In this document: in pieces, positions 1 through 64,000 of the stretch
Layout: every line of letters begins with the position of its first letter
How positions within the stretch are numbered: position 1 is the stretch's first letter
Assembly (NCBI GenBank): GCA_964605525.1
Contig: CAZSCV010000005.1
Location: forward strand, 39,256-103,255
Length of the DNA: 64,000 nt
Source of the DNA: an uncultured Bdellovibrionales bacterium
GTDB lineage: Bacteria > Patescibacteriota > Minisyncoccia > Moranbacterales > UBA9337
Direction: 5' to 3'
Translations under genes and position numbers: made by a program
The notes under the pieces: model-generated
Seen by the model: the letters and a program-made list of their open reading frames with translations, nothing else
Databases searched by the model: none
What the model was told of the DNA's origin: nothing

Positions 1-196
1 GTTTTGGATTTCTTCAGAGAAATTGTAAGTGGAAAAATCTTTTTTGCTGCGCGAATCTTTGTTTTCGGCGATTTCCCAGGTTTTTTCTTTCGGTTCGGCA
101 AGATATTGAATGGAGTTGTAATGCCGAGCTTCATCTTGACCGGAGAAAATAGGGAAAACCGAAGCCAAAAAAACCTCCCTGAGAAAGAAAGAAAAT

Positions 197-307
197 AAAA
201 TCAAAAACAGGACAAATCCCGGTTTTTTCCAAAAATCTTTGTTGAATTGAGTGAATTTCATATTATTCAGTATACCGCTTTTTTTGATTTCGTAAAAGTG
301 ATATAAT
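197..307 (+). repeat. ~111-bp direct repeat, copy 1 of 2 flanking the Fic gene; ends in an extended -10-like GTGATATAAT
   Basis: Near-identical to 1704..1815. A ~73-nt core is identical (aaaatcaaaaacaggacaaatcccggttttttccaaaaatctttgttgaattgagtgaatttcatattattca) and the tail matches ...gatttcgtaaaagtgatataat. Confidence 0.85.
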
Positions 308-494
308 CAGAAAAAGGAAATAATTGAATATTGTGCTATATCAAACACGTTTCCGTAATTCATAAAAAATAGTGAATTAAAGAAATGAAATTTCTTAGAA
401 TCTATTGAAGTTAGTGAAATATTTGAAATGATTTGAAAATAAAAATAATTCGCTCAATGATTTTTGACAAGTGATTGATTTTTGGGATGAAAGT

Positions 495-523
495 TTGACA
501 ATCGTCTAATAATCGTCTATAAT
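495..523 (+). promoter_or_regulatory. sigma-70-like promoter (TTGACA-N17-TATAAT) upstream of the Fic gene
   Basis: TTGACA at 495-500, a 17-nt spacer, TATAAT at 518-523, and a second TATAAT at 529-534. The spacer contains repeat module A (atcgtctaataatcgtctataat), also present at 4664-4686. Confidence 0.55.
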
Positions 524-551
524 TAGTCTATAATAACAAGAAAAAATAGCT

Positions 552-1589
552 ATGTTTACGCCTAAATATGCCATTTCTAATCGACTATTGGCTAATATAA
601 AAAGGATAACCGAAATTACCACCGATCTAAACAGTCGCAGTTTTTCTGGTGTGGTTTTGACGGAGTTGGAAAAAAAAGCTCGTGAAATATCAGTTTTTTC
701 TTCAACTAGTATTGAAGGCAATCCATTGCCACTGACTGATGTTAAAAGAATCTTAAAGACTAGGCCGGAACATATTCGAGACACAGAGAAAGAAGTTTTG
801 AATTATAACAGGGCTCTGGTGGAATTGAATGACTTGATTCGGGATGAAAAACAAGTTTTTGAGTTGTCTTTAGTTTTGAAAATTCAAAAAACCATCACAC
901 AAGAGCTGATTGAGGATTATCGATGTGGTTTTTTGAGGCAAGAACCGGTTTTCGTAAACAATCCCAAGACGCGCCAAGTTGCGTATTTACCGCCTGATCA
1001 CATCGAAGTGCCGGTCTTGATAAATGATTTATTTGAATATATCAAAAGTAGCGAAAATAAAATTGACCCTTTGATTTTAGCGGGAATTTTTCACAAACAA
1101 TTTGTTATTATTCATCCATTTATCGATGGCAATGGACGAACAGCTCGCTTGGCGACTAAAGTTCTCCTGGCTAAAATGGGGCTGAATACTTTCAATTTAT
1201 TTAGTTTTGAAAATTATTATAACAAAAATGTTAGTAAATATTTTCAAGAAGTTGGACTTCTTGGGAATTATTATGACATCAATGATCAAATAGATTTCAC
1301 TGCTTGGCTGGAATATTTTACAGACGGTATTATTGATGAACTGTTGCGAGTCAGCAAAGAGATGTCTCGAGAATCTGTTTCTCCAAAGACAGAGTTGAAA
1401 GAGTATCACAAAAAAATCATCAACTACATCGAAAAACATGGATTCATCAGTGATCGCGATTATACCAAGATGACTGACCGAGCCAAGCCAACGAGAAATC
1501 TCGATTTTAGAAAATTGATAAACCTAGGTATCATTGAAATGGAGGGGAGGGGCAGAGCGACGTATTATAAATTAAAGAAAAAGTCATAA
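552..1589 (+). CDS. Fic/DOC family protein (AMPylation-type toxin fold) with a C-terminal winged-HTH-like region
   Basis: Canonical Fic motif HPFIDGNGRTARL in the translation. The gene is bracketed by ~111-bp direct repeats. Confidence 0.8.
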   Translation: MFTPKYAISNRLLANIKRITEITTDLNSRSFSGVVLTELEKKAREISVFSSTSIEGNPLPLTDVKRILKTRPEHIRDTEKEVLNYNRALVELNDLIRDEKQVFELSLVLKIQKTITQELIEDYRCGFLRQEPVFVNNPKTRQVAYLPPDHIEVPVLINDLFEYIKSSENKIDPLILAGIFHKQFVIIHPFIDGNGRTARLATKVLLAKMGLNTFNLFSFENYYNKNVSKYFQEVGLLGNYYDINDQIDFTAWLEYFTDGIIDELLRVSKEMSRESVSPKTELKEYHKKIINYIEKHGFISDRDYTKMTDRAKPTRNLDFRKLINLGIIEMEGRGRATYYKLKKKS

Positions 1590-1660
1590 TGTTTGTATGA
1601 TTTCAATCGCAAAAAATGGATTTGAAGCAAGCGGCAAAAGATGTGGAAAGATTTCTTTTT

Positions 1661-1690
1661 TATCCCGAACAAGCGGAGTGGATTTTGAAA
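1661..1690 (+). repeat. repeat module D (tatcccgaacaagcggagtggattttgaaa), second copy at 4782..4809
   Basis: Exact 28-nt match between two intergenic regions. Confidence 0.7.
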
Positions 1691-1703
1691 TAAGAAGGAA
1701 AGC

Positions 1704-1815
1704 AAAATCAAAAACAGGACAAATCCCGGTTTTTTCCAAAAATCTTTGTTGAATTGAGTGAATTTCATATTATTCAAGTGCGCTACTTTTTTCGATTTCG
1801 TAAAAGTGATATAAT
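1704..1815 (+). repeat. ~111-bp direct repeat, copy 2 of 2 flanking the Fic gene
   Basis: See copy 1 at 197..307. It is immediately followed by module C (gtgatataatgtctgtggaaggaatgat, 1806..1833), which recurs at 4732..4760. Confidence 0.85.
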
Positions 1816-1856
1816 GTCTGTGGAAGGAATGATTAAAGCAATAAAAAACAATAACC

Positions 1857-1912
1857 CTGTGCATCGGCGGGTTTTTAGGTATTTGACTTTTGGATTAGTT
1901 TTAAGTATACTT
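1857..1912 (+). promoter_or_regulatory. repeat module F (ctgtgcatcggcgggtttttaggtat) fused to a TTGACT-N17-TATACT promoter
   Basis: The module recurs at 2971..2996, where it precedes a TTGACA-N17-TACTAT promoter upstream of the AbiEi-like gene. It may be an operator plus promoter unit. Confidence 0.4.
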
Positions 1913-2001
1913 AAAATATATCAATAAAAATTAAAAACTTTTAACTATGAATAAAACATATCAAAAACGCCCATTTTATTTGAATAAAATTACCCCCTTT
2001 A

Positions 2002-2850
2002 TTGGGGTTGATCTTATTAAAGTGCTTATTGGACAGCGGACGTTACATTGAAATTCCAGTACACACTCTGTCGTATGGGGAGTTTTTGAAATTTCAAAAA
2101 CTGCCATCCAGCGAAGAGTCACTCCTGAAATATATTCGTTATGGTGGGTTGCCTTTTCTTTCTAATTTAAAGCTTACCGATGAAATTGTATATGGTTATT
2201 TGCAGAGTGTATACAATACAATTATTTTAAACGATGTAGTAGCAAGGTTTAGGATTAGAAATATTAACTTCCTTAATCGCCTTCTAGAGTATTTAGCAGA
2301 CAATATCGGTTCCTTAGTTTCCGCCAATCGAATTAGCGATTTTTTGAAATCGCAAAAAATAAAAACTACACCCAATATAGTTTTAGATTATTTGTCATTT
2401 CTGACTGCCAGCTTCATTATTCATGAAGTTAATCGCGCAAATATAAGAGGTAAAAAAGTTTTTGAAATCAATGAAAAATATTATTGGGAAGATTTGGGCT
2501 TACGAAATTCTAGGGCTGGATACAAATCGACGGAAATTGGTCAGATGTTGGAAAATTTAGTTTTTTCTCATTTGTTGCGACTTGGATTTGCCATTCATGT
2601 TGGACAACTGGCAAATAAGGAGATTGATTTTGTGGCGGAAAAAGAAGGAAAGAAAATATATATTCAAGTGGCATATTTGATAAATAATGATTCAGTCAAA
2701 AATAGAGAGTTTGGTAATCTTTTGGATATTAAAGATAATTATCAAAAAATTGTAGTTTCAATGGATAAAATAATAGGAAATGATTATAATGGGATTAAGC
2801 ATTGCCAGATTATTGATTTTTTACTCGATGATAATATATTGAAAATATAA
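2002..2850 (+). pseudogene. 5'-truncated ATPase of the AAA_14/DUF4143 family (N-terminal Walker A domain missing)
   Basis: The translation matches only the C-terminal two-thirds of DUF4143 ATPases (KYYWEDLGLRN, EIDFVAEKEGKKIYIQV). An in-frame TGA lies at 1981-1983 and the only start is TTG. The Fic repeat module lies immediately upstream. Confidence 0.6.
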
Positions 2851-2878
2851 ATTTATACCAGTCTTTTTCTGGCGGAAT

Positions 2879-2904
2879 AATTACAGGAAAGCGGGGTGAG
2901 GCTT
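2879..2904 (+). repeat. repeat module B (aattacaggaaagcggggtgaggctt) in a 3' UTR; second copy at 4624..4649
   Basis: Both copies lie about 30-50 nt after the stop of a plus-strand gene (2850 and 4575). Confidence 0.6.
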
Positions 2905-3091
2905 AAGAGATAAAAGATTTTAAAAAAATGATTGAGAATTTGAAATTAAAATTAATCTCCTTGTTCGAAGCTGTGCATAGACGGATTTTTAGGTATGAGA
3001 TGAGTGATGAATAAGGTCTTTTAAAAAGTATTTCTTGACATCCCGTTTCTGATAGTGTACTATTATTGTATACTATTAGAAATAAGTATTT

Positions 3092-3748
3092 ATGAGTAAA
3101 ATTGATAAAAATAAATCTAAAGCAATTTGGGAAGCTGTGAGAAATCTTCCTTATTTTACTATTTATGACTTGGTGTCAATGGAAAAAAACGGAGAATATT
3201 TAAAGGTATTGCTCTATAGATTTTCCAAGCAGGGGAAAATAAAGTCATTAAAAAGAGGTATTTATGTTAGTAAAAATTTCTTAGAAAATGTACATAAAAA
3301 AAATATTACTAACGAATATGCTGAATTCATAGGAAATATCATATATGAACCTAGCTATTTAAGTATGGATTACGTGCTTGAAAAATATTCGGTACTATCA
3401 GAATCAGTAAGTACTTTTACGCTAGTTAGTGAAAAAAAGACCAATAAATTTTCCAATTATTTAGGTATTTTTAAGTTTTATAGCATTAAAAAAAGTTTAT
3501 TCACCGGATTTAATATTAAGAAGAAGGGAGATTTTTTTATTGCCGAAGCCACTCTTGCAAAGGCTTTGTTTGATTTTTTATATTTCAGGAAAAATATTTT
3601 ATTTTCCGATAAGCAAGTGGACGAGTTAAGATTGAATCTGGATAATTTTACCAGAAAAGACTTTAAAGAATTAGAAAAATATATTAATTTGGAAAAATCA
3701 AAAAGAATGAAGAAAATTTTTGATTATTTAAAAATAAAATCAATATGA
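3092..3748 (+). CDS. AbiEi-like antitoxin/transcriptional regulator (type IV TA, putative)
   Basis: A ~218-aa protein directly upstream of, and overlapping by 4 nt (ATGA) with, an AbiEii/DUF1814 nucleotidyltransferase gene. The assignment rests on this positional pairing. Confidence 0.45.
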   Translation: MSKIDKNKSKAIWEAVRNLPYFTIYDLVSMEKNGEYLKVLLYRFSKQGKIKSLKRGIYVSKNFLENVHKKNITNEYAEFIGNIIYEPSYLSMDYVLEKYSVLSESVSTFTLVSEKKTNKFSNYLGIFKFYSIKKSLFTGFNIKKKGDFFIAEATLAKALFDFLYFRKNILFSDKQVDELRLNLDNFTRKDFKELEKYINLEKSKRMKKIFDYLKIKSI

Positions 3749-4575
3749 AAAAAGTAATCCTGGAGTTAAAAAATATTATTGATGAAAACTCTGACAGAAC
3801 TGATTCGTATAAACGAAATTTATTAAAAAATTATTTACAGGTATATGCTTTAAATTTTATTTATTCTGAAAAAAAATACAGTAATTTAATATTTTATGGA
3901 GGCTCAGTTCTTTCTCAGTGTTATAACTTACCGCGTCTTTCTGAGGACTTAGATTTTGTGGATCTGACTGGGCGCATTAACCTAAGCGATTTGGCGAATG
4001 ATTTAAAAAACTACCTTAAAAAAGAGTTGGGCTTGCCATTAGAAATTAAAATACAGAAATTTAGAATATATTTGAAAGTTCCAATTCTTAAGCAACTGGA
4101 GGTATCTACTGACTCAGAATCTGACTGGCTTTATTTAAAGGTGGAAATTTTTAATGGGACAGGCTTTTGCAAAAAGCATAAAACAGAAATTAGGCCACTT
4201 TTTAAATTTAATCAATCGGTGTTAATTAAAACTTTTGATTTGCCAACATTAATGGCAACAAAAATTGGGGCTATTTTACATCGAAAATGGGAAAAAATCA
4301 GCAAATCCGGAGAAGTTCTGCTGAGCGTCAAGGGAAGGGATTACTTTGATTTAATGTGGTATTTGCAAAAAGACATCTCTCCGAATTTAGATTGCATAAA
4401 GGAGGTTGAGGATGTTGCGGAGTTAAAGAACGAGCTTTTAGATATTGTGAATAAAATTGATAAACAAAGCATTATTCTCGATTTGGAAAATTTTATCGCA
4501 GATAGGGAATTTGTTAAAAATCTTGGAAAAAATATAAAAGATATATTAAAAATAGAAATTAATAAATTGCACTAA
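3745..4575 (+). CDS. AbiEii/AbiGii-family nucleotidyltransferase toxin (DUF1814)
   Basis: Family motif IFYGGSVLSQCY...RLSEDLDFV (GGTAL...R.SEDlDf). Confidence 0.7.
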   Translation: MKKVILELKNIIDENSDRTDSYKRNLLKNYLQVYALNFIYSEKKYSNLIFYGGSVLSQCYNLPRLSEDLDFVDLTGRINLSDLANDLKNYLKKELGLPLEIKIQKFRIYLKVPILKQLEVSTDSESDWLYLKVEIFNGTGFCKKHKTEIRPLFKFNQSVLIKTFDLPTLMATKIGAILHRKWEKISKSGEVLLSVKGRDYFDLMWYLQKDISPNLDCIKEVEDVAELKNELLDIVNKIDKQSIILDLENFIADREFVKNLGKNIKDILKIEINKLH

Positions 4576-4623
4576 GGATTATACCAAAACAATGCGGTCG
4601 TCGAGTTTTTGGCATAATCATTA

Positions 4624-4812
4624 ATTACAGGAAAGTGGGGTGAGGCTTGAAAAGCATTGGTTTATCGTCTAACAATCGTCTATAATCTATGAGGGAGATA
4701 AAAAAATAAAAATAACCCCGAGGTTAAAATGGGTGGTATAATGTCTGTGGAAAGAATGATCTGGATCTGGTTTCCATTTTACCCCGAACAAGCGGAGTGG
4801 ATTTTGAAACTG
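4624..4812 (+). repeat. composite of repeat modules B', A', C', D' in the spacer upstream of the glycan locus
   Basis: B' at 4624-4649, A' at 4664-4686 (with a TATAAT), C' at 4732-4760 (tggtataat extended -10), D' at 4782-4809. The order C-D is permuted relative to the D-E-C arrangement at 1661-1833. Confidence 0.7.
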
Positions 4813-4881
4813 TCGAAATATTTGAAAGGGTTTGAGATGTGAAAAATAATTCATTTAAAAATTTTTTAACAAAAAATAAAA

Positions 4882-5688
4882 ATGGAGATAAAGATTGAAG
4901 AAATCAAAGAAATCGCCAAAAAATCCGGGGAAAAAGTTTTGGAATATTATTACAAAGATTATAATATTTCATACAAAGATAACGGTGGCAAAAAATCACC
5001 TTTGACTGAGGCGGATTTGGCGTCGGATAAAATAATCATGGAAGGACTTGAAAAATACAATTTTCCGATTTTGAGCGAAGAAACGGAAGATGATTTATCA
5101 AGGATTCAAAGTGAATATGTTTGGATTGTTGATCCGTTGGACGGTACGAGTGATTTTATGGAAAAGACCGGTGAATTTTCGATTCTTATCGGGTTAGTGA
5201 AAAATGGTGATCCGGTTTTGGGTATGGTTTTCGAACCGGTAAAAAATACTTTTTATTGGGCGGAAAAAGGGAAGGGCGCTTTTATGGAAAAAAATGGAAA
5301 AATCAAAAAAATAAATGTTTCCAATAAGGATAATTTTCAAGATATGACTATTTTGCTCTCGCGAAATCATCTTTTGGAAAGCGATAAAAAACTTTGTGAA
5401 AATTTGAAAATAGGAAAACAAACAAAAAGAGGGTCGACTTCCAAAATGTGCGTGATTGCGCGTGGGGATGCGGAAATCTATGTAAATACCAGTGATAAAA
5501 CGGGGGAGTGGGATACTTGCGCGCCACAAGTAGTCTTGACGGAAGCGGGAGGTAAGATTGTGGATATGCGGGGAAAAGAACTAATGTATAACAAAAAAAA
5601 CCCGAAGAATCTTAATGGATTCGTGGTGTCAAATGGTAAAAATTATGCTAGAATAGTTGAGGAATTGAAAGGGGTAATAAAAAGTTAA
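4882..5688 (+). CDS. inositol monophosphatase family / 3'(2'),5'-bisphosphate nucleotidase (CysQ-like)
   Basis: IMPase motif WIVDPLDGTSDF. The gene is adjacent to the APS kinase. Confidence 0.65.
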   Translation: MEIKIEEIKEIAKKSGEKVLEYYYKDYNISYKDNGGKKSPLTEADLASDKIIMEGLEKYNFPILSEETEDDLSRIQSEYVWIVDPLDGTSDFMEKTGEFSILIGLVKNGDPVLGMVFEPVKNTFYWAEKGKGAFMEKNGKIKKINVSNKDNFQDMTILLSRNHLLESDKKLCENLKIGKQTKRGSTSKMCVIARGDAEIYVNTSDKTGEWDTCAPQVVLTEAGGKIVDMRGKELMYNKKNPKNLNGFVVSNGKNYARIVEELKGVIKS

Positions 5689-5702
5689 ATTCAATAAGAA
5701 TA

Positions 5703-6227
5703 ATGAAAAAAGGAATAGTGATTTGGCTTACGGGCTTGCCGTGCAGTGGGAAAACAACATTATCCAAGGAAATCGAAAAATATTTTCAGCAAAAGAATTT
5801 GCCCATTCAGAGATTGGATGGCGATGTGGTGCGTGAAACTATCAGCAAGGATTTGGGATTTTCGAAAAATGATCGAGATGTTAATATCGAGAGAATTTCG
5901 TATGTGGCGCAGATGCTTTCGGATAATGGTGTAAATGTTGTTTCCGCTTTTGTTGCTCCATATCAGAAAATGAGAAATTTTACACGTAGTCTTTGTGAAA
6001 ATTTCGTAGAAGTTTATGTTAAATGCGATATTGAAGAATGCAAGAGAAGAGATGTAAAAGGAATGTATGCCAAAGCCGCCAAGGGACAAATTAAAGATTT
6101 CACAGGAGTCGACGATCCTTATGAAACTCCAAATAATCCAGAGGTTGCTGTAAATACGGAATACGAAGAAATAAAAGAAAGTACAGAAAAAATTATTCGT
6201 TGTGTTTTAAATAAGCATACTTTATGA
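5703..6227 (+). CDS. cysC: adenylyl-sulfate (APS) kinase
   Basis: P-loop GLPCSGKTTL, an RLDGDVVR motif, and length/architecture typical of CysC. Confidence 0.85.
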   Translation: MKKGIVIWLTGLPCSGKTTLSKEIEKYFQQKNLPIQRLDGDVVRETISKDLGFSKNDRDVNIERISYVAQMLSDNGVNVVSAFVAPYQKMRNFTRSLCENFVEVYVKCDIEECKRRDVKGMYAKAAKGQIKDFTGVDDPYETPNNPEVAVNTEYEEIKESTEKIIRCVLNKHTL

Positions 6228-7039
6228 TAAAAATATTTTTTCTAAAAAAATATTATTTTATTGTTTATCATCTTACAAGAATGTTTTTTTTGGAAAATAT
6301 GGTGATAAATAAAGAAAACAAGCACAAAAGAATATATCATTATCATATTAGAAAAACCGGAGGAACAAGCTTGAATAAGATGTTTTTTTTATTAAATAAC
6401 ACAAAAGATGATTCAATGAATATATATAGTGAGATTTGCAATTCCATGAATCACAGAGCGGTTGATAGCATGAGTAGAATTTATGTTGGATATAATCCTT
6501 ATTTTATTGAAAATGAAGATTATTTTTATGGATTTTCTCATATTCCAATGCATAAAATAAAAATTCCTACAGAAATATTTACCTTTACAATAATAAGGGA
6601 TCCTGTCGAAAGAATATTGTCCCATTATAAAATGTTATTAGACTATGAAGCAAATAAAAATAAACATCCTTCGTTTAATACTGAAAAAAAATGGATAGGG
6701 GATAGCTTCGGTGATTTTATTAGTAGAGTGCCGTCTAGACATTTAATGAGGCAGTTGTATATGTTTTCCAATAGCTTTAATGTGGAAGAAGCAGTAGAGA
6801 ATATTTCAAAATGTTCCCATGTGATATTTTTTGAGGATTTTAATAAAGGAGTGAAATCGTTATTTGATAAACTAGAATTGGATATGCCGGAAATTATTCA
6901 TGAAAAGAAAAGTGCTGTATGTTTTGAGCCAAAATACGATGAATTGTTGATGTTAAGAAAACTGATAGAAAAAGAATTGGTTTTCTACGAAAGGGTAAAA
7001 TATATTTATAGGCATAGTGATTTATTGAATAATTTATGA
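6224..7039 (+). CDS. carbohydrate sulfotransferase (Sulfotransfer_2-like)
   Basis: 5'-PSB-like YHIRKTGGTSL and 3'-PB-like IIRDPVERILSHY motifs. ATGA overlap with cysC. Confidence 0.55.
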   Translation: MIKIFFLKKYYFIVYHLTRMFFLENMVINKENKHKRIYHYHIRKTGGTSLNKMFFLLNNTKDDSMNIYSEICNSMNHRAVDSMSRIYVGYNPYFIENEDYFYGFSHIPMHKIKIPTEIFTFTIIRDPVERILSHYKMLLDYEANKNKHPSFNTEKKWIGDSFGDFISRVPSRHLMRQLYMFSNSFNVEEAVENISKCSHVIFFEDFNKGVKSLFDKLELDMPEIIHEKKSAVCFEPKYDELLMLRKLIEKELVFYERVKYIYRHSDLLNNL

Positions 7040-7049
7040 ATACAAAAAA

Positions 7050-7679
7050 ATGATATTAAAAATTTTATTGCGAGAGATAAGATATGTATTTTCAGTAACG
7101 AAGAGGTTTTTTATAAGTCCAAAATTTCCAAAAAATAAAGACGGAAAGATCTTGATTCATATTGGATGCGGAGATATAAAAGACTCTTGTTTCGTGAATA
7201 TTGATGCGCGACCCATGGAGCATATTCATTATGTAACAAAAAATGTTGATAATTTAAGCTTCCTTCCATCTAAAAGTGTTGATTTATTGTATATGTGTCA
7301 TGTTATGGAGCATTTTGATAGAGCAAAATCTGTCATGGTTACAAAAGAATGCTTTAGGGTTCTCAAACATGGCGGAATATTGAGAATTTCCGTTCCAGAC
7401 TTCGATCGAATAGTTGATATTTATCTTGATAACAATAGAAACATGAAGGCTATTATAGCCCCGTTATTTGGAGGACAAGATTATGAGTTTAATTACCATT
7501 ACAATATGTTCAACAGAGAAAGTCTTGGTGAATTATTTAAACAATGCGGTTTTCGTATTACAAGAGAATGGAAGCCTGATGATGTGCAGTATCATAAATT
7601 TGATGATTGGTCGCGAAGAAAATTTAGCGTCGATGATAAAAAGTATATCATAAGTCTGAATTTGGAGGCTGTTAAATAA
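7050..7679 (+). CDS. class I SAM-dependent methyltransferase
   Basis: Motif I-like ILIHIGCGD and HVMEHF. Confidence 0.6.
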   Translation: MILKILLREIRYVFSVTKRFFISPKFPKNKDGKILIHIGCGDIKDSCFVNIDARPMEHIHYVTKNVDNLSFLPSKSVDLLYMCHVMEHFDRAKSVMVTKECFRVLKHGGILRISVPDFDRIVDIYLDNNRNMKAIIAPLFGGQDYEFNYHYNMFNRESLGELFKQCGFRITREWKPDDVQYHKFDDWSRRKFSVDDKKYIISLNLEAVK

Positions 7680-7697
7680 TCCATTTTATTTTTTTAA

Positions 7698-9005
7698 ATG
7701 AATTTATATAGAAGATTGTTAATTTTTTTAGAAAATATTCATGTGCTCATTTTTAAGCGCTCATCAGGAAGAAAGATGCGAGAATTTGCTATAAATCTTT
7801 CTTGGTCATTGGGTGGATTTTTTTTTAGTTCCTTTATATTATTTTTTCTTAATGTTTCAGCTGGTAGAATTTTAGGACCCGTCGGATATGGAAAATATAA
7901 TCTGATATTGGTTTTGGCAAATATTGTTTCTGTGGTTATCCTCCTTGGATTGAATACGACAACTACAAAATTTTTAGCAGAAAGTAAAAATGAATTGGAA
8001 AAGAAAAGAATTCTTTCAAATTCAATCATTATTATATCTATTACTAGTTTGATTTCTTTATGCTTATTTCTGCTGATGTTGTTTTTGGATTTATTTAATG
8101 GATTAAATTTAAATCCGAATCTGTTTTTTACAGCTATAATCTTTGCGATTTTGTTAAGCTATAAATCTTTATTTGACGGAATAGCCAAAGGATTAAATTT
8201 ATTTGAATATCAAACGAAAATTAGAATTGCGGAGAGTTTGATTGTAGTTATAATTTTTTTACTATTTTTTTCCCAACTAAAAATTGGCAATTTTTTCTAT
8301 TATGCCATATCCCTAATTGGAGGAATGGTGTTTTTTTGCCTATTTTTTTATTTTAAAATTAAAAGTTATGTAATAGGGTGGAGCATGCAACATTTTAAGA
8401 GGATATTTAAATATACAAGAGACACAATTGTTATTACTATTATTCTTATGATTGTAAATTATTTAGATAGGATTTTTGTAGGAAGATTTATTGGATTAAC
8501 AGATCTAGGAATATATAGTGCCTATCTAACTTCGTCATCAGTTTTCGTAGGTCAAATAATGATAGTTTTAAATAATGTTTTTTTTCCGGCAGTAATTTTA
8601 TTAGAAGATAAAGATGCAGTAAAAAAACAAGTAGATAAATTATTTATATTTTTTTCAATTCCAGTATTTTTTTTATTTTCCATTGTTTCATACGGAGCAT
8701 TGTATCTTTTTGGAAATAATTTTGAGAAGAATATTCTTATTATTTTTGCCTTTTCTTTTGCTTCCGTTCTTCAATTGTTTGGAAGCTTATATAAAAGTTT
8801 AGTATCTTCACATGAATCAAAATATGGAAAATATAGGAAACTTTCTTTTACTCTGCCGATTTTTTTTATAGTCTTTTATGGGATATTGGTTGTTTTTGAT
8901 TTAAAAAATTTAAATTACGCGACATTTGCCTATGTGGCGTTTGTAAGTTATAATTTTACTATTATTCGATTAAGTTGTAATTATGAAAAGAAAAAAAACA
9001 TTTAA
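7698..9005 (+). CDS. polysaccharide biosynthesis protein / Wzx-like oligosaccharide flippase
   Basis: 435 aa with about 12 predicted TM helices, in a glycan locus context. Confidence 0.5.
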   Translation: MNLYRRLLIFLENIHVLIFKRSSGRKMREFAINLSWSLGGFFFSSFILFFLNVSAGRILGPVGYGKYNLILVLANIVSVVILLGLNTTTTKFLAESKNELEKKRILSNSIIIISITSLISLCLFLLMLFLDLFNGLNLNPNLFFTAIIFAILLSYKSLFDGIAKGLNLFEYQTKIRIAESLIVVIIFLLFFSQLKIGNFFYYAISLIGGMVFFCLFFYFKIKSYVIGWSMQHFKRIFKYTRDTIVITIILMIVNYLDRIFVGRFIGLTDLGIYSAYLTSSSVFVGQIMIVLNNVFFPAVILLEDKDAVKKQVDKLFIFFSIPVFFLFSIVSYGALYLFGNNFEKNILIIFAFSFASVLQLFGSLYKSLVSSHESKYGKYRKLSFTLPIFFIVFYGILVVFDLKNLNYATFAYVAFVSYNFTIIRLSCNYEKKKNI

Positions 9006-9738
9006 AAAAAGAATTTTTAATGCGCTAAAAACTGTCGGACTTTGGGGTATTATAAAACTTATTTTTGTAAACATAAAATTGTATTATCTTAGAATAAGGA
9101 AAACTCCATCCTATTCGCAACTGTTCGAGGATTATTTTCTGGATTCATTGATGAAACATAGTAGAAATGGATTCTATGTCGATATTGGCGCTAATGATCC
9201 CTTTAATTTGAATAATACGGCATTTTTTTATCAAAAAGGATGGCATGGTATTAATATTGAACCGGATATGCAAAAATTTAATTTATTAAAAGAAAAAAGA
9301 CCTGACGATATTAATATAAACATGGGCGTAGGCAAGAATGCCGGAATACTTAAGTTCTACAGATTTAAAGATAGCTCCTTATGTACATTTTCAGAGGATG
9401 AGGCGAAAAAAAGAGTGCAGCAGGGCGTTGAATTGATTGGTGAAACTGAAGTCTTCGTAGATACTCTCGCGAATATTTTGGCAAAGAATATTCCATCGGA
9501 GAAGAGAATAGACTTTATTTCAATTGATGTCGAAGGTCTTAATCGAGATGTTCTGTATTCAAATGATTGGAAAAAATATAGACCAAGATATGTTTGCATA
9601 GAAGTTGCTGAGTATTGCAAAGATGTTTTAACTAAAGATATGGAGATTGTTAAATTTTTAGAAAAGCAGAAATACAAAGAAGTATTTTTTAATGGAATTA
9701 ATTCTATTTTTAAAGATATAAAAAAAAATGAAAAATAA
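8983..9738 (+). CDS. FkbM-family methyltransferase
   Basis: FYVDIGANDPFN and FISIDVEGLNRDVL motifs. Confidence 0.7.
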   Translation: MKRKKTFKKRIFNALKTVGLWGIIKLIFVNIKLYYLRIRKTPSYSQLFEDYFLDSLMKHSRNGFYVDIGANDPFNLNNTAFFYQKGWHGINIEPDMQKFNLLKEKRPDDININMGVGKNAGILKFYRFKDSSLCTFSEDEAKKRVQQGVELIGETEVFVDTLANILAKNIPSEKRIDFISIDVEGLNRDVLYSNDWKKYRPRYVCIEVAEYCKDVLTKDMEIVKFLEKQKYKEVFFNGINSIFKDIKKNEK

Positions 9739-10687
9739 GGACGAGATAGAGTTTAAGCAGGAATCCATTAATAATTGCCCTGTTTGCCTTTCGAGTGAGA
9801 TCAGGTTTCACTTAAGTAAGTTTGATGATAGATATGGACAAGCCGATATTTTTCATTTATATCGTTGTTTGGAGTGCGATGCAGTTTTTTTGAAAAATAG
9901 AATAAAAGAAGCTGAGCATCCTCCGTTGTACGAAAAATATTACATTTTTTTATCTAAAATTAATAAAAAGACTTCTACAAAGGAAGCATTTTTTTGGTTA
10001 CAAAAAATGATTATGAAGGTAGCAGGCGAGTTTTTTTTAATTGGGAAGATGAATTATGAAGCGAAAGTTCTTGAAATAGGTCCTGGCGATGTTTCTCAAT
10101 TATCAATGCATAGCATAAAAAAGAATAAGTTAAAATGGATTGGACTGGAGGTCAATGAAAAATGCGCGAAAAATATCAAAGGAAAGGGGTTAGATGTTTA
10201 TCGAGAGTCGTTCGGAGACTTTATTTCGAGAGGAATGAAATTTGATTCAATAATTTTGTCGATGTCAATAGAACATTTGCATGACCCAATCCTTTTTTTT
10301 GGTAATTGTAAAAAAGTTTTACATGAAGATGGTGTTATATTTTTAACTACCGCTAATCTGGATTCCAGATATCGAGAAAAATACAATAAAAGATGGATCA
10401 ATTGGCACGTCCCATATCACCAAGTGCTTTTTTCGAAAAAATCTATAAAAATGATTTGTGAAAATAATGGATTCTACATAAAAAAATATCACACATCTAC
10501 TCCAACTAGCTGGTTTTTATTGCAAAAGAAATTTAGTATACCTACGAGAGGAAAAATAAATACTGATTGTGCGATGAGTTTTTCATTTGTGGATTACTTG
10601 CTATTTTCAGTGTTCCTCAGATTTTATGAATTTTTTTCCAGGAATAGTGGGGATTGCATGTATTGTGAAATAAAATTAAGAAAGTAA
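9728..10687 (+). CDS. SAM-dependent methyltransferase with an N-terminal Cys4 zinc ribbon
   Basis: CPVC...CLEC pair and a VLEIGPGD motif I. Confidence 0.55.
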   Translation: MKNKDEIEFKQESINNCPVCLSSEIRFHLSKFDDRYGQADIFHLYRCLECDAVFLKNRIKEAEHPPLYEKYYIFLSKINKKTSTKEAFFWLQKMIMKVAGEFFLIGKMNYEAKVLEIGPGDVSQLSMHSIKKNKLKWIGLEVNEKCAKNIKGKGLDVYRESFGDFISRGMKFDSIILSMSIEHLHDPILFFGNCKKVLHEDGVIFLTTANLDSRYREKYNKRWINWHVPYHQVLFSKKSIKMICENNGFYIKKYHTSTPTSWFLLQKKFSIPTRGKINTDCAMSFSFVDYLLFSVFLRFYEFFSRNSGDCMYCEIKLRK

Positions 10688-10698
10688 ATAAAAAAAGT

Positions 10699-12891
10699 AT
10701 GTTTTTTTTGGGTGTGATTTTATTTTTTATTATACCGTCAAATATAGCGTTGCTTTTTTTTGCACATTTTTGTTTAGCAAAGAACTATAGGATAATTTTT
10801 ATAACTTCATATGGAGTAGCTCCCTTCTTAAGTCCAGTGCTTTTCTATTACCTGATTTGGTTTTTTCCGGAAAGGTCAGATTTGTTTTATTTGTTATGGC
10901 TGTCAATTTTTTGGATTATAGCATTGGTGATATCGTTTATGAAATGGAGAAAGGTCGCTTTGTTGTACAGGATGATTTATAGAGATTTCATCAGATTCTT
11001 TGAAATTTTTATAAGAATGAAAATGATTTCCTATTTAGCGGTGTTAAGTATGTTTTTATTCTTATATTTTATTCAATCTTTTTATTATCCGATTTTAGGG
11101 AATGACAATGCCCTTTATATTGGGCAAAGTATTGCATTGCGGGAATATAAAAACTTAGAATGGGAGAAAAAAACATTTGTCATGGTTGATGGAAGCGAAT
11201 ATAGATACAACTCATCAATTAGACCAGGAATTCCATTTTTTGTTTCTATCTTTATAATGAGCGGAGTGGATTACAGGAAAATGTTTCAGTTTATTTCTAC
11301 ATATTATTACGTTCTTCTTTTTGGAATATTTATGCTTTTTGTATATAAAGTATCCATAGAACTAAAAAAAAATATCGGGCGGTCTTTTTTTTGGGCCAGT
11401 TCATTCTTTTTGTTTTCTTGGGTGCTTACCAGAGCATTTATTTTTAATGCAAAGGAGATTGTAGTTTATTTTTTTGCACTTCTTTCTTTGTATTTAATTT
11501 ATGTTTTAATTAAGATGAAAGAGCGAAATATTTTTTTTGAATTATTAACAGGAATAGCAATAGGCGTGGGTGTTTTTGTTAATTTACACGGAGTGATAAT
11601 TGGCGGTATTGTTATTATGTTGTTATTTGTATTATCAAAGCTTAATATTAAGGAAAGAATTAAACAATGTGTTTCTATATTTTTATACCATTTTATTTTT
11701 AGTGCTTTTGATTTTGCGAGAATTTTTCGTTTTATATTTATTATTACCATAAAAGGTTTAATCGCAAAGGGTAGTATTTTTTTGAATAAAATATTTAGCG
11801 CTTTTGATTTTAAAAATAGATCTAATATTTTTTCTGATAATACAAACAATATTCCTAGAAATGAAATTAAAGAGGCTGATCATGCAGTACGGGCAGTGAT
11901 AGTGAATAATTCAGGAGGAAATATTAATTCCGGGATTTTGAGGGGTACCACCGGAAAGCACCTTGCGCTTTACGGAATGAAAAATTTATTTGATATATAT
12001 ATAAAGGGAAAATTTCAAATTTTTACAAATATAGGGGTTTTCGGTTTCTACTTTTGGGTTTTTTTGACTATATTAATGCTTAAGATAAGGGAGTTATTAA
12101 GGAGTGACATTACTAAAATTCTTGTATTTTTTATTTTAATTTATTTTTTATTTATACTGGATGTTTTTAACATAAACACTCACCCTGCCGCCATTGTATT
12201 ATGGGGGAGCACGAAATATGCGGCTTTATTGCTCCTTATAAGTATGATTGTGTCAAGCGTGTATATCGAACAATTTTTTGAATTTTTTATTGGTTTTATT
12301 AAAAAAAATGTTAGGAAAGTTATAATTTTTTCTTTCCTGGTCGTTTCTTTAATTATAAGTCTAAATAAATTATTTATATCGCTAGGAGTCAGCTTATTGT
12401 CATTGACAATTTCTTTTTCGAAAGACGAGTATTTTTATAGAGAAAAAGTAGAATATTTTTATTATATTTTAGTATTTTTTATAATTATTTTTTTAGTGGC
12501 TATTTTTTTATCAAAATACAGGGAAAAATTATCTTATAATATTCTCGTGTCTTCTTCATTGATGTTTTTTGTCTTAATGCCGTTTTTTATTACTACGGTA
12601 GGAAAAGTTGATTTATTAAAAACTTTTCATTATTTGAATAGTAGTTTGCAAAATAAGCTGGAGAAGAGTTATTTGAAAGATATATATGATGTGTATTTTT
12701 TTGCAAAAGATAACCTGAAAAAAAATTCCATCATTAGAACTGGATTTTATGACATATATACTTACAATGATTATTTTTCACTGAGAATGAAAAGCGATAA
12801 TGAAGTTCAATATGAGATAAGTGCTGAATGTGGTATAAGTAGTGCTCATATTATATATAACTCGAAAGAGGTTTATTTATGCGAGAAATAA
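10699..12891 (+). CDS. large polytopic membrane protein (730 aa), putative GT-C-type glycosyltransferase/polymerase
   Basis: More than 15 hydrophobic segments, in a glycan locus context. No specific family motif was recognised. Confidence 0.3.
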   Translation: MFFLGVILFFIIPSNIALLFFAHFCLAKNYRIIFITSYGVAPFLSPVLFYYLIWFFPERSDLFYLLWLSIFWIIALVISFMKWRKVALLYRMIYRDFIRFFEIFIRMKMISYLAVLSMFLFLYFIQSFYYPILGNDNALYIGQSIALREYKNLEWEKKTFVMVDGSEYRYNSSIRPGIPFFVSIFIMSGVDYRKMFQFISTYYYVLLFGIFMLFVYKVSIELKKNIGRSFFWASSFFLFSWVLTRAFIFNAKEIVVYFFALLSLYLIYVLIKMKERNIFFELLTGIAIGVGVFVNLHGVIIGGIVIMLLFVLSKLNIKERIKQCVSIFLYHFIFSAFDFARIFRFIFIITIKGLIAKGSIFLNKIFSAFDFKNRSNIFSDNTNNIPRNEIKEADHAVRAVIVNNSGGNINSGILRGTTGKHLALYGMKNLFDIYIKGKFQIFTNIGVFGFYFWVFLTILMLKIRELLRSDITKILVFFILIYFLFILDVFNINTHPAAIVLWGSTKYAALLLLISMIVSSVYIEQFFEFFIGFIKKNVRKVIIFSFLVVSLIISLNKLFISLGVSLLSLTISFSKDEYFYREKVEYFYYILVFFIIIFLVAIFLSKYREKLSYNILVSSSLMFFVLMPFFITTVGKVDLLKTFHYLNSSLQNKLEKSYLKDIYDVYFFAKDNLKKNSIIRTGFYDIYTYNDYFSLRMKSDNEVQYEISAECGISSAHIIYNSKEVYLCEK

Positions 12892-12899
12892 TTTAATTT

Positions 12900-13649
12900 T
12901 TAAGACCGAAATTTGTTTAGCTTGTCTATAATATTTAACAGAAAGATTAGGACGGAACTTTTTAAATATTGCTTGTGAATAAGATTATGCTCGTTGTTAG
13001 ATTTTCCTTTCGTGCTCTGTGAATCAGGATGAATAAAGAAATTACATATAGTTTTATTAAAAAATACCGGAAATACGTTGTTTTTTAAGAGCCGTAACCA
13101 CATCTCATAGTCCATTGAGTTCTTGTATTTTTCATTGAAGTATCCATATTTTTTGAATATTTTTTTCTGAATGAAAACGGATTGATGAGGAATATAATTA
13201 GTTGCTAGCAAAAGCCAGAACTTAGCTTTATGATAAATTTTTCTATGCGGGATTATTCTACTAGCTCCTCTTATCTCATTGATAAATAATGCTTTTCCAT
13301 ATATCCAATAAGGATTTTTGTTTATTAATATAAAGGCGTTGATTTCCTTTAATGTATCCGGACTAAATAAACTATCATCGGAATGCAAGTGAATAATATA
13401 TTTTCCCGACGATTTATTTATTCCAATATTCATAGCATTTCCGATTCCTCGCGGCTTGAATTGAAATAGTTTAACTTTTTCTGGAAATTCTTTTTGATAA
13501 CTTTTTATGATAGAGGTGGTTTTGTCTGATGAAAATCCATCAATGAATATGTGTTCAAAATTTTTGAATGATTGATTTTTTATGGAATCTATGTTTCTCC
13601 GGATATACTTTTCGCTGTTGTATGTGCAAGTAATTATCGAAAATTTCAT
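12900..13649 (-). CDS. glycosyltransferase family 2
   Basis: N-terminus FSIITCTYNSEKYI...FIDGFSSDKT. Confidence 0.8.
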   Translation of the reverse strand: MKFSIITCTYNSEKYIRRNIDSIKNQSFKNFEHIFIDGFSSDKTTSIIKSYQKEFPEKVKLFQFKPRGIGNAMNIGINKSSGKYIIHLHSDDSLFSPDTLKEINAFILINKNPYWIYGKALFINEIRGASRIIPHRKIYHKAKFWLLLATNYIPHQSVFIQKKIFKKYGYFNEKYKNSMDYEMWLRLLKNNVFPVFFNKTICNFFIHPDSQSTKGKSNNEHNLIHKQYLKSSVLIFLLNIIDKLNKFRS

Positions 13650-14770
13650 AATAAAGTGGATTTAATTATATTAGCTGCAGTTTTTGTTTTTTGGATAATT
13701 CCCCACGAATCATTTTTTAAGTGCAAATTATTTTCAAAAACATTTTTTATTGCCTTGGTGATTTCTTTTGAATTAGCAGATTTGATTATGTATCCATTTT
13801 TTCCATCTTCAATAAGATCGGCGCTCGCTCCAGCTTCTTTCGTTGCTATAACGGGTAGATCACAAGCCATAGCTTCATTTATTACCAAGCCCCAAACTTC
13901 CTCGTAAGATGGAAGTATCAGTAAATTGGAAATGGAATAATATTTGTAAAGATCGTCATATTGGATGAAATCAGTAAAAATTATATCTTTTAAATGCATT
14001 TTTTTTATAATTCGTTTCATCTTTTCTTTCTCTCTCCCTCTTCCTATGATTAACAAGGAAACGTCAGGGTCATAAGTATGATAGTCTTTAAAGCCCTCAA
14101 GGAGGTTATAAATTCCTTTTCTTTCAATTAGCTGTCCGTTAAATAATATTATTTTTGAAGTTTTTATTCCTAGTTTATTTGTTATCAATTTTTTTTCTGT
14201 TCGAGTAAGGTTTTTTGTCTTTTCTTTAAAGTAGTCTATGTCAATAGAATTGAAGATTATTTCAATGTTCTTAGGGTTAACTCCGAGCGAAATGATGTAA
14301 TCACGCGCTCTTGTTCCGTAGACTACAAATTTATCCGTATTTTTAAATAAATATTTCACAAGAGGAGAAAATATTGTTCTTCTCCAACTCGGTTCATATT
14401 TAGTACTTCCTGACCAAAGAATGAATTCTTTTTTGTTCTTGCGTGCCCACCAGTTTGCTGCGTAAGCAGCAAAATGATCCCAGCCGAAACATATTATTTT
14501 ATCTGGATTATTATGACTAAGCGCACTCAGTATGTTTGGGTTTATAAAGAAAGTAAAGAGATCTTTTTTTCCAATTCTGATGGCAAAATTTTTTAGAATT
14601 TCATAATCAAATCTGATGTTAAAATCTTTCCAATATCTATTTTTGTCACTTTTGCTCAGGAAAAAAACTTTAAGTGTGCTTTCGTTATTGTGATAATGTT
14701 TATTTAACTCATTGAATAAATGAATTCTTGCTGGGCTTATTATGTTATGTAATACGAGTATTTTCTTCAT
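13646..14770 (-). CDS. glycosyltransferase family 4 (GT-B)
   Basis: C-terminal EX7E-type region SYEEVWGLVINEAMACDLPVIAT. Confidence 0.7.
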   Translation of the reverse strand: MKKILVLHNIISPARIHLFNELNKHYHNNESTLKVFFLSKSDKNRYWKDFNIRFDYEILKNFAIRIGKKDLFTFFINPNILSALSHNNPDKIICFGWDHFAAYAANWWARKNKKEFILWSGSTKYEPSWRRTIFSPLVKYLFKNTDKFVVYGTRARDYIISLGVNPKNIEIIFNSIDIDYFKEKTKNLTRTEKKLITNKLGIKTSKIILFNGQLIERKGIYNLLEGFKDYHTYDPDVSLLIIGRGREKEKMKRIIKKMHLKDIIFTDFIQYDDLYKYYSISNLLILPSYEEVWGLVINEAMACDLPVIATKEAGASADLIEDGKNGYIIKSANSKEITKAIKNVFENNLHLKNDSWGIIQKTKTAANIIKSTLL

Positions 14771-14806
14771 TTTTTTGATGTAATTATGAAAAATGTTTAG
14801 AAGCGG

Positions 14807-15970
14807 TTATTTGTAGATATTTTCTAGCTTGGAACAAACTTTGTCTATGGAAAATTTAATCGCAATCATATTTTTTGAATTTATGGATAGTTTTTTCTTT
14901 AAATCGGAATCATTTAGGATAGTTAATATTTTATCTGAAAATTCAGTTTTATTTTTTAGTTCCAATTCAAAGCCTGCTTTATGTGTTTCAATTTCTGGAA
15001 CATTGCAGTTTTTTGAGATGATCTGGGGGATGCCAATGGCGGCGACCTCCAAAACTGTCATAGGTAGACCTTCGTTTCTGGATGTGAAAATAAAAATATC
15101 ACACGATTTTATCGTTTCGAGTTTTTCTTTTCCGGTTAGTATTCCAGTAAAAACAACGTTGTTTTGCAAATCTAGTTCAATTGCCATTTTTTTTAATTTT
15201 TCTTTTTCTCCTTCATCGGGACCGATAATAAGATAGGTGAATTTTGTTTTGTATTTTAGGGAAGATAGAATTTCTATTGATATATCCACTCCTTTGATAT
15301 ATTGCAATCTTCCGATATATGCGATGATTTTATTTTCTTTCGGAAAATTGTATTTTTTACTTAGATTGATTTTTTTGATGTTTTCAAATTCTTCAAGGTG
15401 GAGACCATTGGGAATGATAATAGTTTTATTCTCAAATTTTTTGTTTATTGAAATTATTTCACTTTTTTCATTTTCCGTCAGGGCAATAATGTTCTTTGAG
15501 TTTTTTAGTATGGTTGTAAAAATATCTAAAAAAATCTTTTTTATGAATTTAAATTTGGCCTCTTGTCGAACCAAGGAAAGAGTGCCGTGAGGTTGAATAA
15601 TGAAGGGAATATTATGTTTTTTGCAAAAATGGGCAGTAATGATGTTTTGTAAAGTAAAAAAATCATGGCAATGAACTACATCAAAATTTCGTATATTATT
15701 TTTAGCCCAAAAATAAAATCCAATTGGTAAGTACCCGTTGCAATTTTTGGCTAGCCAATTACTGATGTTTCTGAAGCGGATAATTTTTATTCCGTTAACA
15801 TCTTCTTGAAGTTTTAAGATTCTATTTTTTTTATCAAGTGTGTCTGTTGTGACCACGGTAACTTTGTTTTTGCGGGCGGTTAATTCTTTGGAAATATCGA
15901 AACAAACTTTAACTGGTCCGCCGAAGCCGTAGGCTGGAATAAAATATGGAATAACTTGAAGTATTTTCAT
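14807..15970 (-). CDS. glycosyltransferase family 4 (GT-B)
   Basis: RNEGLPMTVLEVAAIGIPQI motif. Confidence 0.7.
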   Translation of the reverse strand: MKILQVIPYFIPAYGFGGPVKVCFDISKELTARKNKVTVVTTDTLDKKNRILKLQEDVNGIKIIRFRNISNWLAKNCNGYLPIGFYFWAKNNIRNFDVVHCHDFFTLQNIITAHFCKKHNIPFIIQPHGTLSLVRQEAKFKFIKKIFLDIFTTILKNSKNIIALTENEKSEIISINKKFENKTIIIPNGLHLEEFENIKKINLSKKYNFPKENKIIAYIGRLQYIKGVDISIEILSSLKYKTKFTYLIIGPDEGEKEKLKKMAIELDLQNNVVFTGILTGKEKLETIKSCDIFIFTSRNEGLPMTVLEVAAIGIPQIISKNCNVPEIETHKAGFELELKNKTEFSDKILTILNDSDLKKKLSINSKNMIAIKFSIDKVCSKLENIYK

Positions 15971-17466
15971 TTGGTTTTTATAAACGAGTATTCTTCTTTG
16001 GAAGATGAAATGGCAAAAATTTTATAGTTTGCTTTGTTGAGTTTTTGTATCGCATCTCTTGTTTTTTGGGCAGATATAGAAGAAAAGCGATGATGAAATT
16101 CAATTAATATCTGCTTGATATCAAAGTTATTTTCAATTATGTCATCAATAATTTCATATTCAGAGCCCTCGATATCCATTTTTAGAATGTCAATTTTATT
16201 GTGACCCAATTCTTTCATTATTGTTGTCAGATTTTTTACCTTAACTATTATTGGACTGTTTGCATGGTCTTTGCGTACAATACTGTGTGAAATGTGATTT
16301 GGGTTTTTCGGGGGAAACAGCTCGACAAATCCATTTTGTGCGGATAATCCATAATCAAAATATTGAAAATTATTCGGAAGATGTTGTTTCTTCAACCAAC
16401 TTATTGATTTTGGAGTAGGGTCAAAGGCAAAAACCTTACATCCATATTTTGAAATAATGTCTAAATCAAATGAAATATCCTCTCCTATTCCAAACGAATA
16501 AATAATGCTTTCGCTGTGTATATTTTTAGGGGAAATAGTCCAACCTCCATATTTTTTCGATCCAATAAAATCACCGTGAATGTTTTTTTGAACGAAAAAA
16601 AACACTTCTTTACCTAAAGCAACTTTTGCTAGGTATCTGATTTTCCAAAGAAGTAGTTTTAATTTTTCCACAAAGAAATATTTATTTTTTTTTATCTTAC
16701 TTAAGGCTTCATAGATCGTAGTTATCTTGTAATAATTGAATTTATGCAAGAATAATGATGCTGGATATTTCCCCCCGTATTTTTTAGCTAGCCTCAGTTC
16801 ATCTTGAAATTGTTTTTTGTTGACACTGCCACTTTTGCTGTTTGGATAATATCTGAAATTCGCCAGATAATTATCAATAACTCCGGCTGGATATTTTTGA
16901 CCGATTCTAAGCCAAAATTCATAATCCATACACAGATGCTCATTTTCATCAAAAAAACCCCTCTTGGCGTGAATTTCGCGTTTCCAGAACGTTGCGGGTT
17001 GGGAGATGAAATTTTCTGTCAGGAGTTTTGCATAACTGTATTTTCTAAGAAGAAAGTTTTTGTACCATGTTATGGGCTTCCTTATTTCTTCATCATTCTT
17101 GTTGATAATTTTGCATTTGCCATAGACCCAAAATTTTTCCGGATTTTTCTTGAAAAAATCGGCGACTTTTCGGAGCGCGCTTGGCTTGTAGGTATCATCG
17201 GAATTGAGATAGGCGACAATGTCTCCGGTAGCCATTTTGAGTCCCTTGTTGATGGCATCAGATTGTCCATTGTCTTTTTCGGATTTCCAAATGATGTGGT
17301 CGGAATATTTTTTCAAAATTTCAATTGTTCCATCGGTTGATCCTCCGTCCATAATGATATATTCAAGATTCGGATAATCTTGCTTGAGCACGCTCAAAAT
17401 AGTCCGTTCAATAAATTCGGCTTGATTGTATGATGGGGTAATAATTGAAATTTTAGGATTGTTCAT
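15967..17466 (-). CDS. bifunctional glycosyltransferase family 2 / FkbM-family methyltransferase fusion
   Basis: N-terminal [14 protein letters not shown]...[10 protein letters not shown] (GT2) and C-terminal [11 protein letters not shown]...[16 protein letters not shown] (FkbM). Confidence 0.7.
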
Positions 17467-18388
17467 AATTTTTCAGAAACCATTGGTAGGTATCTTTGAT
17501 TCCTTGATTGAGTTCAATTTTGTGCTTCCAATTGAGACTGTGCAATTTGGAAACATCCAGAAGTTTTCTTGGCGTGCCATCCGGTTTCGATGTGTCATTT
17601 TTTATTTCTCCTTCAAATCCGACTATTCGCTTGACTATTTCGGCTAATTCTCGAATGGAAATATCCTCCCCGGTTCCAATGTTTACGATTTCATTTTCGT
17701 TGTAATTTTCCATTAAAAAAACGCAAGCGTCAGCCAAATCATCAACGTGCAAAAATTCTCTTTTCGGGGAGCCCGTTCCCCAAATCAATACTTCTTTTTG
17801 ATTATTGATTTTCGCTTCGTGAAATTTTCGGAGTAGGGCAGGGAGAACATGAGATGAATTCAAATCAAAATTATCATTCGGTCCGTACAGGTTTGTTGGC
17901 ATTACGGAAATATATTTTGTGCCATATTGTTTGTTATATGACTGGCACATTTTAATTCCGGAGATTTTGGCAACAGCGTAGGCTTCATTTGTTCTTTCCA
18001 GCGGTCCGGTCAAAAGATATTCTTCTTTGATTGGTTGGGGACATTCGCGCGGATAAATGCAAGAGCTTCCGAGAAAAAGAAGTTTTTTGACTTTGTTTAG
18101 ATATGCATTGTGAATAATATTGTTTTGTATTTGCAGATTTTGAAAAATGAAATCGGCGGGATAGGTATCGTTTTCCAATATTCCGCCAACTCTCGCAGCT
18201 GCCAGAAAAACATATTCCGGTTTTTCTGTTTCAAAGAATTTTTTTACTTCCTGCCAGTCGAGCAGATCTAATTCTTTGTGTGTTTTCAAAACGAGATTGT
18301 TAAATCCGTTTGATTTGAGATTGCGAATAATCGCTGAACCGACAAGTCCATTATGCCCCGCGATATATATTTTAGAATTCTTTTCCAT
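17453..18388 (-). CDS. fcl: GDP-L-fucose synthase (GDP-4-keto-6-deoxymannose 3,5-epimerase/4-reductase)
   Basis: N-terminus [19 protein letters not shown]. Adjacent to gmd. Confidence 0.85.
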
Positions 18389-18398
18389 ATGCTTTGTC

Positions 18399-19436
18399 TT
18401 ATGATTCTTTTTTCATATCCGCTTTCATCATTATTTTTACCAACTCTTTGAATTTGGTTTTCGGCTTCCAATTCAATTTCTTTGCCGCCTTTGTCGGATC
18501 TCCCAGAAGTAGATCGACTTCGGTAGGGCGGTAATATCTTGGATCGATTCTGATCATTATTTTTTTTGTATTTTCATCAATTCCAACTTCTTTTTCTTTT
18601 TTTCCTTTCCATTTCAATTTTATTTTGGCGACTTTGCAAGCCTCTTCAATAAATTCTCGCACGCTGTGAGTTTCGCCGGTTGCCAAAACAAAATCATCCG
18701 GAGTTTTTTGTTGGAGCATCAGCCACATCCCTTCCACATAATCTTTTGCATAGCCCCAGTCTCGCTTGGAGTCGATATTTCCCAAATAGAGGCAGTCATC
18801 TTTTCCGGCTAAAATTCTGGCAAGTCCGCGAGTGATTTTTCTAGTCACAAAAGTTTCTCCGCGACGCGGTGATTCGTGATTGAAAAGAATTCCATTGCAC
18901 GCATATAGATCATAACTTTCTCGATAATTTACGGTTATCCAATAAGAATATAGTTTGGCGACTCCATAGGGTGAGCGGGGATAAAATGGAGTAGTTTCTT
19001 TTTGCGGGGTTTCTTGAACAAGTCCGAAAAGTTCACTGGTAGATGCTTGATAGAATTTGGTTTTTATTCCGGATTCTTTGATTGCATCTAAAATTCTCAA
19101 CGTTCCAATACCGGTGACATCGGCGGTATATTTTGGCACATCAAAGCTGACTTTGACATGGCTTTGAGCGGCAAGGTTGTATATCTCATCCGGCTTTATT
19201 TTTTCAATTATGCGGCTAATATTGCTTCCGTCCGACAAATCTCCATAGTGCAAAAACAAACGCACATTGTTCAGGTGCGGATCTTTGTACAAATGATTTA
19301 TTCTTCCTGTGTTGAATGAGCTTGATCGGCGAATTATTCCGTGAACTTCATATCCTTTTTCTAATAATAATTCGGCTAGGTATGATCCGTCTTGTCCCGT
19401 TATTCCCGTTATTAATGCTTTTTTCTTTTTTTTCAT
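18399..19436 (-). CDS. gmd: GDP-mannose 4,6-dehydratase
   Basis: [33 protein letters not shown]. Confidence 0.9.
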
Positions 19437-19469
19437 TATCGCGCAGCGTATTAGATTTTTTACGATTGT

Positions 19470-19817
19470 TTATTGTTTGATCTCAGATTCATTGATAGCT
19501 TTTTTTCTTACGATTTCAGTCATCTGTTGTTCCAGTCTTTCGATAGCGGAGAGCAGTTTGAATATCATTAGGAATATTAAAAGAAATCCGGCAAGTATTA
19601 CGGCGTTTATATTTCCTTCAAGTCCAATTATGCGAGCCATTATATTAGTAAAAGAAGGAAAGAGCGCAATCAGAATCATTCCACCCCAGACAAAAAAACG
19701 AATGGATAGCTTATAAAAATTCTGACCCGTTTTACCTTTGACAAAATTTACAATTCCGGAATAAATCATTGATGAAGAAACTATGATCACGATAATTTGA
19801 TATAGATGTAGAGACAT
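19470..19817 (-). CDS. DUF2304-family small membrane protein (commonly paired with GT2 enzymes)
   Basis: 115 aa with 3 TM segments and a C-terminal charged tail. Family resemblance only. Confidence 0.45.
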   Translation of the reverse strand: MSLHLYQIIVIIVSSSMIYSGIVNFVKGKTGQNFYKLSIRFFVWGGMILIALFPSFTNIMARIIGLEGNINAVILAGFLLIFLMIFKLLSAIERLEQQMTEIVRKKAINESEIKQ

Positions 19818-19910
19818 AATATTTGTAATTTATTTTTTCTAATGTTGATTGTAGCAATTTTTTTTAAATTGAACAACTATATGTCGTAACTTGTTAATTT
19901 AAAAAATAAG

Positions 19911-19950
19911 ATACCCAGCTGTTTTAAGGCTGGGTTTTTTGTAAGTTACT
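19911..19950. terminator. bidirectional rho-independent terminator
   Basis: Hairpin cccagctgttttaaggctggg flanked by an A-run and a T-run. It lies between two minus-strand genes, at the low-GC / higher-GC boundary. Confidence 0.7.
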
Positions 19951-19975
19951 TGTTTTTTGAATGGCAACTAGTGCA

Positions 19976-20335
19976 TTATTCCTTGGTTGCTCGAATAGCA
20001 ACCGGATATGCATTAGTTCCAGGTGTACATCCGGAAACATAAAAATATACCGTAAGTCCTTCTGCTTGTGCAACTTCCATGGCGATGGACATGCGGTCAC
20101 CATTAGTGCTCACTGTTCCATCCAGATTTATTAATTGAATGTCGATGTATGTTGCTGATCCGCAGCCGTCGGGATTGGTTAGGACTGATAATGGTTCCAC
20201 ACGAAAAATATCGTCACTTACGTAATAAGTTTGACCGATTAAAGTCGGTCCGATCCAGCCAGCACCGAAAGTCGTATTTGCTAAAAGTAAAAATGGCAAC
20301 ACAACAAGTAGAAACAGGGGGGTTGTTTTTTTCAT
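19976..20335 (-). CDS. small secreted protein (signal peptide, 2 Cys), function unknown
   Basis: N-terminus MKKTTPLFLLVVLPFLLLANTTFG. 4-nt overlap with the upstream FN3 gene. Higher GC than the genome background. Confidence 0.5.
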   Translation of the reverse strand: MKKTTPLFLLVVLPFLLLANTTFGAGWIGPTLIGQTYYVSDDIFRVEPLSVLTNPDGCGSATYIDIQLINLDGTVSTNGDRMSIAMEVAQAEGLTVYFYVSGCTPGTNAYPVAIRATKE

Positions 20336-20970
20336 TGGATACTCCTTTTCTTTTTTAATAGGATTATTCTTGTTGCGGATCCTTTTACAATCCGCGATGT
20401 TCCATCAATCATTACAACCGTAAACATTACGGACTTTCCGTAATATCCGGTTGCATCATATGGAGATACTGCGAAGAAGTATCTTCCGTCGGCGAGGCTC
20501 AAAGTCGAGAGGTCGAGCGACGTTGTCGCTCCGACATCAATTTCGTTGGTGGTGCCTCCTTTGACGGTGTCATAGAATACTGAGTATCCTGCGACGTCAC
20601 CAGCCCCCGCTGTCCAACTCAGGATTGTTCCCGTGGTGATGATGGGAGTGGAGGGACTTTTGAGACCGAAATTGATGTAATACGGGACAGCGTGAGCGTC
20701 AGTCGCTGCATCTCCCGTTCCGAATGTAAAAGTGTTAACACCTTCCGTGAGCGCAGAGGTTTTGAATTCCCCGCTACAAACTCCGGAAGTATCGGTGAAT
20801 GTGAAAGTATATATGAGTACTTGTTCATGATATACCCTTACGGTATCGTCGACTATATTACTGCAGTCGACAGATGTTCGAATCGTTGCTTCTTCGGCGA
20901 TTACTGTTCCAGTCCAAAAAAACAACAAGAAAAACCATAAAAATTGAAAAATCAAAAATCGTCTCTTCAT
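20332..20970 (-). CDS. secreted protein with a fibronectin type III-like domain
   Basis: Signal peptide, then an FN3-like signature (W..G..v.GY.vfyd....ttsLdLstLsladGrYfFaVspyDatG). Strong SD (gggagg) upstream. Confidence 0.5.
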   Translation of the reverse strand: MKRRFLIFQFLWFFLLFFWTGTVIAEEATIRTSVDCSNIVDDTVRVYHEQVLIYTFTFTDTSGVCSGEFKTSALTEGVNTFTFGTGDAATDAHAVPYYINFGLKSPSTPIITTGTILSWTAGAGDVAGYSVFYDTVKGGTTNEIDVGATTSLDLSTLSLADGRYFFAVSPYDATGYYGKSVMFTVVMIDGTSRIVKGSATRIILLKKKRSIQ

Positions 20971-21222
20971 TTCTCCTCCCTCGCCTCCCTTATTTCAGGA
21001 GACTTTTTATTTTATTGTCAAAACAACTATTTCTTATCCTTATATCACTATTTTGCCGTATTTTGGAAAAAAAGCAAGTTTTTTTGATGTTGAGATTGAC
21101 AAATGAGGTTGAGATAGGGGATAATGGGAAATCATAGAAATATGGTTGTTGGTTGCAGTTGTTTGACAAATGAATAATGGAATAATGATTGATGAATATA
21201 AAATTATATAGGAGGAAGGAAG

Positions 21223-22378
21223 ATGAAAGATATGAAGATAATCGGATTGGAAGATGTTTTGAAAAAGGCGAAAAAATATGCCGCTACGGATGTTCCGATT
21301 CTCATCACTGGAGAGCCGGGAGTGGGGAAGGAAGTTGTGGCGGAATTTATTCACAGGAATAGTTTGCGTGCGGAAAGAGTTTTCAATCCGCTTAACTGTG
21401 GGGCCGCTAATGGCCTCGTGGACAGCGAACTTTTCGGACACAGAAAGGGCTCTTTTACGGATGCTCGCTTTGATCGCCCGGGACGTTTGATGGCATCTGC
21501 TGGCGGGACGGTTTTTTTGGACGAGATTGGCGATATGCCGACTTCCGTTCAAGCAAAAATCTTGCGGTTTTTGAACGGCAGAGGCGAGATTCAGCAAATC
21601 GGGGCGGACCGTCCCGTATATGTTGAAACGCGCATAATTTGCGCAACAAATCAGTTGCTCCGAAAAATGGTTTCAGAAAAAACGTTTCGGAGAGATTTGT
21701 ATAGTCGGATTTCCGGGTTTGAAATTCACATTCCGTCGCTTCGCGAGCGCAGGGATGAGATTCCAACTTTTCGTGGAACATTTTTTTGAGTATTTCACTG
21801 AGAAATATCAAAAAAAATGGTGTCGCGATTTCATTATCCCTCGTCTTACAGAGCTGGCGATGGAAATGTCATGGCCGGGGAATGTCAGGGAATTGATGGG
21901 TTGGATCGAGAAGTTTGTTGTTCTTGAAGATCTTGAGACAGCCTGTTGTTCTAGTAAAAAAGAAATAAAGATCATCAGGAGTGTTCCTGATGATGCAATG
22001 GGAAAATGCATTATAATTCCGGAGAAAGAGTTTCCCCTTTTTCCCGAGGAGGTTGGTTTTGAAAAAATTCCGGTTGAAGGTGGTTTTGTGGATGGGGAAT
22101 GCTTTGCACCTAATTGTGCAAGCGGGGATTTTCAGCCGTTGTCATTGAGTTTTAATCCGTTTGTTCTCGATAATTTCCGTTTTTTGGAAATGGATGAACC
22201 TCAAAAAAAAGAAGCTTTGAAAAAAGCTCTTGAAAAAAATAATGGGGTTGTAACGGCGGCTGGAAGGGATTTGGGCTTGCCCGAATCTTCGGCTAGCTAT
22301 TTCGTAAAAAAATTGGGGCTTATTGAGTATGCAAGGGAACTCAAAAAAGCCGCAAAAAAATCGGAAAAATCCGCTTGA
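21223..22378 (+). pseudogene. sigma-54-dependent transcriptional activator (AAA+ bEBP, PspF-like, no sensor domain), disrupted by a +1 frameshift near 21768
   Basis: Walker A GEPGVGKE, GAFTGA-loop variant GSFTDA and RRDLYSRI in frame 1. WPGNVREL and a C-terminal Fis-type HTH in frame 2 (ORF 21719..22378). Removing one A in ccaactttt restores EIPLFVEHFFEYF. Confidence 0.75.
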
Positions 22379-22385
22379 TTTAAAA

Positions 22386-22421
22386 CAGGATCGGCACAAA
22401 TGCGCCGACCCTGTTTTTTTG
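22386..22421 (+). terminator. rho-independent terminator
   Basis: Hairpin caggatcggcacaaatgcgccgaccctg followed by T7. Confidence 0.7.
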
Positions 22422-22431
22422 TCTTTTAAAT

Positions 22432-22476
22432 TTAATGTACCAGTTTCCAGAGCATTTTCCAGACGGTTTTGATGCC
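22432..22476. repeat. 45-bp direct repeat, copy 1, duplicating the 3' end of the GT2 gene at 23805..24494; the second copy is 23805..23849 (the native 3' end)
   Basis: 44/45 identical. The reverse complement encodes GIKTVWKMLWKLVH plus a stop, which is the C-terminus of the GT2. The copies bracket the second AbiE-like cassette. Confidence 0.85.
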
Positions 22477-22553
22477 ACTTGTAAGGGCAAATTGACAATA
22501 TTTCAAGTTATGATAAACTGAAAGTAAGAAAAAATAACACTTTTAGTCTATAT

Positions 22554-23126
22554 ATGGATAATTTTCTGACAATTATATATGGTTCAAAACAAACGGTTTT
22601 TACCAGCAAAGAAATCGCTATTTTAATCGGGGAAAAAAATGCCGATAAACTCAAGTCAAAGTTGTCCTATTATGTGAAAACCGGAAAATTGATCCGGCTT
22701 CGTCGTGGAATTTTCTCAAAAAAAGATGATTATGACAAAAATGAACTGGCTGTCAGAATTTTTACTCCGGCATATGTGAGTTTTGAAACGGTTTTAGCAA
22801 AAGAAGGCGTGATATTTCAATATTATGAAACAATTTTTGCAGCCAGCTACCTTTCGCGGAATCTGAAATTCAGGGAAAATAAATTTACGTTTCGAAAACT
22901 CAAAAGTGAGATATTGATTAATCAGCAAGGATTAATAAATCGAGGGACGTATTTTGAGGCATCAAAAGAGCGAGCTTTTTTGGATATGTTGTATTTGTTT
23001 GGAAGCTGTCATTTTGATAATCTTCGAAATATCAATTGGAATACTTGTTTTGATATTGTCGGTATATATAAAAACAAAATGCTGGAAAAAAGACTTAAAA
23101 ATTATTTTGAAAAATATGCTAAATAA
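22554..23126 (+). CDS. AbiEi-like antitoxin/regulator (type IV TA, putative)
   Basis: 190 aa, directly upstream of and overlapping the AbiEii-like gene. Its own TTGACA-N16-TAAACT promoter lies at ~22492-22520. GC is at genome background, unlike the surrounding island. Confidence 0.45.
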   Translation: MDNFLTIIYGSKQTVFTSKEIAILIGEKNADKLKSKLSYYVKTGKLIRLRRGIFSKKDDYDKNELAVRIFTPAYVSFETVLAKEGVIFQYYETIFAASYLSRNLKFRENKFTFRKLKSEILINQQGLINRGTYFEASKERAFLDMLYLFGSCHFDNLRNINWNTCFDIVGIYKNKMLEKRLKNYFEKYAK

Positions 23127-23808
23127 AGAAAAACACAGACTGGTTATGGCGCAAATATTAAAAGATATTTATTCTGATATCTCTATTGCATCTCTGTTGG
23201 GTTTTAAGGGTGGTACGGCAGCATATTCATTTTATGAATTGCCGAGATTTTCTGTTGATTTGGATTTTGATTTATTGGATGACTCTGAATCAAACAGGAA
23301 TTTGATATTCGAAAAAATAAAAAATATTATTTCAAAATACGGTGAAATCAAGGACAAACAACAAAAATTTGCGACTATATTTTTTGCTCTTTCATATGAA
23401 TCAGGTGAGCATCAAATAAAGGTTGAAATAAATATGAGAAAAACCGGTGCCAGTTATGAAATGAAAAATTATTTCGGCATACCGGTTTTGGCAAGTACCA
23501 AAGAGTCTATGTTTTCGGCAAAACTAGTGGCACTTTTGAATCGCAAGGAATTTGCGGCGCGGGATCTTTTTGATGTGTATTATTTTCTCAAAAACAATTG
23601 GGGGACTGATAATAATGTTTTTGAATCATATAATATTTCGTCTGAAAAAGAATATATCAAAAAGTGCGTTTCTTTTGTTGAAAACGTTCCGGAGAATACT
23701 TTATTGAAAAATCTCGGAGAGCTTATTGATGAAAAGCAAAAAGAATTTGTCAAAACAAAAATAAAAGACGAGGTAATTTTTATGTTAAAGGCTCGTTGGA
23801 ATATTTAA
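23116..23808 (+). CDS. AbiEii/AbiGii-family nucleotidyltransferase toxin (DUF1814)
   Basis: LLGFKGGTAAYSFYELPRFSVDLDFDLL motif. Start is the in-frame ATG at 23116; an alternative is 23146. Confidence 0.7.
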   Translation: MLNKEKHRLVMAQILKDIYSDISIASLLGFKGGTAAYSFYELPRFSVDLDFDLLDDSESNRNLIFEKIKNIISKYGEIKDKQQKFATIFFALSYESGEHQIKVEINMRKTGASYEMKNYFGIPVLASTKESMFSAKLVALLNRKEFAARDLFDVYYFLKNNWGTDNNVFESYNISSEKEYIKKCVSFVENVPENTLLKNLGELIDEKQKEFVKTKIKDEVIFMLKARWNI

Positions 23809-24494
23809 TGCACCAGTTTCCAGAGCATTTTCCAGACGGTTTTGATGCCGTTGGCAAGCGATTGCTTTTGAGCTTTTCCCATTGAGTATTCTGTATAGCG
23901 GACTTGAATGGGGATTTCTTTGTATTTAAGTTTGTATTTGTATATTTCCCGGATTACTTCGCTGTCATATTCATATCGGTCGCCAAGAGTGTTGATGACT
24001 TCGGCGGCGCGACGGGAATAGGCGCGCAATCCCGATTGACTGTCGGTAACCCAAAGACCATAGAGATACCAGGTGATGGCGTTGCCGATTTTGTTGTGGA
24101 TGATTTTGTACCAAGGCATTCCTTCAGGATTCATCAGACGCGAACCCAAAACCACGTCGCAATTTCCTGAGGCGATAGGGGAGATGAGGCGCGCAATGTC
24201 TTTGGGGTCATGCTGTCCGTCGGCATCCATTGTGATGATAATATCAGCGCCCAAAAGTTTGGCGGCTTCAATACCGGTTTTGGCGGCCGCTCCTTTTCCG
24301 CGGTTGATTTTGTGCCGGAGCGCCGTGGCGCCGGGAATTTCCTTGGATTTGGAAAAAGTGCCGTCCGCGCTTCCGTCGTCGACGATAATGATTTTTTCAT
24401 ATCCGGCATCGCGGATTTCTTTGGCAACATCAGCAATAACCTTTTCTTCGTTGTAAGCGGGAATAACGATATAAATTTTTTCGTTGTTTTTCAT
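23805..24494 (-). CDS. glycosyltransferase family 2 (polyprenyl-phosphate sugar synthase, DPM1-like)
   Basis: IYIVIPAYNEEKVI...IIVDDGSADGT. Noticeably GC-rich. Confidence 0.8.
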   Translation of the reverse strand: MKNNEKIYIVIPAYNEEKVIADVAKEIRDAGYEKIIIVDDGSADGTFSKSKEIPGATALRHKINRGKGAAAKTGIEAAKLLGADIIITMDADGQHDPKDIARLISPIASGNCDVVLGSRLMNPEGMPWYKIIHNKIGNAITWYLYGLWVTDSQSGLRAYSRRAAEVINTLGDRYEYDSEVIREIYKYKLKYKEIPIQVRYTEYSMGKAQKQSLANGIKTVWKMLWKLVH

Positions 24495-24517
24495 ATTTGT
24501 TATTATATGTCATTTTT

Positions 24518-24561
24518 GAAAAATAAAAAACCCCGCCAAGCGCTCGTGGCGCATGGCGGGG
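24518..24561 (-). terminator. rho-independent terminator for the lipoprotein gene
   Basis: Hairpin ccccgccaagcgctcgtggcgcatggcgggg followed on the minus strand by a T-run. Confidence 0.65.
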
Positions 24562-24568
24562 GCAAAGG

Positions 24569-25042
24569 TTATTCTAAATAGACTACTTCTATCTCATTTG
24601 AATGATCACTTATGTATACCAAGCGGTGTTCAAATGGATAATACGCTATTACTTTGTTAGTGAAGTAGTATTTTTTGATTCCCGGAACTGTTTGGATTTT
24701 TATTTTTATCCATGGAGACCTCACACCGGAAACCTCCCTCTTGGAAACTATAAAAATCCGATCATAATTTCCGCTTTGGGTGCCGTAGGATATTATATAT
24801 CCCAGTATCGTTTCTCCGTATCCCTCTTCGGCATACGAGAAATTTTCAATAGACGTATCTATTAATATGTTATCAATAAATCGTTCTTTTCTTTTATTAT
24901 CATCCGGTGTATCCCATGCGAAAGTTAGCGAAACTTCTTTTTCTAAATTTCTTTCGACAACAAGATGTGACTGCGACGTGCAAGCTGCCAGTGGCAACAA
25001 TATCGACAACAAAAATAAAACAGATAAGAGATGTTTCTTCAT
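24569..25042 (-). CDS. lipoprotein, function unknown
   Basis: Signal peptide with lipobox LAAC. Confidence 0.5.
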   Translation of the reverse strand: MKKHLLSVLFLLSILLPLAACTSQSHLVVERNLEKEVSLTFAWDTPDDNKRKERFIDNILIDTSIENFSYAEEGYGETILGYIISYGTQSGNYDRIFIVSKREVSGVRSPWIKIKIQTVPGIKKYYFTNKVIAYYPFEHRLVYISDHSNEIEVVYLE

Positions 25043-25054
25043 TATAATACCTCA

Positions 25055-25996
25055 TTATTTTTCAGTTTTGGGTTTGAAATACGGATTTGGAAATCCGTAT
25101 TTAATTTCCGTTGACGGACCTGAGATCTCACCGCTTGAGAGGTAGAGAATGCAGGCGATATAAAAAACGATATCGCGCTGGTTTTTCCATTGGTGTACTG
25201 TTGTAGTTATGACAAGTGACTTTGCGGGATTTTCCGGTGTGGCAGTCAGACCCACATCGATTACGTGGTCATACTTCCGGCTCTCGGTGCCGTACAAGAT
25301 TTTGTAGCCGGCAAGCTTCTCCTCTTCCAGATTTTTATCCCACACCAATTTTATTTCTGGGGTCCGGATTATGACATTTCCCTTCTTGTCTTTTTCCAAT
25401 GACACGAATTTCGCGTCCTTTTCCTTTTCGGTTTTATTTTTATACCGGATAAAGAAATATGGACGTCGGATATCCGAGTCGTCGCCATCGGAAATTCCGT
25501 CATTGTCGGAATCAGGGTCGATGATGTTTGGAATGTTGTCTTCATCGAAGTCGATTTTGTTTTCGACTCGATCAATTCCCCAAGTTGCCAATTCTTCGCC
25601 GTCAGGAATCCCATCTTCATCGGAATCCGCTTTTTTTGGATCGGTTCCGATTTTTTGTTCGAAATCATCCGCCAACCCGTCCTTGTCGGAGTCGATTTGA
25701 TTTTCTCCGATTTGAAAAAGGATGATCTCCTCGGACGGAGGCATTTCCCTCCTGTCTTTGACAAATGAAACAGAAATGAAATTCGGCGCATCCAAATAGA
25801 GCGGAAGAGTGGAAACACTGACCTCGGTTAAATTTTCAACCGTGATTTTTTCCGAATAATCACGGGAATGCTTCCCGATTCGGATGATGTACTCCTTTAC
25901 GGTTATATCCGGCAATTTCGGCCAGATAATTTCGTATCCTAATGCAACGTCGGAACACGAAAAAACAAAGCAAAAAATCAGGAATACTTTTTTCAT
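25055..25996 (-). CDS. secreted calcium-binding protein with thrombospondin type-3-like DxDxDG repeats
   Basis: Signal peptide plus repeated DSDKDGLADD, DSDEDGIPDGEE, DEDNIPNIIDPDSDNDGISDGDDSD motifs. Confidence 0.55.
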   Translation of the reverse strand: MKKVFLIFCFVFSCSDVALGYEIIWPKLPDITVKEYIIRIGKHSRDYSEKITVENLTEVSVSTLPLYLDAPNFISVSFVKDRREMPPSEEIILFQIGENQIDSDKDGLADDFEQKIGTDPKKADSDEDGIPDGEELATWGIDRVENKIDFDEDNIPNIIDPDSDNDGISDGDDSDIRRPYFFIRYKNKTEKEKDAKFVSLEKDKKGNVIIRTPEIKLVWDKNLEEEKLAGYKILYGTESRKYDHVIDVGLTATPENPAKSLVITTTVHQWKNQRDIVFYIACILYLSSGEISGPSTEIKYGFPNPYFKPKTEK

Positions 25997-26090
25997 GGCA
26001 AAACCTCTCGGGTTTAATATGTTGAATTGTTAAGAAGCTGTTTTTTGTTTTCATAAAAGTCTAGCATATTTTCGCATAAAAGCAATACTG

Positions 26091-26123
26091 CTACAAAATC
26101 TCGCGATCGTGAGTGTTTTGTAG
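26091..26123. repeat. 33-bp imperfect palindrome ctacaaaatctcgcgatcgtgagtgttttgtag; second copy in inverted orientation at 30858..30890
   Basis: A 22-nt core tacaaaatctcgcgatcgtgag is identical between copies. It sits between a terminator and the next promoter. Confidence 0.7.
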
Positions 26124-26139
26124 TGTGGGAATGTGGGAA

Positions 26140-26179
26140 ATAAAAAAGGACTCATGCAAGGCAATGCTTGCATGAGTCC
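26140..26179 (-). terminator. strong rho-independent terminator for the 646-aa protein gene
   Basis: Perfect 13-bp stem ggactcatgcaag/cttgcatgagtcc followed on the minus strand by TTTTTTATTT. Confidence 0.8.
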
Positions 26180-26203
26180 TGTTGTGTCGGGTTTCCGACG
26201 TTA

Positions 26204-28144
26204 CTATTTCAAACAAGATAACAGTGAATGATCGGAAGAGTGATCGAATTCAAATTCGCTTACTCCTGCCATTCTGACAGTGCGATTTGTTCCAACCCCG
26301 TGGACTACTGAGATGATGGGATTGTCATATCCCTTCTCTTGCCACGAAAATTGGTGGAGCTTGTCCGTTTCGAATACATCACCATTTTTAGTTTTTGTAT
26401 CCAGAGACTCGGTTTCCCCTGTTGCCTCGACAAATACGAACGGTACTCCGTCGATGAGCATATGGTTTGAAAATGGATCTGTGATCACCCTTTCCGCCGG
26501 AATATTTTCCGCCTGCACTAACGTGACGGCATGACCTCGTCCGAAAAAGTTGAGGGTTCCGATGGCAACTGTGCTGGTGTCGCCGAGGACGGTGTTCTCG
26601 GCGGAAAAATAAAGCGTTGCCATGGCAATGGCATGTCCCTCGCAGTCTTCACCGCGATTGAGCATTGCCATTGGAAGTGTCATTGGAATTTCCTCGGGAC
26701 TGTTATTTCCGGACTTACTTCCATCAAACTTCTTGTCGGAAATATAGTCCAGATCTCGGGCCGAAAAATCGGAAATTTTTTGAAGTGCCTCTGGTTTAGT
26801 TGAGGCATCTCCGATGATTTCCTTGGCAAGTCTTTCAGTGGAGGGCGTTTTGACGATGTATGCCGCAAGATAGCTGTCGCCAAAATTACTATTTCCGTTG
26901 CCGGGATAGAGCGGTAAGACTTTCGCCCGGCGGTTTTCCTCGACTTGCTGTTGCGCAACAAGAATGTCGCGATATGTTATTGACTTGTCGCGTTTGGCGC
27001 CGAGTACAATTGGATCATCTTGACCCATTTTCGCCAAATAGGAAAACGGGATGATGATTGATTGTGTCGGGTCGAGTGACCCAAAAAAGAGCAGTTCATT
27101 GCGGGAATTCCGCAATGGAACTGCCACTTCGTCGTACCCGTCAACTTCGTGACCGTTTTTGTCGGTTTTTTTCCAGGCGACAACGGTCATATCGACAGGA
27201 AGGTCTGCTGAATACACAGGACGTGCATTTAGACCGCTTCCTGTAATCTCGATTTTTTTCGGATCAAGATATGCTCCATAAGCGGCAGCATATTGATTCG
27301 AAATCAGTCGCGTTGTTCGCTCCTGATCCCACTCGCCAGTCTCCCAATCGCAAAGATTAGTGAGGATATAGTAGGCAACTAGGAGAGATTCTTCCGGTTC
27401 TAGATTGGGCGTTCCTAATTCAACACTGGTTTTGTCCCGGCGCCCCTTGCCATTGGGGTGCAAAAATATATAGATGTCGCCCGAAAGGTCGATCCAGCGT
27501 GTTTCGCCGTCGGCGAATTGCCGATTGAAACCAGTAAGACCTTGCATTCCATCTGTTTCGAAAAACGGATTGGACATATAATAATCCGAGCCTTGAACAA
27601 GCGCGCCATTACTGCCGGAGAAATCTCCATATGGTACTGAAGAGAATGCCATCGAAAAATTTTCCCTTGCTACGATTTCCGTGTTCATTTTTCCCTCTCT
27701 TGCGATTCGAGAGGGGAGAACCCAGTCCATCGCTGTGGTTCGCGAAAGGTATTTCCTTGCCGCGTTGTACGCGGCAAAACTTACAGGATCATTCAGCTCC
27801 CGATTTTTTCCGTCGCCTTCGACAATAGAAATCGTGTCGCCGAGAGCGAACCTTCCATTGACGAAGTCAAGCCATGAAATCGTGATGGACTGGATGTGAA
27901 GATCTTTTTCGATGCTGGAATATGGGATGTGATACACCCCTCGATAGGGGTGATGGATTTTTGCTGCATTGGATACGGCATATTCGACCGCGAACCCTCC
28001 GCCGACAAAAAACGCAATTGTGAAAAATATCCCCAGCCATTTGAAAACAGATTTTGCAATTTGTTTTCTGGGTTGGAAATTACCGCTTGTTGTTCCGGAA
28101 ACATGCTTTGCTTCCGGCCAATTCAGTTTTTCCAGATAACTCAT
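26204..28144 (-). CDS. N-terminally membrane-anchored extracellular protein (646 aa) with a C-terminal transglutaminase-like Cys-His-Asp core
   Basis: TM helix WLGIFFTIAFFVGGGFAV near the N-terminus. Candidate C-terminal triad GEDCEGHAIAMATLYF ... GHAVTLV ...(18 aa)... DP. GC-rich. Confidence 0.45.
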   Translation of the reverse strand: MSYLEKLNWPEAKHVSGTTSGNFQPRKQIAKSVFKWLGIFFTIAFFVGGGFAVEYAVSNAAKIHHPYRGVYHIPYSSIEKDLHIQSITISWLDFVNGRFALGDTISIVEGDGKNRELNDPVSFAAYNAARKYLSRTTAMDWVLPSRIAREGKMNTEIVARENFSMAFSSVPYGDFSGSNGALVQGSDYYMSNPFFETDGMQGLTGFNRQFADGETRWIDLSGDIYIFLHPNGKGRRDKTSVELGTPNLEPEESLLVAYYILTNLCDWETGEWDQERTTRLISNQYAAAYGAYLDPKKIEITGSGLNARPVYSADLPVDMTVVAWKKTDKNGHEVDGYDEVAVPLRNSRNELLFFGSLDPTQSIIIPFSYLAKMGQDDPIVLGAKRDKSITYRDILVAQQQVEENRRAKVLPLYPGNGNSNFGDSYLAAYIVKTPSTERLAKEIIGDASTKPEALQKISDFSARDLDYISDKKFDGSKSGNNSPEEIPMTLPMAMLNRGEDCEGHAIAMATLYFSAENTVLGDTSTVAIGTLNFFGRGHAVTLVQAENIPAERVITDPFSNHMLIDGVPFVFVEATGETESLDTKTKNGDVFETDKLHQFSWQEKGYDNPIISVVHGVGTNRTVRMAGVSEFEFDHSSDHSLLSCLK

Positions 28145-28164
28145 TTTTTCCTCCTCCTTTTTTG

Positions 28165-28533
28165 TCAGGAAATTCCGCCGGATAATTCTCTGATTCTCCA
28201 GAAAACTCCCGGCATAGAAACTGCGTTCGTATATTCCTCAAGAAAATAGCTATATACCTTTCTTTCGGAGTTGAAGCGAACCTCAACGGTTCGGTGTTTT
28301 TTCTTTGCAAGTATTACGATACTTTTCAGTTCATAAGAACTCATATCACGATCATTGCATCTTGCGATGCAATCTTCTCCGATGCGGTACATATAGACAT
28401 CTACGTACGGAATCGGATCACTGCTTTCAAATTCTGTTGCATTATTTCCACCCTCTGATCGAACGGTGAATATCAGGAATACGCAAAATATCATCAGAAA
28501 ATCCACAAAACGGCGCAATAATGCTTCTCTCAT
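28165..28533 (-). CDS. ExbD/TolR-like single-pass membrane protein (putative)
   Basis: N-terminal TM helix with a conserved Asp (RRFVDFLMIFCVFLIF), then a ~90-aa domain patterned like the ExbD periplasmic domain. ATGA overlap with the upstream MotA/ExbB-like gene. Confidence 0.4.
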   Translation of the reverse strand: MREALLRRFVDFLMIFCVFLIFTVRSEGGNNATEFESSDPIPYVDVYMYRIGEDCIARCNDRDMSSYELKSIVILAKKKHRTVEVRFNSERKVYSYFLEEYTNAVSMPGVFWRIRELSGGIS

Positions 28534-29228
28534 AATGTTTTCTCCTTATTGAGTCGCAGAATCACGATAAAAGTTTTGAGCAGGATTTTTCTTTCCTCCT
28601 CCACTACGGTATTAAGGGTTAAAATTACCAATCCTCCGTACAATGCTAGAATAGTAGTATCCATTGCCAGATCGGCTCCAGCGAGCATTGAAGCAACCGA
28701 CGAACTTTTCTCATGGCATGCCAACTTGAACCCGACGAGCGTGCCAATTAAACCCAGTGCGGCAAGAATATAATCCAAATATTTCACCGCATTTGTGGAG
28801 CGAAGAAAAACTTCCTCGAAATAATTATCCAACCCATTCTTCACTTCATCCGACCAATTTCTTTGGTTGGCCAGAGAAAGCTTTTGAAAATGCTGAACAA
28901 GAATTGAATCGAAAAATTTCTTAGATAATGGAAGTTCTCCGCGTTGCAGGCTGGTGTCATTTGTGTATGCAATCATCCTCTCAATCAATATCGCTTCACT
29001 TTTTGTTGAAAAAAGTGTTGCGATTGATGAAATTATTCCAATCGCTATGATTGCCGAAATGGCAATCATTAGCGGATTGGAAAAATCCATTTTTTGAACA
29101 ATCGGCATTTTTGCCAGAAAAAACGTCAACAAAAATACCGCCATCATCGTTTGTAAATATTTCCAGATAAAAACGGTTGAATCTTTGATGGTTCTTGTTG
29201 TTTTTGTGATTTCCAAAGTTTTTTCCAT
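28530..29228 (-). CDS. MotA/TolQ/ExbB proton-channel family protein
   Basis: C-terminal TM pair with family signature LAALGLIGTLVGFKLA ... AMDTTILALYGGLV. Confidence 0.55.
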   Translation of the reverse strand: MEKTLEITKTTRTIKDSTVFIWKYLQTMMAVFLLTFFLAKMPIVQKMDFSNPLMIAISAIIAIGIISSIATLFSTKSEAILIERMIAYTNDTSLQRGELPLSKKFFDSILVQHFQKLSLANQRNWSDEVKNGLDNYFEEVFLRSTNAVKYLDYILAALGLIGTLVGFKLACHEKSSSVASMLAGADLAMDTTILALYGGLVILTLNTVVEEERKILLKTFIVILRLNKEKTL

Positions 29229-29393
29229 TTGCCTCTTCCTCCTCCATAGATTTGCGGGGATATCCCGCTAGTTCGATATTCAATTGTCAAATTACTACAA
29301 AACTTCGAAAATTCCGATTATTCGGACTTTTCTTGTATTTGCTTTAATTATCCATTTCTTGTGTTTTAAAGTCAAGCTTTTTTACGTTTTTAT

Positions 29394-29422
29394 TGACAAA
29401 ACCTTGGAAGTTTCTTATTCTT
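29394..29422 (+). promoter_or_regulatory. sigma-70-like promoter TTGACA-N17-TATTCT upstream of ugd
   Basis: Sequence match. A strong SD (ggagaggag) lies 6 nt before the ATG. Confidence 0.5.
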
Positions 29423-29525
29423 GCAGAAAGTTGTTTGAAAAAATGGTTATGCTAAAATAAAAGCATAAAAAATAAAAAATCCCAAATTCGGGAAAAACTT
29501 CCCGAGATAGGGAGAGGAGAAAAGA

Positions 29526-30839
29526 ATGAATATTGCAATAATTGGTTCGGGTTATGTTGGGCTGGTCACTGGTGCGTGTCTAGCGGAATTTGGGCATCGG
29601 GTCATCTGCATGGATAAAGACAGCAGTAAAATCGAACGGCTTCGTAACGGCGAGATGCCCATTTACGAACCGGGATTGGATGCCTTGGTGGTCAAGAACG
29701 TCAAAGACGGCAGGTTGTCCTTCACCAGCAATATGGAAGAGAGCGTCAGTCAGGCCAAAGCTGTTTTTATCGCCGTGGGCACCCCCTCGTCCCGTCGTGG
29801 CGACGGCTATGCTGACTTGACCTATATTTATGCTGCAGCCAGGGATCTGGCCCCGTATTTAGGCAAATACACGGTGGTGGTTGATAAGAGCACCGTCCCG
29901 GTTGGCACAGCCAGACAGGTTGCGCGCGTCATAAGAGAGGCAAATCCCGCCGCCCAGTTTGATGTGGTTTCCAACCCGGAATTTTTACGGGAAGGCGCGG
30001 CAATCAATGATTTTATGCGTCCGGACCGGGTGGTCATCGGAATTGAGACGGAACGGGCCAGCGAGGTCATGAAAGAAATTTATAATCCTCTATACCTGAT
30101 CGCCACCCCATTTGTCTTAACCGGACTTGAAACCGCCGAACTGATCAAATACGCCTCAAATGCCTTCCTGTCGATGAAGATCTCGTTTATTAACGAGATG
30201 GCAAATGTGTGCGAGGTCTTGGGAGCGGATGTTATTGATCTGGCCAAAGCCGTTGGGCTTGATGGGCGCATTGGAAGGAAATTTTTACATCCCGGTCCCG
30301 GTTATGGTGGTTCCTGCTTTCCGAAAGATACATTGGCTTTGTTGCGAATTGCGCAGGAGAATGGAGTTCCAATTCGAACTGTCGCGGCAGCAGTTGAGAC
30401 TAATGCTGCTCAAAAAGCGGCGATGGTGAAAAAGATTCGTGACGCCCTCGGCGGTTCGGAGGCCGGCAAGACTATCGGAGTTCTTGGCTTGACTTTTAAG
30501 CCGGAAACGGATGATTTGCGAGATGCTCCGGCACTAACGATCTTGCCACCTCTTTTTGAAAAGGGGGCAAAAATTCAGGCGCACGATCCACAAGGAATGA
30601 CAGAGTGCGCCAAAATGTTTCCGGAATTTTCTTATGTTGGAGATGCGTACGAGGCAGCCGAGGGCGCGGATGTTCTCGTGCTGATGACAGAATGGAATCA
30701 GTATCGCGCGCTTGATTTGCAGGAGCTGAAATCCAGGATGAAAGCCTTGGTATTTGTTGACCTGCGCAATGTGTATAATCATAAGCAGGTGAAGGATGCC
30801 GGATTTACGTATGTTGGCGTAGGACGGGGAGGGTTGTAA
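29526..30839 (+). CDS. ugd: UDP-glucose 6-dehydrogenase
   Basis: MNIAIIGSGYVGLVTGACLAEFGHRV and the catalytic GGSCFPKD motif. The most GC-rich gene in the window by eye. Confidence 0.85.
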   Translation: MNIAIIGSGYVGLVTGACLAEFGHRVICMDKDSSKIERLRNGEMPIYEPGLDALVVKNVKDGRLSFTSNMEESVSQAKAVFIAVGTPSSRRGDGYADLTYIYAAARDLAPYLGKYTVVVDKSTVPVGTARQVARVIREANPAAQFDVVSNPEFLREGAAINDFMRPDRVVIGIETERASEVMKEIYNPLYLIATPFVLTGLETAELIKYASNAFLSMKISFINEMANVCEVLGADVIDLAKAVGLDGRIGRKFLHPGPGYGGSCFPKDTLALLRIAQENGVPIRTVAAAVETNAAQKAAMVKKIRDALGGSEAGKTIGVLGLTFKPETDDLRDAPALTILPPLFEKGAKIQAHDPQGMTECAKMFPEFSYVGDAYEAAEGADVLVLMTEWNQYRALDLQELKSRMKALVFVDLRNVYNHKQVKDAGFTYVGVGRGGL

Positions 30840-30857
30840 GGTCTGCGCCAAAATATA

Positions 30858-30890
30858 CTACATTTTTCTCACGATCGCGAGATTTTGTAG
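30858..30890. repeat. second copy (inverted) of the 33-bp palindromic element
   Basis: ctacatttttctcacgatcgcgagattttgtag; see 26091..26123. Confidence 0.7.
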
Positions 30891-30910
30891 TATATATTTG
30901 ATGAGTGTAA

Positions 30911-30958
30911 AAATAGCAAAGCTCCGATAATCATGATTGATTGCCGGAGCTTTTTTTA
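30911..30958. terminator. bidirectional rho-independent terminator
   Basis: Hairpin agctccgataatcatgattgattgccggagct followed by T7; an A-run lies upstream. Confidence 0.7.
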
Positions 30959-30978
30959 TGGAGCGGGAGAAGTAGCTT

Positions 30979-31116
30979 TTATTTAAAGACTACGAAAATT
31001 ACCACAGGACCCTTGCCGCCAATACGCATTGGCTCTCCGCACGCCTCAATGGACTCAGGGGCGGTGTTCTCAAACTCTTCAATCGTGATCGGTACTGCCT
31101 TTTTTTCAGAAGACAT
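30979..31116 (-). CDS. small ORF (45 aa, MSSEKKAVPITIEEFENTAPESIEACGEPMRIGGKGPVVIFVVFK), hypothetical
   Basis: Not in the >=60-aa ORF track. Perfect SD aaaggaggtgactt 7 nt upstream of the ATG. GC-rich like the island. The plus-strand ORF 30941..31162 over the same DNA lacks an SD. Confidence 0.35.
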   Translation of the reverse strand: MSSEKKAVPITIEEFENTAPESIEACGEPMRIGGKGPVVIFVVFK

Positions 31117-31140
31117 AAGTCACCTCCTTTCGGTGTTTTT

Positions 31141-32418
31141 TTATCTTCCTATCCCTTTGTAAATCACTCCTTGCTTTTCAAAAGCTATTTTGTCGAGGCA
31201 GTTTTTGCCGTCGATTATGATTTTTATTTTGTGCTTTTTGAAAAGTTTCGGGTCGATTTCTTTGAACGCCTTGTGGTCGGTTACCAAGACAACTGCTTCA
31301 GATTTTTTCAGCAATTCCTCAATATTTTTAACAGTGGACATTTTCGGAAAATAGGGGTCAAAGATTTCCACTTTAGCTCTGTGTTTTTTGATTTCTTCAA
31401 TTACCTTGAGAGCGGGAGTTTCGCGCAAATCATCAACATTGGCTTTGTAAGAAAGTCCAAGAATTCCGATTTTGGTTCCGTTGAGAGGTTTTTTTATTTT
31501 GTTCAATTCCTCGTGCAGAAGCTCAACAGTATAAAGTGGCATTGAGTTGTTTATTTTTCTGGCTATTTTGAGGAATTCATGGTCAAAACCGGAAAGCTTG
31601 GCGCGCTCAATCAAATAATACGGATCAACCGGAATACAATGTCCGCCAACTCCGCAACTTGGCCAGTGAGCCATAAAAGAGAAGGGTTTGGTGGAAGCGC
31701 CAGTAATCACATCTTTGACATCAATCCCCATTTTGTCGAAAGATTTTGCCAGCTCGTTAACAAAAGCGATGTTAATGTCGCGGAAAGAATTTTCCACCAC
31801 TTTCACCGCTTCAGCTTCACGAATTGATTTCATCGGAAAAATTTCTGCGTCAATGATTGCTCGGTAAAAATTCAAGGCTTTGTCTAATCCTTGTTTGTCA
31901 AATGATCCAACTACGCGTGGAATGTTTGTTACGTTCCATTTCGGATCTCCAGGGTTGATTCGTTCCGGGCAATGCGCCAAAAAATAATCTTTTCCAACTT
32001 TGAATCCCGCTTCGGCAAACATCGGTTCAACTATTTCTTCACAAACGCCGGGATTGATAGTGGATTCAATGACAATCAGTTGTCCTTTTTTGAAATTGCG
32101 AACAATTGACGCAACTGCTCCGCGCACCGGACTCAGATCCGGAAAAAATAATTTATCAACAGGAGTGGGAACACAAACCAAAACAATGTCGGATTGTTTG
32201 ATTATTTTTTCATCAGTAGTAGCCGTGAGTTTCACGATAGGAAGATTTTTGTGCAAAAATTCTTCTTCAATGGGACTTTTTCCTGCTTGAATTTTTTTAA
32301 TTTTTTCTTTGTCCATATCTAGACCGAAGACCTCAAAACCTTTGAGCGCCGATTGGACGGCAAGAGGGAGCCCGACATAACCCAAACCGATGATGCAAAC
32401 CTTTGCTGTGTTTTTCAT
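31141..32418 (-). CDS. nucleotide-sugar dehydrogenase (UDP-N-acetyl-D-glucosamine/mannosamine 6-dehydrogenase family, TviB/WbpA-like)
   Basis: VCIIGLGYVGLPLAVQSALKGFEVFGLD. Length 425 aa. Confidence 0.75.
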   Translation of the reverse strand: MKNTAKVCIIGLGYVGLPLAVQSALKGFEVFGLDMDKEKIKKIQAGKSPIEEEFLHKNLPIVKLTATTDEKIIKQSDIVLVCVPTPVDKLFFPDLSPVRGAVASIVRNFKKGQLIVIESTINPGVCEEIVEPMFAEAGFKVGKDYFLAHCPERINPGDPKWNVTNIPRVVGSFDKQGLDKALNFYRAIIDAEIFPMKSIREAEAVKVVENSFRDINIAFVNELAKSFDKMGIDVKDVITGASTKPFSFMAHWPSCGVGGHCIPVDPYYLIERAKLSGFDHEFLKIARKINNSMPLYTVELLHEELNKIKKPLNGTKIGILGLSYKANVDDLRETPALKVIEEIKKHRAKVEIFDPYFPKMSTVKNIEELLKKSEAVVLVTDHKAFKEIDPKLFKKHKIKIIIDGKNCLDKIAFEKQGVIYKGIGR

Positions 32419-32633
32419 AGTTTTTTTAATTTTTTATTACCTGCGTATTTAGATAATTTTCGTATGGTTTTTCGAAAAAACATTTTTTTCTCCGGTCCTT
32501 TCGAGGGACGCGGACAGCTGCGAAAAAAACATTTTTTCGGAAAACCGAGAGTATTGTTATTTAATTGCGTAAGTTCTAAATTTACGCAAATTGTAGAAGC
32601 AATAATGTTATTATATTATTTTCAAGCTTTTCG

Positions 32634-33605
32634 TCAACCGAAACTTATTTTTTTGATTATTTCTTTGACATCTTTGAGATTTTTTATTTGTACCGCACGG
32701 GCGCGCCACGCGCCGGCATCGGGAATGCTTTTCAGGTAGGAAGCGAGATGCGCGCGGAAGATAACGAAGCCTTTTTCGCCGAAATATTTTTCCACCAATT
32801 CGGCGTGGCGCAAAATGGTTTTCTTTTTTTCAACTTCGCTTGGGAAGGAATATTTTCCGGTTTGAAAGAAATCTTTGATTTGGGAAAATATCCAGGGATT
32901 TCCGATGGCTGCTTGTCCAATCATCAATTGAATACATCCGGTTTTTTGCGCGTAAAAAAGCGCATCTTCAGGGGATTTGATTCCACCGTTGTAAACGATA
33001 GGAATTTTTAACATTGCTGTGAGTTTTTTGACTATTTCCCAGTTCGGTTCCTGATGAAACATTCCCGGTAATGTCCGGGCGTGAACAATCAGGCAATCAA
33101 TCCCGGCTTTTTCTAATTTTGGAGCAAATGACAAAACTTCTTTTGGATCAGAAAGTCCTAGTCGAGTTTTGATTGAAAGGGGAAGGGAGACACTTTTTTT
33201 TATTTCGCGCACTATTTTTTCAACTGACTCAATATCTCCCATTTGGCAAGCGCCATAGCCCGCTTTTTTTGCTTTGGGAACAGGACATCCCAAATTGATA
33301 TTAATTTCCATCGGATGAATTTTTTCTTCAACAGTTTTGGCGGCACTCACCATTGATTCAATATTGCTTCCGAAAATTTGTACAGTGTAATTTTTTTCTG
33401 AGGGAGAATATTTTTCCGCCAAAGATAGGGATTTGTTTAATTTTGAAGAATTTCGCACTAATCCTTCAGCACTAATCATTTCACTCCAAGTGATGTCGGC
33501 ACCGTTTTCGACGCAAATTTGCCTCATCGCCTTATCGGTAAATCCGGCCATTGGAGCCAAGTGCAATTTTAAATTATTAAATTGTTTCATTATTAAATTG
33601 TTCAA
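32634..33605 (-). CDS. dus: tRNA-dihydrouridine synthase
   Basis: LAPMAGFTDKAMRQICVENGADITWSEMISAEGL and the catalytic-Cys region. Confidence 0.85.
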   Translation of the reverse strand: MNNLIMKQFNNLKLHLAPMAGFTDKAMRQICVENGADITWSEMISAEGLVRNSSKLNKSLSLAEKYSPSEKNYTVQIFGSNIESMVSAAKTVEEKIHPMEININLGCPVPKAKKAGYGACQMGDIESVEKIVREIKKSVSLPLSIKTRLGLSDPKEVLSFAPKLEKAGIDCLIVHARTLPGMFHQEPNWEIVKKLTAMLKIPIVYNGGIKSPEDALFYAQKTGCIQLMIGQAAIGNPWIFSQIKDFFQTGKYSFPSEVEKKKTILRHAELVEKYFGEKGFVIFRAHLASYLKSIPDAGAWRARAVQIKNLKDVKEIIKKISFG

Positions 33606-33695
33606 AATTGTAAATTAAAAGTTTTTGGATTATAATTAAAATCACATAGTCAGTGTATACCTGCCTATAATCAGTTTATATCAGTCTATAAAATA

Positions 33696-34880
33696 ATGAA
33701 AGAAAAACAAAAAATAATCAAGGTGGGGATTAATGCTTCTTTTTTACGCAAGCCCAGTAATGGTACTGGACAAGTTACGAGTAATTTTCTTGGCAAACTG
33801 ATTGAAAAAAACTGGAAAAGTTTGGAGCGGAATATTCAATATGTTTTGTATTTGGAAGAAGATATTAATTGGGCGTTGCCGGGGAATTTCGAGAAGCGTG
33901 TTTTTTTGCCAATTTGGAAGCGGGATGATTTGATCCGCAAAATTTGGTGGGAAAAATACTTGTTGCCGTGCCAAGTGAAAAAAGACGGGTGTGATATTTT
34001 TTTAAGCATGTATCAATGCCCGACAATATTGAAAAAAATAAAGCATATAATGGTGGTTCATGATATTATTCCAAAGCTTTTTCCTGAATATTTGAATAAT
34101 TGGAGAAAAAAAATATATTGGAGTATAACAGAAAAGGCAATTGCCAAAGCCGGCAAGATTGTTGCGGTTTCAATTCATACTGAAAAAGACCTGATCCGCC
34201 ATTTGGGACTGAATGCTTCCGATATTGCTGTTAATTATATTGATGTTGATGAGATGTATAAGAAGGAAGTTTCCGAGCGAGAAATAGAAAGAGTTATGGC
34301 TAAATATGACATCAAGCGCGGATATATTTATGCCGGTGGGGGAATGGAAGTACGCAAGAATATTGAGGGCGTAATCCGGGCTTATGGATTGCTTTTGGAA
34401 AAAAACAAAAGAGAACATTTTTTGAGCTATTTTCCGAATTTGGTTGTCAGTGGAAAATTGCTCCCGCAGTTGGCACCCCTGATAACTGATGCGGAAAAAT
34501 TGGTGCGGGAATTGAATTTGACAGCTCACGTAAAACTATTGGATTTTGTTCCGCAAGAAGATTTGCCGGCTTTGTATTCCGCTGCTAGTGTTTTTGTATA
34601 TCCTTCGTTTTATGAAGGTTTTGGACTCCCGATTTTGGAAGCGATGAATCAAAATACTCCGGTGGTGACTTCGCGCAATTCTTCCTTGGAAGAAGTTGGG
34701 GGCGATGCGGTGCAATATTGCCATTCGGACAGTGTTTCCGATATTGCCGGAGCGGTGAAAAATGTTCTCTTGAACAAAGAGCACAAAAAAGAACTTGTTC
34801 GCCGCGGAAAAGAAAGATCGAAATATTTTTCCTGGAACAAATTCACTGACAAAATGCTGGAATATTTTTCCAATAATTAA
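33696..34880 (+). CDS. glycosyltransferase family 4
   Basis: EGFGLPILEAMNQNTPVV motif. Confidence 0.75.
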   Translation: MKEKQKIIKVGINASFLRKPSNGTGQVTSNFLGKLIEKNWKSLERNIQYVLYLEEDINWALPGNFEKRVFLPIWKRDDLIRKIWWEKYLLPCQVKKDGCDIFLSMYQCPTILKKIKHIMVVHDIIPKLFPEYLNNWRKKIYWSITEKAIAKAGKIVAVSIHTEKDLIRHLGLNASDIAVNYIDVDEMYKKEVSEREIERVMAKYDIKRGYIYAGGGMEVRKNIEGVIRAYGLLLEKNKREHFLSYFPNLVVSGKLLPQLAPLITDAEKLVRELNLTAHVKLLDFVPQEDLPALYSAASVFVYPSFYEGFGLPILEAMNQNTPVVTSRNSSLEEVGGDAVQYCHSDSVSDIAGAVKNVLLNKEHKKELVRRGKERSKYFSWNKFTDKMLEYFSNN

Positions 34881-34899
34881 TAATTGAAATAAAAAAAGT

Positions 34900-35253
34900 A
34901 TGAAAACTGAACAGTCATCCGGTTTTGAGGGTTTGCCGGAAAATAGTGTGAGTAATTTTGAAGAACCGAAAGATCTTCCTCCTTTTGCGGCGGAAATCAA
35001 AAGCGCAATGGAAGGGGAGTCGGGATGTGATTTGTTAAAAAGGTTTCTTTCCACGGAAGTTTTGTCTGATTCCAAAAAAGTTGAAAAATTGGATTTGATT
35101 TTAAATTCCATAGGAGAAACTCCGCGCTCTCTTTTCTTGGCTGAAAATGAAGGCGCGGCTGCCATCGAATCGCTCAGAGAACTTCTTGTTTCGGAAATCG
35201 ACAAAGAAGCAGAAAAGAAACGAAGAAACGAATTAAAGGATATTTTGGGATAA
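34900..35253 (+). CDS. hypothetical acidic protein
   Basis: ORF only. No recognisable motifs. Confidence 0.3.
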   Translation: MKTEQSSGFEGLPENSVSNFEEPKDLPPFAAEIKSAMEGESGCDLLKRFLSTEVLSDSKKVEKLDLILNSIGETPRSLFLAENEGAAAIESLRELLVSEIDKEAEKKRRNELKDILG

Positions 35254-35280
35254 AATGTTGTTTCTGCATTCTGAATAACC

Positions 35281-35371
35281 TTGTCATTTCCGCTCTAATA
35301 TTTTGTTACTCCCGCTCTTAATTTTGTTACTCCCGCTCTTAATTTTGTCATTCCCGCGGAGGCGGGAATCC
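35281..35371 (+). repeat. four tandem ~21-bp units (ttgtcatttccgctctaatat / ttgttactcccgctcttaatt x2 / ttgtcattcccgcggaggcgggaatcc); the last unit is the left palindromic inverted repeat
   Basis: Direct inspection. Units degenerate towards the 5' end. Confidence 0.8.
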
Positions 35372-35374
35372 AGC

Positions 35375-35665
35375 ATGAGTATGAAAATATATTGCGTTTA
35401 CATTTTAACCAACCAAAGGAATGGAACGTTATACATTGGAATAACGAGTAATTTAAAGAATAGAATTTTTCAACATAAAGAAAAAATGTTCGAAGGTTTT
35501 ACGAAAAAATATGGAATTGACAAATTGATTTATTTTGAACAAACGGAAGATGTGCAAAGCGCCTTGCGCAGAGAAAAACAATTGAAAAAATGGAATAGGG
35601 ATTGGAAATTGAGATTGATTGAAGAAAAAAATCCCCAATGGAAAGATTTATATGATGAATTATAA
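35375..35665 (+). CDS. GIY-YIG nuclease family protein (UPF0213/YhbQ-like)
   Basis: KIYCVYILTNQRNGTLYIGITSNLKNRIFQH and a KKWNRDWK tail. The start is reset to the ATG at 35375; the tracked ORF begins inside the repeats. Confidence 0.75.
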   Translation: MSMKIYCVYILTNQRNGTLYIGITSNLKNRIFQHKEKMFEGFTKKYGIDKLIYFEQTEDVQSALRREKQLKKWNRDWKLRLIEEKNPQWKDLYDEL

Positions 35666-35688
35666 ATTTGTGCAGTTGTAAGTTTTCT

Positions 35689-35713
35689 GGATTCCCGCCT
35701 CCGCGGGAATGAC
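35689..35713. repeat. right palindromic inverted repeat ggattcccgcctccgcgggaatgac, the exact reverse complement of 35347..35371
   Basis: 25/25 reverse-complement match. Each copy can fold as a 7-bp stem hairpin. It is followed by a purine-rich gggaatga-type degenerate repeat run to ~35800. Confidence 0.85.
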
Positions 35714-35814
35714 AAGTGGAGGTGGGAATGATAAAAAAGAGATGGGAATAATGAAGTGAAGAAGAGAATGATAAGGTAAAGAAGTGGGGGATGATGAGTA
35801 GAGAGGGAAGCCTT

Positions 35815-35853
35815 ATAAATAAAAAATCGGCAGGCGCAACTTGTGCGTCTGCC
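35815..35853 (-). terminator. rho-independent terminator for the minus-strand gene 35861..36304
   Basis: Hairpin ggcaggcgcaacttgtgcgtctgcc with a T-run on the minus strand. Confidence 0.6.
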
Positions 35854-35860
35854 AATTGAA

Positions 35861-36304
35861 TCAAGGAAATTGATAATACGCCTTGTCGTATTCGTCTGTT
35901 TTATTATTGGTGAATTTTTCGGAATGAAACATTATTTGATTTCCGTTCCTAAGATTTAAATAATAATCGCCAGTCGACATCATTGGCACCATTAGTAGCG
36001 ATTCATTATTAACATCCGCAGTTGTGCTGGTCTTGATGACCAGCACGCTTTTCACAAAATCCTTGGGAAAAAACAATACAGCGGAACTGGATTCCTTAAT
36101 AATGTTAGCTTGCCGGGTGATCGTTTCTTCCAGCTCGGCAATGCGGTTGTCTTTTTTTACAATTGCGGTCGCACCCATAACGAATCCCGCCAGCAGTACG
36201 GATACGAGAACTATTAATCCGATTATTTTTTCTTTTTCCAATGCCTGTTGTTGATTCATCTTTTCTCCTCCCCGAGAATTTTTATTTATGGTATAATAAT
36301 ACAA
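35861..36304 (-). CDS. hypothetical single-pass membrane protein
   Basis: ORF with one TM helix. A likely alternative start at MNQQQ shortens it by 15 codons. Confidence 0.35.
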   Translation of the reverse strand: MYYYTINKNSRGGEKMNQQQALEKEKIIGLIVLVSVLLAGFVMGATAIVKKDNRIAELEETITRQANIIKESSSAVLFFPKDFVKSVLVIKTSTTADVNNESLLMVPMMSTGDYYLNLRNGNQIMFHSEKFTNNKTDEYDKAYYQFP

Positions 36305-36338
36305 ATTGTTAAATTAACTGTCGACTGACTAACTTCTA

Positions 36339-38030
36339 ATGTTTTCATATTTTCGACAATTTGTCAATGCGGGGAAACCCCTCCTCAATCCTCCCCTTGG
36401 AAAAGGGAGGAGGTTTGGGATTGGAGCTTGGCTAATTTGGGCCAATGTTTTTTTGGTTTTCTTTTTGATTTTGCTTTCCAATTTCTCTGTTTTGCCAGTG
36501 AAAAATGTTGGGGATTTTCTTTTTTTTGCGGTGATTGTTTTGCTGTTTTCTTTATACCGTCCAGGGTGGGCGTTTTTGTTTTTTGTGGGGACGATTGCTT
36601 TGGAGAATGTGAATTTGGCGCCAAAAGAATTGGGATTGGCAGTGCGACCGTATCAGCTTTTGGGTGCCGCTTCTTTGATTGCTGTTGTGATTCGATATTT
36701 TACCAAGCGTCTTTCATTTGCATTGCCAAAATGGAATTGGATTGACACGTTGATTTTGGTTTTTGCATCAAGTGGATTTGTCAGTGCGCTGGCGAGTCCG
36801 ATTTCCAAAGGAATTGCGTTCAAGCAATCGATCGTGATTGCAAGTTTTGCGGCGCTGTATTTTTTGACGAGGATTTTTATTCAGGACTTGAAGGATGTGA
36901 AAAAAATAATTCCGTATTTTTTGAGTTCGTCGGTGGTTGTGATTGGATATGGAATTTGGCAAAACTGGCGATTTGTTCGCGGATTTTCTCATTTTGAAGT
37001 GATGCCTGGGCGTCCCAATGCGACATTTTCCGAGGCGGACTGGGCCGGAATTTATTTAACTTTTTTATTAAGTGTGATATACGCATTGGTTTTCTTTTTT
37101 TGTAAAACTCAAGGCGATGCAAATTCCGGAATTTCCAATTTCCAATTTCCAATTTCTAAACAATTTCCAATTCTTAAATTAAATAATTTAAAATTTAAAA
37201 TCCAAAATTTTTTCTTATACTTAATTCTTACTTCTTTATTCTTGATTCTTATTCTAACTGTTGCACGGAGCGCTTGGTTGGGAGCGGGGGCTGTTAGCGT
37301 TCTGTTTTTTGCGTTTTGCGTTTGGTATTATTTTAAGAATAAAAATTCAAAAATTCTCTGGATTCCCGCTTTCACGGGAATGACATTGGTATTGGCGATT
37401 CTTATTATTAAAGTTTTCGGTTTGACGAATTTTGAATTGGGAAATCGAATTCAAAGCACCGGGTCAGGACTTCAGGAGATTACAATCTCTTGCTTGTCCG
37501 TATCGAAGATTGACCCCGAGTTGGTGATTGCGGATGTCAAAGAGTTGGAACAATATGGTTGCCGGCATATCAATTTGGAGGAAATTGAAAGTGAAGAATC
37601 GATGGGAAATTTTGTTGCGCGCGTAAAAAGAAATGATCCGAACGTGAATATTCGCGCTGAAATTTATCAATCGTCGTGGGAGCAAATCAAAGCGCATCCG
37701 ATTTTGGGAATTGGCTGGGGGAATATTTCGCAAATTTTGGGAACGGATGATTTGGGACACGGCCTTAATGCGAGTAATATATTTTTAGAAATATGGCTGG
37801 GAGCGGGACTATTAGGTATTGTTAGCTTCATTGTTATTTTAGGATTAATATTAATGCAAGGTATTCGTTTATTATATGAAGGAATCAAGAGTCAGGAATC
37901 AAGAATTATGATTTTTGGATTTTTTATTATTTTGAGCCTATGCGCAATTGTTGTTCCAAATTTGTTTAATTCCGGAATTATGTTAGGATTTTTGTGGGTA
38001 TGGCTGGCGGTAGTGCAAGCAAAAATATGA
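36339..38030 (+). CDS. O-antigen ligase/polymerase family membrane protein (Wzy_C-like) with in-frame repeat insertions
   Basis: Polytopic, with the Wzy_C-type motif VARSAWLGAGAV. It contains a low-complexity insert (NSGISNFQFPISKQFPILKLNNLKFKIQNFF) and, in frame, a copy of the 25-bp palindrome. Confidence 0.55.
   Translation: MFSYFRQFVNAGKPLLNPPLGKGRRFGIGAWLIWANVFLVFFLILLSNFSVLPVKNVGDFLFFAVIVLLFSLYRPGWAFLFFVGTIALENVNLAPKELGLAVRPYQLLGAASLIAVVIRYFTKRLSFALPKWNWIDTLILVFASSGFVSALASPISKGIAFKQSIVIASFAALYFLTRIFIQDLKDVKKIIPYFLSSSVVVIGYGIWQNWRFVRGFSHFEVMPGRPNATFSEADWAGIYLTFLLSVIYALVFFFCKTQGDANSGISNFQFPISKQFPILKLNNLKFKIQNFFLYLILTSLFLILILTVARSAWLGAGAVSVLFFAFCVWYYFKNKNSKILWIPAFTGMTLVLAILIIKVFGLTNFELGNRIQSTGSGLQEITISCLSVSKIDPELVIADVKELEQYGCRHINLEEIESEESMGNFVARVKRNDPNVNIRAEIYQSSWEQIKAHPILGIGWGNISQILGTDDLGHGLNASNIFLEIWLGAGLLGIVSFIVILGLILMQGIRLLYEGIKSQESRIMIFGFFIILSLCAIVVPNLFNSGIMLGFLWVWLAVVQAKI
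37125..37230 (+). repeat. ttccaattt-type low-complexity element inserted in frame in the ligase gene; a related copy lies in trmD at 44985..45045
   Basis: Shared string caatttccaatttc.aaacaattt.c.aatt, giving a shared peptide QFPISKQF in two unrelated proteins. Confidence 0.7.
37360..37384. repeat. third copy of the 25-bp palindromic element (ggattcccgctttcacgggaatgac), in frame inside the ligase gene
   Basis: Same stem and flanks as 35689..35713, with a different loop. It encodes WIPAFTGMT within a TM segment. Confidence 0.75.
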
Positions 38031-39181
38031 AAATCGGCATTGACATTCGAAATATTGGAAAAGGAAGGACCGGCGATGAGGTGGTGTTTTTTAATTTAGT
38101 GAAAAATTTACAAGAGATAGTGCGTGAAGAAAAGCAGGAAGAGGGTGATTTTTTGCTTTTTACGGATATTGCTGATAAAAGTAAGTTGAAAGAAATTGAA
38201 AAGGATTTGGGTATAACGAAAGGTGATGGTTTTAAAATCATCTCACTTCCTTCAAAAAACAAGTTTGTTTGGAATTTCTGGACTTTGCCAAATTATTTGC
38301 GCAAGTATCCTGTTGATATTTTTCATACGCAATATATCACGCCTTTTTTTGTTTCTCGCAAAACGAAGATTGTTACCACGCTTCATGATGTTTCATTTCG
38401 AGTGCACAAAGAGTTTATCAAAAAAACCGATCTCTTTTTTCTGAATATTTTGATTCCGCTCAGTATTCGGCGTGCTGACAAAGTGATTGCAGTTTCCCAG
38501 TTTACAAAAGATGAAATTGTGAAATATTATGCAGTGAATCCGGAAAAAGTGGCGGTTGTACGAAATTCTGTGGCGGATAATTTCAAGAGAAAGCTTTCCA
38601 ATGAAGAACTGGCCGAGGTAAAAAAGAAATATAATTTGCCGGATGAATTTGTTATGTATCTTGGAACCTTGCAACCGCGTAAGAACATTGCGTTGTTAGC
38701 TGAGGCTTATGCGAGAATAAAAAAAGATGTTCCTGGGGTAAAATTGGTTTTGGTAGGAAATCGCAAGTCGCATAATTTCGATCAAAAGATAGACGAAGTT
38801 ATCAAAAAGGAGAAATTACAAGAGGATGTGATTTTCCCCGGGTATGTGGATGAAAAAGATAAGCCGGCAATTTTTCGCTTAGCGAAGATTTTTGCTTTTT
38901 TGTCCTTGTATGAAGGATTCGGAATTCCGATTTTAGAAGCGATGAGTCAGGATGTTCCAGTGCTTGCTTCCGACATTCCGGTTTTGCGGGAAGTCGGAGG
39001 AAATGGATGTAGCTTTGCGCCGGCGGAAAATCTTGATGAAATATCAAAAAAGATGTATAATCTTATTATTGACAATAATTTGAGAGATGAGCTTATTTTG
39101 AGCGGAAAAGGGCAACTGGAAAAATTTTCTTGGATGAAATCGGCTCAAAAAATGCTGGAAATTTATCAAAAATTAATTTAG
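38027..39181 (+). CDS. glycosyltransferase family 4
   Basis: EGFGIPILEAMSQDVPVLAS. Start reset to the ATG at 38027 (ATGA overlap with the ligase stop). Confidence 0.75.
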   Translation: MKIGIDIRNIGKGRTGDEVVFFNLVKNLQEIVREEKQEEGDFLLFTDIADKSKLKEIEKDLGITKGDGFKIISLPSKNKFVWNFWTLPNYLRKYPVDIFHTQYITPFFVSRKTKIVTTLHDVSFRVHKEFIKKTDLFFLNILIPLSIRRADKVIAVSQFTKDEIVKYYAVNPEKVAVVRNSVADNFKRKLSNEELAEVKKKYNLPDEFVMYLGTLQPRKNIALLAEAYARIKKDVPGVKLVLVGNRKSHNFDQKIDEVIKKEKLQEDVIFPGYVDEKDKPAIFRLAKIFAFLSLYEGFGIPILEAMSQDVPVLASDIPVLREVGGNGCSFAPAENLDEISKKMYNLIIDNNLRDELILSGKGQLEKFSWMKSAQKMLEIYQKLI

Positions 39182-39208
39182 AAATAAGAAACATAATATT
39201 ATAAAAAA

Positions 39209-40432
39209 ATGTGGCCATTTTCAAAAAAGAAACAGGGAGGTAATAATGATTTCGTGTACGATTCTTCAAAAAATAAAAAAATGAAAACCTGGAAAAAAGT
39301 TTCACTTATTCTGGGCGGGCTTTTGGTTTTGGTTTTTGGAGCGATGGCGTGGAAAACTGGAAGCGTTTGGCATAAAGTCGGAAGTGGTGGTATTTTTGAA
39401 AATTTATACAAAGCCTTACCGATCGGAGAAGACAAACTTGAGGGAGAGGCTGATGGAAGGGTTAATATTCTTCTTTTGGGAATGCGCGGAGAAGGTGTGG
39501 AGGGCGGAGGGCTTTTGGCAGATACAATTATGGTTGCCAGTGTTAAACCAGGAAGCGAAGGAGTGGAAAGCAAAGCCTCGCTATTTTCTGTTCCGCGAGA
39601 TTTTTATGTGAAAGTTCCCGGCAAAGATTTTCAAGCAAAAATAAATGCCGTATATGCCAGTGGCGAGGAGCGGGAAAAAGGAGGCGGACTTACTGATATG
39701 AGTACGATTATTGGTGAAATTGTCGGAGTTCCAATTCATTATGCAGTGAGTATTAATTTTGCGGGATTTCAGCAATTGGTGGATAGTTTGGGCGGAGTGG
39801 ATATTCATCTTGATCAGCCATTTAGTGAAACACTGCAATTTAAGGGTCTTGAACAGCGTTGCGATCCAACTACCGTTTTCAATGTCCCGTCTGGAAATTA
39901 TGAAGAAAAATGGATTCAACGAAAGAACGGAACATATTATACTAATCCGAAAAGATATCCTCTTTGCTATGCCAATAACGCTGACAAAGCATCTTTGGAG
40001 TGCGGAGGAGATTTTGAATTGCCTGCCGGAGATATTACTTTAACTGGAGAACAAGCGCTTTGTTATGTAAGATCCCGCGTTACTTCAAGTGATTTTGAAA
40101 GAGCGCGCCGTCAGCAGGAAATACTTCAGAAAATTAAAACCAAAGCTTTGAGCGTAGGAGTTCTTTCTGATTTTGGAACGATAAACAAAATGATGGATAG
40201 TTTGGGAAATAATGTTCGCACTAATATGCAAATGTGGGAAATGAAGAGATTTTTTGAACTATACCAGCAAATGGGAGATGTGAAAATCAGTCAGAAAGTT
40301 TTGGAAAATTCCGAAGAAGGGCTTTTGTACACGCCAACCGGAGATGAATGGAAAAGCGCCGGGTATATCCTTTTTCCAAGAGGCGATAACTACGACAGAA
40401 TAAAAGAAGCGTTTGCGAAAATGCTTGATTAA
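39209..40432 (+). CDS. LCP (LytR-CpsA-Psr) family protein
   Basis: N-terminal TM helix, then RVNILLLGMRGEG...ADTIMVASV...SVPRDFYVKVPG. Confidence 0.75.
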   Translation: MWPFSKKKQGGNNDFVYDSSKNKKMKTWKKVSLILGGLLVLVFGAMAWKTGSVWHKVGSGGIFENLYKALPIGEDKLEGEADGRVNILLLGMRGEGVEGGGLLADTIMVASVKPGSEGVESKASLFSVPRDFYVKVPGKDFQAKINAVYASGEEREKGGGLTDMSTIIGEIVGVPIHYAVSINFAGFQQLVDSLGGVDIHLDQPFSETLQFKGLEQRCDPTTVFNVPSGNYEEKWIQRKNGTYYTNPKRYPLCYANNADKASLECGGDFELPAGDITLTGEQALCYVRSRVTSSDFERARRQQEILQKIKTKALSVGVLSDFGTINKMMDSLGNNVRTNMQMWEMKRFFELYQQMGDVKISQKVLENSEEGLLYTPTGDEWKSAGYILFPRGDNYDRIKEAFAKMLD

Positions 40433-40440
40433 AATATCAA

Positions 40441-41709
40441 ATGACTCAAGATAGCCAACAGCCTCAAGAAATGAAAAAAAGCGGAAAAACATTTGGATTG
40501 TACGTCCAAAGTTTTTTCTTTTTCATTTTGTTGATTTTGAGTTTTTGGGTCGGGCTGGAAAAAGGAAGACAGGAAAACCAAGCTAATATTATTTCAAGCG
40601 AGGAGGTTCCGCTGGAAGAATCCATTTTGATTAATAAGGAAAAAGGCGGGAAAACTGTCGATTTCTCCCTATTTTGGAAGGTTTGGGATTTGCTCAAAGA
40701 AAAATATGTTGATACTAAAGATTTGAAAACGCAAGATTTGATTTATGGCGCCATCGAAGGAATGCTTGCGGCGACTGATGATCCATATACGGTGTTTTTT
40801 GATCCGGAAAAAAACAAACAATTCAATGAAGAAATCGAGGGAACGTTTGAGGGAATCGGTGCCGAGCTGGGAATCAGGGACGAAATTTTAACGGTAATCG
40901 CGCCTTTGGAAAATTCTCCGGCGGAAAAAGCCGGACTCAGACCGGGGGATAAAATCATTAAAATTGATGGAGAGGAAACTGATACAATAATCGAAGATGC
41001 AGTTAAGAAAATTCGCGGACCAAAGGGAAGTGAGGTTAAGCTTACGATATTTCGCAGCGGAGCGGAAGAGGAAACAAAAGAAGTTACGGTTATTCGGGAC
41101 ACTATCAGTGTTGATAGTGTTAAATCGGAAGAAAAAGGTAGTGGAATTTTTTATATAAATATAATCCGCTTTGGCGATACGACGATCAAGGAATTTCATG
41201 GTGCGATTAATAAAATCCCAAAGGATACAAAGGGGTTGATTATCGATTTGCGAAACGATCCCGGGGGATATTTGGATGCGGCGGTTGAAATGTCCAGCCG
41301 TGCTTTGCCAAAAGGAAAAACGGTTGTGATTGAGGAAGATTCCCAAGGAAAGCAGAAAAAAATATTCAGTACCGGAGGGGATGTTTTGAGTCAAATTAAT
41401 ACCGTAATTTTGATTAACGAGGGAAGTGCGAGCGCGTCGGAGATTATGGCGGGAGCGCTTCGTGAAAATCGCGATAATGTGACTTTGGTAGGAAAAAAAT
41501 CTTTCGGAAAAGGCTCAGTTCAGGAAGTAGTTTCTCTTCCCGGAAATAGCGCGGTTAAGATCACGGTTGCCAAATGGCTTACGCCCAGCGGAAATCAAAT
41601 CAACAAGGAAGGAATTTCCCCGGATGTCGAAGTAGACCTTACGGAAGATGATTGGAATAACGACCGCGACCCCCAACTGGACAAAGCAATTGAGATTTTG
41701 AAAAATTAA
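40441..41709 (+). CDS. ctpA: S41-family carboxyl-terminal processing protease with a PDZ domain
   Basis: PDZ GLRPGDKIIKIDGEE and the catalytic region LINEGSASASEIMAGAL. Confidence 0.8.
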   Translation: MTQDSQQPQEMKKSGKTFGLYVQSFFFFILLILSFWVGLEKGRQENQANIISSEEVPLEESILINKEKGGKTVDFSLFWKVWDLLKEKYVDTKDLKTQDLIYGAIEGMLAATDDPYTVFFDPEKNKQFNEEIEGTFEGIGAELGIRDEILTVIAPLENSPAEKAGLRPGDKIIKIDGEETDTIIEDAVKKIRGPKGSEVKLTIFRSGAEEETKEVTVIRDTISVDSVKSEEKGSGIFYINIIRFGDTTIKEFHGAINKIPKDTKGLIIDLRNDPGGYLDAAVEMSSRALPKGKTVVIEEDSQGKQKKIFSTGGDVLSQINTVILINEGSASASEIMAGALRENRDNVTLVGKKSFGKGSVQEVVSLPGNSAVKITVAKWLTPSGNQINKEGISPDVEVDLTEDDWNNDRDPQLDKAIEILKN

Positions 41710-41735
41710 TAGACGTACGCAGATGTTTTAATATC

Positions 41736-41765
41736 AAAAGACGGCTATAATGAGCCGTTTTTTGA
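41736..41765 (+). terminator. rho-independent terminator
   Basis: acggctataatgagccgt followed by T6. Confidence 0.6.
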
Positions 41766-41879
41766 TATGAGATATTGATTTTATTTTGATTCTATTATAT
41801 CTTTGTCTGATGCTGTTTGACAATTTCATAATTTAAAAACCAAAAAAGATGTTTTTAATTTCAAAACGGAGGAAGTGGT

Positions 41880-42527
41880 ATGAAAAAAACAAGTATTATC
41901 GCTGTGTTGTTGATTGCAGTTTTTCTTGGTGGCGGATGTGCTGTCGCGGATGATGCTGTTGTTGAATGGAGTAATCCGGAACAGCCGCAGCCGGAAATAC
42001 TTTTTGACCTCTGGGGGGATGGTGGCGAGAAATATGCCGTCACAATATCAGTGAGAGATATCTTCTTTGATAATCTCTCTGTTGAGGTTGACGGAGAGTT
42101 TGCCATTAGCGGGAAATCCCGCTATCTTTCCGATTTTAGTGTCGTTCTACCTGAGGTTGGGAAGAAGTATGACATCAAAGTCAGACTCTTTGATAAAAAT
42201 CGGAAGGAGATTTTTTCAAGGAGCGAAAAAATCTCAACTCCGCTTGTTGAATTCGAGACATGCTATTGTCTTAAAAAAAATGACCAGATTATGGTCGTTT
42301 GCGAAGGGAATTTAATGGTGGAGGATTATATTTTCCAGAAAATTTCCCTTTTGATGGGGGAAGATGTGAGCAGAGAGCCATTGGTTATTAATAATGGCGG
42401 AAACTTGTTTGTCATTGCGTCTTTTACGAAGGAGGAGTTTAGGAAGATCGGGAGTCTTCCTGTGGTGGTGAATTTCGATGAATTCTCCTCCGAGCCAATG
42501 GTTTTGGAGGATTGCAATAAGAAGTAA
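41880..42527 (+). CDS. secreted/lipoprotein-like protein, function unknown
   Basis: Signal peptide MKKTSIIAVLLIAVFLGGGCAV. Strong SD. Confidence 0.4.
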   Translation: MKKTSIIAVLLIAVFLGGGCAVADDAVVEWSNPEQPQPEILFDLWGDGGEKYAVTISVRDIFFDNLSVEVDGEFAISGKSRYLSDFSVVLPEVGKKYDIKVRLFDKNRKEIFSRSEKISTPLVEFETCYCLKKNDQIMVVCEGNLMVEDYIFQKISLLMGEDVSREPLVINNGGNLFVIASFTKEEFRKIGSLPVVVNFDEFSSEPMVLEDCNKK

Positions 42528-42548
42528 AAAATTGCAAATAGTTCTTTT

Positions 42549-42591
42549 TAAAAAATCCCGGACACGCACTGCGTGTTCGGGATTTTTTTGT
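42549..42591. terminator. bidirectional rho-independent terminator between the convergent lipoprotein-like gene and cysS
   Basis: atcccggacacgcactgcgtgttcgggat flanked by an A-run and T7. Confidence 0.75.
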
Positions 42592-42610
42592 GGTTTTAAA
42601 AAGATAAGAT

Positions 42611-44044
42611 TTATTTTTTCTTTACCTTGAATCCTTCTTTGATGTCTTCAATGAGGTAGCCTTTTTCTTCAATACTTTTGCGGAAGGTGTCGGCTTTTTG
42701 GAAGTCTTTTTCTTTGCGGGCATTTTCCCGGTTTTTTGCCAGCGCCAAAATTTCTTCCGGAATTTCCGCTTGTCCATTAAGATGAAGACCGAAAACGGAA
42801 TTCATTTTTTTCCAAAGGGAAAGTATCTGCCGGGCTTTTTTGGAAGGAATTCTTTGCTGGGAAGTTATTTTGTTTGTAGTGCTAATCAAATCAAAAAGAA
42901 CGCTGAGCGCCAGAGGCGTGTTGAGATCGTCATCCATTGCTTCCCTGAAGCGTTTTTCAAATTCATCCAACTGAATTTTTTCAGAAATTTCAATGTCCAG
43001 ATTCTGCGCCGCCATGATTTCCATATTCAAAACAAAATCGGAAATTTTTTGCAGATTTGATTTGGCTTGCTTCATTGCATCCCAGGTGAAATTCAGATTT
43101 GAGCGATAATGGGAAGAAAGAAGAAGAACGCGAAGCGCCATTGGTTCAAATCCTTTCTCTTTAATATCAACAAGGGTGTAAAAATTTCCTTTGGATTTTG
43201 CCATTTTTTCTCCGTCAACGAGCAAATGGCGGACGTGAATCCAATAATTAACAAATTTTTTCCCAGTATAACACTGAGTTTGGGCAATTTCCGCTTCATG
43301 ATGAGGAAATATATTATCTTCTCCTCCGGTGTGAATGTCGATGGTTTCACCTAGATATTCGGTACTCATTGCGCTACATTCAATGTGCCAGCCGGGATAA
43401 CCGATTGACCAAGGTGATTCCCATTGCATCAGGTGTTTTTCCGGAGCTTTGAGCCAAAGAGCAAAATCCCAAGGATTTTTTTTGTCCGGATGCTCTTCGA
43501 GGCGAGCGCCGATTTTGAGGTTTTCCAAAGTGTTTCCGGAAAGTTTTCCATATTCCGGAAATTTTTCAATATCAAAAAAGACATTCCCATTTTTTTCATA
43601 GGCAAATCCTTTTTCAATTAACCCGCTTATTATTTTTATCATTTGGTCGATATGCGCTGTGGCTCTTGGGAAATAGGTAGCCGGAAGAATGTTCATTTCC
43701 TTTTCCACTTCTTTGAAATTTTCTTCATAAAATCGGGCAATTTCTTTTGGAGATTTTTTTTCTGACAGAGCTTTTTTTACAAGCTTGTCATCTCCGCTGT
43801 CGCCCTGATTGACATCATCTTCCGTGAGATGTCCGACATCTGTGATATTTTTAATCAGACGGACTTCAAAACCAAGAAATTCCAAGTATCTTCGCAAAGT
43901 GTCAGCATTTAAATAGGCGCGGATATTTCCCAAGTGGATGTAGTCATAAACAGTCGGACCGCAAACATACATCCCGACTTTTCCGAGATGCAAGGGTTTG
44001 AATTCTTCTTTTTGTTTTGCAAGGGTGTTGTATAGAGTTAGCAT
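42611..44044 (-). CDS. cysS: cysteine--tRNA ligase
   Basis: HIGH-type YIHLGN and KMSKS-type KMAKSKGN motifs. CGPTVYD at the N-terminus. Confidence 0.9.
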   Translation of the reverse strand: MLTLYNTLAKQKEEFKPLHLGKVGMYVCGPTVYDYIHLGNIRAYLNADTLRRYLEFLGFEVRLIKNITDVGHLTEDDVNQGDSGDDKLVKKALSEKKSPKEIARFYEENFKEVEKEMNILPATYFPRATAHIDQMIKIISGLIEKGFAYEKNGNVFFDIEKFPEYGKLSGNTLENLKIGARLEEHPDKKNPWDFALWLKAPEKHLMQWESPWSIGYPGWHIECSAMSTEYLGETIDIHTGGEDNIFPHHEAEIAQTQCYTGKKFVNYWIHVRHLLVDGEKMAKSKGNFYTLVDIKEKGFEPMALRVLLLSSHYRSNLNFTWDAMKQAKSNLQKISDFVLNMEIMAAQNLDIEISEKIQLDEFEKRFREAMDDDLNTPLALSVLFDLISTTNKITSQQRIPSKKARQILSLWKKMNSVFGLHLNGQAEIPEEILALAKNRENARKEKDFQKADTFRKSIEEKGYLIEDIKEGFKVKKK

Positions 44045-44346
44045 TTGTTTGATTTTAAAAAATAATAGGAGATTTGCATATTCAGATTTATGATATGTTC
44101 TTCAAAAAATAATGAATTTTTCTTTTTCCAGTTGTCCCTTTTGGTTGGTTTATTTTTTCTTTTCTGGTATTCGGTTGGCTCGTGCGTGAAGTTTTTGCTG
44201 TATACGCACAAAGACAAGAGTAAAAAGAAAAATTCATTATTTTTTTGGAAAACAGGAGTCTATTTGAATACGCAGGCTGTATAATTATTAAAACAGAACG
44301 ATATTTTTAACTTATTAACATTTGAATTATACACTTTTTTATTTTT

Positions 44347-44375
44347 GTTGACAAAGTATGTGGGCTAAAATAGTA
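44347..44375 (+). promoter_or_regulatory. sigma-70-like promoter TTGACA-N17-TAGTAT upstream of yidD
   Basis: Sequence match. Confidence 0.45.
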
Positions 44376-44383
44376 TAAAGAGT

Positions 44384-44641
44384 ATGAAAAAGTTGCTTCT
44401 GTTGTTTATTCGATTTTACCAAAAAACTTTGTCGCTTGACCAGGGTATTTTTAGTTGGATGGTTTCCGAGCAATCTTGTCGTTTTTACCCAACTTGCTCG
44501 GAATATTCTTATCAGGCGATAGATCGCTTTGGAATTACAAGAGGAGGATGGCTGGCAGTCAAAAGAATTTCACGCTGTCATCCATGGAATCCGGGAGGAT
44601 ATGATCCAGTGCCAAAGAAGGAATTAAGAATTAAGCATTAA
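44384..44641 (+). CDS. yidD: membrane protein insertion efficiency factor YidD
   Basis: [19 protein letters not shown]...[14 protein letters not shown]. Confidence 0.85.
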
Positions 44642-44722
44642 GAAGTAGGAAGTTGGAATTAAGCGTGGAGTGCGCGCAAGTTGGCGCTTTTTTATTTTCT
44701 CTAAAAATGTTAGAATGAAGTT

Positions 44723-45442
44723 ATGCAGTTTGATATCATTACAATATTTCCGGAGATATTCAACTCGTATTTTTCCGAGTCGATTTTGAAGCGCGCGCAG
44801 AGGGAAAATCTCATTAAAATAAATGTGCATAATTTGCGGGATTATACGACAGACAAACATCGAACAGTTGATGACACGCCATATGGTGGGGGAGCTGGGA
44901 TGGTAATGATGGTGGAGCCGATACTTCTAGCTGTTAGCTCAATAATTTCCAATTTTTCCTCCAAAGGCGGACCAGCCTTGGGCTGGCAATTTCCAATTTC
45001 CAAACAATTTTCAAATTCCAATTCTAAAATTTCCAAACCGAAAAATACGCGCATTATACTGTTTTCTGCCAAAGGAAAAAGGTATACTCAACAAGATGCA
45101 ATCAGATTATCCCAATATAAAAATATCATAATGATTTGCGGGCGGTATGAAGGAGTTGATGAAAGAGTGGCGGAGCATATTGCGGACGAAGAAATATCGA
45201 TCGGGGATTATGTTTTGACTGGCGGGGAAATTCCGGCAATGGTTATCGTTGATAGCGTGTCGCGATTGTTGCCGGGAGTGCTTGGGAATAAAGAAAGTAC
45301 CAAAAAAGAATCACACAATGAACCTGGAGATCTTGAGCACCCTCAATACACGAAACCGGAAAAGTTCAACGATTGGAAAGTTCCGGAAGTTTTGCTCGGA
45401 GGAAATCACGCTGAAATTGAAAAATGGAGAAATGAAAAATAA
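44723..45442 (+). CDS. trmD: tRNA (guanine37-N1)-methyltransferase with a ~35-aa in-frame low-complexity insertion
   Basis: MQFDIITIFPEIF...TPYGGGAGMVMMVEP and C-terminal GDYVLTGGEIPAMV. Insert ISNFSSKGGPALGWQFPISKQFSNSNSKISKPKN at nt 44985..45045. Confidence 0.85.
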   Translation: MQFDIITIFPEIFNSYFSESILKRAQRENLIKINVHNLRDYTTDKHRTVDDTPYGGGAGMVMMVEPILLAVSSIISNFSSKGGPALGWQFPISKQFSNSNSKISKPKNTRIILFSAKGKRYTQQDAIRLSQYKNIIMICGRYEGVDERVAEHIADEEISIGDYVLTGGEIPAMVIVDSVSRLLPGVLGNKESTKKESHNEPGDLEHPQYTKPEKFNDWKVPEVLLGGNHAEIEKWRNEK

Positions 45443-46523
45443 AAACATAGATAAAAAATTATTATTTACGGTTATCGCTTTGTCGATTTTCGGATTAGTT
45501 ATGATTGCCAGCGCCGGAGTGATTTATTCAAAAACTCGGTTTGGAGATCCGAATTATTTTTTCAAGCACCAGCTTTTGTACGGTTTCCTTCCGGGGTTGT
45601 TTGTCATGTATTTTTTTCAAAAAATTGATTATCATTTTTGGAAAAAAATGGCTTTTCCTGCGATTGTTGGGGCGTTGATTGCTTTGGTGCTGGTTTTTGT
45701 GCCGGGGATAGGCTCGAGAGTATATGGAGCTAATCGTTGGATTGGACTGGGGCCGATTTCTTTTCAGCCGTCTGAAATGGCAAAAATATCGATTATTATT
45801 TATTTGGCGGCTTGGTTGGAAAGCAAGGGAAAACAGAGAATAAAAGATATTTATGAAGGGTTGTTTCCCTTTTTGGGTATTTTGGGAATAATCGGCTTTT
45901 TAATTATTAAACAGCCAGACACGGGAACGATGGGGGCGATAATTTTAATTGCAATGTCGATTTTCTTTGTTTCCGGGGCTAGAATTTCCCATATTTTCGG
46001 ATTGATAATTGCCGGGTTGACAGGGCTTATGATTCTGATAAAAATTGAGCCCTACCGAATGAATCGTTTTTTGACGTTTATGAATCCGGAAGCGGATCCT
46101 CAAGGAATTGGTTATCAAATCAATCAAGCGCTTTTGGCAATAGGATCCGGAGGAATTTTCGGTCTCGGCTTGGGGCATAGCCGGCAAAAATTCAATTATT
46201 TGCCGGAACCGATTGGAGATTCAATTTTTGCAATTATCGGGGAAGAACTTGGATTGGTTGGCGCAGTTACATTGGTGTTGCTTTTTTCTATGCTGGCTTT
46301 CCGCGGCTATAAAATTGCCAAAAATGCTCCGGATGAATTTGGAAAATTGATGGCAGTGGGGATTACTTCATGGATTGCTTTCCAGGCATTTATTAACATT
46401 GCGGCAATTTCTGGTATAATTCCATTGACGGGAATTACTTTGCCGTTTGTGAGCTACGGAGGAACATCATTGATATTTTTGATGTCAGGAGCTGGAATTT
46501 TATTAAATATTTCTAAACATTAG
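45432..46523 (+). CDS. ftsW: FtsW/RodA/SpoVE-family peptidoglycan glycosyltransferase (SEDS)
   Basis: Polytopic, with the SEDS signature region. Start reset to MKNKNIDKK at 45432; the tracked ORF extends into trmD. Confidence 0.8.
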   Translation: MKNKNIDKKLLFTVIALSIFGLVMIASAGVIYSKTRFGDPNYFFKHQLLYGFLPGLFVMYFFQKIDYHFWKKMAFPAIVGALIALVLVFVPGIGSRVYGANRWIGLGPISFQPSEMAKISIIIYLAAWLESKGKQRIKDIYEGLFPFLGILGIIGFLIIKQPDTGTMGAIILIAMSIFFVSGARISHIFGLIIAGLTGLMILIKIEPYRMNRFLTFMNPEADPQGIGYQINQALLAIGSGGIFGLGLGHSRQKFNYLPEPIGDSIFAIIGEELGLVGAVTLVLLFSMLAFRGYKIAKNAPDEFGKLMAVGITSWIAFQAFINIAAISGIIPLTGITLPFVSYGGTSLIFLMSGAGILLNISKH

Positions 46524-46597
46524 ATCGTAGGATTTAGGTGGTAGCTTTTTAGAAAGAATCTAAAAAGTTAAGTAGCTAATTTCTAAAAAGTTTAATT

Positions 46598-47713
46598 ATG
46601 AAAATCGTATTAGCAGGCGGCGGAACCGGAGGGCATATTTTTCCTCTTGTGGCGGTCGCTAGAAAATTAAAAGAAAAACACGCATTGGGAATAGATTTGC
46701 TTTTTATCGGACCGAACGGAAAACTGGAAAAAGAAGTGATGATGGAAGAGGGAATTCGCGCAAAAAGTGTTTTAAGTGGAAAGGTCAGGCGATATTTTTC
46801 TTTTTTGAATTTTATCGATTTTTTTAAGGTTCCTTTCGGTTTTCTGAAAGCGCTTTGGATTTTGCTTTGGGAAATGCCCGATGCGGTTTTTTCCAAGGGA
46901 GGTTACGCATCTGTTCCTGTTGTTCTGGCCGCGTGGGTATACCGTATTCCGGTTTTAATACATGAATCGGATGCAGTACCAGGAATTGCCAATAGGTTTT
47001 TGGAAAAATTTTCCAAGCGAGTCGCTATTTCATATCCGACGGCTGAAAAGTTTTTTATGTCTTCTAAAATTTTGCTTACCGGAAATCCAATTCGCGAAGG
47101 AATGAATCAAGGGAATAAAGAAGCGGCGCGGGAGAAATATAATATGGGACAATCAAAGCCAACTTTATTGGTATTAGGGGGAAGCCAGGGATCTCAGGCG
47201 GTGAACCGTGCAATCGTGGAGGCGCTCCCGGATATTTTGCAAACAGTTCAAATAATTCATCAAACCGGGCAGGAAAATTTTGAAGAGGTTGTGCATTCTG
47301 CGGCCAAGAAAGGAATTAAAAACGGAAGAGATGGATATTTCGCAATTCCTTTTTTGAATTTCGAAGATATGCGCAATTGCTTGGCGTTGGCAGATGTGGC
47401 GGTGAGCCGCGCCGGAGCCAATTCAATTGCCGAACTGGCGGCAAATGGAATCCCACCTGTCTTAATTCCCCTGGCAACTGCTGCCAATGACCATCAAAGA
47501 ATGAATGCTTTCCGCTTGGCGGAAATCGGAGGCGCAATAATGCTGGAAGAATCAAATTTGGGAAAACATATTCTTATTGAAAAAGTTCAATCGATTTTAT
47601 CCAGCGAAGAATCATATCGGAAAATGGCGGAAAAAATTCAAACATTCTATCATCCGGACGCTGCGGAAAAAATCATTGAAGGATTGGAAGGAATGATAAT
47701 GTATGAAGAATAG
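46598..47713 (+). CDS. murG: undecaprenyldiphospho-muramoylpentapeptide beta-N-acetylglucosaminyltransferase
   Basis: MKIVLAGGGTGGHIFPLVAVARKL and a C-terminal GT-B motif. Confidence 0.9.
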   Translation: MKIVLAGGGTGGHIFPLVAVARKLKEKHALGIDLLFIGPNGKLEKEVMMEEGIRAKSVLSGKVRRYFSFLNFIDFFKVPFGFLKALWILLWEMPDAVFSKGGYASVPVVLAAWVYRIPVLIHESDAVPGIANRFLEKFSKRVAISYPTAEKFFMSSKILLTGNPIREGMNQGNKEAAREKYNMGQSKPTLLVLGGSQGSQAVNRAIVEALPDILQTVQIIHQTGQENFEEVVHSAAKKGIKNGRDGYFAIPFLNFEDMRNCLALADVAVSRAGANSIAELAANGIPPVLIPLATAANDHQRMNAFRLAEIGGAIMLEESNLGKHILIEKVQSILSSEESYRKMAEKIQTFYHPDAAEKIIEGLEGMIMYEE

Positions 47714-47826
47714 AACATAGAACATATGAAGTATGGAACATTAGAGCATGGAGTATGGAGCGTAAAGTGAAATTACGTCTTACGTCTTACGTCTTAAAAA
47801 ATATTATTAATTTTTTTTAAAAAAAT

Positions 47827-49200
47827 ATGAATGTATATATTATTGGAATTGAAGGTGCCGGGACTTCGGCTTTGGCGGAGATGTATGTTGATTTGGGGCA
47901 CAGTGTTTCCGGGTCTGATAATGGTGATCATTTTTATCAAGCGGCTCTCAAGAAAAAAAATGTTCCAGTTTTTTCTGAATATTTAGCGGAAAATATCCCG
48001 GATAAGATTGATTTGTTGGTTTTTTCCACCTCAATCAAAGAGGATAATCCGGAAATAGTTGAGGCGCGAAAAAGGGATTTGAGAATGCTTTCTTACCCGG
48101 AAGCCTTGGCGGAACTTTTCAATAGTAAAATCGGGATTGCTGTTTGCGGAACGCATGGAAAAACAACTACCACCGCGATGATAGCCCATATTTTGAATGA
48201 AATCGGAAAAGATCCGAGTGCTGTAGTGGGAAGCCGTGTTTTGAATTGGGGAGGGAATTCCATTTCCGGAGGAGGAGATTATTTCGTTATTGAAGCGGAT
48301 GAATATCAAAATAAATTGCAATATTACGAGCCATTTGCAGCTGTTCTTACAAGTATTGATTGGGATCATCCTGATTTTTATCCAACAGAGGCGTCTTATC
48401 GGCAGGCTTTTTCTGATTTTGTTTCCAAAGTGCCTAATCACGGATTTTTGGTTGTTTGTGGAGATGATTCGGCCGCAGGAAGCGTGGCACTTTCAGCTGT
48501 GTGCAAGATTTCGACGTACGGGTTCTTAGAAGGAAATGATTTTAGGATTATGGAACAAAAACCATGGGATGCAAAAAATAAAATGCGTAATTTTTCAATT
48601 ATTCATAAAAAGCAGACAGTAAGAGAATTTGAGATTGGATTGCCAGGAGATTACAATTTGCTTAATGCCGCGGCAGCTATTTCGGTTTGTTATCGGTTGA
48701 ATTTGGATATGAAAGAAGTAGCAGATGCTTTGCGCACTTTCAAGGGTACTGCTCGCAGATTTGAATATGTCGGAAAAAGAAACGATGCGATTTTAATTGA
48801 TGATTACGCGCATCATCCGGAAGAAGTTAAGGCCATGTTAAAATCTGCGCGCAGTTTGTATGAAAGGAAAAATATTATCGCACTTTTTCATCCGCATTCT
48901 TTTACTCGCACCGAAGCTCTTCTTGGTGATTTTGCGCAAAGTTTTGACAATGCCGACAAAGTTTTTGTTTTGGATATTTATGGTAGCGCTCGAGAGGAAA
49001 AAGGCAATGTGAGCTCGCAAAATTTGGTTGATCAAATTAATAGGTATTTTCCGGCAAAAGCTGAGCTAATCCCGACAATCCCCGAAGCGGTTGAATTTTT
49101 CAAAAATAAGCTTGCCAGTAAAGATATTCTGATTTCCATCGGTGCCGGAGATGTTTGGAAAGTGACGCATGAATTGGCCGGAAAAATAAAAAATAAATGA
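47827..49200 (+). CDS. murC: UDP-N-acetylmuramate--L-alanine ligase
   Basis: IGIEGAGTSALAEMY...GSD and VCGTHGKTTTTAM. Confidence 0.9.
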   Translation: MNVYIIGIEGAGTSALAEMYVDLGHSVSGSDNGDHFYQAALKKKNVPVFSEYLAENIPDKIDLLVFSTSIKEDNPEIVEARKRDLRMLSYPEALAELFNSKIGIAVCGTHGKTTTTAMIAHILNEIGKDPSAVVGSRVLNWGGNSISGGGDYFVIEADEYQNKLQYYEPFAAVLTSIDWDHPDFYPTEASYRQAFSDFVSKVPNHGFLVVCGDDSAAGSVALSAVCKISTYGFLEGNDFRIMEQKPWDAKNKMRNFSIIHKKQTVREFEIGLPGDYNLLNAAAAISVCYRLNLDMKEVADALRTFKGTARRFEYVGKRNDAILIDDYAHHPEEVKAMLKSARSLYERKNIIALFHPHSFTRTEALLGDFAQSFDNADKVFVLDIYGSAREEKGNVSSQNLVDQINRYFPAKAELIPTIPEAVEFFKNKLASKDILISIGAGDVWKVTHELAGKIKNK

Positions 49201-49481
49201 GTAAATTATTCCTTTTTTTGACAGTATTTTTTTTGACAGTTAATTTACTGGCTTTTTTGGTGATGCTTTTGGATAAGGTTAAGTCGAAAAAGCCGGGAGC
49301 GGAGAGAATTTCAGAAGGGATGCTATTTTTTTTGGCGACAGTTTTTGGAAGCGTCGGAGTTTATGCCGGAATGTTCGTCTTTCGCCACAAAAGTCGAAAA
49401 TGGTATTTTTTGATCGGCATTCCACTACTGATTCTCCAAAACTGCGCATCCTTGTATTTTTTTTATATTTTTTATAAATAA
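49197..49481 (+). CDS. DUF1294-family small membrane protein
   Basis: FRHKSRKWYF and GSVGVYAGM motif region. ATGA overlap with murC. Confidence 0.55.
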   Translation: MSKLFLFLTVFFLTVNLLAFLVMLLDKVKSKKPGAERISEGMLFFLATVFGSVGVYAGMFVFRHKSRKWYFLIGIPLLILQNCASLYFFYIFYK

Positions 49482-49524
49482 AAGTGCGATCGAATAGCTC
49501 TTTTTTGTGGTATAATAAAAACAG

Positions 49525-50508
49525 ATGGCTATTGAAATTCAAAAAGATGTGCTTTTGGCACCATATACTACTTTTAAAATCGGCGGACCGGCGAGGTTTT
49601 TTGTCGAGGTGGAGAATGAAAAAGAATTGATTGAAGCTTTGGAATATGCCAAGAAAAACAATTTTGAGTATTTTATTTTGGGAGGAGGATCAAATATTTT
49701 GATTAGCGACAAAGGATTTGATGGGATGGTGATTAGGTTGCAAAATACAAAATATGAAATATCCGCCAATGGCGGATTGGCACCTGGTTTACAAGATGCG
49801 GATATTGAGTGCGGAGCGGGCGCGTTGCTTTCCGCTATTGTTTCTGAATCTGTGAAAAATGGATTGACCGGACTAGAATGGGCAGCGGGAATTCCCGGAA
49901 CAATCGGCGGAGCGGTGCGAGGGAATGCCGGAGCGTTTAATGGAGAAATGGTGCAAAGTGTTGTTTCGGTGAGAGCAATAAACACCCTTGATTCAAGAGT
50001 GGAAATTATTAAATTGACGAATGAAGATTGTCATTTTAAATATCGAAGCAGTATTTTCAAAGAAAATAAGGGGTGGATAATAATCTCAGTTAATCTGAAA
50101 TTAACAAAAGAAATAAACGCCGGAGAGAGTAGTAATAGAGTGAAAGAGATTATCCAAAAGAGAACTGGATCTAGCCCAAAATTTCCGAGCGCTGGAAGTA
50201 TATTCAAAAATTGTATAACATTTGATGAGCTAAAAGCACATAATAAAGAATTAGCCGATTATATTGTTCAAGAGGGAATCGTAAACAGAATGGGGAATGT
50301 CGGCACTGGTTTTTTGATTGAATATTTAGATTTAAAAGGGAAAAAAATTGGTGGAGCGGAAGTGAGTACTGTACATGGAAATTTTATAATCAATAATGGG
50401 AATGCCACTGCGGAGGATGTTATAATGTTAATAAATTTTATTAAGCAACAGGTTCGAACAAAATTAGGTATTCAGCTTCAGGAAGAGGTTCAACTGGTGG
50501 GATTTTAA
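49525..50508 (+). CDS. murB: UDP-N-acetylenolpyruvoylglucosamine reductase
   Basis: FAD-binding PYTTFKIGGPARFF...ILGGGSNIL. Confidence 0.85.
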   Translation: MAIEIQKDVLLAPYTTFKIGGPARFFVEVENEKELIEALEYAKKNNFEYFILGGGSNILISDKGFDGMVIRLQNTKYEISANGGLAPGLQDADIECGAGALLSAIVSESVKNGLTGLEWAAGIPGTIGGAVRGNAGAFNGEMVQSVVSVRAINTLDSRVEIIKLTNEDCHFKYRSSIFKENKGWIIISVNLKLTKEINAGESSNRVKEIIQKRTGSSPKFPSAGSIFKNCITFDELKAHNKELADYIVQEGIVNRMGNVGTGFLIEYLDLKGKKIGGAEVSTVHGNFIINNGNATAEDVIMLINFIKQQVRTKLGIQLQEEVQLVGF

Positions 50509-50526
50509 TAATTAATAAAAATCAAT

Positions 50527-50901
50527 ATGGAAAACATGAGAATCATGCTCAAAGGGTTGACAATTGATGACAGAACAAGAGAGTATGTTGAAAAGCGAAT
50601 TGTTTCGATTAAAAAATTATTAAAAAAATACGATAGCAAAGAGGGAGATACATTGAAATTCGAAGTAGAAATTGATTTGGACAAAAAAGGAAAATTTCGA
50701 GTGGAAGTGATGGTGAAAACTCCGCGCAATTTGTATCGCGCCGAAGATATTACGGAATCGATTGAAGGTTCTGTTGATTTGGTTGAAGACCAGCTCAAAA
50801 AGCAAATCATTCGAAAAAAAGATGAGATCAGGACAAGAATTGTCCGAGGCGCTCGCTCACTGAAAAAGAAAATGTCAATTGATGAAGACGCAAGATTTTG
50901 A
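50527..50901 (+). CDS. hpf: ribosome hibernation-promoting factor / RaiA family
   Basis: GLTIDDRTREYVEKRI...KFEVEI...FRVEVMV pattern. Confidence 0.75.
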   Translation: MENMRIMLKGLTIDDRTREYVEKRIVSIKKLLKKYDSKEGDTLKFEVEIDLDKKGKFRVEVMVKTPRNLYRAEDITESIEGSVDLVEDQLKKQIIRKKDEIRTRIVRGARSLKKKMSIDEDARF

Positions 50902-51005
50902 TTTTAACAGCGTAAATAGAACTAAAAATCCTTCTTTGACGGAGGGATTTTTAATTGATATACTGGATAATGCTTGAAATTATCCAAAGATATTATATTT
51001 AAAAT

Positions 51006-53699
51006 ATGATTAAAATTTTCAAAAAAATATTCGGTTCAAATGAGCGGGAAATAAAAAAACTTCAACCGATTGTGGATAAGATAAATTTCTTAGATGAAGA
51101 AATTTCCAAACTTTCCGATGAAGATTTGAAGGGAAAAACGCAAGAATTTAAAAAAAGAATAAAGGATGCGGAAGATGAGAAAAAGGCGTTGGATGAAATT
51201 CTTCCTGAGGTTTTTGCGGTTGTGCGCGAAGCGGCGCATCGGGTGATTGGAGAAAAACATTACGATGTGCAATTAATCGGAGGATTGATTTTGCATCAAG
51301 GAAAAATTGCGGAAATGAAAACGGGGGAGGGAAAAACCCTGACTTCGACTTTGCCGATTTATCTTAATGCACTTTCCGGAAAAGGCGTGCACGTGGTTAC
51401 GGTCAATGATTATTTGGCAAAAAGAGATTGTAATTGGATGGGTTCTATTTTTAATTTTCTCAATCTTTCAACGGCTTGCATTATGCACGACGCCTCATAC
51501 CAGTATCGGCCGAAATTGATTGATGAAAATGAGGTGAGTGTAGAGATGGAAAATCTTTCTCCTGTTTCCCGCAAAGAAGCGTATAGTTGCGATATTACAT
51601 ATGGAACAAACAACGAATTCGGTTTTGATTTTTTGCGCGATAATATGGCGCACAGTTTGGAACAATATTCCCAGCGCGGATTTAATTATGTAATCGTTGA
51701 CGAAGTGGATTCAATTTTAATTGATGAGGCGCGGACCCCTTTGATTATTTCCGCTCCGGATACGGAATCCACCAAGCAATATGTGCAATTTGCAAAAATC
51801 GTACCTCAATTGAAAATGACGGAAGATTTTGAAGTGGATGAAAAAATGCGCTCTGTTACACTCACAGACAAAGGAATTTCCAAAGTGGAAAAACTTTTAG
51901 GAGTGGGAAATATTTATGAACCCGGAAAAATTAGCTATGTCCATCATTTGGAACAATCTTTGAAGGCGGAAATTCTTTTTAAGAAGGAAAAGGATTATAT
52001 TGTTAAGGATGGAAAGGTGGTGATCGTGGATGATTTCACTGGACGTTTGATGGAAGGGCGCCGGTATAGCGAAGGGTTGCATCAGGCGATTGAAGCGAAG
52101 GAGGGAGTTGCTGTTCAGAGAGAATCAAAGACATTGGCAACCATTACGTTTCAAAATTATTTCAGGATGTATGAAAAAATATCCGGTATGACCGGGACAG
52201 CAATTACGAGTGCGGAAGAATTTGCAAAAGTATATAAGCTGGATGTTGTGGATGTCCCGACCAATGTTTTGGCGCAAAGGAAAGATCTGCCAGACATTGT
52301 GTATAAAACTGAAGAAGGAAAATTCAAAGCTATTGTTGAAAAAATAAAAAAAATAAACGAGGCCGGACAACCGATTTTGGTTGGTACCGTGGCGATTGAA
52401 AAATCGGAATATTTAAGCGAGCTTTTGGAGCGGGATGGAGTTAGGCATGAAGTTCTTAATGCTAAACAGCATGAAAAAGAGGCGCAAATTATTTCTAACG
52501 CCGGACAGAAAGGATCAGTTACGATTGCTACTAATATGGCGGGGCGCGGAACTGATATTAAACTCGGAGAAGGCGTAAAAGGGTTGGGCGGATTGTATAT
52601 TATAGGAACGGAACGCCATGAAGCGAGAAGAATCGATAACCAGCTTCGCGGACGCTCCGGACGACAAGGAGATCCCGGGGTGTCGCAATTTTATGTTTCG
52701 CTTGAAGATGAACTGATGCGCCGTTTTGGAGGAGACCGGATGAAAAATATGATGAATACATTGGGCCTTCCGGACGATCAGCCGATTCAAAATAAAATTA
52801 TTTCAAAAACAATTGAAAATGCCCAATCAAAAATTGAAGGGTTTAATTTTGATATTCGCAAGCACGTTTTGGAATATGATGATGTGATGAATAAACAGCG
52901 GGAAGTTATTTATCGGAATCGAAGAAAAATTCTGGAAACAAAAAATGCTCGAAATGAAATATTTCAATATATTTCCGAAGAATTGGAGGCGATCGTTTCA
53001 TCTCGTTGCGGAACGGAAGAATGCAATTGGGATATAAAAACTATCATAACGGATATAGGAGGAATTTTTTCTTTGTCGGATGACAATAAAAAACAGCTTC
53101 AGGTAATCAGCAATGACAGGGGATTGGACGGAGCAACTCAAGCTAGTAAAATACTGGATTATTTAATGGGGATTGCCAAGCAAGCCTATGCAAAGAAGGA
53201 GGAAGAAATCGGAGAGGAAAATATGCGAAAAGTGGAAAAAATGATTATTTTGCAATCAATGGATACTCTCTGGATGAATCATTTGGATCAGATTGATTAT
53301 TTACGCCAGGGAATCGGACTTCGCGGTTATGGACAGCGCGATCCATTGATTGAGTACAAAAAAGAAGCGTATGATCTTTTCTCTACCTTAATTCGAAGTA
53401 TTCACTCAACGATTGTAAATACTATTTTCAAAATAACTCTTGCGCGCCCATTGGAGCAGATTTCGACTGAAGAAAAAAAGGAGAATTGGAAATTGCAAGG
53501 AGCTGATGATCAGATCGAGCAGTTTAAATCTGTCAAAAATCCGCAAGCATTCGCTTCCGGAGGATCGTCGCATGATGAAATTCCAAAACAGAAACCCATA
53601 AAGGTTGCCAAGCTTCCAGGAAGAAATGATCCTTGCCCATGCGGAGCAACAAAAGAAGACGGGACTCCGAAAAAATTCAAGAATTGCTGCGGAAAATAA
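51006..53699 (+). CDS. secA: preprotein translocase ATPase SecA with a C-terminal zinc finger
   Basis: KTGEGKTLTSTLPIYLNAL...VTVNDYLAKRD and C-terminal CPCGATKEDGTPKKFKNCCG. Confidence 0.95.
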   Translation: MIKIFKKIFGSNEREIKKLQPIVDKINFLDEEISKLSDEDLKGKTQEFKKRIKDAEDEKKALDEILPEVFAVVREAAHRVIGEKHYDVQLIGGLILHQGKIAEMKTGEGKTLTSTLPIYLNALSGKGVHVVTVNDYLAKRDCNWMGSIFNFLNLSTACIMHDASYQYRPKLIDENEVSVEMENLSPVSRKEAYSCDITYGTNNEFGFDFLRDNMAHSLEQYSQRGFNYVIVDEVDSILIDEARTPLIISAPDTESTKQYVQFAKIVPQLKMTEDFEVDEKMRSVTLTDKGISKVEKLLGVGNIYEPGKISYVHHLEQSLKAEILFKKEKDYIVKDGKVVIVDDFTGRLMEGRRYSEGLHQAIEAKEGVAVQRESKTLATITFQNYFRMYEKISGMTGTAITSAEEFAKVYKLDVVDVPTNVLAQRKDLPDIVYKTEEGKFKAIVEKIKKINEAGQPILVGTVAIEKSEYLSELLERDGVRHEVLNAKQHEKEAQIISNAGQKGSVTIATNMAGRGTDIKLGEGVKGLGGLYIIGTERHEARRIDNQLRGRSGRQGDPGVSQFYVSLEDELMRRFGGDRMKNMMNTLGLPDDQPIQNKIISKTIENAQSKIEGFNFDIRKHVLEYDDVMNKQREVIYRNRRKILETKNARNEIFQYISEELEAIVSSRCGTEECNWDIKTIITDIGGIFSLSDDNKKQLQVISNDRGLDGATQASKILDYLMGIAKQAYAKKEEEIGEENMRKVEKMIILQSMDTLWMNHLDQIDYLRQGIGLRGYGQRDPLIEYKKEAYDLFSTLIRSIHSTIVNTIFKITLARPLEQISTEEKKENWKLQGADDQIEQFKSVKNPQAFASGGSSHDEIPKQKPIKVAKLPGRNDPCPCGATKEDGTPKKFKNCCGK

Positions 53700-53759
53700 A
53701 ATATTTCGGATGTTCTTGTGGGTAAAAAATCCAAAAACAGAATCAATAATAAATACAAA

Positions 53760-54221
53760 ATGATAACTTTTGAAGAATCTTCCGGTGCAGTGGTATTCCG
53801 GCGCGAAGAAGGAAAAATAAAATATCTGCTTTTGCAATATCGAAACAAGCACTGGAGTTTTCCGAAGGGTCATATTGAAAGCGGTGAATCTTTGCTCGAA
53901 ACAGTCAGAAGAGAAACAAAAGAGGAAACCGGAATTGATGATTTGGAAATATGCCCCGGCTTTTCCAGGCGTATTTATTTTTATTACAAAGCAGTCGGAT
54001 CAGAAAGGGAAGAGAGGATTAAATCAAAAAGAAGCATACGAATATTTAAGCGGGTAACTTTCTTTTTGGGAAAAACCGCAAAAGAGAAGGTTGTTTTGTC
54101 TGATGAGCAAATTGATTTTGCATGGCTAGAATTTGATAAGGCCTTCGAAAGGACGACGTATTCCAAAGACCGTTCGGTTCTTGTCGCGGCAAGTCAATAC
54201 TTGAAAAATGCCGAGATTTAG
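53760..54221 (+). CDS. NUDIX hydrolase
   Basis: Nudix box GHIESGESLLETVRRETKEETGI. Start set at MITFEE. Confidence 0.8.
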   Translation: MITFEESSGAVVFRREEGKIKYLLLQYRNKHWSFPKGHIESGESLLETVRRETKEETGIDDLEICPGFSRRIYFYYKAVGSEREERIKSKRSIRIFKRVTFFLGKTAKEKVVLSDEQIDFAWLEFDKAFERTTYSKDRSVLVAASQYLKNAEI

Positions 54222-54239
54222 TTTATACTCAAAAAAGAT

Positions 54240-55991
54240 ATGAACTCAATAAAAAAGACAAGAATAAAATTTGCATCGGTTATTGTCCTGGCTTTGCTGG
54301 CGGGAATTGTTTCCTATCCGCAATCAATAAAATTCATTCCTCCGGCATATAATGCCGTCAATAAATTGAAAATAAATTTAGGGCTGGATTTGCAAGGAGG
54401 AATACATTTGGAATATAAAGCTGACTTGAGCAAAATAGACAGCGCAAAAGTGGAAGAATCAATGCAGGCAGTGCAGGATGTTATTGAGAGAAGAGTCAAC
54501 GCTTTTGGAGTGGCGGAGCCGGTAATATACACCACTGAATCCGGATCAGAGCACAGGCTGGTTGTGGAATTGGCCGGAGTAAGGGATATCAATCAGGCAA
54601 AAAATTTAATCAAAGAAACGCCTTTTTTGGAATTTAAAAAAGAAGCCGACCTGAGTGATCCAGAAATCAAAACAGTTATTGATCAATTGAATGAAGAATC
54701 GAAATCCCAGGCTGATGATATTTTGATTCAGGCACTTTCTGAGAATAGTAATTTTGAAGAATTGGCAAAACAATACAGTCAAGATCCGGGATCAAAAAAT
54801 ACTGGGGGCGATTTGGGATTTGTTAAAAAAGGCGAGTTAGTCGGAGAATTTGATGCGATACTTTTTAATAATGATTTTAAAGACGGACAAATATATCCAA
54901 AGTTAATTGAAACTCAATATGGATGGCATATCATTAAAAAAATGGAAGCTCGCGGAGAAGAAGATAATATGGAGGTACGGTCGGAACACATTCTTTTTAT
55001 AAAAGCGACAGTTGATATGCTTCCGAGCTTGAAATATAAATCGACTGGTCTTACGGGGAAAAATTTAAAAAGTGCGGCTGTTGAATTTGCAAGCCAGGGT
55101 CTTTCGGAACCACAAGTAGCGTTGAAATTTGACGATGAAGGTACGAAAATTTTTGCCGAGCTGACGAAGGAAAATATTGGAAAAACCATCGCTATTTATC
55201 TTGACGGATTGCCCATCGTTGATACGAATGGGGATGGAATAATTGATAATAACGACGCTCCATATGCGCCGGTAATACAATCGGAAATTACCGACGGACA
55301 AGCGGTAATTTCAGGGAATTTCACATTGGATGAAGCGAAAAATCTTGTCGGGAGATTGAATGAAGGCGCATTGCCCGTGCCGATTAACTTGGTTAGCCAA
55401 GAGAGTGTTGATGCATCGCTGGGAGAACAGTCATTGTCCGCCAGTTTGAAAGCCGGATATATCGGACTTGGATTGGTGGTTATTTTCATGCTTTTGTATT
55501 ACAGATTTTTGGGTCTTATTGCTTCTGTAGCGCTGCTAATCTATTCCGGACTTATGGTTTCTATTTTTAAATTATCCGGACTCACACCTTGGCAAATAAC
55601 TTTGACATTGCCGGGTATTGCTGGTTTCATCTTGTCTATCGGTATGGCAGTGGATGCGAATATTTTGATTTTCGAAAGAACCAAAGAAGAAATCCGCCGA
55701 GGAAGAACCATTCTTGGAGCTTTGGACGAAGGCTTCAAAAGGGCTTGGACATCTATTCGGGATGGAAATTTTTCATCAATCATTACTTCATTTATTTTGA
55801 TTGAATTGGGAACTGGATTTGTTAAGGGGTTTGCTGTAACTTTGATTGTCGGAGTCCTACTCTCAATGTTTACCGCGGTTACGGTTTCCCGAACATTGTT
55901 AAATTTTATCTTAGGTGAATGGATTTCAGATAAATTGTGGCTGGTGGGAATAAAGAAAAGTGAAATTTCAAATATTAATAAAAAATCGTAA
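54240..55991 (+). CDS. secD: protein translocase subunit SecD with an embedded parvulin (PpiC-type) PPIase domain
   Basis: SecD hallmarks: LGLDLQGGIHLEY, TIAIYLDGLPIV and a C-terminal 6-TM bundle. Embedded segment FEELAKQYSQDPGSKNTGGDLGFVKKGELVGEFDAILF...TQYGWHIIKK matches the parvulin core. Confidence 0.85.
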   Translation: MNSIKKTRIKFASVIVLALLAGIVSYPQSIKFIPPAYNAVNKLKINLGLDLQGGIHLEYKADLSKIDSAKVEESMQAVQDVIERRVNAFGVAEPVIYTTESGSEHRLVVELAGVRDINQAKNLIKETPFLEFKKEADLSDPEIKTVIDQLNEESKSQADDILIQALSENSNFEELAKQYSQDPGSKNTGGDLGFVKKGELVGEFDAILFNNDFKDGQIYPKLIETQYGWHIIKKMEARGEEDNMEVRSEHILFIKATVDMLPSLKYKSTGLTGKNLKSAAVEFASQGLSEPQVALKFDDEGTKIFAELTKENIGKTIAIYLDGLPIVDTNGDGIIDNNDAPYAPVIQSEITDGQAVISGNFTLDEAKNLVGRLNEGALPVPINLVSQESVDASLGEQSLSASLKAGYIGLGLVVIFMLLYYRFLGLIASVALLIYSGLMVSIFKLSGLTPWQITLTLPGIAGFILSIGMAVDANILIFERTKEEIRRGRTILGALDEGFKRAWTSIRDGNFSSIITSFILIELGTGFVKGFAVTLIVGVLLSMFTAVTVSRTLLNFILGEWISDKLWLVGIKKSEISNINKKS

Positions 55992-56003
55992 AACAGTTAT
56001 TAC

Positions 56004-56897
56004 ATGCTTAATATCATTTCAAAAACTAAATACGCATATATTTTCTCCATTATTTTATCGATTCTGAGTATTCTGAGTATTTCTTTGTGGGGTTTGAAAT
56101 TCGGTATTGATTTTACTGGCGGAACGGTGATGGAAATAAATTTTTCCCAAAATATTCCAACAAATGAAGATGCGACCGGCATCTTGGGCGATTTGAATTT
56201 AGGCAGTCTTACTATTCAAAAGAAAGGAGATAGTTCATTACTTGTGAGCTATGCTTCAGTTGACGATAGTGTCAATCAATCGGTGTGGGAAAAAATTAAC
56301 GGAAAATATCCGGAATCGACGCAAGTAAAGGTGGATTATCGCGATTCTTCCATTTCAAATGAGTTGAAAACTAATTCCTTGTGGGCGCTTTTTTGGGCGG
56401 CATTGGGTATTATGGCATTTATTGCTTTTGCTTTTCGAAAAGTTTCCCGTCCGGTTCAATCCTGGAAATATGGCGCTGGTGCGGTTGTCGCTTTGATTCA
56501 TGATGTATTAATTACAGTTGGGGCGTTTTCAATTCTGGGACATTTTGCGGGCATTGAAGTGGGGATTCCTTTTATTGCGGCACTGTTGACTATTTTAGGA
56601 TTTTCCGTTCATGATACTATCGTGGTTTATGACAGGACTCGTGAAAATTTGCTGAAAAGATTAGACAAGGAATCTTTTCCGGAAGTGGTTAACCGCAGTT
56701 TGAATGAAACGTTAGTGAGATCCATTAATACTTCGCTTACTGTGATTATAACACTGCTGGCAATTTATATTTTCGGAGGAGAAACTATTCAAAATTTCGC
56801 ATTGGCACTTTTGATTGGTGTTTCCTTTGGAACATATTCTTCAATTTTTATCGCGTCTGCTTTGCTGGTAACGAGTTATAATCGAATAAAAAAATAA
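56004..56897 (+). CDS. secF: protein translocase subunit SecF
   Basis: GIDFTGGTVMEINF and a conserved C-terminal TM region. Confidence 0.9.
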   Translation: MLNIISKTKYAYIFSIILSILSILSISLWGLKFGIDFTGGTVMEINFSQNIPTNEDATGILGDLNLGSLTIQKKGDSSLLVSYASVDDSVNQSVWEKINGKYPESTQVKVDYRDSSISNELKTNSLWALFWAALGIMAFIAFAFRKVSRPVQSWKYGAGAVVALIHDVLITVGAFSILGHFAGIEVGIPFIAALLTILGFSVHDTIVVYDRTRENLLKRLDKESFPEVVNRSLNETLVRSINTSLTVIITLLAIYIFGGETIQNFALALLIGVSFGTYSSIFIASALLVTSYNRIKK

Positions 56898-56908
56898 AAA
56901 ATATTCCA

Positions 56909-57607
56909 ATGGAAAAAAAAGAGAGAAAAACGGTTGTGATTTCATTAGGTGGATCGTTGGTTGTTCCGGAAGAAGTGGATACTGTTTTTGTTCGTGATTT
57001 CAAAAAAATGGTCGAAAGTCGATTGTGTGATTTTCGTTTTATTCTTGTTGTCGGAGGAGGAAAATTGGCGCGAAATTATATTATGGCAGCCGACAAAGTC
57101 GGAGAAATTACTAATGAAGATAAGGACTGGATTGGAATTCATGCCACTCGGATGAACGCACATTTTATCCGAACCGTTTTTCACAAGAATGCTTACAAAA
57201 AAATTATCACCAATGAGGAAAAAATTGAAGAATGTTTGGGATCAGACGCGCCAGTAGTCATTGCTTCCGGTTGGCGTCCGGGAAATTCCACAGACTTTAT
57301 CGCAGTAAGCTTGGCAAAACATCTTGGAATCAAGAATGTTATCAATCTTTCAAATATCAGTTATGTATATGACAAAGATCCGGGAAAATATTTCACGGCG
57401 CAAAAAATAAAAAATATTTCCTGGAATGATTTTCGAAAAATGTTTCAGCAGGAATGGAGCCCGGGACTCAATACTCCTTTTGATCCGGTTGCCGCACAAA
57501 TGGCGGAAAAGGAAGGTTTCCAAATTGCAATTATGCATGGTAAGGATTTGGAAAATTTAAAAAAATATCTAGACGGAAAAGAGTTTGAAGGAACCGTAAT
57601 TGGATAA
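56909..57607 (+). CDS. pyrH: UMP kinase, archaeal-type
   Basis: VISLGGSLV, VVGGGKLARNYI, GIHATRMNA. The ~230-aa length matches the archaeal subfamily. Confidence 0.8.
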   Translation: MEKKERKTVVISLGGSLVVPEEVDTVFVRDFKKMVESRLCDFRFILVVGGGKLARNYIMAADKVGEITNEDKDWIGIHATRMNAHFIRTVFHKNAYKKIITNEEKIEECLGSDAPVVIASGWRPGNSTDFIAVSLAKHLGIKNVINLSNISYVYDKDPGKYFTAQKIKNISWNDFRKMFQQEWSPGLNTPFDPVAAQMAEKEGFQIAIMHGKDLENLKKYLDGKEFEGTVIG

Positions 57608-57622
57608 AAATAAAACCCCGGA

Positions 57623-58771
57623 TTATTCCGGGGTTTCTTCATCTTCGTCGCCCATTTCATTTTGTTTTTTGACGCCAAATCCCCTGGTTTCTTTTCCGAG
57701 TTCTTTGGCCAGGTCTATTTTTTTTCGAGTTTCAACTGGCAAAGTGGGGAGGATTTTTTTCAAAGCGGTGGCATCAATCTTGATTACATCATCCCATTGT
57801 CCCAAGGGTTCAAGAGCTTCTTTTACTTTCTTGTCGTCATATTTGTATGTGGCGCGAAGTGTCCGGGCGATTATTCCGGCATTGGAGAAAACTCTCTCGA
57901 CCCCTTCTTGGTCCATATATTGGGAAATTTTTTCTTGGAGCTCGGCGATTTTGTAACGCAGGCTTTTGGATTCATCCTCGGCAGAAATATAATCGGCAAT
58001 AGCCTGATTGACCTCCTCGGTGTCAATTTTGCGCACATCTTTGAATTTGTGTTTCCACATCGGGCAGATTTTTTGATATCCGCACCACGCGCAAAGAGGG
58101 GTGACATTGGGCTGGAATTTCCCTTCTTCAATTTGCCCGATAACTTCAAGGAACAATTCGTCGACTTCTTGCAGTTGTTTTTGATTTCGAGTGGCGCTGA
58201 GTTTTACTCCGTGTTTGAGGAAGTATAAGCTAACTTTTATTTTTTCCAAGTTTTTTGCTTCTTCCGGATAGCGCGACAAAAATGCTTTCAGGTAGATCGA
58301 GAGTTGCAGGTCATTGTCGATTTTTTCTTGGGAGGGCATTTTTTTGGTGGTTTTGTAATCCACGATTTCATAACCATCCTCGGTTTTGTCAATGCGGTCG
58401 ATTATTCCAGAGATGATATTTCCTTCCAAATCAAGAGAGAATCGACTTTCCAAATCTACAATATTGATTCTGGCAATGTCATTTTTTTCATAATATTTCC
58501 GGATCATTTCCACTCCCTGGGAAAAAGCGGCGCGCTCTTCAGCTTCAATCTCAAAAACATCACTATTCCAACTGCGAGAATAAAAATCCAAGGTTTGTTC
58601 AAGAGTAGGAGAAAGAATGCCCGGAGTGTGAGCAAATTTGAGGGCGCTGTGAATGATCGTCCCAAAAACCGCCTCTTTACTCTTAGGCTCTTTGATTTTG
58701 TCGATATTTTGATATTTGTACTTCAAGGGACAATTCTGATAAGTCCCCAAAGCGCTGTAAGATATTCGCAT
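57623..58771 (-). CDS. PD-(D/E)XK nuclease, RecB/Cas4-like, with a C-terminal Cys cluster
   Basis: N-terminus ISYSALGTYQNCPLKYKY, motif GIIDRIDK...EIVDYKTTKK, and C-terminal CAWCGYQKIC. No cas genes nearby. Confidence 0.7.
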   Translation of the reverse strand: MRISYSALGTYQNCPLKYKYQNIDKIKEPKSKEAVFGTIIHSALKFAHTPGILSPTLEQTLDFYSRSWNSDVFEIEAEERAAFSQGVEMIRKYYEKNDIARINIVDLESRFSLDLEGNIISGIIDRIDKTEDGYEIVDYKTTKKMPSQEKIDNDLQLSIYLKAFLSRYPEEAKNLEKIKVSLYFLKHGVKLSATRNQKQLQEVDELFLEVIGQIEEGKFQPNVTPLCAWCGYQKICPMWKHKFKDVRKIDTEEVNQAIADYISAEDESKSLRYKIAELQEKISQYMDQEGVERVFSNAGIIARTLRATYKYDDKKVKEALEPLGQWDDVIKIDATALKKILPTLPVETRKKIDLAKELGKETRGFGVKKQNEMGDEDEETPE

Positions 58772-59006
58772 TTATTTGTTGTTTATCACCAATTATTTCA
58801 AATTATATCACGCCCACCAATCAATGTCGACAAACCCCCAAACGGCTCACTAAACGGCCCACCTGAGTCGTTCACTCTCATAAGCCAATCTAGCATCATT
58901 TTCTTTACTCCGAGGTCGTTTGGCGGTATTATGAAAACATAAAGAAAAAGATGATCTATGGCGGGAAACAAAAAAACAGGGGATATTGAGAAAATAACTA
59001 AAAATT

Positions 59007-59595
59007 ATGGCGCAAGAATCACAAAATCAAATAATTATTTATGAAGGCAGTGACGGAAAAGCACGTATAGAAGTGCGATTTGAAGGTGAAACTGCTTGGC
59101 TTACTCAAGCGCAAATAGCACAGCTTTTTGGTAAAGGTAGGTCCACTATTGCAGAACATATTCAAAATATATTCAAAGAAAAAGAATTAGATGAAGAAGT
59201 GGTATGTCGGGATTTCCGACTAACCACAGAACATGGGGCAATAAGGGGAAAAACTCAGGAAAACACCGTAAAACATTACAATATCGATGTCATCATTTCA
59301 GTTAGCTATTGTGTAAAATCACCTCAAGGTACAAGGTTTCGTCAATGGGCAACAGCGCGACTTCGTGAATATTATGAAAATGGCGGACTGGGTGAAGCAT
59401 CTTGATAATATTCTTACATCTACTGGAGAACAACTCTTGCTGGATGCAGGAAACGTGAGCCATGAGCAGGCTATTGATAAGGCCGAAAGTGAATACAAAA
59501 AATATCAAGCCAAGACGCTTTCATCAGTAGAAAAAGATTATTTGGAAGCGATCAAAATGGTGGAGAAAAAGATTAAAAAGAAAACAAAGCCTTGA
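59007..59595 (+). pseudogene. RhuM-family (virulence/DNA-binding) protein split by a frameshift near 59370-59400
   Basis: ORF 59007..59405 has the RhuM N-terminal signature: IIIYEGSDGKARIEVRFEGETAWLTQAQIAQLF...YNIDVIISVSYCVKSPQGTRFRQWAT. ORF 59365..59595, in another frame, continues the family C-terminus (ADWVKHLDNIL...). Confidence 0.65.
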
Positions 59596-59678
59596 ATTAT
59601 CATTAGTACGTAGCATGTTATGTAGTGTCAGGATGATGGATAGTTTTATTAAATACCTTTTTAAATAAAAATAATTCT

Positions 59679-60278
59679 ATGGAAAACAGCTTTGAAAAAA
59701 GAGAAATGCCTATTGAATGCGAAGAGGTTGCGAAGGATAATTTAGATCTGGCTATTAAGATCCAGCGGGTCATTTTTCCCGAAGAAGATGGGGCATTAAA
59801 TCTGAGAGCATCAGTGGACGAAAGTCTTATTGAAAAAGTATATGGTGAAGGTGCCAGAGAAAAAGTAACTTTCTGGCTATGTAAAGATAAAGAGGGTGAC
59901 GCTGTGGGGATTACCGGTATCTATGTCTATTTCGAATATCCAGATGATGCTTGGCTTGCTTGGTATGGAATTTTGCCGGAAAAAAGAGGGCAGGGATATG
60001 GAAGCAAGTTATTGTTATGGACAATGAAGAAAGCGAAAGAATTAGGTTACAAGAATCTGCGGTTATATACCGATCTTGAGGATAATGGTGCGGCTGTGGA
60101 ATTGTATCGCAAAATGGGAATGATAGAAGAGTCATATGAGGCTGAGGATATGGGGGAGGAAAAAACAATAATTTTTTCTAAAAGCTTGGTATCTGATAAA
60201 TCAGAAAAACTCGGCAACAAGATGCTTTTTTTGAAAAAACAAGCAGAGATCCAAATGAGAGGAAAAGAGCTTGATTGA
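59679..60278 (+). CDS. GNAT-family N-acetyltransferase
   Basis: Motif A RGQGYGSKLLLWTMKKA. Confidence 0.75.
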   Translation: MENSFEKREMPIECEEVAKDNLDLAIKIQRVIFPEEDGALNLRASVDESLIEKVYGEGAREKVTFWLCKDKEGDAVGITGIYVYFEYPDDAWLAWYGILPEKRGQGYGSKLLLWTMKKAKELGYKNLRLYTDLEDNGAAVELYRKMGMIEESYEAEDMGEEKTIIFSKSLVSDKSEKLGNKMLFLKKQAEIQMRGKELD

Positions 60279-60473
60279 TGAAATTTTTTATTGATCTTGA
60301 CTTCAATTCTTAATCACATTATGGCAATTGCAATATATTGATTAAATTTTAGATAATAAATTAGTTGACTATATTGATTATTTGTGCATATAATATTAAG
60401 TTGTTTAACAATTTTAGTGAAAAGGCGTTATTTTTGAAATACAAACCAATATTTTTTCCAAGGAGGAGAGAAA

Positions 60474-61352
60474 ATGGAAAGCGGAAAATTTTATTGTTGC
60501 GGACAGTTGTTGACCGAATCAAATCAGTTGGGCGGAATATTTTCCTGTTGTAATGAGATGGATAATTCCGAAATGGCTATTATCGTCGGAGGATTTGCCA
60601 GAGTGGCTACCGAAGAAAAATTACTCTTGGCGATTGCCAAAAAGATTAATATGCCATCCTTTGTTCTGGATTGGCATGGACTCGGAATGTCCGAAGGAAA
60701 CTTCGGAGATGTTACAGTAAGCCGACTAAAGGATGACTTGAAAAAGGTTATCTGGAGGTTTCTCTCAGAAGGATTTTCCAAGTTCCATTTGATTGGGCAC
60801 AGCCTCGGAGCTTGTGCTATTGCCTTGCTTGATGGCGAAAATCGCGAGACGAATTGTCTTAATATTGACAAAAAAATTCTTCTTGCGCCCGCTCTGAATC
60901 AGAGCTTTCTTTTGAGGTATTGGTTTGCCAAAGAGAACGGGTTTGATTTTTCGATTTCAGACTGGAATGAGGATTGTGAAAAAAATAGTGCTCATTTCAA
61001 TGAATGGATAAGAGAAAGAAGATTTTGTGATTTTGGAGCATGTTGGGTGTTCGAAGATAAGTTCAAAGAATATCTTCAAAAGCGCAAACTTATTAAGGGG
61101 ATTAGCTTTGAGCCAGATTATTGGCAGCAGGAAAATTCAATGAATTACCTCTATTATTTGCACTACGATCACATGATCGAAGGGGTAATAGATAGAAAAG
61201 CACTCTTTTTACTCGGAGAGCATGACAAGACCGTGCCTCCGGAGAGTATTTCTTTTGAAGCACCTAACATGTACACCCTTGATGATGCCGATCATTATTT
61301 CACGGGAAAGGAAATGGAAGTCGCTGAAATTGCAAGAATTTTTTTAAAGTAG
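60474..61352 (+). CDS. alpha/beta-fold hydrolase
   Basis: Nucleophile elbow HLIGHSLGA. Strong SD. Confidence 0.6.
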   Translation: MESGKFYCCGQLLTESNQLGGIFSCCNEMDNSEMAIIVGGFARVATEEKLLLAIAKKINMPSFVLDWHGLGMSEGNFGDVTVSRLKDDLKKVIWRFLSEGFSKFHLIGHSLGACAIALLDGENRETNCLNIDKKILLAPALNQSFLLRYWFAKENGFDFSISDWNEDCEKNSAHFNEWIRERRFCDFGACWVFEDKFKEYLQKRKLIKGISFEPDYWQQENSMNYLYYLHYDHMIEGVIDRKALFLLGEHDKTVPPESISFEAPNMYTLDDADHYFTGKEMEVAEIARIFLK

Positions 61353-61599
61353 TATCGGCAAAAAAGATCGCATCTGAATATAAGTGTATAAATGGCCAGG
61401 GCTTGAATGAGTTCTGGCCATTTTTTTAAAAATCTTTATTAGGACTAGTATAAATTATAAAAAAGACCATGTTGCAATTAAGAATAGAATTCAAGCCGTA
61501 AACCTTGACGTTTTGTTTATTTCATTGTAATATGTTTAATAGTTTATTTTTAAGGCGTAGTTCATTTTATTAATTTTTTCAAAAAAGAAGGGTCTCAAG

Positions 61600-62064
61600 A
61601 TGGCAGAAGGCGGGATGATTATTGTTTCAGAGGGAATGTTTTCCCTCGAAGAGGTTGCGGAAATATTAAGGGGAAATAAGAAATTCCCTAAAGATATTTA
61701 TTCTCGAGGATTTAAGCCTGCTAAAATTAAGCAAAAGTTTCGAACAAGAAACGGGAGGGGGCGTAGTGGCAAGTGCCGCATATTTACTCGCGAGGAAATT
61801 TTATATGAGGAAATGTGTCGGCATGCTATCAATAAGCCGATGATAATTATTGGTACAATACTAATAATGATTGAAATCGGTTATAACTTTTTTGAAATTG
61901 ATTCAGAAAAAATCAGCACGTTTATTGAGGTGCTGAAATTCGAAAAAATCACTCGGCAAGAAATAGGTCGAGTATTGATGAAATTGGAGGACAGTAATTT
62001 GTTTGAAAGGCTGGTTCTTAAAAATCAGATAGGGCTGCAGGCAGCTTATAGGCTCTATCGTTAG
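61600..62064 (+). CDS. hypothetical protein
   Basis: ORF with a plausible SD. No motifs recognised. Confidence 0.3.
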   Translation: MAEGGMIIVSEGMFSLEEVAEILRGNKKFPKDIYSRGFKPAKIKQKFRTRNGRGRSGKCRIFTREEILYEEMCRHAINKPMIIIGTILIMIEIGYNFFEIDSEKISTFIEVLKFEKITRQEIGRVLMKLEDSNLFERLVLKNQIGLQAAYRLYR

Positions 62065-62230
62065 TTGAGTCCTGGGAGCGTACCAGGAAGGTCGTCTTCA
62101 CTGAAGCGGCCTTTTTTATTTTGTGTTTTTTCTTACTCCGCGTCTGTTGACATCCTTTTTTGAAAGTATTATTATTAAACCATACTGAATTGGTGGGGGA
62201 TAGATTTGTTTTGTTAAATAATTTGATATT

Positions 62231-62617
62231 ATGAAATTTTCAACTAAAGCTGAATATGGCCTGCGGGCGATTGTGAATCTGGCGGATGCGTATCCGGAAA
62301 TCAAGAGTTTAAACGATGTTTCCAAGGAGGAAAAAATTTCTCTCAAATATTTGGAGCGCCTGATGGGGGATATGCGCAAAAAAAATCTAGTTGTGAGCCA
62401 GAAGGGAAAAATGGGAGGATATGTTTTGGCGCGAGAGCCAAAAGATATTAATGCCGGGGAAATTGTTGAAGCGCTGGAAGGACCGATTGAGTTTATGCAG
62501 TGTGAAAGTTCGCAGTGTACTTCCAAAAATTGCCGGCCGAAAAAAGTTTGGCTTACGCTGGGAAGGCAAATTCGAGAAACATTAAAAAGCATTACATTGG
62601 AAGATTTGATAAAATAA
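62231..62617 (+). CDS. iscR: Rrf2-family transcriptional regulator (IscR-like, with Cys ligands)
   Basis: MKFSTKAEYGLRAIVNLA and the CESSQCTSKNC cysteine cluster. Upstream of a cysteine desulfurase. Confidence 0.8.
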   Translation: MKFSTKAEYGLRAIVNLADAYPEIKSLNDVSKEEKISLKYLERLMGDMRKKNLVVSQKGKMGGYVLAREPKDINAGEIVEALEGPIEFMQCESSQCTSKNCRPKKVWLTLGRQIRETLKSITLEDLIK

Positions 62618-62689
62618 ACAATATTCTGATTCGAATTTGCGAATAATGCGAATCTGCAAATAAAAAATAAATTTATTTACAAAAAAATT

Positions 62690-63898
62690 ATGAATAACAA
62701 TAAAAGAATATATTTGGATTATGCGGCAACTACTCCGGTCGATGAAAATGTTTTGAAAGAAATGATGCCGTATTTTTTTGAAAAATTCGGAAACGCAATG
62801 TCGGTGCACAGTTTTGGACAAGAGGCTCAGCAAGCAATTGACACAGCCAGAGAAAGAGTGGCGAAATTTTTCAATTGCTCTTCTTCGGAAATAATTTTCA
62901 CTTCCGGAGCCACAGAAAGCAATAACCTTACCGTTAAGGGTGTTGTAAAATCATTTCACTCCATTTCGCGCAAGAAAGGAGAAATCCCGCATATCATCAC
63001 AACTGTTTTCGAACATCATTGCGTTTTGGATGCTTGCCATGCGATGGAAAAGGAAGGTTTGGCGGAAATCACTTTTTTGCCAGTAGGGAGGGATGGAATT
63101 GTGAAGATTGCGGATGTCAAAAAAGCCATCAAGCCAAACACGATTTTAATTTCAGTTATGTATGTAAATAATGAAATTGGAACAGTCCAGCCGATTGAGG
63201 AAATCGGAAAAATGATCAAATTGCAAAATGCCGAAAGAAAAAATCGAATTCTTTTTCATACTGACGCGACCCAGGGCGTGAATTATTTTGATTGTAATGT
63301 GGAAAATTTGGGAGCGGATCTGCTTTCATTTTCCGCGCACAAGATATATGGACCGAAGGGAGTTGGCGTTTTGTATGTCCGCAGAGGAACGCCGATTCGC
63401 AGAATTCAAGATGGCGGAGATCAAGAATACAAACTCCGCGCCGGGACGCACAATGTTGTCGGAATTGTCGGCTTGGGAAAGGCAATAACTTTGATTAATG
63501 AAAAAGACAAAAAAAAGGTTTTGCAATTGCGGGATTATTTGATTGAAAAAGTTTTGCGGGAAATTCCCGCCGCATATCTGAATGGATCAAAGGAAAAACG
63601 TTCGCCGAACAATGCCAATTTCCGTTTTGACAATGTGGAAGGGGAGGGATTGATTCTCTCTCTGGATCTGGAAGGAATCGCCGCTTCAACCGGCAGCGCT
63701 TGTTCATCGGGAGCGCTTGAGCCATCTCATGTACTTTTGGCGTTGGGACTCAGGCATGAGCAGGCGCATGGAAGTTTGCGCATAACCATCGGGAAATATA
63801 CCACAAAAGCGGAACTGGACAGAACCGTCAAAGTGCTCAAGGAAACAGTCGCAAGACTTCGAAAAATTTCCGGAAATGTATTAGCTGACTTTAAATAA
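62690..63898 (+). CDS. iscS: cysteine desulfurase (IscS/NifS family)
   Basis: IYLDYAATTPVD, the PLP-Lys region SFSAHKIYGPKGVG, and the active-site SSGSAC loop. Confidence 0.9.
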   Translation: MNNNKRIYLDYAATTPVDENVLKEMMPYFFEKFGNAMSVHSFGQEAQQAIDTARERVAKFFNCSSSEIIFTSGATESNNLTVKGVVKSFHSISRKKGEIPHIITTVFEHHCVLDACHAMEKEGLAEITFLPVGRDGIVKIADVKKAIKPNTILISVMYVNNEIGTVQPIEEIGKMIKLQNAERKNRILFHTDATQGVNYFDCNVENLGADLLSFSAHKIYGPKGVGVLYVRRGTPIRRIQDGGDQEYKLRAGTHNVVGIVGLGKAITLINEKDKKKVLQLRDYLIEKVLREIPAAYLNGSKEKRSPNNANFRFDNVEGEGLILSLDLEGIAASTGSACSSGALEPSHVLLALGLRHEQAHGSLRITIGKYTTKAELDRTVKVLKETVARLRKISGNVLADFK

Positions 63899-64000
63899 AT
63901 ATTTTGTAAAGATTTCTTGTTTTTTAATTTTTTTAATAATTTTATATTTTAAAATTGTTTAGAAATTAGAAATTAGAAGTTAGAAATTTTAATATGAATT

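Follow-up and report, generated by a model that had tools for sequence, protein, structure and literature searches.

Repeated modules as probable insertion scars in a defence-gene slot of a CPR genome

In defence islands and hotspots, related strains have different anti-phage systems at one and the same position, with conserved genes on either side. Homology-facilitated illegitimate recombination and microhomology-mediated duplication or template switching are known from naturally transformable bacteria, and CPR bacteria have few classical mobile elements. AbiE is a type IV toxin-antitoxin and abortive infection system (Dy et al. 2014, PMC3985639). Here, we analyzed a window of 64,000 nucleotides (the whole stretch of DNA, numbered from its first letter), in which positions 185-4881 are probably the variable part of a defence-gene hotspot and the repeated modules between the genes insertion scars of gene ends and promoters.

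A sequence-only reading had described six short modules (A to F) between toxin and defence cassettes. All six were found at their places with a similarity far above chance when BLAST was run within the four intergenic segments: E at 185-307 and 1692-1815 (91%, E-value 2e-47), D at 1658-1690 and 4777-4809 (97%, 3e-12), B at 2878-2904 and 4622-4648 (96%, 5e-9), C at 1806-1833 and 4733-4760 (93%, 1e-7), A at 501-523 and 4664-4686 (96%, 2e-6), and F at 1857-1882 and 2971-2996 (88%, 6e-5). The modules are indeed permuted (D-E-C versus B-A-C-D), promoter elements occur in several of them, and PADLOC assigns the genes between them to SoFic, PDC-S01 and AbiEi/AbiEii, in line with the proposed toxin/defence mosaic. 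The proposed count of two or three copies is corrected to exactly two for every module, and an internal 11-bp tandem (501/512/523) is present in A only. A seventh module, G, was detected at 402-460 and 4798-4860 (about 76% DNA identity). No further copies were found in the 64-kb window outside 185-4860, fuzzy searches included. A REP/MITE-like dispersed family was considered and rejected, since both copies of each module fall within 4.7 kb, the remaining 59 kb of the window contain none, and ~130 related loci have no copies save orthologous relics.

The sources of E, D, G, C, F and A could be established directly. The left end of the window is the 5' part of a GT39-type membrane glycosyltransferase gene (1..261, minus strand, 485 aa), which continues left of the window; its start codon lies at 261, the full 485-aa ORF is visible in L001, a contig of another sample, and in Cand. 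Moranbacteria its homologues carry the name glycosyltransferase family 39. E1 (185..307), the functional copy, is therefore GT39 codons 1-26 (185-261) plus the promoter of the gene (minus strand, -35 at 296-291, -10 TATACT at 274-269), and it also holds a rightward TG-extended -10 (GTGATATAAT, 298-307). The same region is 83-97% identical in the related loci L005, L006 and L007a and 73% identical in the L007b paralogue, and in L006 and L007 the homology ends exactly past the -10 box. E2 (1692..1815) repeats the GT39 5' end and promoter in a dead form, with a pseudo-start near 1768 on the minus strand; its minus-strand ORF encodes the same 26 residues as E1 and contains MKFTQFNKDFWKKPGFVLFLILLSFL, and the GT39 -10 is ruined by clustered changes. 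In the coding part, E1 does not differ from L005, and E2 has one mismatch to L006 and three to E1. That the two copies are closest to different relatives suggests input from different lineages, on the basis of 2-3 sites. E1 is followed by a slot leader (u1, 308..401, plus strand), of which 308-365 is conserved with L005.

Judging by translated searches, D and G stem from an ancestral AbiEii toxin gene, of which they make up the final ~35 codons; the gene is still intact at this position in L093 (gene order GT39 - AbiEi - AbiEii - PDC-S01). In tblastn, the C-terminus of the L093 AbiEii (...DLKQAAKDVERFLFYPEQAEWILKLPEYLK) matches window positions 1574-1690 (72%, E 1e-13) and 4771-4836 (77%, E 1e-7). 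The relic D1' (1619..1690, plus strand), found with the same query, corresponds to codons ~232-255 (DLKQAAKDVERFLFYPEQAEWILK), and G1 (402..460, plus strand) to the last ~12 codons together with a promoter-like site at 433-461; the match of G1 to AbiEii at the protein level is weak (58%), its DNA similarity being to 4798-4860. The native upstream region of cysQ (4712..4881, plus strand) is itself derived from the AbiEii 3' tail and consists of TGGTATAAT, C2 (4733-4760), a 15-nt insert, D2 (4771-4809) and G2 (4798-4860), with a promoter-like site at 4822-4850. Accordingly, what had been likened to a recombination joint between C and D is no such joint: the ancestral AbiEii coding sequence runs through it, interrupted only by a 15-nt insert that keeps the frame. 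The older AbiEii remains only as three 3'-terminal fragments, one of which is now the cysQ leader, and the same tail relic sits behind unrelated cargo in L005 and L007. Module C is, by its alignments, the native cysQ promoter/leader: C2 lies in its native place and shares 92.6% identity with the region upstream of cysQ in L128/L129, and C1 (1806..1833, plus strand) aligns as a displaced copy. The right border of the slot is cysQ-cysC (4882..6227, plus strand), the start of the downstream sulfated-polysaccharide operon. A 1.29-kb cysQ-cysC block shares 94% identity with a genome in which the surrounding genes are different, and mosaic recombination is therefore common in this locus.

The first defence gene, fic (552..1589, plus strand, 345 aa), is SoFic-like (Pfam Fic 5e-19; PADLOC SoFic 7e-45). 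Its translation contains the Fic motif HPFIDGNGRTAR and the N-terminal inhibitory motif STSIEG, which agree with the patterns HxFx(D/E)GNGRxxR and (S/T)xxxE(G/N) of Fic/SoFic proteins, and orthologues with 73-89% identity are widespread in CPR bacteria. Module A is the promoter/operator of fic itself, travelling with the gene in L008-L011. A1 (478..551, plus strand), conserved upstream of these orthologues, has a perfect TTGACA-17-TATAAT promoter (495-523) and three 11-bp direct repeats (501-534), and A2 (4658..4686, plus strand) is identified by BLAST and alignments as a solo copy of this promoter/operator without fic behind it.

The second unit (1883..2850, plus strand, promoter 1883-1911) encodes a PDC-S01 protein (AAA_14 + DUF4143 ATPase; PADLOC match 2e-95) and is now a pseudogene. 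It had been described as 5'-truncated, and yet codons 1-31 (1947-2039) and 135-405 (2035-2847) of the 405-aa protein are kept; the lesion is a frameshifting internal deletion that removes the P-loop region. Module F corresponds, according to alignments, to the 5' end of a Wzx-type flippase gene. Two such relics are present on the plus strand: relic a (1821..1882, MIKAIKNNNPVHRRVFRY, from DNA alignments), which contains F1, and relic b (2927..3042), which contains F2 (2971-2996), reads MIENLKLKLISLFEAVHRRIFRYEMSDE up to a stop and continues out of frame to ~3042. In BLASTP, residues 1-26 of relic b align with residues 1-26 of the L012 flippase (50% identity, E 4e-6). The B regions, both on the plus strand, begin directly after stop codons: B1 (2851..2906, core 2878-2904) after that of PDC-S01 and B2 (4576..4650, core 4622-4648) after that of abiEii. 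No gene or flank in the window, the homologous-cassette loci or the scans of public collections matched B.

The third unit is a complete AbiE operon (3035..4575, plus strand) with its promoter at 3035-3063 and an inverted-repeat operator at 3045-3083 (16-bp stem, conserved in >25 homologous loci). The 218-aa protein (3092-3748), previously called AbiEi-like, is clearly identified as AbiEi by the PADLOC model (7e-43), and abiEii (3745-4575, 276 aa; Pfam AbiEii 2e-18; PADLOC AbiEii 4e-29) overlaps abiEi by 4 nt. With overlapping genes for a wHTH antitoxin and a DUF1814 nucleotidyltransferase and with the inverted repeat, the pair has the predicted hallmarks of AbiE type IV toxin-antitoxin systems.

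The cargo of the slot differs among relatives. The window has SoFic, the dead PDC-S01 and the 218/276-aa AbiE pair; L005 has a PsyrT/ShosT-like HTH-PRTase (PADLOC PsyrT-like 1e-18), L006 and L007a a 189/233-aa AbiE pair, and L093 a 207/266-aa AbiE pair together with PDC-S01. All slot cargo among the relatives compared matches defence models and is thus predicted to act in defence. GT39 with E was found in L005, L006, L007 (twice) and L093, and the D-G relic in L005, L007, L093 and L128. Hence shared flanks, differing cargo and defence cargo, the three marks of a hotspot, are all present, the defence activity being assigned from sequence matches. In other genomes, homology to the cassettes extends from the -35 box to the stop codon only: for PDC-S01, its left ends lie at 1878-1899 in 19 of 22 loci and its right ends never beyond 2853, and the range is 3035-4574 for AbiE and 478/495-1588 for fic. 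The novel joints show short microhomology of 4-10 nt in AT-rich DNA. C1 joins E2 within the shared GTGrTATAAT and the flippase relic via AATGAT; ~8 nt (TTGACATC) are shared at the joint between flippase relic and AbiE, and TGA(A/G)AA at that between D1' and E2.

The sequence-only reading had proposed cassette exchange at shared regulatory modules, without an obvious integrase. Gene and Pfam tables indeed list no recombinase within ~3 kb upstream or 11 kb downstream; the neighbours annotated in these ranges include neither an integrase nor a transposase and are glycosyltransferases, sulfation genes and methyltransferases only. The exchange itself is not borne out, as five of the six modules plus G are relics of neighbouring genes or promoters, and B and F are missing from about 115 other loci with homologous cassettes. 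Recurrence elsewhere, on which the proposal depended, was found for E, D/G, A and C, which occur in relatives as gene or promoter parts at orthologous places and not as mobile modules, and failed for B and F. No tRNA or tmRNA was detected in the 64 kb, and Rfam gave no match. A site-specifically integrated element was rejected as a candidate, since an integrase is lacking within the ranges above and a tRNA within the 64 kb, and since each unit has other flanking repeats (E, C, F/B), which stem from neighbouring genes. An integron was rejected as well: an adjacent IntI-type tyrosine recombinase gene is missing within ~3 kb upstream and 11 kb downstream, B, D and F and their surroundings contain no attC-like inverted repeat (B being a direct, non-palindromic repeat), and the cassettes are not promoterless, their own promoters (495-523, 1883-1911 and 3035-3063) being conserved with the gene elsewhere.

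It is very improbable that the locus is an integron-like mini array whose short modules serve as dedicated recombination or regulatory sites with no integrase nearby. Two units do stand between an F copy to their left and a B copy to their right (F1-PDC-S01-B1 and F2-AbiE-B2), B immediately follows the stop codon in both and has no source gene found, the cassettes are compact, and the cargo varies among relatives. However, for E, D, G, C, F and A this reading is already largely refuted by their identification as pieces of flanking genes and promoters; the modules are not inverted repeats, the cassettes have promoters of their own, no recombinase is nearby, and B and F do not recur in the rest of the window, with exact-pattern scans of metagenome and genome collections returning no match. 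The two B copies share 96% identity and each directly follows a stop codon, and B may therefore still represent a dedicated 3' site. Another reading is that the duplicated modules are kept because they are now functional, which seems unlikely overall: A2 would be a putative Fic-controlled promoter or operator decoy before cysQ, with the ATCGTCTA repeats as candidate Fic targets, G1 and G2 would be promoters, and E2-C1 a hybrid promoter for the PDC-S01 unit. A2 retains both 11-bp repeats and TATAAT and is 96% identical to A1 and the L009 promoter, TTGAAA-17-AATrAT sites are scored in both G1 and G2, different downstream genes in L005, L007 and L128 still have the D-G relic in front of them, and the Fic C-terminal region could bind DNA. 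Nevertheless, recent origin alone can explain the high identity, and decay is under way in at least some of the region, the leftward -10 of E2 being destroyed and PDC-S01 dead.

It is hardly credible that the tandem arrangement is an artefact in which the assembly concatenated alternative alleles from co-existing strains. Sister-sample contigs break at 1590 (L002), 1710 (L004, where the exactly shared part of E2 begins) and 4617 (L003, immediately ahead of B2), the AbiEii protein is on no recorded contig of sample ERZ27284381, and several fic contigs from other assemblies end shortly past fic. However, L001, from another sample and assembly, is 100% identical to window positions 1-5228 across all novel joints, and the arrangement is therefore not a one-off assembly chimera. 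Moreover, L004 covers 1710-9290, the joints D1'|E2, E2|C1 and C1|F1 need k-mers (k = 119) that must have existed in the reads, and the exact repeats (67 nt at most) are shorter than k. A tentative variant of the hotspot reading is that one or a few complex events, by a more defined and possibly recurrent mechanism, made the mosaic through specific intermediates that were circular (or tandem). One circle, [AbiEii tail - fic promoter - fic], would have opened within the tail and another, [PDC-S01 - B..F - AbiE - B..F], between B and F, and each would then have integrated by short homology. D1' ends at 1690 and G1 starts at 402; the two share ~9-12 nt of the AbiEii tail and together make one tail circularly permuted around fic, B2 and F1 are near-complementary parts of B1-u6-F2, and E1...D1'|E2 is the exact product expected of Campbell-type integration of a circle closed at D|E. 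These complementary partial relics hint at a process more specific than random scars; yet tandem duplication followed by deletions yields the same permutations, and the pattern is known in one genome only, where coincidence may suffice. Still more speculative, and decidedly doubtful, is a general route by which CPR defence genes spread as promoter-to-stop units via circular DNA, inserted by short or micro-homology without a dedicated recombinase. If so, the permuted relics G1...fic...D1' and F1...PDC-S01...B1-F2...AbiE...B2 would be direct footprints of circles, and B could be joint sequence of a new kind.

Taken together, the region is most probably an ordinary, well-preserved recombination hotspot and not a new cassette system. 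The slot lies within a cell-envelope polysaccharide locus of a Candidatus Moranbacteria (CPR) genome, between the divergent GT39 gene with its promoter on the left and the leader of the next operon, here cysQ-cysC, on the right. An AbiEi/AbiEii pair was probably the ancestral occupant, and the SoFic-type fic, the PDC-S01 ATPase and a second AbiE pair may have arrived later as minimal pieces reaching from their own promoter to the stop codon, with earlier cargo lost by deletion. The pieces would have been joined by ordinary recombination, through homologous exchange at the conserved borders and illegitimate, microhomology-mediated joining of the remaining ends, possibly via circular or tandem intermediates; each event would duplicate the ends of the gene hit and leave repeated modules as scars. 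We infer the order of events and the mechanism of recombination, and several histories are equally parsimonious for the former.

Compared with known systems, the AbiE unit resembles the described one (PMC3985639) in its bicistronic overlapping pair and its predicted inverted-repeat operator in the promoter, and differs in the older, second AbiEii that survives as fragments. Like integron arrays, the slot has compact, same-orientation units beside a conserved promoter-bearing border, but it has no IntI, attI or attC-type imperfect palindromes, and its repeats are relics of neighbouring genes. One side of an insert lies in conserved homology, the other joints have 4-10 nt of microhomology, and short patches such as C1 are templated from nearby sequence, as in homology-facilitated illegitimate recombination and microhomology-mediated duplication or template switching, a mechanism read from the joints only. 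The 40-150 nt duplications of target ends are atypical for such a process, which suggests circular or tandem intermediates. In layout, the slot resembles defence hotspots, with conserved borders (the GT39 gene and its promoter; the leader of the downstream operon) and cargo that varies by relative; unlike typical hotspots, this one belongs to a CPR/Patescibacteria genome and a surface-polysaccharide locus, is free of mobile-element genes, and has alleles that are apparently stacked in tandem with the scars of border genes preserved.

Within the slot between the divergent GT39 gene and the leader of the cysQ-cysC operon, Pfam and PADLOC recognised a SoFic-type Fic protein (552-1589), the DUF4143 part of a PDC-S01 (AAA_14 + DUF4143) ATPase (2002-2850), AbiEi (3092-3748) and AbiEii (3745-4575). 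The ATPase had been described as 5'-truncated; instead, it is a pseudogene with an internal deletion and a frameshift, which keeps codons 1-31 at 1947-2039 and codons 135-405 at 2035-2847. An independent internal deletion of the same gene (codons 25-170) was observed in another Moraniibacteriota MAG (L110, 1443-2221), and loss of the PDC-S01 P-loop part seems to be recurrent. Across CPR lineages, Fic and the PDC-S01 ATPase show unusual conservation (73-90% protein identity). To the right of the slot lie cysQ, cysC, a sulfotransferase, methyltransferases and a Wzx-type flippase. On its left side, a GT39-type glycosyltransferase gene (485 aa) starts at 261 on the minus strand, and the homologues of this gene assign the organism to Candidatus Moranbacteria.

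Direct reading of the region and repeat searches recovered all modules named in the sequence-only reading, each in two copies: E (185-307 and 1692-1815; 91% identity, BLAST E 2e-47), D (1658-1690 and 4777-4809; 97%, 3e-12), B (2878-2904 and 4622-4648; 96%, 5e-9), C (1806-1833 and 4733-4760; 93%, 1e-7), A (501-523 and 4664-4686; 96%, 2e-6) and F (1857-1882 and 2971-2996; 88%, 6e-5). A seventh module, G (402-460 and 4798-4860), was added. In the four intergenic segments the modules are ordered E..G..A, D-E-C-F, B-F and B-A-C-D-G, and repeat and fuzzy searches detected no further copies in the rest of the 64 kb. The fuzzy search, which allowed at most 20% mismatches, compared all modules and unique spacers with the whole window and with about 120 retrieved loci, and found B, the core of C and the unique spacers u6 and u9 only here. 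Exact-pattern scans likewise gave no hits for B in a metagenome contig collection or for F in a genome contig collection. Searches for tRNAs and Rfam families across the full 64 kb returned no match, which excludes tRNA-derived att sites and known RNAs as the identity of the modules. L001, a contig assembled from a different sample, matches window 1-5228 at 100% identity, every joint included, and extends 2.8 kb further leftward.

Most modules could be traced to parts of genes. E1 consists of GT39 codons 1-26, the GT39 promoter and a rightward TG-extended -10 element. E2 is a dead duplicate whose GT39 -10 box has been lost to a cluster of changes. A 99-aa minus-strand ORF across E2 (1565-1864) encodes MKFTQFNKDFWKKPGFVLFLILLSFL; this ORF and the small plus-strand ORFs were rejected as real genes, being read-throughs of relics. 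Four loci of relatives keep E in the corresponding position, and in two relatives (L006 and L007) its homology stops exactly after GTGrTATAAT. Over its coding part E1 does not differ from L005, another relative, and E2 is nearer to L006, which suggests input from different lineages. In L005, L006 and L007a (one of two loci of L007), a conserved palindrome, GACAATTGTC, stands after the -10 box, directly following GTGGTATAAT; it is absent from both window copies and is probably an operator of the slot promoter. L007 also carries two paralogous GT39 genes (2138-3595 and 10001-11467), each with an E-like promoter region; an AbiE slot lies beside only one of them, and an MBOAT gene faces the other.

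The origin of D and G is indicated by L093, a locus with the gene order GT39, AbiEi, AbiEii (266 aa) and full-length PDC-S01. The C-terminus of its AbiEii (...DLKQAAKDVERFLFYPEQAEWILKLPEYLK) matches window 1574-1690 (72%, E 1e-13) and 4771-4836 (77%, E 1e-7), with a weak match at 402-437, and these matches identify D and G as what is left of the 3' coding end of an ancestral AbiEii gene. This tail relic also lies behind an unrelated HTH-PRTase gene (L005) and behind a different AbiE pair (L007). At L093 3500-3548 the AbiEii frame enters the conserved PDC-S01 promoter region (...KSFKYT and stop), so that the last codons of the toxin overlap the promoter of the next gene. Module C was initially regarded as purely AbiEii-derived. 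This assignment was revised because window 4727-4780 shares 92.6% identity with the sequence that natively precedes cysQ in two other loci (L128 and L129), which marks C2 as the putative cysQ promoter/leader in its native place; C1 is a displaced copy of 18-28 nt. C2 in turn descends from the AbiEii tail, which here carries an in-frame insert of 15 nt. The old tail of a toxin gene has been reused as promoter/leader by a housekeeping operon.

F was identified through one five-mismatch match in the fuzzy search, located at the start of a flippase gene in L012, the locus with the closest AbiE homologue. The small ORF at 2927-3013 aligns with this flippase residue 1 on residue 1 (50%, E 4e-6), and the relic around F2 runs on out of frame to about 3042; the relic around F1 (1821-1882) is a second flippase-start copy, five codons shorter. 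In L012, HATPase_c-like and STAS-domain proteins encoded between AbiE and the flippase (5129-6271) may represent another small defence or regulatory pair. Module A is fic's own promoter/operator, kept with fic in four other assemblies (L008-L011); A2 stands alone, not followed by a fic gene, and both copies contain the repeats ATCGTCTA. When B was compared by tblastx and blastn with all loci and with the remainder of the window, only noise was obtained. The C-terminus of the window's own flippase was considered as its source, in that the minus strand of B (...PLSCNYSARKRLV and stop) resembles RLSCNYEKKKNI and stop, and was rejected on an E value of 0.27 and an unconvincing DNA alignment. Similarity of B to the flippase upstream regions of L125, L128 and L012 did not exceed that of shuffles, and B2 matched the stretch preceding A1 no better than background.

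Each relative has different cargo in the interval that GT39/E bounds on one side and the D-G relic or the next operon on the other: an HTH-PRTase (PsyrT/ShosT-like) in L005, an AbiE pair of 189/233 aa in L006 and L007a, an AbiE pair of 207/266 aa with PDC-S01 in L093, and SoFic, the dead PDC-S01 and an AbiE pair of 218/276 aa in the window. All of it matches defence models. In about 115 other loci with homologous units, the shared sequence begins at the -35 box and goes no further than the stop codon, and B and F are absent from all of them. An 'empty slot' allele was sought via cysQ homologues; the closest, in the Moranbacteria genome L125-L127 (95% amino-acid identity), lie in a different context with no slot, and more distant GT39/cysQ relatives (the gene upstream in L128, and L130) provided no additional slot alleles. 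The 1.29-kb cysQ-cysC block (4894-6182) has 94% DNA identity to L125-L127, from cysQ codon 5 to inside cysC, and sits there in an epimerase-cysQ context. The block is a recombination mosaic, and its match in a different gene context shows that mosaic exchange is common in the locus. Contig breaks in sister assemblies at 1590, 1710 and 4617 may reflect strain variation. The contigs of five assemblies (L002, L008, L009, L010 and L011) end 0-400 nt after fic, which points to polymorphism downstream of this gene in many populations.

The annotated neighbours, covering about 3 kb upstream and 11 kb downstream, include no recombinase. Short common sequences are present at the joints: E2 meets C1 inside a common GTGrTATAAT, C1 meets flippase relic a (1821-1882) at AATGAT, relic a meets the PDC-S01 unit at GTAT, flippase relic b (2927-3042) meets the AbiE unit at about 8 nt (TTGACATC), and the longer AbiEii-tail relic D1', ending at 1690, meets E2 at TGA(A/G)AA. 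The arrangement [E1...fic...D1'][E2...PDC-S01, AbiE...D2] looks like two slot alleles in tandem. The partial relics complement each other: G1 picks up the AbiEii tail where D1' stops, and B2 and F1 together cover almost all of B1-u6-F2. Such complementarity would be expected if circularised fragments integrated via a short homologous stretch, and equally if a tandem duplication was followed by deletion. We therefore favour successive homologous and microhomology-mediated insertions, which would duplicate the ends of the target genes, keep one intact GT39 copy and leave scars. A full event-by-event history was abandoned, because several orders of events fit equally well.

Across the window, the polysaccharide/defence locus (the first ~16 kb; 1-16000) has a GC content of 28-35%, against 35-47% in the remainder (20000-64000), and the low value fits a horizontally exchanged surface-polysaccharide region. 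A 35-nt direct repeat (35680-35714 and 37351-37385; 86%) includes a GC-rich palindrome (GGATTCCCGC...GCGGGAATGACA) and is possibly a terminator-like or REP-like element, and a 56-nt direct repeat (22430-22485 and 23803-23858; 91% identity, 1.4 kb apart) is probably paralogous coding sequence. Low-complexity repeats of the CAATTTCCAA type are common to two distant sites (37143-37200 and 44987-45044).

The sequence-only reading of this region holds in that it is a mosaic of defence units without an integrase; its idea of shared recombination modules does not. The hotspot can be read like an archaeological layer, in which each short repeat is the dated scar of a cut or displaced gene. Defence genes move here as compact promoter-to-stop units, with 75-90% protein identity across several CPR lineages, and a Patescibacteria genome is seen to turn over its defence genes with no visible mobile-element machinery. 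Every defining feature tested for an integron, a site-specifically integrated element or dispersed repeat families fails here. The region belongs to the known class of defence islands or hotspots, here set within a polysaccharide locus of a CPR genome. It leaves current concepts unchanged and serves as a clean worked example, not as a discovery.

Follow-up and report, generated by a model that had tools for sequence, protein, structure and literature searches.

The window analysed here, a 64-kb stretch of DNA, contains a surface-sugar gene cluster in which genes for making and recycling PAPS lie beside a sulfotransferase (ST) gene. Does this cluster direct the sulfation of a glycan and, if so, where does its APS come from? 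An earlier note had judged the host CPR-like, and sequence clustering confirms a tiny-genome CPR bacterium of the Parcubacteria/Moranbacteria type, in that SecA groups with a Parcubacteria group MAG at 90% identity or more, and cysC groups with Candidatus Moranbacteria.

Gene content and extent of the locus

Every gene named previously for 4882-19817 is present at its coordinates, and each matches its expected family above Pfam/NCBIfam thresholds, except the cysQ-like gene, which lies below the CysQ cutoff. The locus does not end at 19817, as had been stated, and extends to 24494, where a PpgS/ArnC-like GT2 lies beyond an insertion of ~4 kb. It comprises the following features.

4882..5688, + strand: CysQ-like 3'(2'),5'-bisphosphate nucleotidase (PAP phosphatase); PF00459 (Inositol_P), 182 bits
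5703..6227, + strand: CysC, adenylyl-sulfate (APS) kinase, makes PAPS; PF01583, 192 bits; TIGR00455, 203 bits (cutoff 138.7)
6224..7039, + strand: PAPS-dependent sulfotransferase, Sulfotransfer_2, carbohydrate O-sulfotransferase-like; PF03567, 31.9 bits (cutoff 22)
7050..7679, + strand: SAM-dependent methyltransferase (Methyltransf_11/23); Pfam profile
7698..9005, + strand: Wzx-type flippase (Polysacc_synt, MOP superfamily); PF01943, 85 bits
8983..9738, + strand: FkbM-family methyltransferase; PF05050, 71.5 bits; TIGR01444, 47.7 (cutoff 37.7)
9728..10687, + strand: SAM-dependent methyltransferase (Methyltransf_23); PF13489, 49.9 bits
10699..12891, + strand: predicted GT-C-fold membrane glycosyltransferase (ArnT/PMT_2-like), 730 aa; AF2 model and Foldseek
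12900..13649, - strand: GT2 (GT-A) nucleotide-sugar glycosyltransferase; PF00535, 89.5 bits
13646..14770, - strand: GT4 glycosyltransferase; PF00534, 126.8 bits
14807..15970, - strand: GT4 glycosyltransferase; PF00534, 118.3 bits
15967..17466, - strand: GT2-FkbM methyltransferase fusion; PF00535, 116.6 bits (residues 7-165); PF05050, 60.9 bits (residues 338-482)
17453..18388, - strand: Fcl, GDP-L-fucose synthase; NF047922, 518 bits (cutoff 500)
18399..19436, - strand: Gmd, GDP-mannose 4,6-dehydratase; TIGR01472, 604 bits (cutoff 415)
19470..19817, - strand: DUF2304 small membrane protein; PF10066, 61.4 bits
19976..23808, no strand: insertion splitting the locus; Pfam content, GC and absence in related locus L094
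23805..24494, - strand: PpgS/ArnC/DPMS-like GT2, polyprenyl-phosphate sugar synthase; PF00535, 92.4 bits

Among related loci, L009 shows full synteny with the window at ~71% nucleotide identity and likewise carries no gene for ATP sulfurylase (sat). Loci L006-8 run in the order cysQ-cysC-sat-Wzx-Sulfotransfer_1/3-GT-C homologue, L014 and L018 have cysQ, cysC and sat adjacent, L019 carries cysC-cysQ-ST-like within a Wzm/Wzt glycan locus, and L094 and L096 hold the core glycan locus without sulfation genes. The first methyltransferase (7050-7679) adjoins the ST in L009 too, with 64% amino-acid identity, and Wzx is 61% identical to that of L009 and 31% to that of L006. Two further methyltransferases (8983-9738 and 9728-10687) and a domain in the C-terminal half of 15967-17466 complete the four methyltransferase domains that had been counted before; in the orthologue of this last protein in L094/L096 (74% identity), the GT2 domain stands alone. 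The GT2 at 12900..13649 is 58% identical to its L094 counterpart, with PDB relatives that include the GT2 'Glycosyl transferase' 5tze/5tz8, chondroitin synthase and SpsA. The GT4 at 13646..14770 shares 57-59% identity with its L006/L094 orthologues, its position in L009 being taken by an unrelated 304-aa gene, and the GT4 at 14807..15970 is 66% identical to that of L009.

The 730-aa protein, described earlier as a polytopic membrane protein, is indeed one and can be assigned more specifically to a predicted GT-C glycosyltransferase fold. It has no Pfam or NCBIfam match; its AF2 model (pLDDT 78.9, pTM 0.81) retrieved ArnT 5ezm first (E 1e-5), followed by STT3, AglB, PglB, AftA and PMT. The family is small (274 representatives in 1.84e9), has no Pfam model of its own, reaches PF13231 PMT_2 through distant members, and contains an invariant residue, D136, in the motif GNDNALY. 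The gene belongs to the conserved core of the CPR glycan locus and occurs both where sulfation genes are present and where they are absent.

At the far end, the GT2 at 23805..24494 has PpgS as its best NCBIfam match (155.6 bits, below the cutoff), followed by AglJ and ArnC, and its PDB matches are DPMS 5mlz, ArnC 9hwj and GtrB 5ekp. It is orthologous to a GT2 that lies near DUF2304 in L096 (62% identity) and directly adjoins it in L094 (44%), and it probably supplies the GT-C enzyme with its donor. DUF2304 proteins are usual neighbours or partners of polyprenyl-phosphate sugar synthase GT2 enzymes (PpgS/ArnC-like). The insertion has no counterpart in L094, where DUF2304 and the GT2 adjoin. Besides two unknown ORFs it contains the AAA+ core of a sigma-54 activator, divided between two ORFs that overlap, and the pair AbiEi/AbiEii. 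Its GC is mostly 0.40-0.46 (20001-22500), falling to ~0.30-0.35 over the AbiE pair; the variable arm of the locus has 0.28-0.30.

No priming phosphoglycosyltransferase, sulfate transporter or in-locus Wzy was found in the 64-kb window or ~4 kb further upstream, and promoter and terminator scans of the locus gave no signal above chance. The product had been read as a putative sulfated, O-methylated, fucose-containing polymer; that reading is supported, although 'glycan' is a safer word than 'polymer' because the locus has neither a Wzy nor a chain-length regulator.

The sulfotransferase and its PAPS genes

The ST matches PF03567 above its gathering score and carries both PAPS-binding motifs, the 5'-PSB HIRKTGGTS and the 3'-PB RDPVERILS. 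These motifs are invariant or nearly so across 44 homologues, with R43, K44, G47, S105, H106, R125 and P127 invariant, and the family is conserved, comprising at least 189 proteins with the source annotation 'sulfotransferase family 2'. A profile search of the PDB matched heparan sulfate 2-O-sulfotransferase (HS 2-O-ST; E 1.3e-5). Foldseek with the AF2 model (pLDDT 92.3) returned only PAPS-dependent sulfotransferases, carbohydrate O-sulfotransferases first and HS 2-O/6-O-ST at the top, at a modest TM-score of ~0.48 and 13-17% identity. By profile and fold, therefore, the HS 2-O- and 6-O-sulfotransferases (PDB 4ndz, 3f5f, 5t03) are the nearest solved relatives, and they have the 5'-PSB and 3'-PB motifs in common with the ST. 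In the profile alignment, His106, which is conserved, falls a few positions away from the catalytic HGH histidines of HS2ST. The animal enzymes reside in the Golgi lumen as type II membrane proteins; the ST of the window is cytoplasmic.

CysC has an intact P-loop, GLPCSGKTT, and its score above the equivalog-domain threshold marks it as a bona fide APS kinase rather than a generic kinase paralog. For the cysQ-like gene, CysQ (TIGR01331) is the best NCBIfam match and the gene is co-conserved with cysC, often also with sat, in at least six CPR loci; its 205 bits fall just below the equivalog cutoff of 228.8. Its predicted role is clearance of PAP, the by-product of sulfotransfer. Thus neither the profile match of the ST nor the family assignment of cysC and cysQ, both of which we examined, overturned the sulfation reading. 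The translational coupling proposed for the three genes holds for cysC and the ST, which share a 4-nt ATGA overlap (6224-6227); cysQ and cysC lie 14 nt apart.

The cysQ-cysC block is 93.7% identical in nucleotide sequence to that of Moranbacteria L006 exactly over 4879-6196, with no similarity on either flank, and the cysQ proteins share 95-96% amino-acid identity. The break after the block is sharp, with sat following in L006 and the ST in the window.

The source of APS and alternative readings

The earlier note saw no ATP sulfurylase in the window, and we found none: tblastn with a close relative's Sat gave nothing better than E~1, and no large ORF of the window matched PF01747/PF14306 or CysD/N. 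Nor did sat appear in the ~4 kb further upstream, and none of the best 120 Sat homologues lies on a contig as long as that of the window (103,678 bp) or that of L009 (35,319 bp). These results would suit an organism without any ATP sulfurylase that lives as an episymbiont, draws APS, or some other activated form of sulfate, from its host or environment, and needs cysC only to make PAPS for glycan sulfation; CPR bacteria do depend on hosts for nucleotides. We consider this unlikely. We know of no APS importer, the cassettes of close relatives still include sat, and the DNA examined amounts to about 68 kb of a genome of roughly 1 Mb. In the complete relative genome CP175956.1, moreover, sat lies 13.3 kb from a sat-less cysC-cysQ-ST cassette. 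Purifying selection acts on cysQ (dN/dS 0.16-0.22) and cysC (0.11-0.16) in all pairs compared, including the window against L009, both sat-less; external APS would accommodate this too. Because the two genes are so maintained in sat-less loci, and because sat sits 13 kb from cysC in the complete relative, the APS most likely comes from a sat encoded elsewhere in the host genome. Its absence from the cassette is best explained by cassette rearrangement.

The occupation of sat's expected position by another gene could also indicate a decaying, non-functional remnant whose sat was lost in a cassette exchange. This we regard as very unlikely, given dN/dS values of 0.11-0.22, catalytic motifs that are all intact, the lack of frameshifts, and an arrangement that L009 keeps despite ~29% nucleotide divergence. 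Service in assimilatory sulfate reduction for cysteine synthesis, of which cysC and cysQ are classical genes in proteobacteria, is more improbable still: neither the window nor any related cassette contains cysH, cysI/J, sir or cysK/E, and cysQ/cysC always occur in glycan loci beside a sulfotransferase. Finally, the modest TM-scores and low identities to the HS enzymes would allow an ST whose acceptor is a protein tyrosine, a small molecule or a lipid and which lies in a glycan locus only by chance, and bacterial sulfotransferases acting on lipids or Nod factors exist (PMC8205485). We think this improbable, since the ST overlaps cysC and is followed 10 nt later by a methyltransferase and then Wzx, an order shared with L009, and since its nearest structures are carbohydrate O-sulfotransferases. 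In addition, cysC/cysQ occur together with STs of different families in independent CPR loci, and in every case the setting is a glycan locus.

Predicted pathway and comparison with known systems

The analysis shows what the genes are, which folds and motifs they encode, how they are ordered in relatives, where the breakpoints lie and that purifying selection acts; read from the genome, the locus is well supported as a real sulfated-glycan locus. Within a surface-sugar cluster it combines dedicated genes for PAPS synthesis and recycling with a carbohydrate-type sulfotransferase, so sulfate is probably placed on a fucose-containing, methylated glycan. The reading we favour, with reasonable though not high confidence, is a variable O-antigen-like surface-glycan locus with an acquired or retained self-contained sulfation module and sat elsewhere. 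In the order of steps that we infer, Gmd and Fcl would make GDP-L-fucose, and the cytoplasmic GT2, two GT4 and GT2-FkbM enzymes would assemble a fucose-containing oligosaccharide on a polyprenyl carrier, primed by a transferase encoded outside the locus. The three separate methyltransferases, together with the FkbM domain of the fusion protein, would methylate it, and the ST would transfer sulfate from PAPS to a sugar hydroxyl at the cytoplasmic face, fucose specifically being the candidate for both modifications. CysC would convert APS to PAPS, and the CysQ-like phosphatase would remove the inhibitory PAP. After Wzx had flipped the finished unit, the GT-C enzyme, fed by the PpgS-like GT2 and DUF2304, may add a sugar or couple the glycan to its acceptor outside the membrane. 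The sat gene that close relatives have after cysC would have disappeared from this position through an exchange of the locus's variable part, with its breakpoint inside the 3' end of cysC.

Close parallels are found in Synechocystis PCC 6803, whose xss (synechan) cluster makes a sulfated exopolysaccharide in a Wzx/Wzy-dependent manner (PMC8205485), and in wps-1 of Actinoplanes, a predicted cluster with a sulfotransferase, Wzx-type glycan genes and a methyltransferase (PMC13390465). Like the window, both place sulfotransferase genes within a Wzx-type cluster with GT2/GT4 enzymes, wps-1 also having a methyltransferase, and the sulfate is presumed to be added before flipping, while the unit is still lipid-linked. 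Unlike them, the window has its own PAPS genes (cysC and cysQ-like, with sat in relatives), lacks Wzy, PCP, OPX and XssQRS regulators, has the GT-C enzyme and PpgS-like GT2 instead, and belongs to a CPR bacterium with a monoderm-type envelope.

In rhizobial Nod-factor sulfation, NodPQ is an ATP sulfurylase/APS kinase that works with NodH, and NoeI is an FkbM-type methyltransferase. A dedicated PAPS supply is thus linked to a carbohydrate sulfotransferase there as in the window; NodPQ includes the sulfurylase and the Nod cluster has no known PAP phosphatase, whereas the window is sat-less with a CysQ-like gene. NoeE of rhizobium NGR234 sulfates the 2-O-methylfucose of the Nod factor (PMC5080398), and the combination of GDP-fucose, O-methylation and fucose sulfation is the chemistry that the window suggests. 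The Nod acceptor is a secreted lipochitooligosaccharide, in contrast to a predicted Wzx-exported glycan, and the sulfotransferases probably belong to different subfamilies. In Sinorhizobium meliloti, the LPS sulfotransferase LpsS (PMC12445080) also performs PAPS-driven sulfation of a bacterial cell-surface glycan, but is a Stf0-family enzyme, unlinked to glycan assembly genes, in a diderm host.

The PpgS-like GT2, small membrane protein and ArnT/PMT_2-like GT-C in one locus resemble ArnC/ArnT and PpgS/Rv3632/Rv3779, in which Rv3632 is presumably a DUF2304 member. In M. tuberculosis, PpgS (Rv3631), Rv3632 and Rv3779 are a polyprenyl-phosphate sugar synthase, a small membrane protein and a GT-C (PMC3485146). 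For the GT-C of the window, no sequence similarity to solved GT-Cs could be detected.

Some relatives carry cysQ-cysC-sat with a different sulfotransferase and others no sulfation genes, which shows sulfation to be an accessory module in a CPR glycan locus of variable content. Such a locus is less unusual for CPR bacteria than had been supposed, because it recurs in Moranbacteria/Parcubacteria genomes: glycan sulfation, seldom described in bacteria, would nevertheless be recurrent in this lineage.

Gene content and extent of the locus

Genes of the glycan locus are tightly packed in two blocks that converge, 4882-12891 on the plus strand and 12900-19817 on the minus strand; by ORF calling, gaps within both blocks are at most 36 nt and six overlaps occur. 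Its GC content of 0.28-0.30 lies below that of the remainder of the window (~0.38-0.45). Pfam and NCBIfam searches matched every gene listed in the earlier note to its expected family, and both Gmd and Fcl of the GDP-L-fucose de novo pathway exceed their equivalog cutoffs. The CPR-like (Patescibacteriota-type) host that had been proposed was borne out by clusters at ≥90% identity: that of SecA includes "Parcubacteria group bacterium Athens0714_25", and that of the APS kinase "Candidatus Moranbacteria bacterium GW2011_GWE2_35_2-". SecA, SecDF, FtsW, MurG/C/B and CysS are encoded elsewhere in the window. Promoter and terminator scans gave counts that do not exceed those of shuffled sequences, and tRNA and Rfam scans returned no matches.

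Features of the locus and of the neighbouring second glycan cluster
4882-5688 (+), CysQ-like PAP phosphatase
5703-6227 (+), CysC, APS kinase
6224-7039 (+), ST, Sulfotransfer_2 sulfotransferase
three stand-alone SAM methyltransferases (MT), one FkbM-type (Pfam/NCBIfam)
Wzx flippase (PF01943, 85 bits; PF13440, 53 bits)
10699-12891 (+), GT-C, 730-aa membrane protein
12900-19817 (-), block with GT2 (12900-13649), GT4, GT4, a GT2-FkbM fusion and DUF2304 (Pfam/NCBIfam)
Fcl (NF047922, 518.1 bits; cutoff 500)
Gmd (TIGR01472, 603.6 bits; cutoff 415)
19976-23808, insertion: two unknown ORFs, a sigma-54-activator AAA+ core and an AbiEi/AbiEii toxin-antitoxin pair (22554-23808)
23805-24494, PpgS-like GT2
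29526-30839 (+) and 31141-32418 (-), UDP-glucose/GDP-mannose dehydrogenase paralogues, second cluster
33696-34880, GT4, second cluster
36339-38030, Wzy_C/O-antigen-ligase-like protein of 563 aa, second cluster, 12 kb from the locus
37994-39181, GT4, second cluster
39209-40432, LytR-CpsA-Psr (LCP) ligase, second cluster

The 730-aa protein, previously described as a polytopic membrane protein, is indeed polytopic and can now be specified further. It has no match in Pfam or NCBIfam, and its family profile has none in the PDB. Its predicted structure (pLDDT 78.9, pTM 0.81) retrieved ArnT by Foldseek (E 1e-5), followed by STT3, AglB, PglB, AftA and PMTs, and on this model we assign it a predicted GT-C fold of the ArnT/PMT_2 type. 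A role as the Wzy polymerase was considered and dropped in view of this fold. The protein contains ~14-16 hydrophobic segments, with an invariant aspartate, D136 (GNDNALY), after the fourth; D136 would lie in the first extracytoplasmic loop. Automated gene calls at ENA shorten the protein to 624 aa; invariant positions occur within the first 106 residues, so the long form is the correct one. An exhaustive profile search of 1.84 billion sequences yielded 274 representatives of the family, which lacks a Pfam model; distant members extend to PF13231 PMT_2, in two cases above its cutoff. It recurs as the conserved core of Wzx-type glycan loci in CPR bacteria.

Two GT2 enzymes were examined as partners. 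The one beside the GT-C gene, at 12900-13649, was rejected as a polyprenyl-phosphate sugar synthase, its relatives being ordinary GT-A enzymes: a GT2 "Glycosyl transferase" (5tze/5tz8), chondroitin synthase and SpsA. The one at 23805-24494 scored best against PpgS (155.6 bits, not reaching the cutoff of 370), then AglJ and ArnC, with DPMS, ArnC and GtrB as its PDB matches, and is predicted from these similarities to be polyprenyl-phosphate sugar synthase-like. It is orthologous to a GT2 that adjoins or lies near DUF2304 in L094 and L096, two related loci from other contigs. In the window, DUF2304 and this GT2 are parted by an insertion of ~4 kb (19976-23808) whose GC content is raised over most of its length, at 0.40-0.46 over 20001-22500 and ~0.30-0.35 over the AbiE pair. 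Because the PpgS-like GT2 belongs with DUF2304 across this insertion, the functional locus extends over 4882-24494. Within the insertion, the sigma-54 activator AAA+ core is split over overlapping ORFs (21223-21789 and 21719-22378) and is probably a broken gene.

The earlier note had termed the product a surface polymer. The glycan genes stand; no Wzy polymerase was found within 4882-24494, and no Bac_transf or Glycos_transf_4 match to a priming phosphoglycosyltransferase anywhere in the window. Since Wzy, a chain-length regulator and a priming transferase are all missing from the locus, the product is more safely called a glycan than a polymer.

Beyond the locus, a second glycan cluster occupies 29526-40432. 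Between the two clusters lie two minus-strand ORFs that may encode surface proteins: one (25055-25996; 313 aa) has a bacterial TSP3 (calcium-binding) repeat, and the other (26204-28144; 646 aa) has no match in Pfam or NCBIfam. Further along, SecD (54240-55991) has, besides its P1 head and membrane domain, a Rotamase domain of the PpiC peptidyl-prolyl isomerase type inserted at residues ~151-236. On the upstream side, a direct repeat of ~124 nt (185-307 and 1692-1815), ending in the -10-like box GTGATATAAT, flanks a Fic gene, and a 39-nt repeat with the core CCCGAACAAGCGGAGTGGATTTTGAAA occurs before the DUF4143 gene (1652-1690) and again ~70 nt upstream of cysQ (4771-4809).

Predicted sulfotransferase and PAPS supply

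The sulfotransferase assignment held on profile search: ST matches PF03567 above the gathering score (31.9 bits, cutoff 22), over residues 33-167 only. The 5'-phosphosulfate loop HIRKTGGTS comprises residues 41-49, and the 3'-phosphate motif RDPVERILS residues 125-133. In a 44-member alignment, R43, K44, G47, S105, H106, R125 and P127 show no variation, and S133 is at least 90% conserved; H106 is a candidate catalytic base. The family is well populated, with at least 189 matches; these are 40-47% identical, come from Desulfobulbus, Verrucomicrobia, Dadabacteria, Bacteroidota and other MAGs, and are labelled "sulfotransferase family 2 domain-containing protein" in source records. Against the PDB, the family profile hit heparan sulfate 2-O-sulfotransferase at E 1.3e-5 (4ndz/3f5f), with weaker matches to the 6-O and 3-O heparan sulfate enzymes. 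The AlphaFold (AF2) model (pLDDT 92.3, pTM 0.88) points the same way: each of the best 50 PDB matches by Foldseek is a PAPS-dependent sulfotransferase or a close relative of one, and the heparan sulfate 2-O and 6-O enzymes rank first at TM ~0.48. On this model, ST is a predicted PAPS-dependent enzyme with the sulfotransferase α/β fold, and its closest characterised relatives act on carbohydrates.

Directly upstream, CysC scores 203.2 bits against TIGR00455 (cutoff 138.7) and retains an intact P-loop, GLPCSGKTT. Its stop codon overlaps the start of ST (ATGA, 6224-6227), in agreement with the translational coupling noted before. The Inositol_P protein that precedes it is best matched by TIGR01331 CysQ, 70 bits ahead of HisN; we call it CysQ-like because its score of 205.1 bits falls short of the trusted cutoff of 228.8. 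Both genes are under purifying selection in all comparisons made. Between the window and L009, a syntenic locus that also lacks sat, dN/dS is 0.17 for cysQ and 0.13 for cysC, at a dS of ~0.75. Such selection between sat-less loci, together with the intact P-loop, argues that the predicted sulfation module is in use.

CysC requires APS, and the earlier note had seen no ATP sulfurylase in the window. Pfam scans of all sizeable ORFs agree, finding neither Sat nor CysD/N. A tblastn search of the window for a sat remnant with the Sat of L006, a related Moranbacteria locus, gave chance matches only, nothing better than E~1, and on ENA contigs no sat was found in ~4 kb of upstream or ~0.5 kb of downstream flank. 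The ATP sulfurylase part of the PAPS branch (Sat/CysDN plus CysC) is thus missing from the 64-kb window and the fetched flanks. The most economical reading, and one we consider likely, places sat in another part of this genome. In the complete Moraniibacteriota chromosome CP175956.1 (1,286,331 bp), the cassette likewise has no adjacent sat; the gene for a Sat (P0196) lies upstream of cysC at a distance of 13.3 kb, where that glycan region ends. CPR MAGs, among them Moranbacteria, Falkowbacteria and Parcubacteria, commonly encode Sat homologues. An organism truly devoid of sat that scavenges APS seems improbable to us. Among the best 120 of 8000 Sat matches, none lies on the window's contig (103,678 bp) or that of L009 (35,319 bp), which is weak negative evidence. 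One Sat, P0209, has a source pattern resembling that of the window's proteins and was discarded as a candidate since it derives from a different sample. We give similarly little credence to a fuller scenario in which a CPR episymbiont clade dropped sulfate activation and runs APS kinase, PAP phosphatase and sulfotransferase on host-scavenged APS, coating the cell with a sulfated, methylated, glycosaminoglycan-like fucose glycan for host attachment or phage evasion.

Modularity among related loci

An identical locus is present on several ENA and Logan contigs, and related gene orders were found in other genomes, including CPR genomes retrieved with cysC as the query (L014-L016, L018 and L019).

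Gene order in related loci
L009, without sat: cysQ-cysC-ST-MT-Wzx-FkbM-MT-GT-C / GT2...GT4-GT2-FkbM
L006-L008 (Moranbacteria): epimerase-cysQ-cysC-SAT-Wzx-Sulfotransfer_1/3-698-aa membrane protein, then MT-aminotransferase-acetyltransferase-GT4-GT4
L014: cysQ-sat-cysC
L015: cysC-cysQ
L016: cysC beside a Sulfotransfer_1-like gene
L018: cysC-cysQ-sat
L019 (CP175956.1, complete chromosome): Wzm-Wzt-cysC-cysQ-Sulfotransfer_1-like-MT-GTs

L009 is ~71% identical to the window in nucleotide sequence across the locus (ST 59% and GT-C 53% at the amino acid level). With the L006-L008 locus, the similarity is sharply bounded: the cysQ and cysC proteins are 95-96% and ~90% identical, respectively, and the DNA of the window and L006 is 93.7% identical over exactly 4879-6196, with both sides unalignable. 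The similarity ends in the final ~30 nt of cysC, beyond which L006 carries sat and the window the Sulfotransfer_2 gene; further downstream, the Wzx and large membrane proteins are 31% and 35% identical. cysQ adjoins or sits near cysC in the window, L006-L008, L009, L014, L015, L018 and L019, and adjoins or sits near sat in three of these loci. L094 and L096 pair a GT-C homologue with Wzx, GT2, GT4, GT2, fcl, gmd, DUF2304 and GT2; sulfation genes are absent from both, and their gmd/fcl/GT2/GT4/GT2 arm is 58-79% identical to that of the window.

On these comparisons, these CPR bacteria have a conserved, predicted fucose-glycan core in common, and the modification arm varies. The putative cysQ-cysC(-sat)-sulfotransferase unit is an accessory module that occurs with at least two families of sulfotransferase and with two routes of export. 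We regard the predicted sulfated-glycan locus as genuine and coherent, with none described before in this lineage, and as modular and recurrent among Moranbacteria and Parcubacteria.

In L019 (7686-12077), cysC-cysQ and a weak Sulfotransfer_1-like gene directly follow Wzm and Wzt, the latter with a Wzt_C carbohydrate-binding domain, as in an ABC-transporter-type locus; sulfate could cap the chain end there and be recognised for export. The flank upstream of the window's locus encodes Fic, a truncated DUF4143 ATPase and an AbiEii-type pair (window 552-4575, L009 3444-8467). Positions 2038-4656 are 96% identical to L009 in nucleotide sequence, whereas the adjoining glycan locus reaches only ~71%, a difference that indicates a putative mosaic history: either a mobile/defence block would have been shared recently, or the glycan genes would have diverged fast.

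Proposed pathway and significance

In the pathway we propose, Gmd and Fcl would provide GDP-fucose, and cytoplasmic glycosyltransferases would assemble a fucose-containing unit on a polyprenyl carrier. Four methyltransferase domains would methylate this unit and ST would sulfate it with PAPS supplied by CysC, the CysQ-like enzyme clearing PAP. After flipping by Wzx, the GT-C protein would, outside the membrane, add a polyprenyl-phosphate-derived sugar or couple the glycan to an acceptor.

Elements of this scheme have known parallels. The xss/synechan cluster (PMC8205485) and the predicted wps-1 cluster of Actinoplanes (PMC13390465), like the window, place sulfotransferases inside a Wzx cluster, and rhizobial NodPQ/NodH likewise has a dedicated PAPS supply. 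NoeE, which sulfates 2-O-methylfucose (PMC5080398), combines the same fucose, methyl and sulfate chemistry as suggested for this locus, and LpsS, which acts in LPS sulfation (PMC12445080), is also among the closest known systems. The PpgS-like GT2, small membrane protein and GT-C of the window are paralleled by ArnC/ArnT and mycobacterial PpgS/Rv3632/Rv3779 (PMC3485146). Rhizobial LPS and Nod factors apart, published accounts still restrict bacterial sulfated cell-surface glycans essentially to cyanobacteria (PMC8205485; PMC13390465). Our literature search found no reports on sulfotransferases or PAPS genes of CPR, Patescibacteria or Moranbacteria.

A genome of ~1 Mb that lacks most biosynthesis devotes three to four genes of a hypervariable surface-glycan locus to making, using and recycling PAPS. 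The same strategy, with different sulfotransferases and export routes, is followed by related Moranbacteria and Parcubacteria. Judged from gene content, these cases suggest that CPR bacteria repeatedly use sulfate as a selectable surface decoration, which would bear on how episymbionts adhere to hosts or escape phages. The analysis also brings to light, as the conserved core of these loci, a small family of GT-C glycosyltransferases that no Pfam model covers, and sat, cysC and cysQ annotations in CPR genomes would gain a meaning, pointing to sulfation and not to assimilation.

Follow-up and report, generated by a model that had tools for sequence, protein, structure and literature searches.

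The 64,000-nt window analysed here carries about 11 kb of raised GC (positions 19,951-31,120) in a locus for cell-surface functions, which raises the question of whether this stretch arrived as one horizontally acquired island. The original prediction held that it did. Instead, the stretch is very probably a patchwork hotspot in a cell-surface locus, built up in several independent steps; the layering is read from a comparative set of six related CPR contigs. By its sequence affinities, the host is an ultra-small CPR bacterium of Parcubacteria/Moranbacteria type: in a 90% clustering its SecA joins 'Parcubacteria group bacterium Athens0714_25', and its GT2 glycosyltransferase groups with Candidatus Moranbacteria. 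The features of the locus are collected in Table 1.

Table 1. Features of the GC-rich stretch and its immediate flanks, in window coordinates.
Feature	Position	Strand	Evidence and remarks
DUF2304 small membrane protein	19470..19817	-	Pfam PF10066, E 1.1e-16
Hairpin with T-run	19913..19935	.	Terminator of secreted-pair operon; MFE -19.3 kcal/mol, z -4.3; proposed left boundary
119-aa secreted protein, signal peptide	19976..20335	-	Homologue 32% identical adjoins DUF2304 in L089
212-aa secreted protein, candidate FN3-like C-terminal motif	20332..20970	-	60% identical to L003, 54% to L089
Sigma-54-activator-like AAA+ gene	21223..22378	+	PF00158, E 1.5e-54, and AAA_lid_14; without N-terminal sensor domain
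Direct repeat, left copy, 56 nt	22430..22485	.	Duplicated fragment of GT2 3' end (D1, 91% identity, spacing 1373 nt)
AbiEi antitoxin/regulator	22554..23126	+	PADLOC AbiEi, E 2.4e-61; 99.5% aa identity to L006
AbiEii nucleotidyltransferase toxin	23116..23808	+	PADLOC AbiEii, E 7.5e-66; Pfam PF08843
Direct repeat, right copy, 56 nt	23803..23858	.	Functional GT2 3' end
GT2 family glycosyltransferase	23805..24494	-	PF00535, E 3.9e-26; GC 0.474, GC3 0.539
157-aa lipoprotein, lipobox LAAC	24569..25042	-	Absent from L003; divergent copy in L088
313-aa secreted protein, bacterial TSP3 (calcium-binding) repeat	25055..25996	-	PF18884, E 3.6e-9; L003 85%, L007 38% identical
646-aa membrane-anchored protein	26204..28144	-	Rare CPR-only family; invariant Cys501/His538/Asp556
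122-aa single-pass membrane protein	28165..28533	-	Invariant Asp11 in FVDFL motif (alignment)
232-aa divergent MotA/TolQ/ExbB proton-channel family member	28530..29228	-	Family profile search
Ancestral promoter-bearing spacer of MotA-like operon	29229..29375	.	Homologous to entire empty-site spacer of L007 and L008 (alignment, blastn)
ugd insertion (approximate limits)	29376..31140	.	ugd upstream region, ugd, palindrome, terminator and 45-aa ORF; absent from L007 and L008
ugd, UDP-glucose 6-dehydrogenase	29526..30839	+	Three Pfam domains; xenologue, Desulfobulbales type
Hairpin terminator	30919..30950	.	Common to convergent ugd and 45-aa ORF; z -5.0 on minus strand; proposed right boundary
45-aa ORF	30979..31116	-	GC 0.47; 64% identical in L003, missing from L007 and L008
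wecC-like second nucleotide-sugar dehydrogenase	31141..32418	-	Pfam; 86-87% identical in L003, L007 and L008

The rise in GC is real. The interval averages 42.3% and the 33-kb core flank (31,121-64,000) 38.6%, and both sliding-window profiles set it apart: across 2-kb windows its GC lies 3-6 SD above the core and its tetranucleotide distance from the core is 3-8 SD. The surrounding sequence had been described as low in GC, which holds for the left glycan cluster (1-16,500; 30.1%) but not for the right flank, which has ordinary core composition. This 16-kb left cluster is the bigger anomaly of the window, with GC z down to -8.4 and tetranucleotide z up to 11.5. Within the interval, the elevation is patchy. 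As anticipated, ugd is the most GC-rich gene (50.9%, GC3 0.534, z +7.3 relative to 25 core genes). The description of the genes as markedly GC-rich extends to GT2 (47.4%) and the 646-aa gene (47.2%), but not to the 157-aa lipoprotein gene, a low-GC patch at 0.354. Background-like GC had been ascribed to both the MotA-like gene and AbiE; the former is core-like (38.3%, z -0.8), but AbiE, at 31%, lies far under the core (z -5.3). The 119-aa gene is raised at codon position 2 alone (GC2 z +2.9, GC3 z -1.4), which ties its GC to amino-acid composition rather than mutational bias.

Both hairpins proposed as boundaries are present, but they are ordinary transcription-unit ends and not island borders. 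It is highly improbable that the whole of 19.95-31.12 kb entered as one terminator-delimited island bearing the surface and secreted module, with AbiE invading later. A mean GC and tetranucleotide composition that depart from the core, a hairpin at each end and a clearly foreign ugd within the block all speak for such an island, yet the comparative loci already contradict it. L003 is without the activator, AbiE and the lipoprotein; L006 is without the MotA/646/TSP3 module; L007 and L008 are without ugd, and L007 is also without AbiE. In addition, the module families are restricted to CPR and have DUF2304 and GT2 as neighbours in a distant relative, the similarity to the donor of ugd ends at its coding sequence, and the proposed ends carry no tRNA, integrase or boundary repeat. 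The import of the surface module as an ~11-kb unit is thus not upheld, its genes being CPR-restricted and its parts coming and going independently in relatives. Layered acquisition is nevertheless right in spirit, with a horizontally acquired ugd and a mobile AbiE cassette as two of its layers.

A foreign donor is traceable for one gene only, ugd, whose sequence points to the sulfur-cycling Desulfobulbales. Its best matches are from Desulfobulbaceae, Desulfurivibrio and Thermodesulfobacteriota at 86-91% identity, and the isolate Desulfocapsa sulfexigens DSM 10523 has a ugd 76% identical; the taxonomy of donor MAGs is that of database labels and gene context. Nucleotide similarity to the donor-type contig extends over 29,522-30,823 only. 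Donor-type genomes keep ugd in one conserved context of epimerases, ugd, a PAS-sigma54 activator, PilZ and PEP-CTERM. At the empty sites of L007 and L008, wecC is followed directly by the MotA-like gene across a 137-162-nt spacer, which survives intact at 29,229-29,375 of the window. The donor lineage, the empty sites and the conserved donor synteny together establish that ugd was acquired horizontally from Desulfobulbales. What entered between wecC and the MotA-like operon is a single gene, ugd, with about 0.45 kb of flanks. These include about 150 nt of upstream DNA, a terminator of its own and the 45-aa ORF, which occurs only where ugd occurs; no flank is traceable to the donor. The homology searches that had been advised for identifying donors are informative for ugd, but yield no donor for the secreted and module genes. 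The captured gene most likely feeds UDP-glucuronate to the adjoining glycosyltransferases from its own promoter. It may also take the place of the native ugd, of Moranbacteria type, found close to this locus in relatives; a different ugd, 41-50% identical, lies near GT2 in L009, L010 and L013.

Two alternative accounts of ugd have to be weighed. The sequence is metagenome-derived and the GC step at ugd is abrupt, as would be expected if faulty assembly or binning had produced a chimeric contig of CPR and Desulfobulbales DNA. This account has next to no probability, since the junctions recur identically in two more, independent ENA assemblies (L001, L002) and in diverged versions in JGI and Logan contigs of other samples (L003, L006, L088), and a donor match of only 82.6% nt identity excludes co-assembled donor DNA. 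Rather unlikely, too, is that the Desulfobulbales-type ugd came into the CPR clade several times or was renewed by donor recombination at the same site. The window copy is nearer to a Desulfobulbaceae MAG copy (91% aa, 82.6% nt) than to CPR counterparts (83-85%; 84% aa and 78.4% nt for the syntenic L003), a neighbour-joining (NJ) tree places it inside a Desulfobulbaceae subclade that does not include L003 and P0022, and a GC3 of 0.52-0.53 in the window and L003 gives no sign of amelioration. However, the CPR copies have homologous surroundings that donors lack, in the 150-300 nt before the gene, the palindrome after it and the 45-aa ORF, and the three full-length CPR copies are all 437 aa long, whereas most of the closest Desulfobulbales copies have 435 aa. 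The CPR copies group together in only 52% of NJ bootstraps, and in a count of shared derived sites a single acquisition leads by just 5:2:0, with five residues for CPR monophyly and two for grouping the window with donors. A single acquisition is the likelier reading, if not one that the ugd phylogeny firmly resolves.

The sigma-54-activator-like gene has a separate history. A 1-nt frameshift near 21,765 breaks its reading frame in two, at a position across which the intact orthologues P0137 and P0138 (391/399 aa) read ...RDEIPLFVEHFF..., and the identical split is found in three other assemblies. It is probably a pseudogene, intact in relatives and decayed in the window by this frameshift. 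Co-transfer with ugd is ruled out: the window protein is 45% identical to the donor's sigma-54 activator, no closer than activators of unrelated phyla.

The AbiE cassette is mobile, as its 56-nt direct repeats, its 96% nucleotide identity to L006, another CPR contig (against 82-85% in neighbouring DNA), and its absence from L003 and L007 demonstrate. The likely ATG of abiEii, at 23,116, gives an 11-nt overlap with abiEi, and in L006 and L091 abiEii is called as a 230-aa gene. The 1.37-kb toxin-antitoxin cassette went into the GT2 3' end, where it duplicated 56 nt, and CPR relatives have shared it recently.

GT2, predicted to be of the polyprenyl-phosphate sugar synthase type, is unusually conserved (93-96% aa identity in L003, L006, L007 and L008), and on the right the variable region is anchored by the conserved wecC-like gene. 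GT2 adjoins DUF2304 in the more distant relatives L009-L018 and lies 4 kb from it in the window, an ancestral adjacency that the insertions described here have since split. The interval from DUF2304 to the wecC-like gene (about 19.8-31.1 kb) is very probably a recombination-prone, variable part of the envelope and glycan locus.

Much of this interval is occupied by the secreted and envelope module. The pair described as FN3 proteins is secreted, but Pfam detects FN3 in neither protein; an alignment motif and a low-confidence, all-beta structure model suggest it for the 212-aa protein. The MotA-like label likewise has no Pfam match in the window protein itself but is supported by its family, 13 of whose 16 representatives match PF01618 (best E 7.7e-12) and whose profile matches TolQ, MotA, PomA and ExbB structures (E 1e-5 to 5e-3). 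These 16 representatives, among 1.84 billion, come from CPR relatives only. The 122-aa protein, with no significant match in Pfam or database searches, may be its MotB/ExbD/TolR-like partner. The 646-aa family comprises six clusters among 5.8 billion, again in CPR relatives only. The protein may be transglutaminase-like, one member of the family matching Transglut_core (E 0.031); AF2 gave only a poor model of it (pLDDT 34). The distribution of the module marks it as CPR-restricted and hypervariable, with no identifiable donor: its alleles in L007 are strongly diverged (29-38%) between flanks 86-94% identical, it is missing from L006, where GT2 abuts ugd, and even the distant L089 (32-54% identity) has its genes grouped with DUF2304 and GT2. 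The secreted pair, the MotA/TolQ-like and MotB-like proteins, the 646-aa Cys-His-Asp protein, the TSP3 protein and the lipoprotein form a lineage-restricted, fast-diverging module, predicted from weak or profile-level similarity to be an ion-motive-force-driven envelope machine acting on the cell surface.

The moderately raised GC of the module is common to close relatives, and it is possible, if somewhat doubtful, that ugd aside no transfer took place, the GC reflecting Gly/Ala/Thr/Asp-rich secreted proteins or gene-specific codon selection in native CPR genes. The codon-position pattern of the 119-aa gene fits this explanation, as do the confinement of module genes to CPR, the retention of the GC pattern in L003, L007, L008 and L088 despite 17-24% nucleotide divergence, and a module GC of 0.40-0.43 in the distant L089, near that of presumably core genes such as mnmA (0.41). 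However, GC3 also exceeds the core in GT2 (0.54, +4.5 SD), the TSP3 gene (0.49, +3.2) and the 646-aa gene (0.48, +2.7), and codon choice in these three is atypical for the core (log-likelihood z -2.2 to -2.9), possibly owing to an older foreign origin. The nearest non-CPR relatives of GT2 and DUF2304, moreover, are Desulfobulbaceae-labelled MAGs at 57-61%, with other CPR at 45% or below, a similarity that hints at older exchange. Overall, the patchwork is a flexible glycan and surface locus carrying one clear inter-phylum transfer.

Several known systems resemble parts of this locus. The 232-aa family resembles the MotAB, ExbBD, TolQR and ZorAB 5:2 ion-driven motors in its matches to MotA/TolQ/ExbB profiles and structures, and the product of an overlapping downstream gene, like MotB, ExbD and TolR, crosses the membrane once and has an invariant membrane Asp. 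Unlike in these motors, the window MotA-like protein itself falls below Pfam detection, and the 646-aa, TSP3 and FN3-like partners match no output module (flagellum, TonB, TolA or ZorCD); a PADLOC scan of the MotA-like, 122-aa, 646-aa and TSP3 proteins gave no match. The AbiE genes share their overlap and strong PADLOC and Pfam matches with AbiE type IV toxin-antitoxin/abortive infection systems, but form a small mobile cassette that encodes no recombinase and has a 56-nt duplication of a host-gene 3' end at its borders. The Desulfobulbales PEP-CTERM/exosortase EPS locus, the donor context, holds the orthologous ugd (86-91%) beside a sigma-54 activator, whereas the window shares the ugd coding sequence only.

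Groundwater Patescibacteria are reported to carry hundreds of islands and single-gene transfers, mostly within the phylum and occasionally from other phyla, including Desulfobacterota (PMC12455944, mSystems 2025). The ugd capture and the sharing of AbiE fit this picture; neither 'UDP-glucose' nor 'Moranbacter' occurs as a term in that paper, and the window event is resolved to donor lineage, insertion site, empty sites and extent (one gene). The locus also resembles the flexible or replacement islands of O-antigen and capsule loci in its conserved anchors (GT2 93-96%, wecC 86-87%), in content between them that otherwise similar genomes either have or lack, or carry as very divergent alleles (29-38%), in its atypical GC and in its embedded nucleotide-sugar genes (ugd, gmd, fcl). 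It differs from them in its host, a CPR bacterium with a poorly understood envelope, and in its variable cassette, which consists of a MotA/MotB-like pair and large secreted or anchored proteins rather than glycosyltransferases.

The locus is best described as a layered, flexible region of envelope and glycan genes in a CPR bacterium of Moranbacteria-like type. The layers are one clear inter-phylum capture (ugd, from Desulfobulbales), a mobile AbiE cassette, a decaying activator gene and a hypervariable, lineage-specific surface module. The original prediction, which interpreted the flagged interval as a horizontally acquired module of surface and secreted proteins with signs of layered acquisition, is partly supported.

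The window is part of a 103.7-kb metagenomic contig, and its host is a CPR bacterium. SecA falls in the same 90% cluster as 'Parcubacteria group bacterium Athens0714_25', and the GT2 glycosyltransferase clusters with Candidatus Moranbacteria. Four comparison loci (L008, L010, L011 and L015) are titled 'uncultured Bdellovibrionales bacterium', taxonomic labels that are probably wrong; L008 and L011 match this CPR locus in gene order, with proteins 63-93% identical, and L010 and L015 have an adjacent GT2-DUF2304 pair at 52-68% identity. Products assigned by Pfam or PADLOC are DUF2304, a sigma-54-type AAA+ activator broken into two ORFs, AbiEi/AbiEii, GT2, a protein with TSP3 repeats, ugd and another nucleotide-sugar dehydrogenase. 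Pfam matches none of the 119-, 212-, 157-, 646-, 122-, 232- and 45-aa products.

Features of the locus, with base composition; gene z scores are relative to 25 core genes
Feature	Position	Strand	GC	GC z	GC3
Glycan cluster	1-16500		30.1%	to -8.4	
DUF2304	19470-19817	-			
Flagged interval	19951-31120		42.3%		
Activator-like gene (composition of N-terminal part)	21223-22378		0.473	+5.0	
Left direct-repeat copy	22430-22485				
abiEi-abiEii			~0.31	about -5.3	
Right direct-repeat copy	23803-23858				
GT2	23805-24494	-	0.474	+5.0	0.539
646-aa gene			0.472	+4.9	
Palindrome, 646-aa side	26091-26124				
TSP3 gene			0.430	+2.2	
MotA-like gene			0.383	-0.8	
122-aa gene			0.404	+0.5	
Lipoprotein gene			0.354	-2.7	
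Retained empty-site spacer	29229-29375				
ugd insertion	~29376-31140				
ugd	29526-30839	+	0.509	+7.3	0.534
Palindrome, ugd side	30857-30890				
Terminator	30919-30950				
45-aa ORF	30979-31116	-	0.471	+4.9	
Core	31121-64000		38.6%		
wecC-like gene	31141-32418	-			

Base composition falls into three tiers: the glycan cluster on the left, the core with secA and other housekeeping genes on the right, and the flagged interval, which is the richest in GC. In 2-kb windows compared with the core, the flagged interval lies 3-6 SD higher in GC and 3-8 SD away in tetranucleotide distance, so the predicted departure from the core is present (0.423 vs 0.386), albeit patchily. The ~16-kb glycan cluster, at 30% GC and with tetranucleotide z scores reaching 11.5, departs further from the core than the flagged interval does. 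Its content is not kept in the relative L003 (~26% identity to one GT4 only), whereas L011-L015 conserve gmd, fcl and the GT2/FkbM gene on its right side. Scored gene by gene, the flagged interval is a compositional patchwork of high- and low-GC genes. As predicted, ugd heads the list; in the 119-aa secreted-protein gene, raised GC is confined to codon position 2. The hairpins named at both borders are present, and their folding is much more stable than that of shuffled sequences. The GC observation is thus real and partly confirmed, and needs qualification because only the left flank is low in GC, the right flank being core, and because AbiE falls below the background-like composition that had been ascribed to it together with the MotA-like gene, for which the description holds.

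Of four features expected of a classical genomic island imported in one piece, only the deviating composition is seen here. The parts do not behave as a unit: ugd, AbiE, the activator, the lipoprotein and the MotA/646/TSP3 module come and go independently among the relatives L003, L006, L007, L008 and L088. Hallmarks of mobility are missing, with no tRNA in the window, no integrase domain among the genes scanned and no direct repeats at the proposed island ends, the sole flanking repeat being the one that brackets the AbiE cassette. Foreign affinity does not extend to the whole content either: a clear foreign clade is found for ugd only, the 646-aa and MotA-like families are restricted to CPR, and the closest activator matches are also CPR. 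The single-import model is rejected on these grounds in favor of a locus built in layers.

The clearest of these layers is ugd. Its product carries the NAD-binding, central and UDP-binding domains (PF03721, E 2.3e-67; PF00984, E 4e-37; PF03720, E 1.4e-32) and contains IIGSGYVG and GYGGSCFPKD. We take a GxGxxG dinucleotide fold and a catalytic Cys in a GGSCFPKD-type motif to define the UDP-glucose 6-dehydrogenase family, the name that the sources give to the closest homologues, and conversion of UDP-glucose to UDP-glucuronate is predicted here. The proposed donor search recovered a Desulfobulbales lineage: the best matches are 86-91% identical and labelled Desulfobulbaceae, Desulfurivibrio or Thermodesulfobacteriota, and dozens more at 75-85% are labelled Desulfobulbales, including the isolate Desulfocapsa sulfexigens DSM 10523 (76%). 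Three such lineages share one neighborhood of epimerases, ugd, a PAS-sigma54 activator, PilZ and a PEP-CTERM protein, and ugd is therefore native there. The nucleotide match to a Desulfobulbaceae contig (82.6%) covers 29522-30823 only, that is, the coding sequence alone. Beyond that coding sequence, the two flanks were compared with all loci at the nucleotide level and in six-frame translation, and gave no match outside CPR.

The insertion can be delimited from empty sites in L007 and L008, where the wecC-like gene is followed by the MotA-like gene across a 137-162-nt spacer with promoter-like boxes. Alignment shows that the whole spacer is retained in the window, adjoining the MotA-like gene, and the inserted segment is therefore the one listed in the table. 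It holds ~150 nt upstream of ugd, ugd itself, a palindrome, a terminator and the 45-aa ORF. This ORF is 64% conserved in L003, is found only in genomes with the ugd insertion and has no homologue in donor contigs. The same junctions recur in two independent assemblies (L001 and L002), with diverged versions in L003, L006 and L088 from other samples, which excludes a chimeric contig at ugd. Thus, ugd is a xenologue from Desulfobulbales and the one clear inter-phylum capture at this locus. The distant Moranbacteria-like loci L009, L010 and L013 have a different ugd near GT2, 41-50% identical, so the captured gene may, judging from the 64-kb window, be a stand-in for a native copy.

Repeated capture of ugd would fit two observations: the window gene matches the donor clade at 91% aa and 82.6% nt but its syntenic counterpart in L003 at only 84% aa and 78.4% nt, and it groups inside a Desulfobulbaceae subclade in the neighbor-joining tree. 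Monophyly of the CPR copies appears in 52% of neighbor-joining bootstraps, five derived residues are common to the three CPR copies vs two common to the window and donors, and the non-coding flanks are common to the CPR copies. We tentatively favor a single capture followed by unequal rates. The GC3 of ugd is ~0.52-0.53 in both the window and L003 (10001-11314) despite ~22% nucleotide divergence, against ~0.38 in the core, and no amelioration is visible.

Downstream of the 646-aa gene, and again downstream of ugd, there is a palindrome of ~34 nt, CTACAAAATCTCGCGATCGTGAG...TTTTGTAG. The core of this element is found at matching places in L003 and L088, and also in L001/L002, which have the same sequence as the window. 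A search of the 64-kb window allowing ≤3 mismatches to the ugd-side copy found no further copies, and also missed the diverged copy on the 646-aa side.

GT2 and DUF2304 show, by database labels, a second affinity with the ugd donor lineage. GT2 is directly followed by DUF2304 in the Moranbacteria-like loci L009-L015 and in the Desulfobulbaceae-labelled L016-L018 and L026; in the CPR loci the pair is followed by gmd, fcl and a 499-aa GT2/FkbM gene. In the window the two genes stand ~4 kb apart, with the secreted pair, the activator and AbiE between them. Relatives that share 75-87% identity in their other genes share 93-96% in GT2, which is GC3-rich in most of them. The nearest non-CPR GT2 proteins are labelled Desulfobulbaceae (57-61%), and those of other CPR reach ≤45%. 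An older or repeated exchange of the pair between Moranbacteria-like and Desulfobulbaceae lineages, in either direction, may explain this pattern, taking the labels as the databases give them. The individual labels of L016-L018 and L026 are Desulfobulbaceae, Desulfocapsa or 'delta proteobacterium' (GT2 57-61%, DUF2304 47-57%), the same lineage as the ugd donor. The genes of L016 form a polysaccharide locus of generic type that includes an IS1634 transposase, and are not diagnostic of its 'Desulfobulbaceae' label.

The activator-like gene (PF00158, E 1.5e-54; AAA_lid_14, E 1.4e-8) is decaying in the window lineage. Its frame is broken at ...RDEIP|LFVEHFF... by an extra base (+1 frameshift) near 21765, and the same split is present in three further assemblies, one of them from a different pipeline. 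Intact orthologues of 391 and 399 aa lie beside GT2 in L006 and L007. The window protein has the loop GSFTDA, and the related activator-like proteins P0137-P0139 have GSFTDA or GSFTNA; the canonical GAFTGA, which we take to be the consensus loop contacting sigma-54, is absent. Together these proteins make up a sensor-less sigma-54-type AAA+ clade that is CPR-specific and always adjoins GT2. Members of this clade may not work via sigma-54. A scan for -24/-12 promoters (TGGCAC-N5-TTGC-like) found 43 sites vs 37.6 expected, which is no enrichment, and none upstream of module genes. Co-transfer of the donor's ugd-adjacent activator with ugd was also considered; the window protein is only 45% identical to it, no better than to proteins of unrelated phyla, and so did not travel with ugd, its true relatives being CPR. 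L008 has a 500-aa activator-like ORF, 32-36% identical and in the opposite orientation.

AbiE is a small mobile cassette. The abiEi-abiEii genes are predicted to encode an AbiE type IV toxin-antitoxin system (AbiEi, PADLOC E 2.4e-61; AbiEii, PADLOC E 7.5e-66 and Pfam E 1.9e-18) and, with an AbiEii start at 23116, would overlap by 11 nt. They are bracketed by a 56-nt direct repeat of 91% identity; the genuine 3' end of GT2 is formed by the right copy, and the left one is a duplicate of the last ~53 nt of that gene. L006 has the same repeat arrangement (3842-3888 and 5216-5261), and its cassette and GT2 are 96% identical to the window in nucleotide sequence, compared with 82-85% for adjacent DNA. 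L003 and L007 lack the cassette, and GT2 there adjoins the activator or a secreted-protein gene. No recombinase is encoded.

The remaining layer, the surface module, is native to the CPR clade, as judged from its sequence relatives, and was not imported. The 646-aa family has six clusters among 5.8 billion, of which two are named by source ('bacterium' and 'Patescibacteria group bacterium'), and the contigs examined (L003, L008, L088 and L089) are syntenic with the window; L008 encodes a 78% homologue. The MotA-like family has 16 representatives among 1.84 billion. In the distant relative L089 (32-54% identity), the module genes lie together between DUF2304 and GT2, in the order of a 118-/204-aa secreted pair followed by 231-, 126-, 618- and 273-aa genes. 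The raised GC of the MotA/MotB-like surface module is not evidence of recent import.

Among closer relatives the module is highly variable. The cassette between GT2 and wecC is 65-96% identical in L003 and L008 and 29-38% identical in L007, where it sits between flanks that are 86-94% identical; L006 is without it, and GT2 there abuts ugd. L088 is a mosaic relative to window 26204-29228, with a 647-aa protein at 70%, TSP3 at 65%, the MotA-like protein at 29% and its 134-aa partner at 49% over part of its length, which suggests recombination breakpoints within the operon. In L090 (JGI 3300016457 contig 161051, 12666-21489), repeated and inverted GT2 and DUF2142 pairs adjoin the homologous module; this distant CPR relative thus seems to have a further glycan locus prone to rearrangement.

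The MotA-like assignment made in the original prediction probably holds at the level of the family. The 232-aa window protein alone has no Pfam match even at E<=10, 13 of the 16 family representatives match PF01618 (best E 7.7e-12), and the 16-member profile matches TolQ, MotA, PomA and ExbB structures at E 1e-5 to 5e-3. The 122-aa protein, whose gene overlaps the MotA-like gene, is single-pass, and its hydrophobic helix is preceded by an FVDFL motif in which D11 is invariant, features suggesting a resemblance to MotB, ExbD and TolR. It has no supporting database match, and a PDB sequence search of its family was not significant. In the 646-aa protein, a membrane helix lies at the N terminus, and C501, H538 and D556 are invariant. 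One of six family members weakly matches PF01841 (Transglut_core, E 0.031), a PDB sequence search of the family found nothing significant, and an AF2 model from a 6-sequence alignment (pLDDT 34) is unusable. The FN3 domains noted in the secreted pair have no Pfam match there and are plausible from a conserved W...GY.VFY...Y.F.V motif in the alignment and a low-confidence single-sequence model of the 212-aa protein, which is all-beta (pLDDT 50) and too poor for a fold search.

Together, these features lead us to infer an ion-driven envelope machine that would act on the surface. A Zorya-like defense role was considered and is unsupported: PADLOC has no match for the MotA-like, 122-aa, 646-aa and TSP3 proteins, and a weak ZorA match (E 0.59) is superseded by the TolQ/MotA matches. 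In a bolder reading, which we regard as improbable, the seven-gene set (the FN3-like secreted pair, the MotA/TolQ-like, MotB-like, 646-aa Cys-His-Asp and TSP3 proteins and the lipoprotein) is an undescribed host-contact surface machine of Moranbacteria-like CPR driven by ion-motive force, and Desulfobulbales are the host. In its second half, the origin of ugd from Desulfobulbales at 91% identity and the nearest non-CPR relatives of GT2 and DUF2304, found in Desulfobulbaceae, would both reflect physical association. The module set has kept company with GT2 and DUF2304 down to relatives at 32-54% identity and is hypervariable between strains. This host-contact motor and Desulfobulbales-as-host reading is testable and currently speculative.

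To our knowledge, the hosts of almost all CPR bacteria are unidentified. A cleanly delimited, recent capture of ugd from Desulfobulbales by a Moranbacteria-like lineage offers a concrete and testable candidate for a host or neighbor, and the GT2-DUF2304 pair, with the same phyletic affinity, is a second pointer to it. More broadly, the locus shows a streamlined genome diversifying its surface with conserved anchors and swappable cassettes, along with a small toxin-antitoxin cassette apparently moving by gene-end duplication and a xenologue possibly standing in for a native sugar-nucleotide enzyme. With its unusual partners, the MotA/MotB-like module is a candidate for a novel output of 5:2 motors in bacteria without an outer membrane. 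GC alone would mis-draw the island, lumping native GC-rich genes with the true xenologue and missing the stronger anomaly of the low-GC left flank.

In groundwater Patescibacteria, genomic islands and single-gene transfers are common and mostly intra-phylum, with occasional donors including Desulfobacterota (PMC12455944); the present locus is a well-resolved example of these documented transfers, not a new category. Its interval between GT2 and wecC shows the same pattern as O-antigen and capsule loci, in which a replacement cassette lies between conserved anchors.
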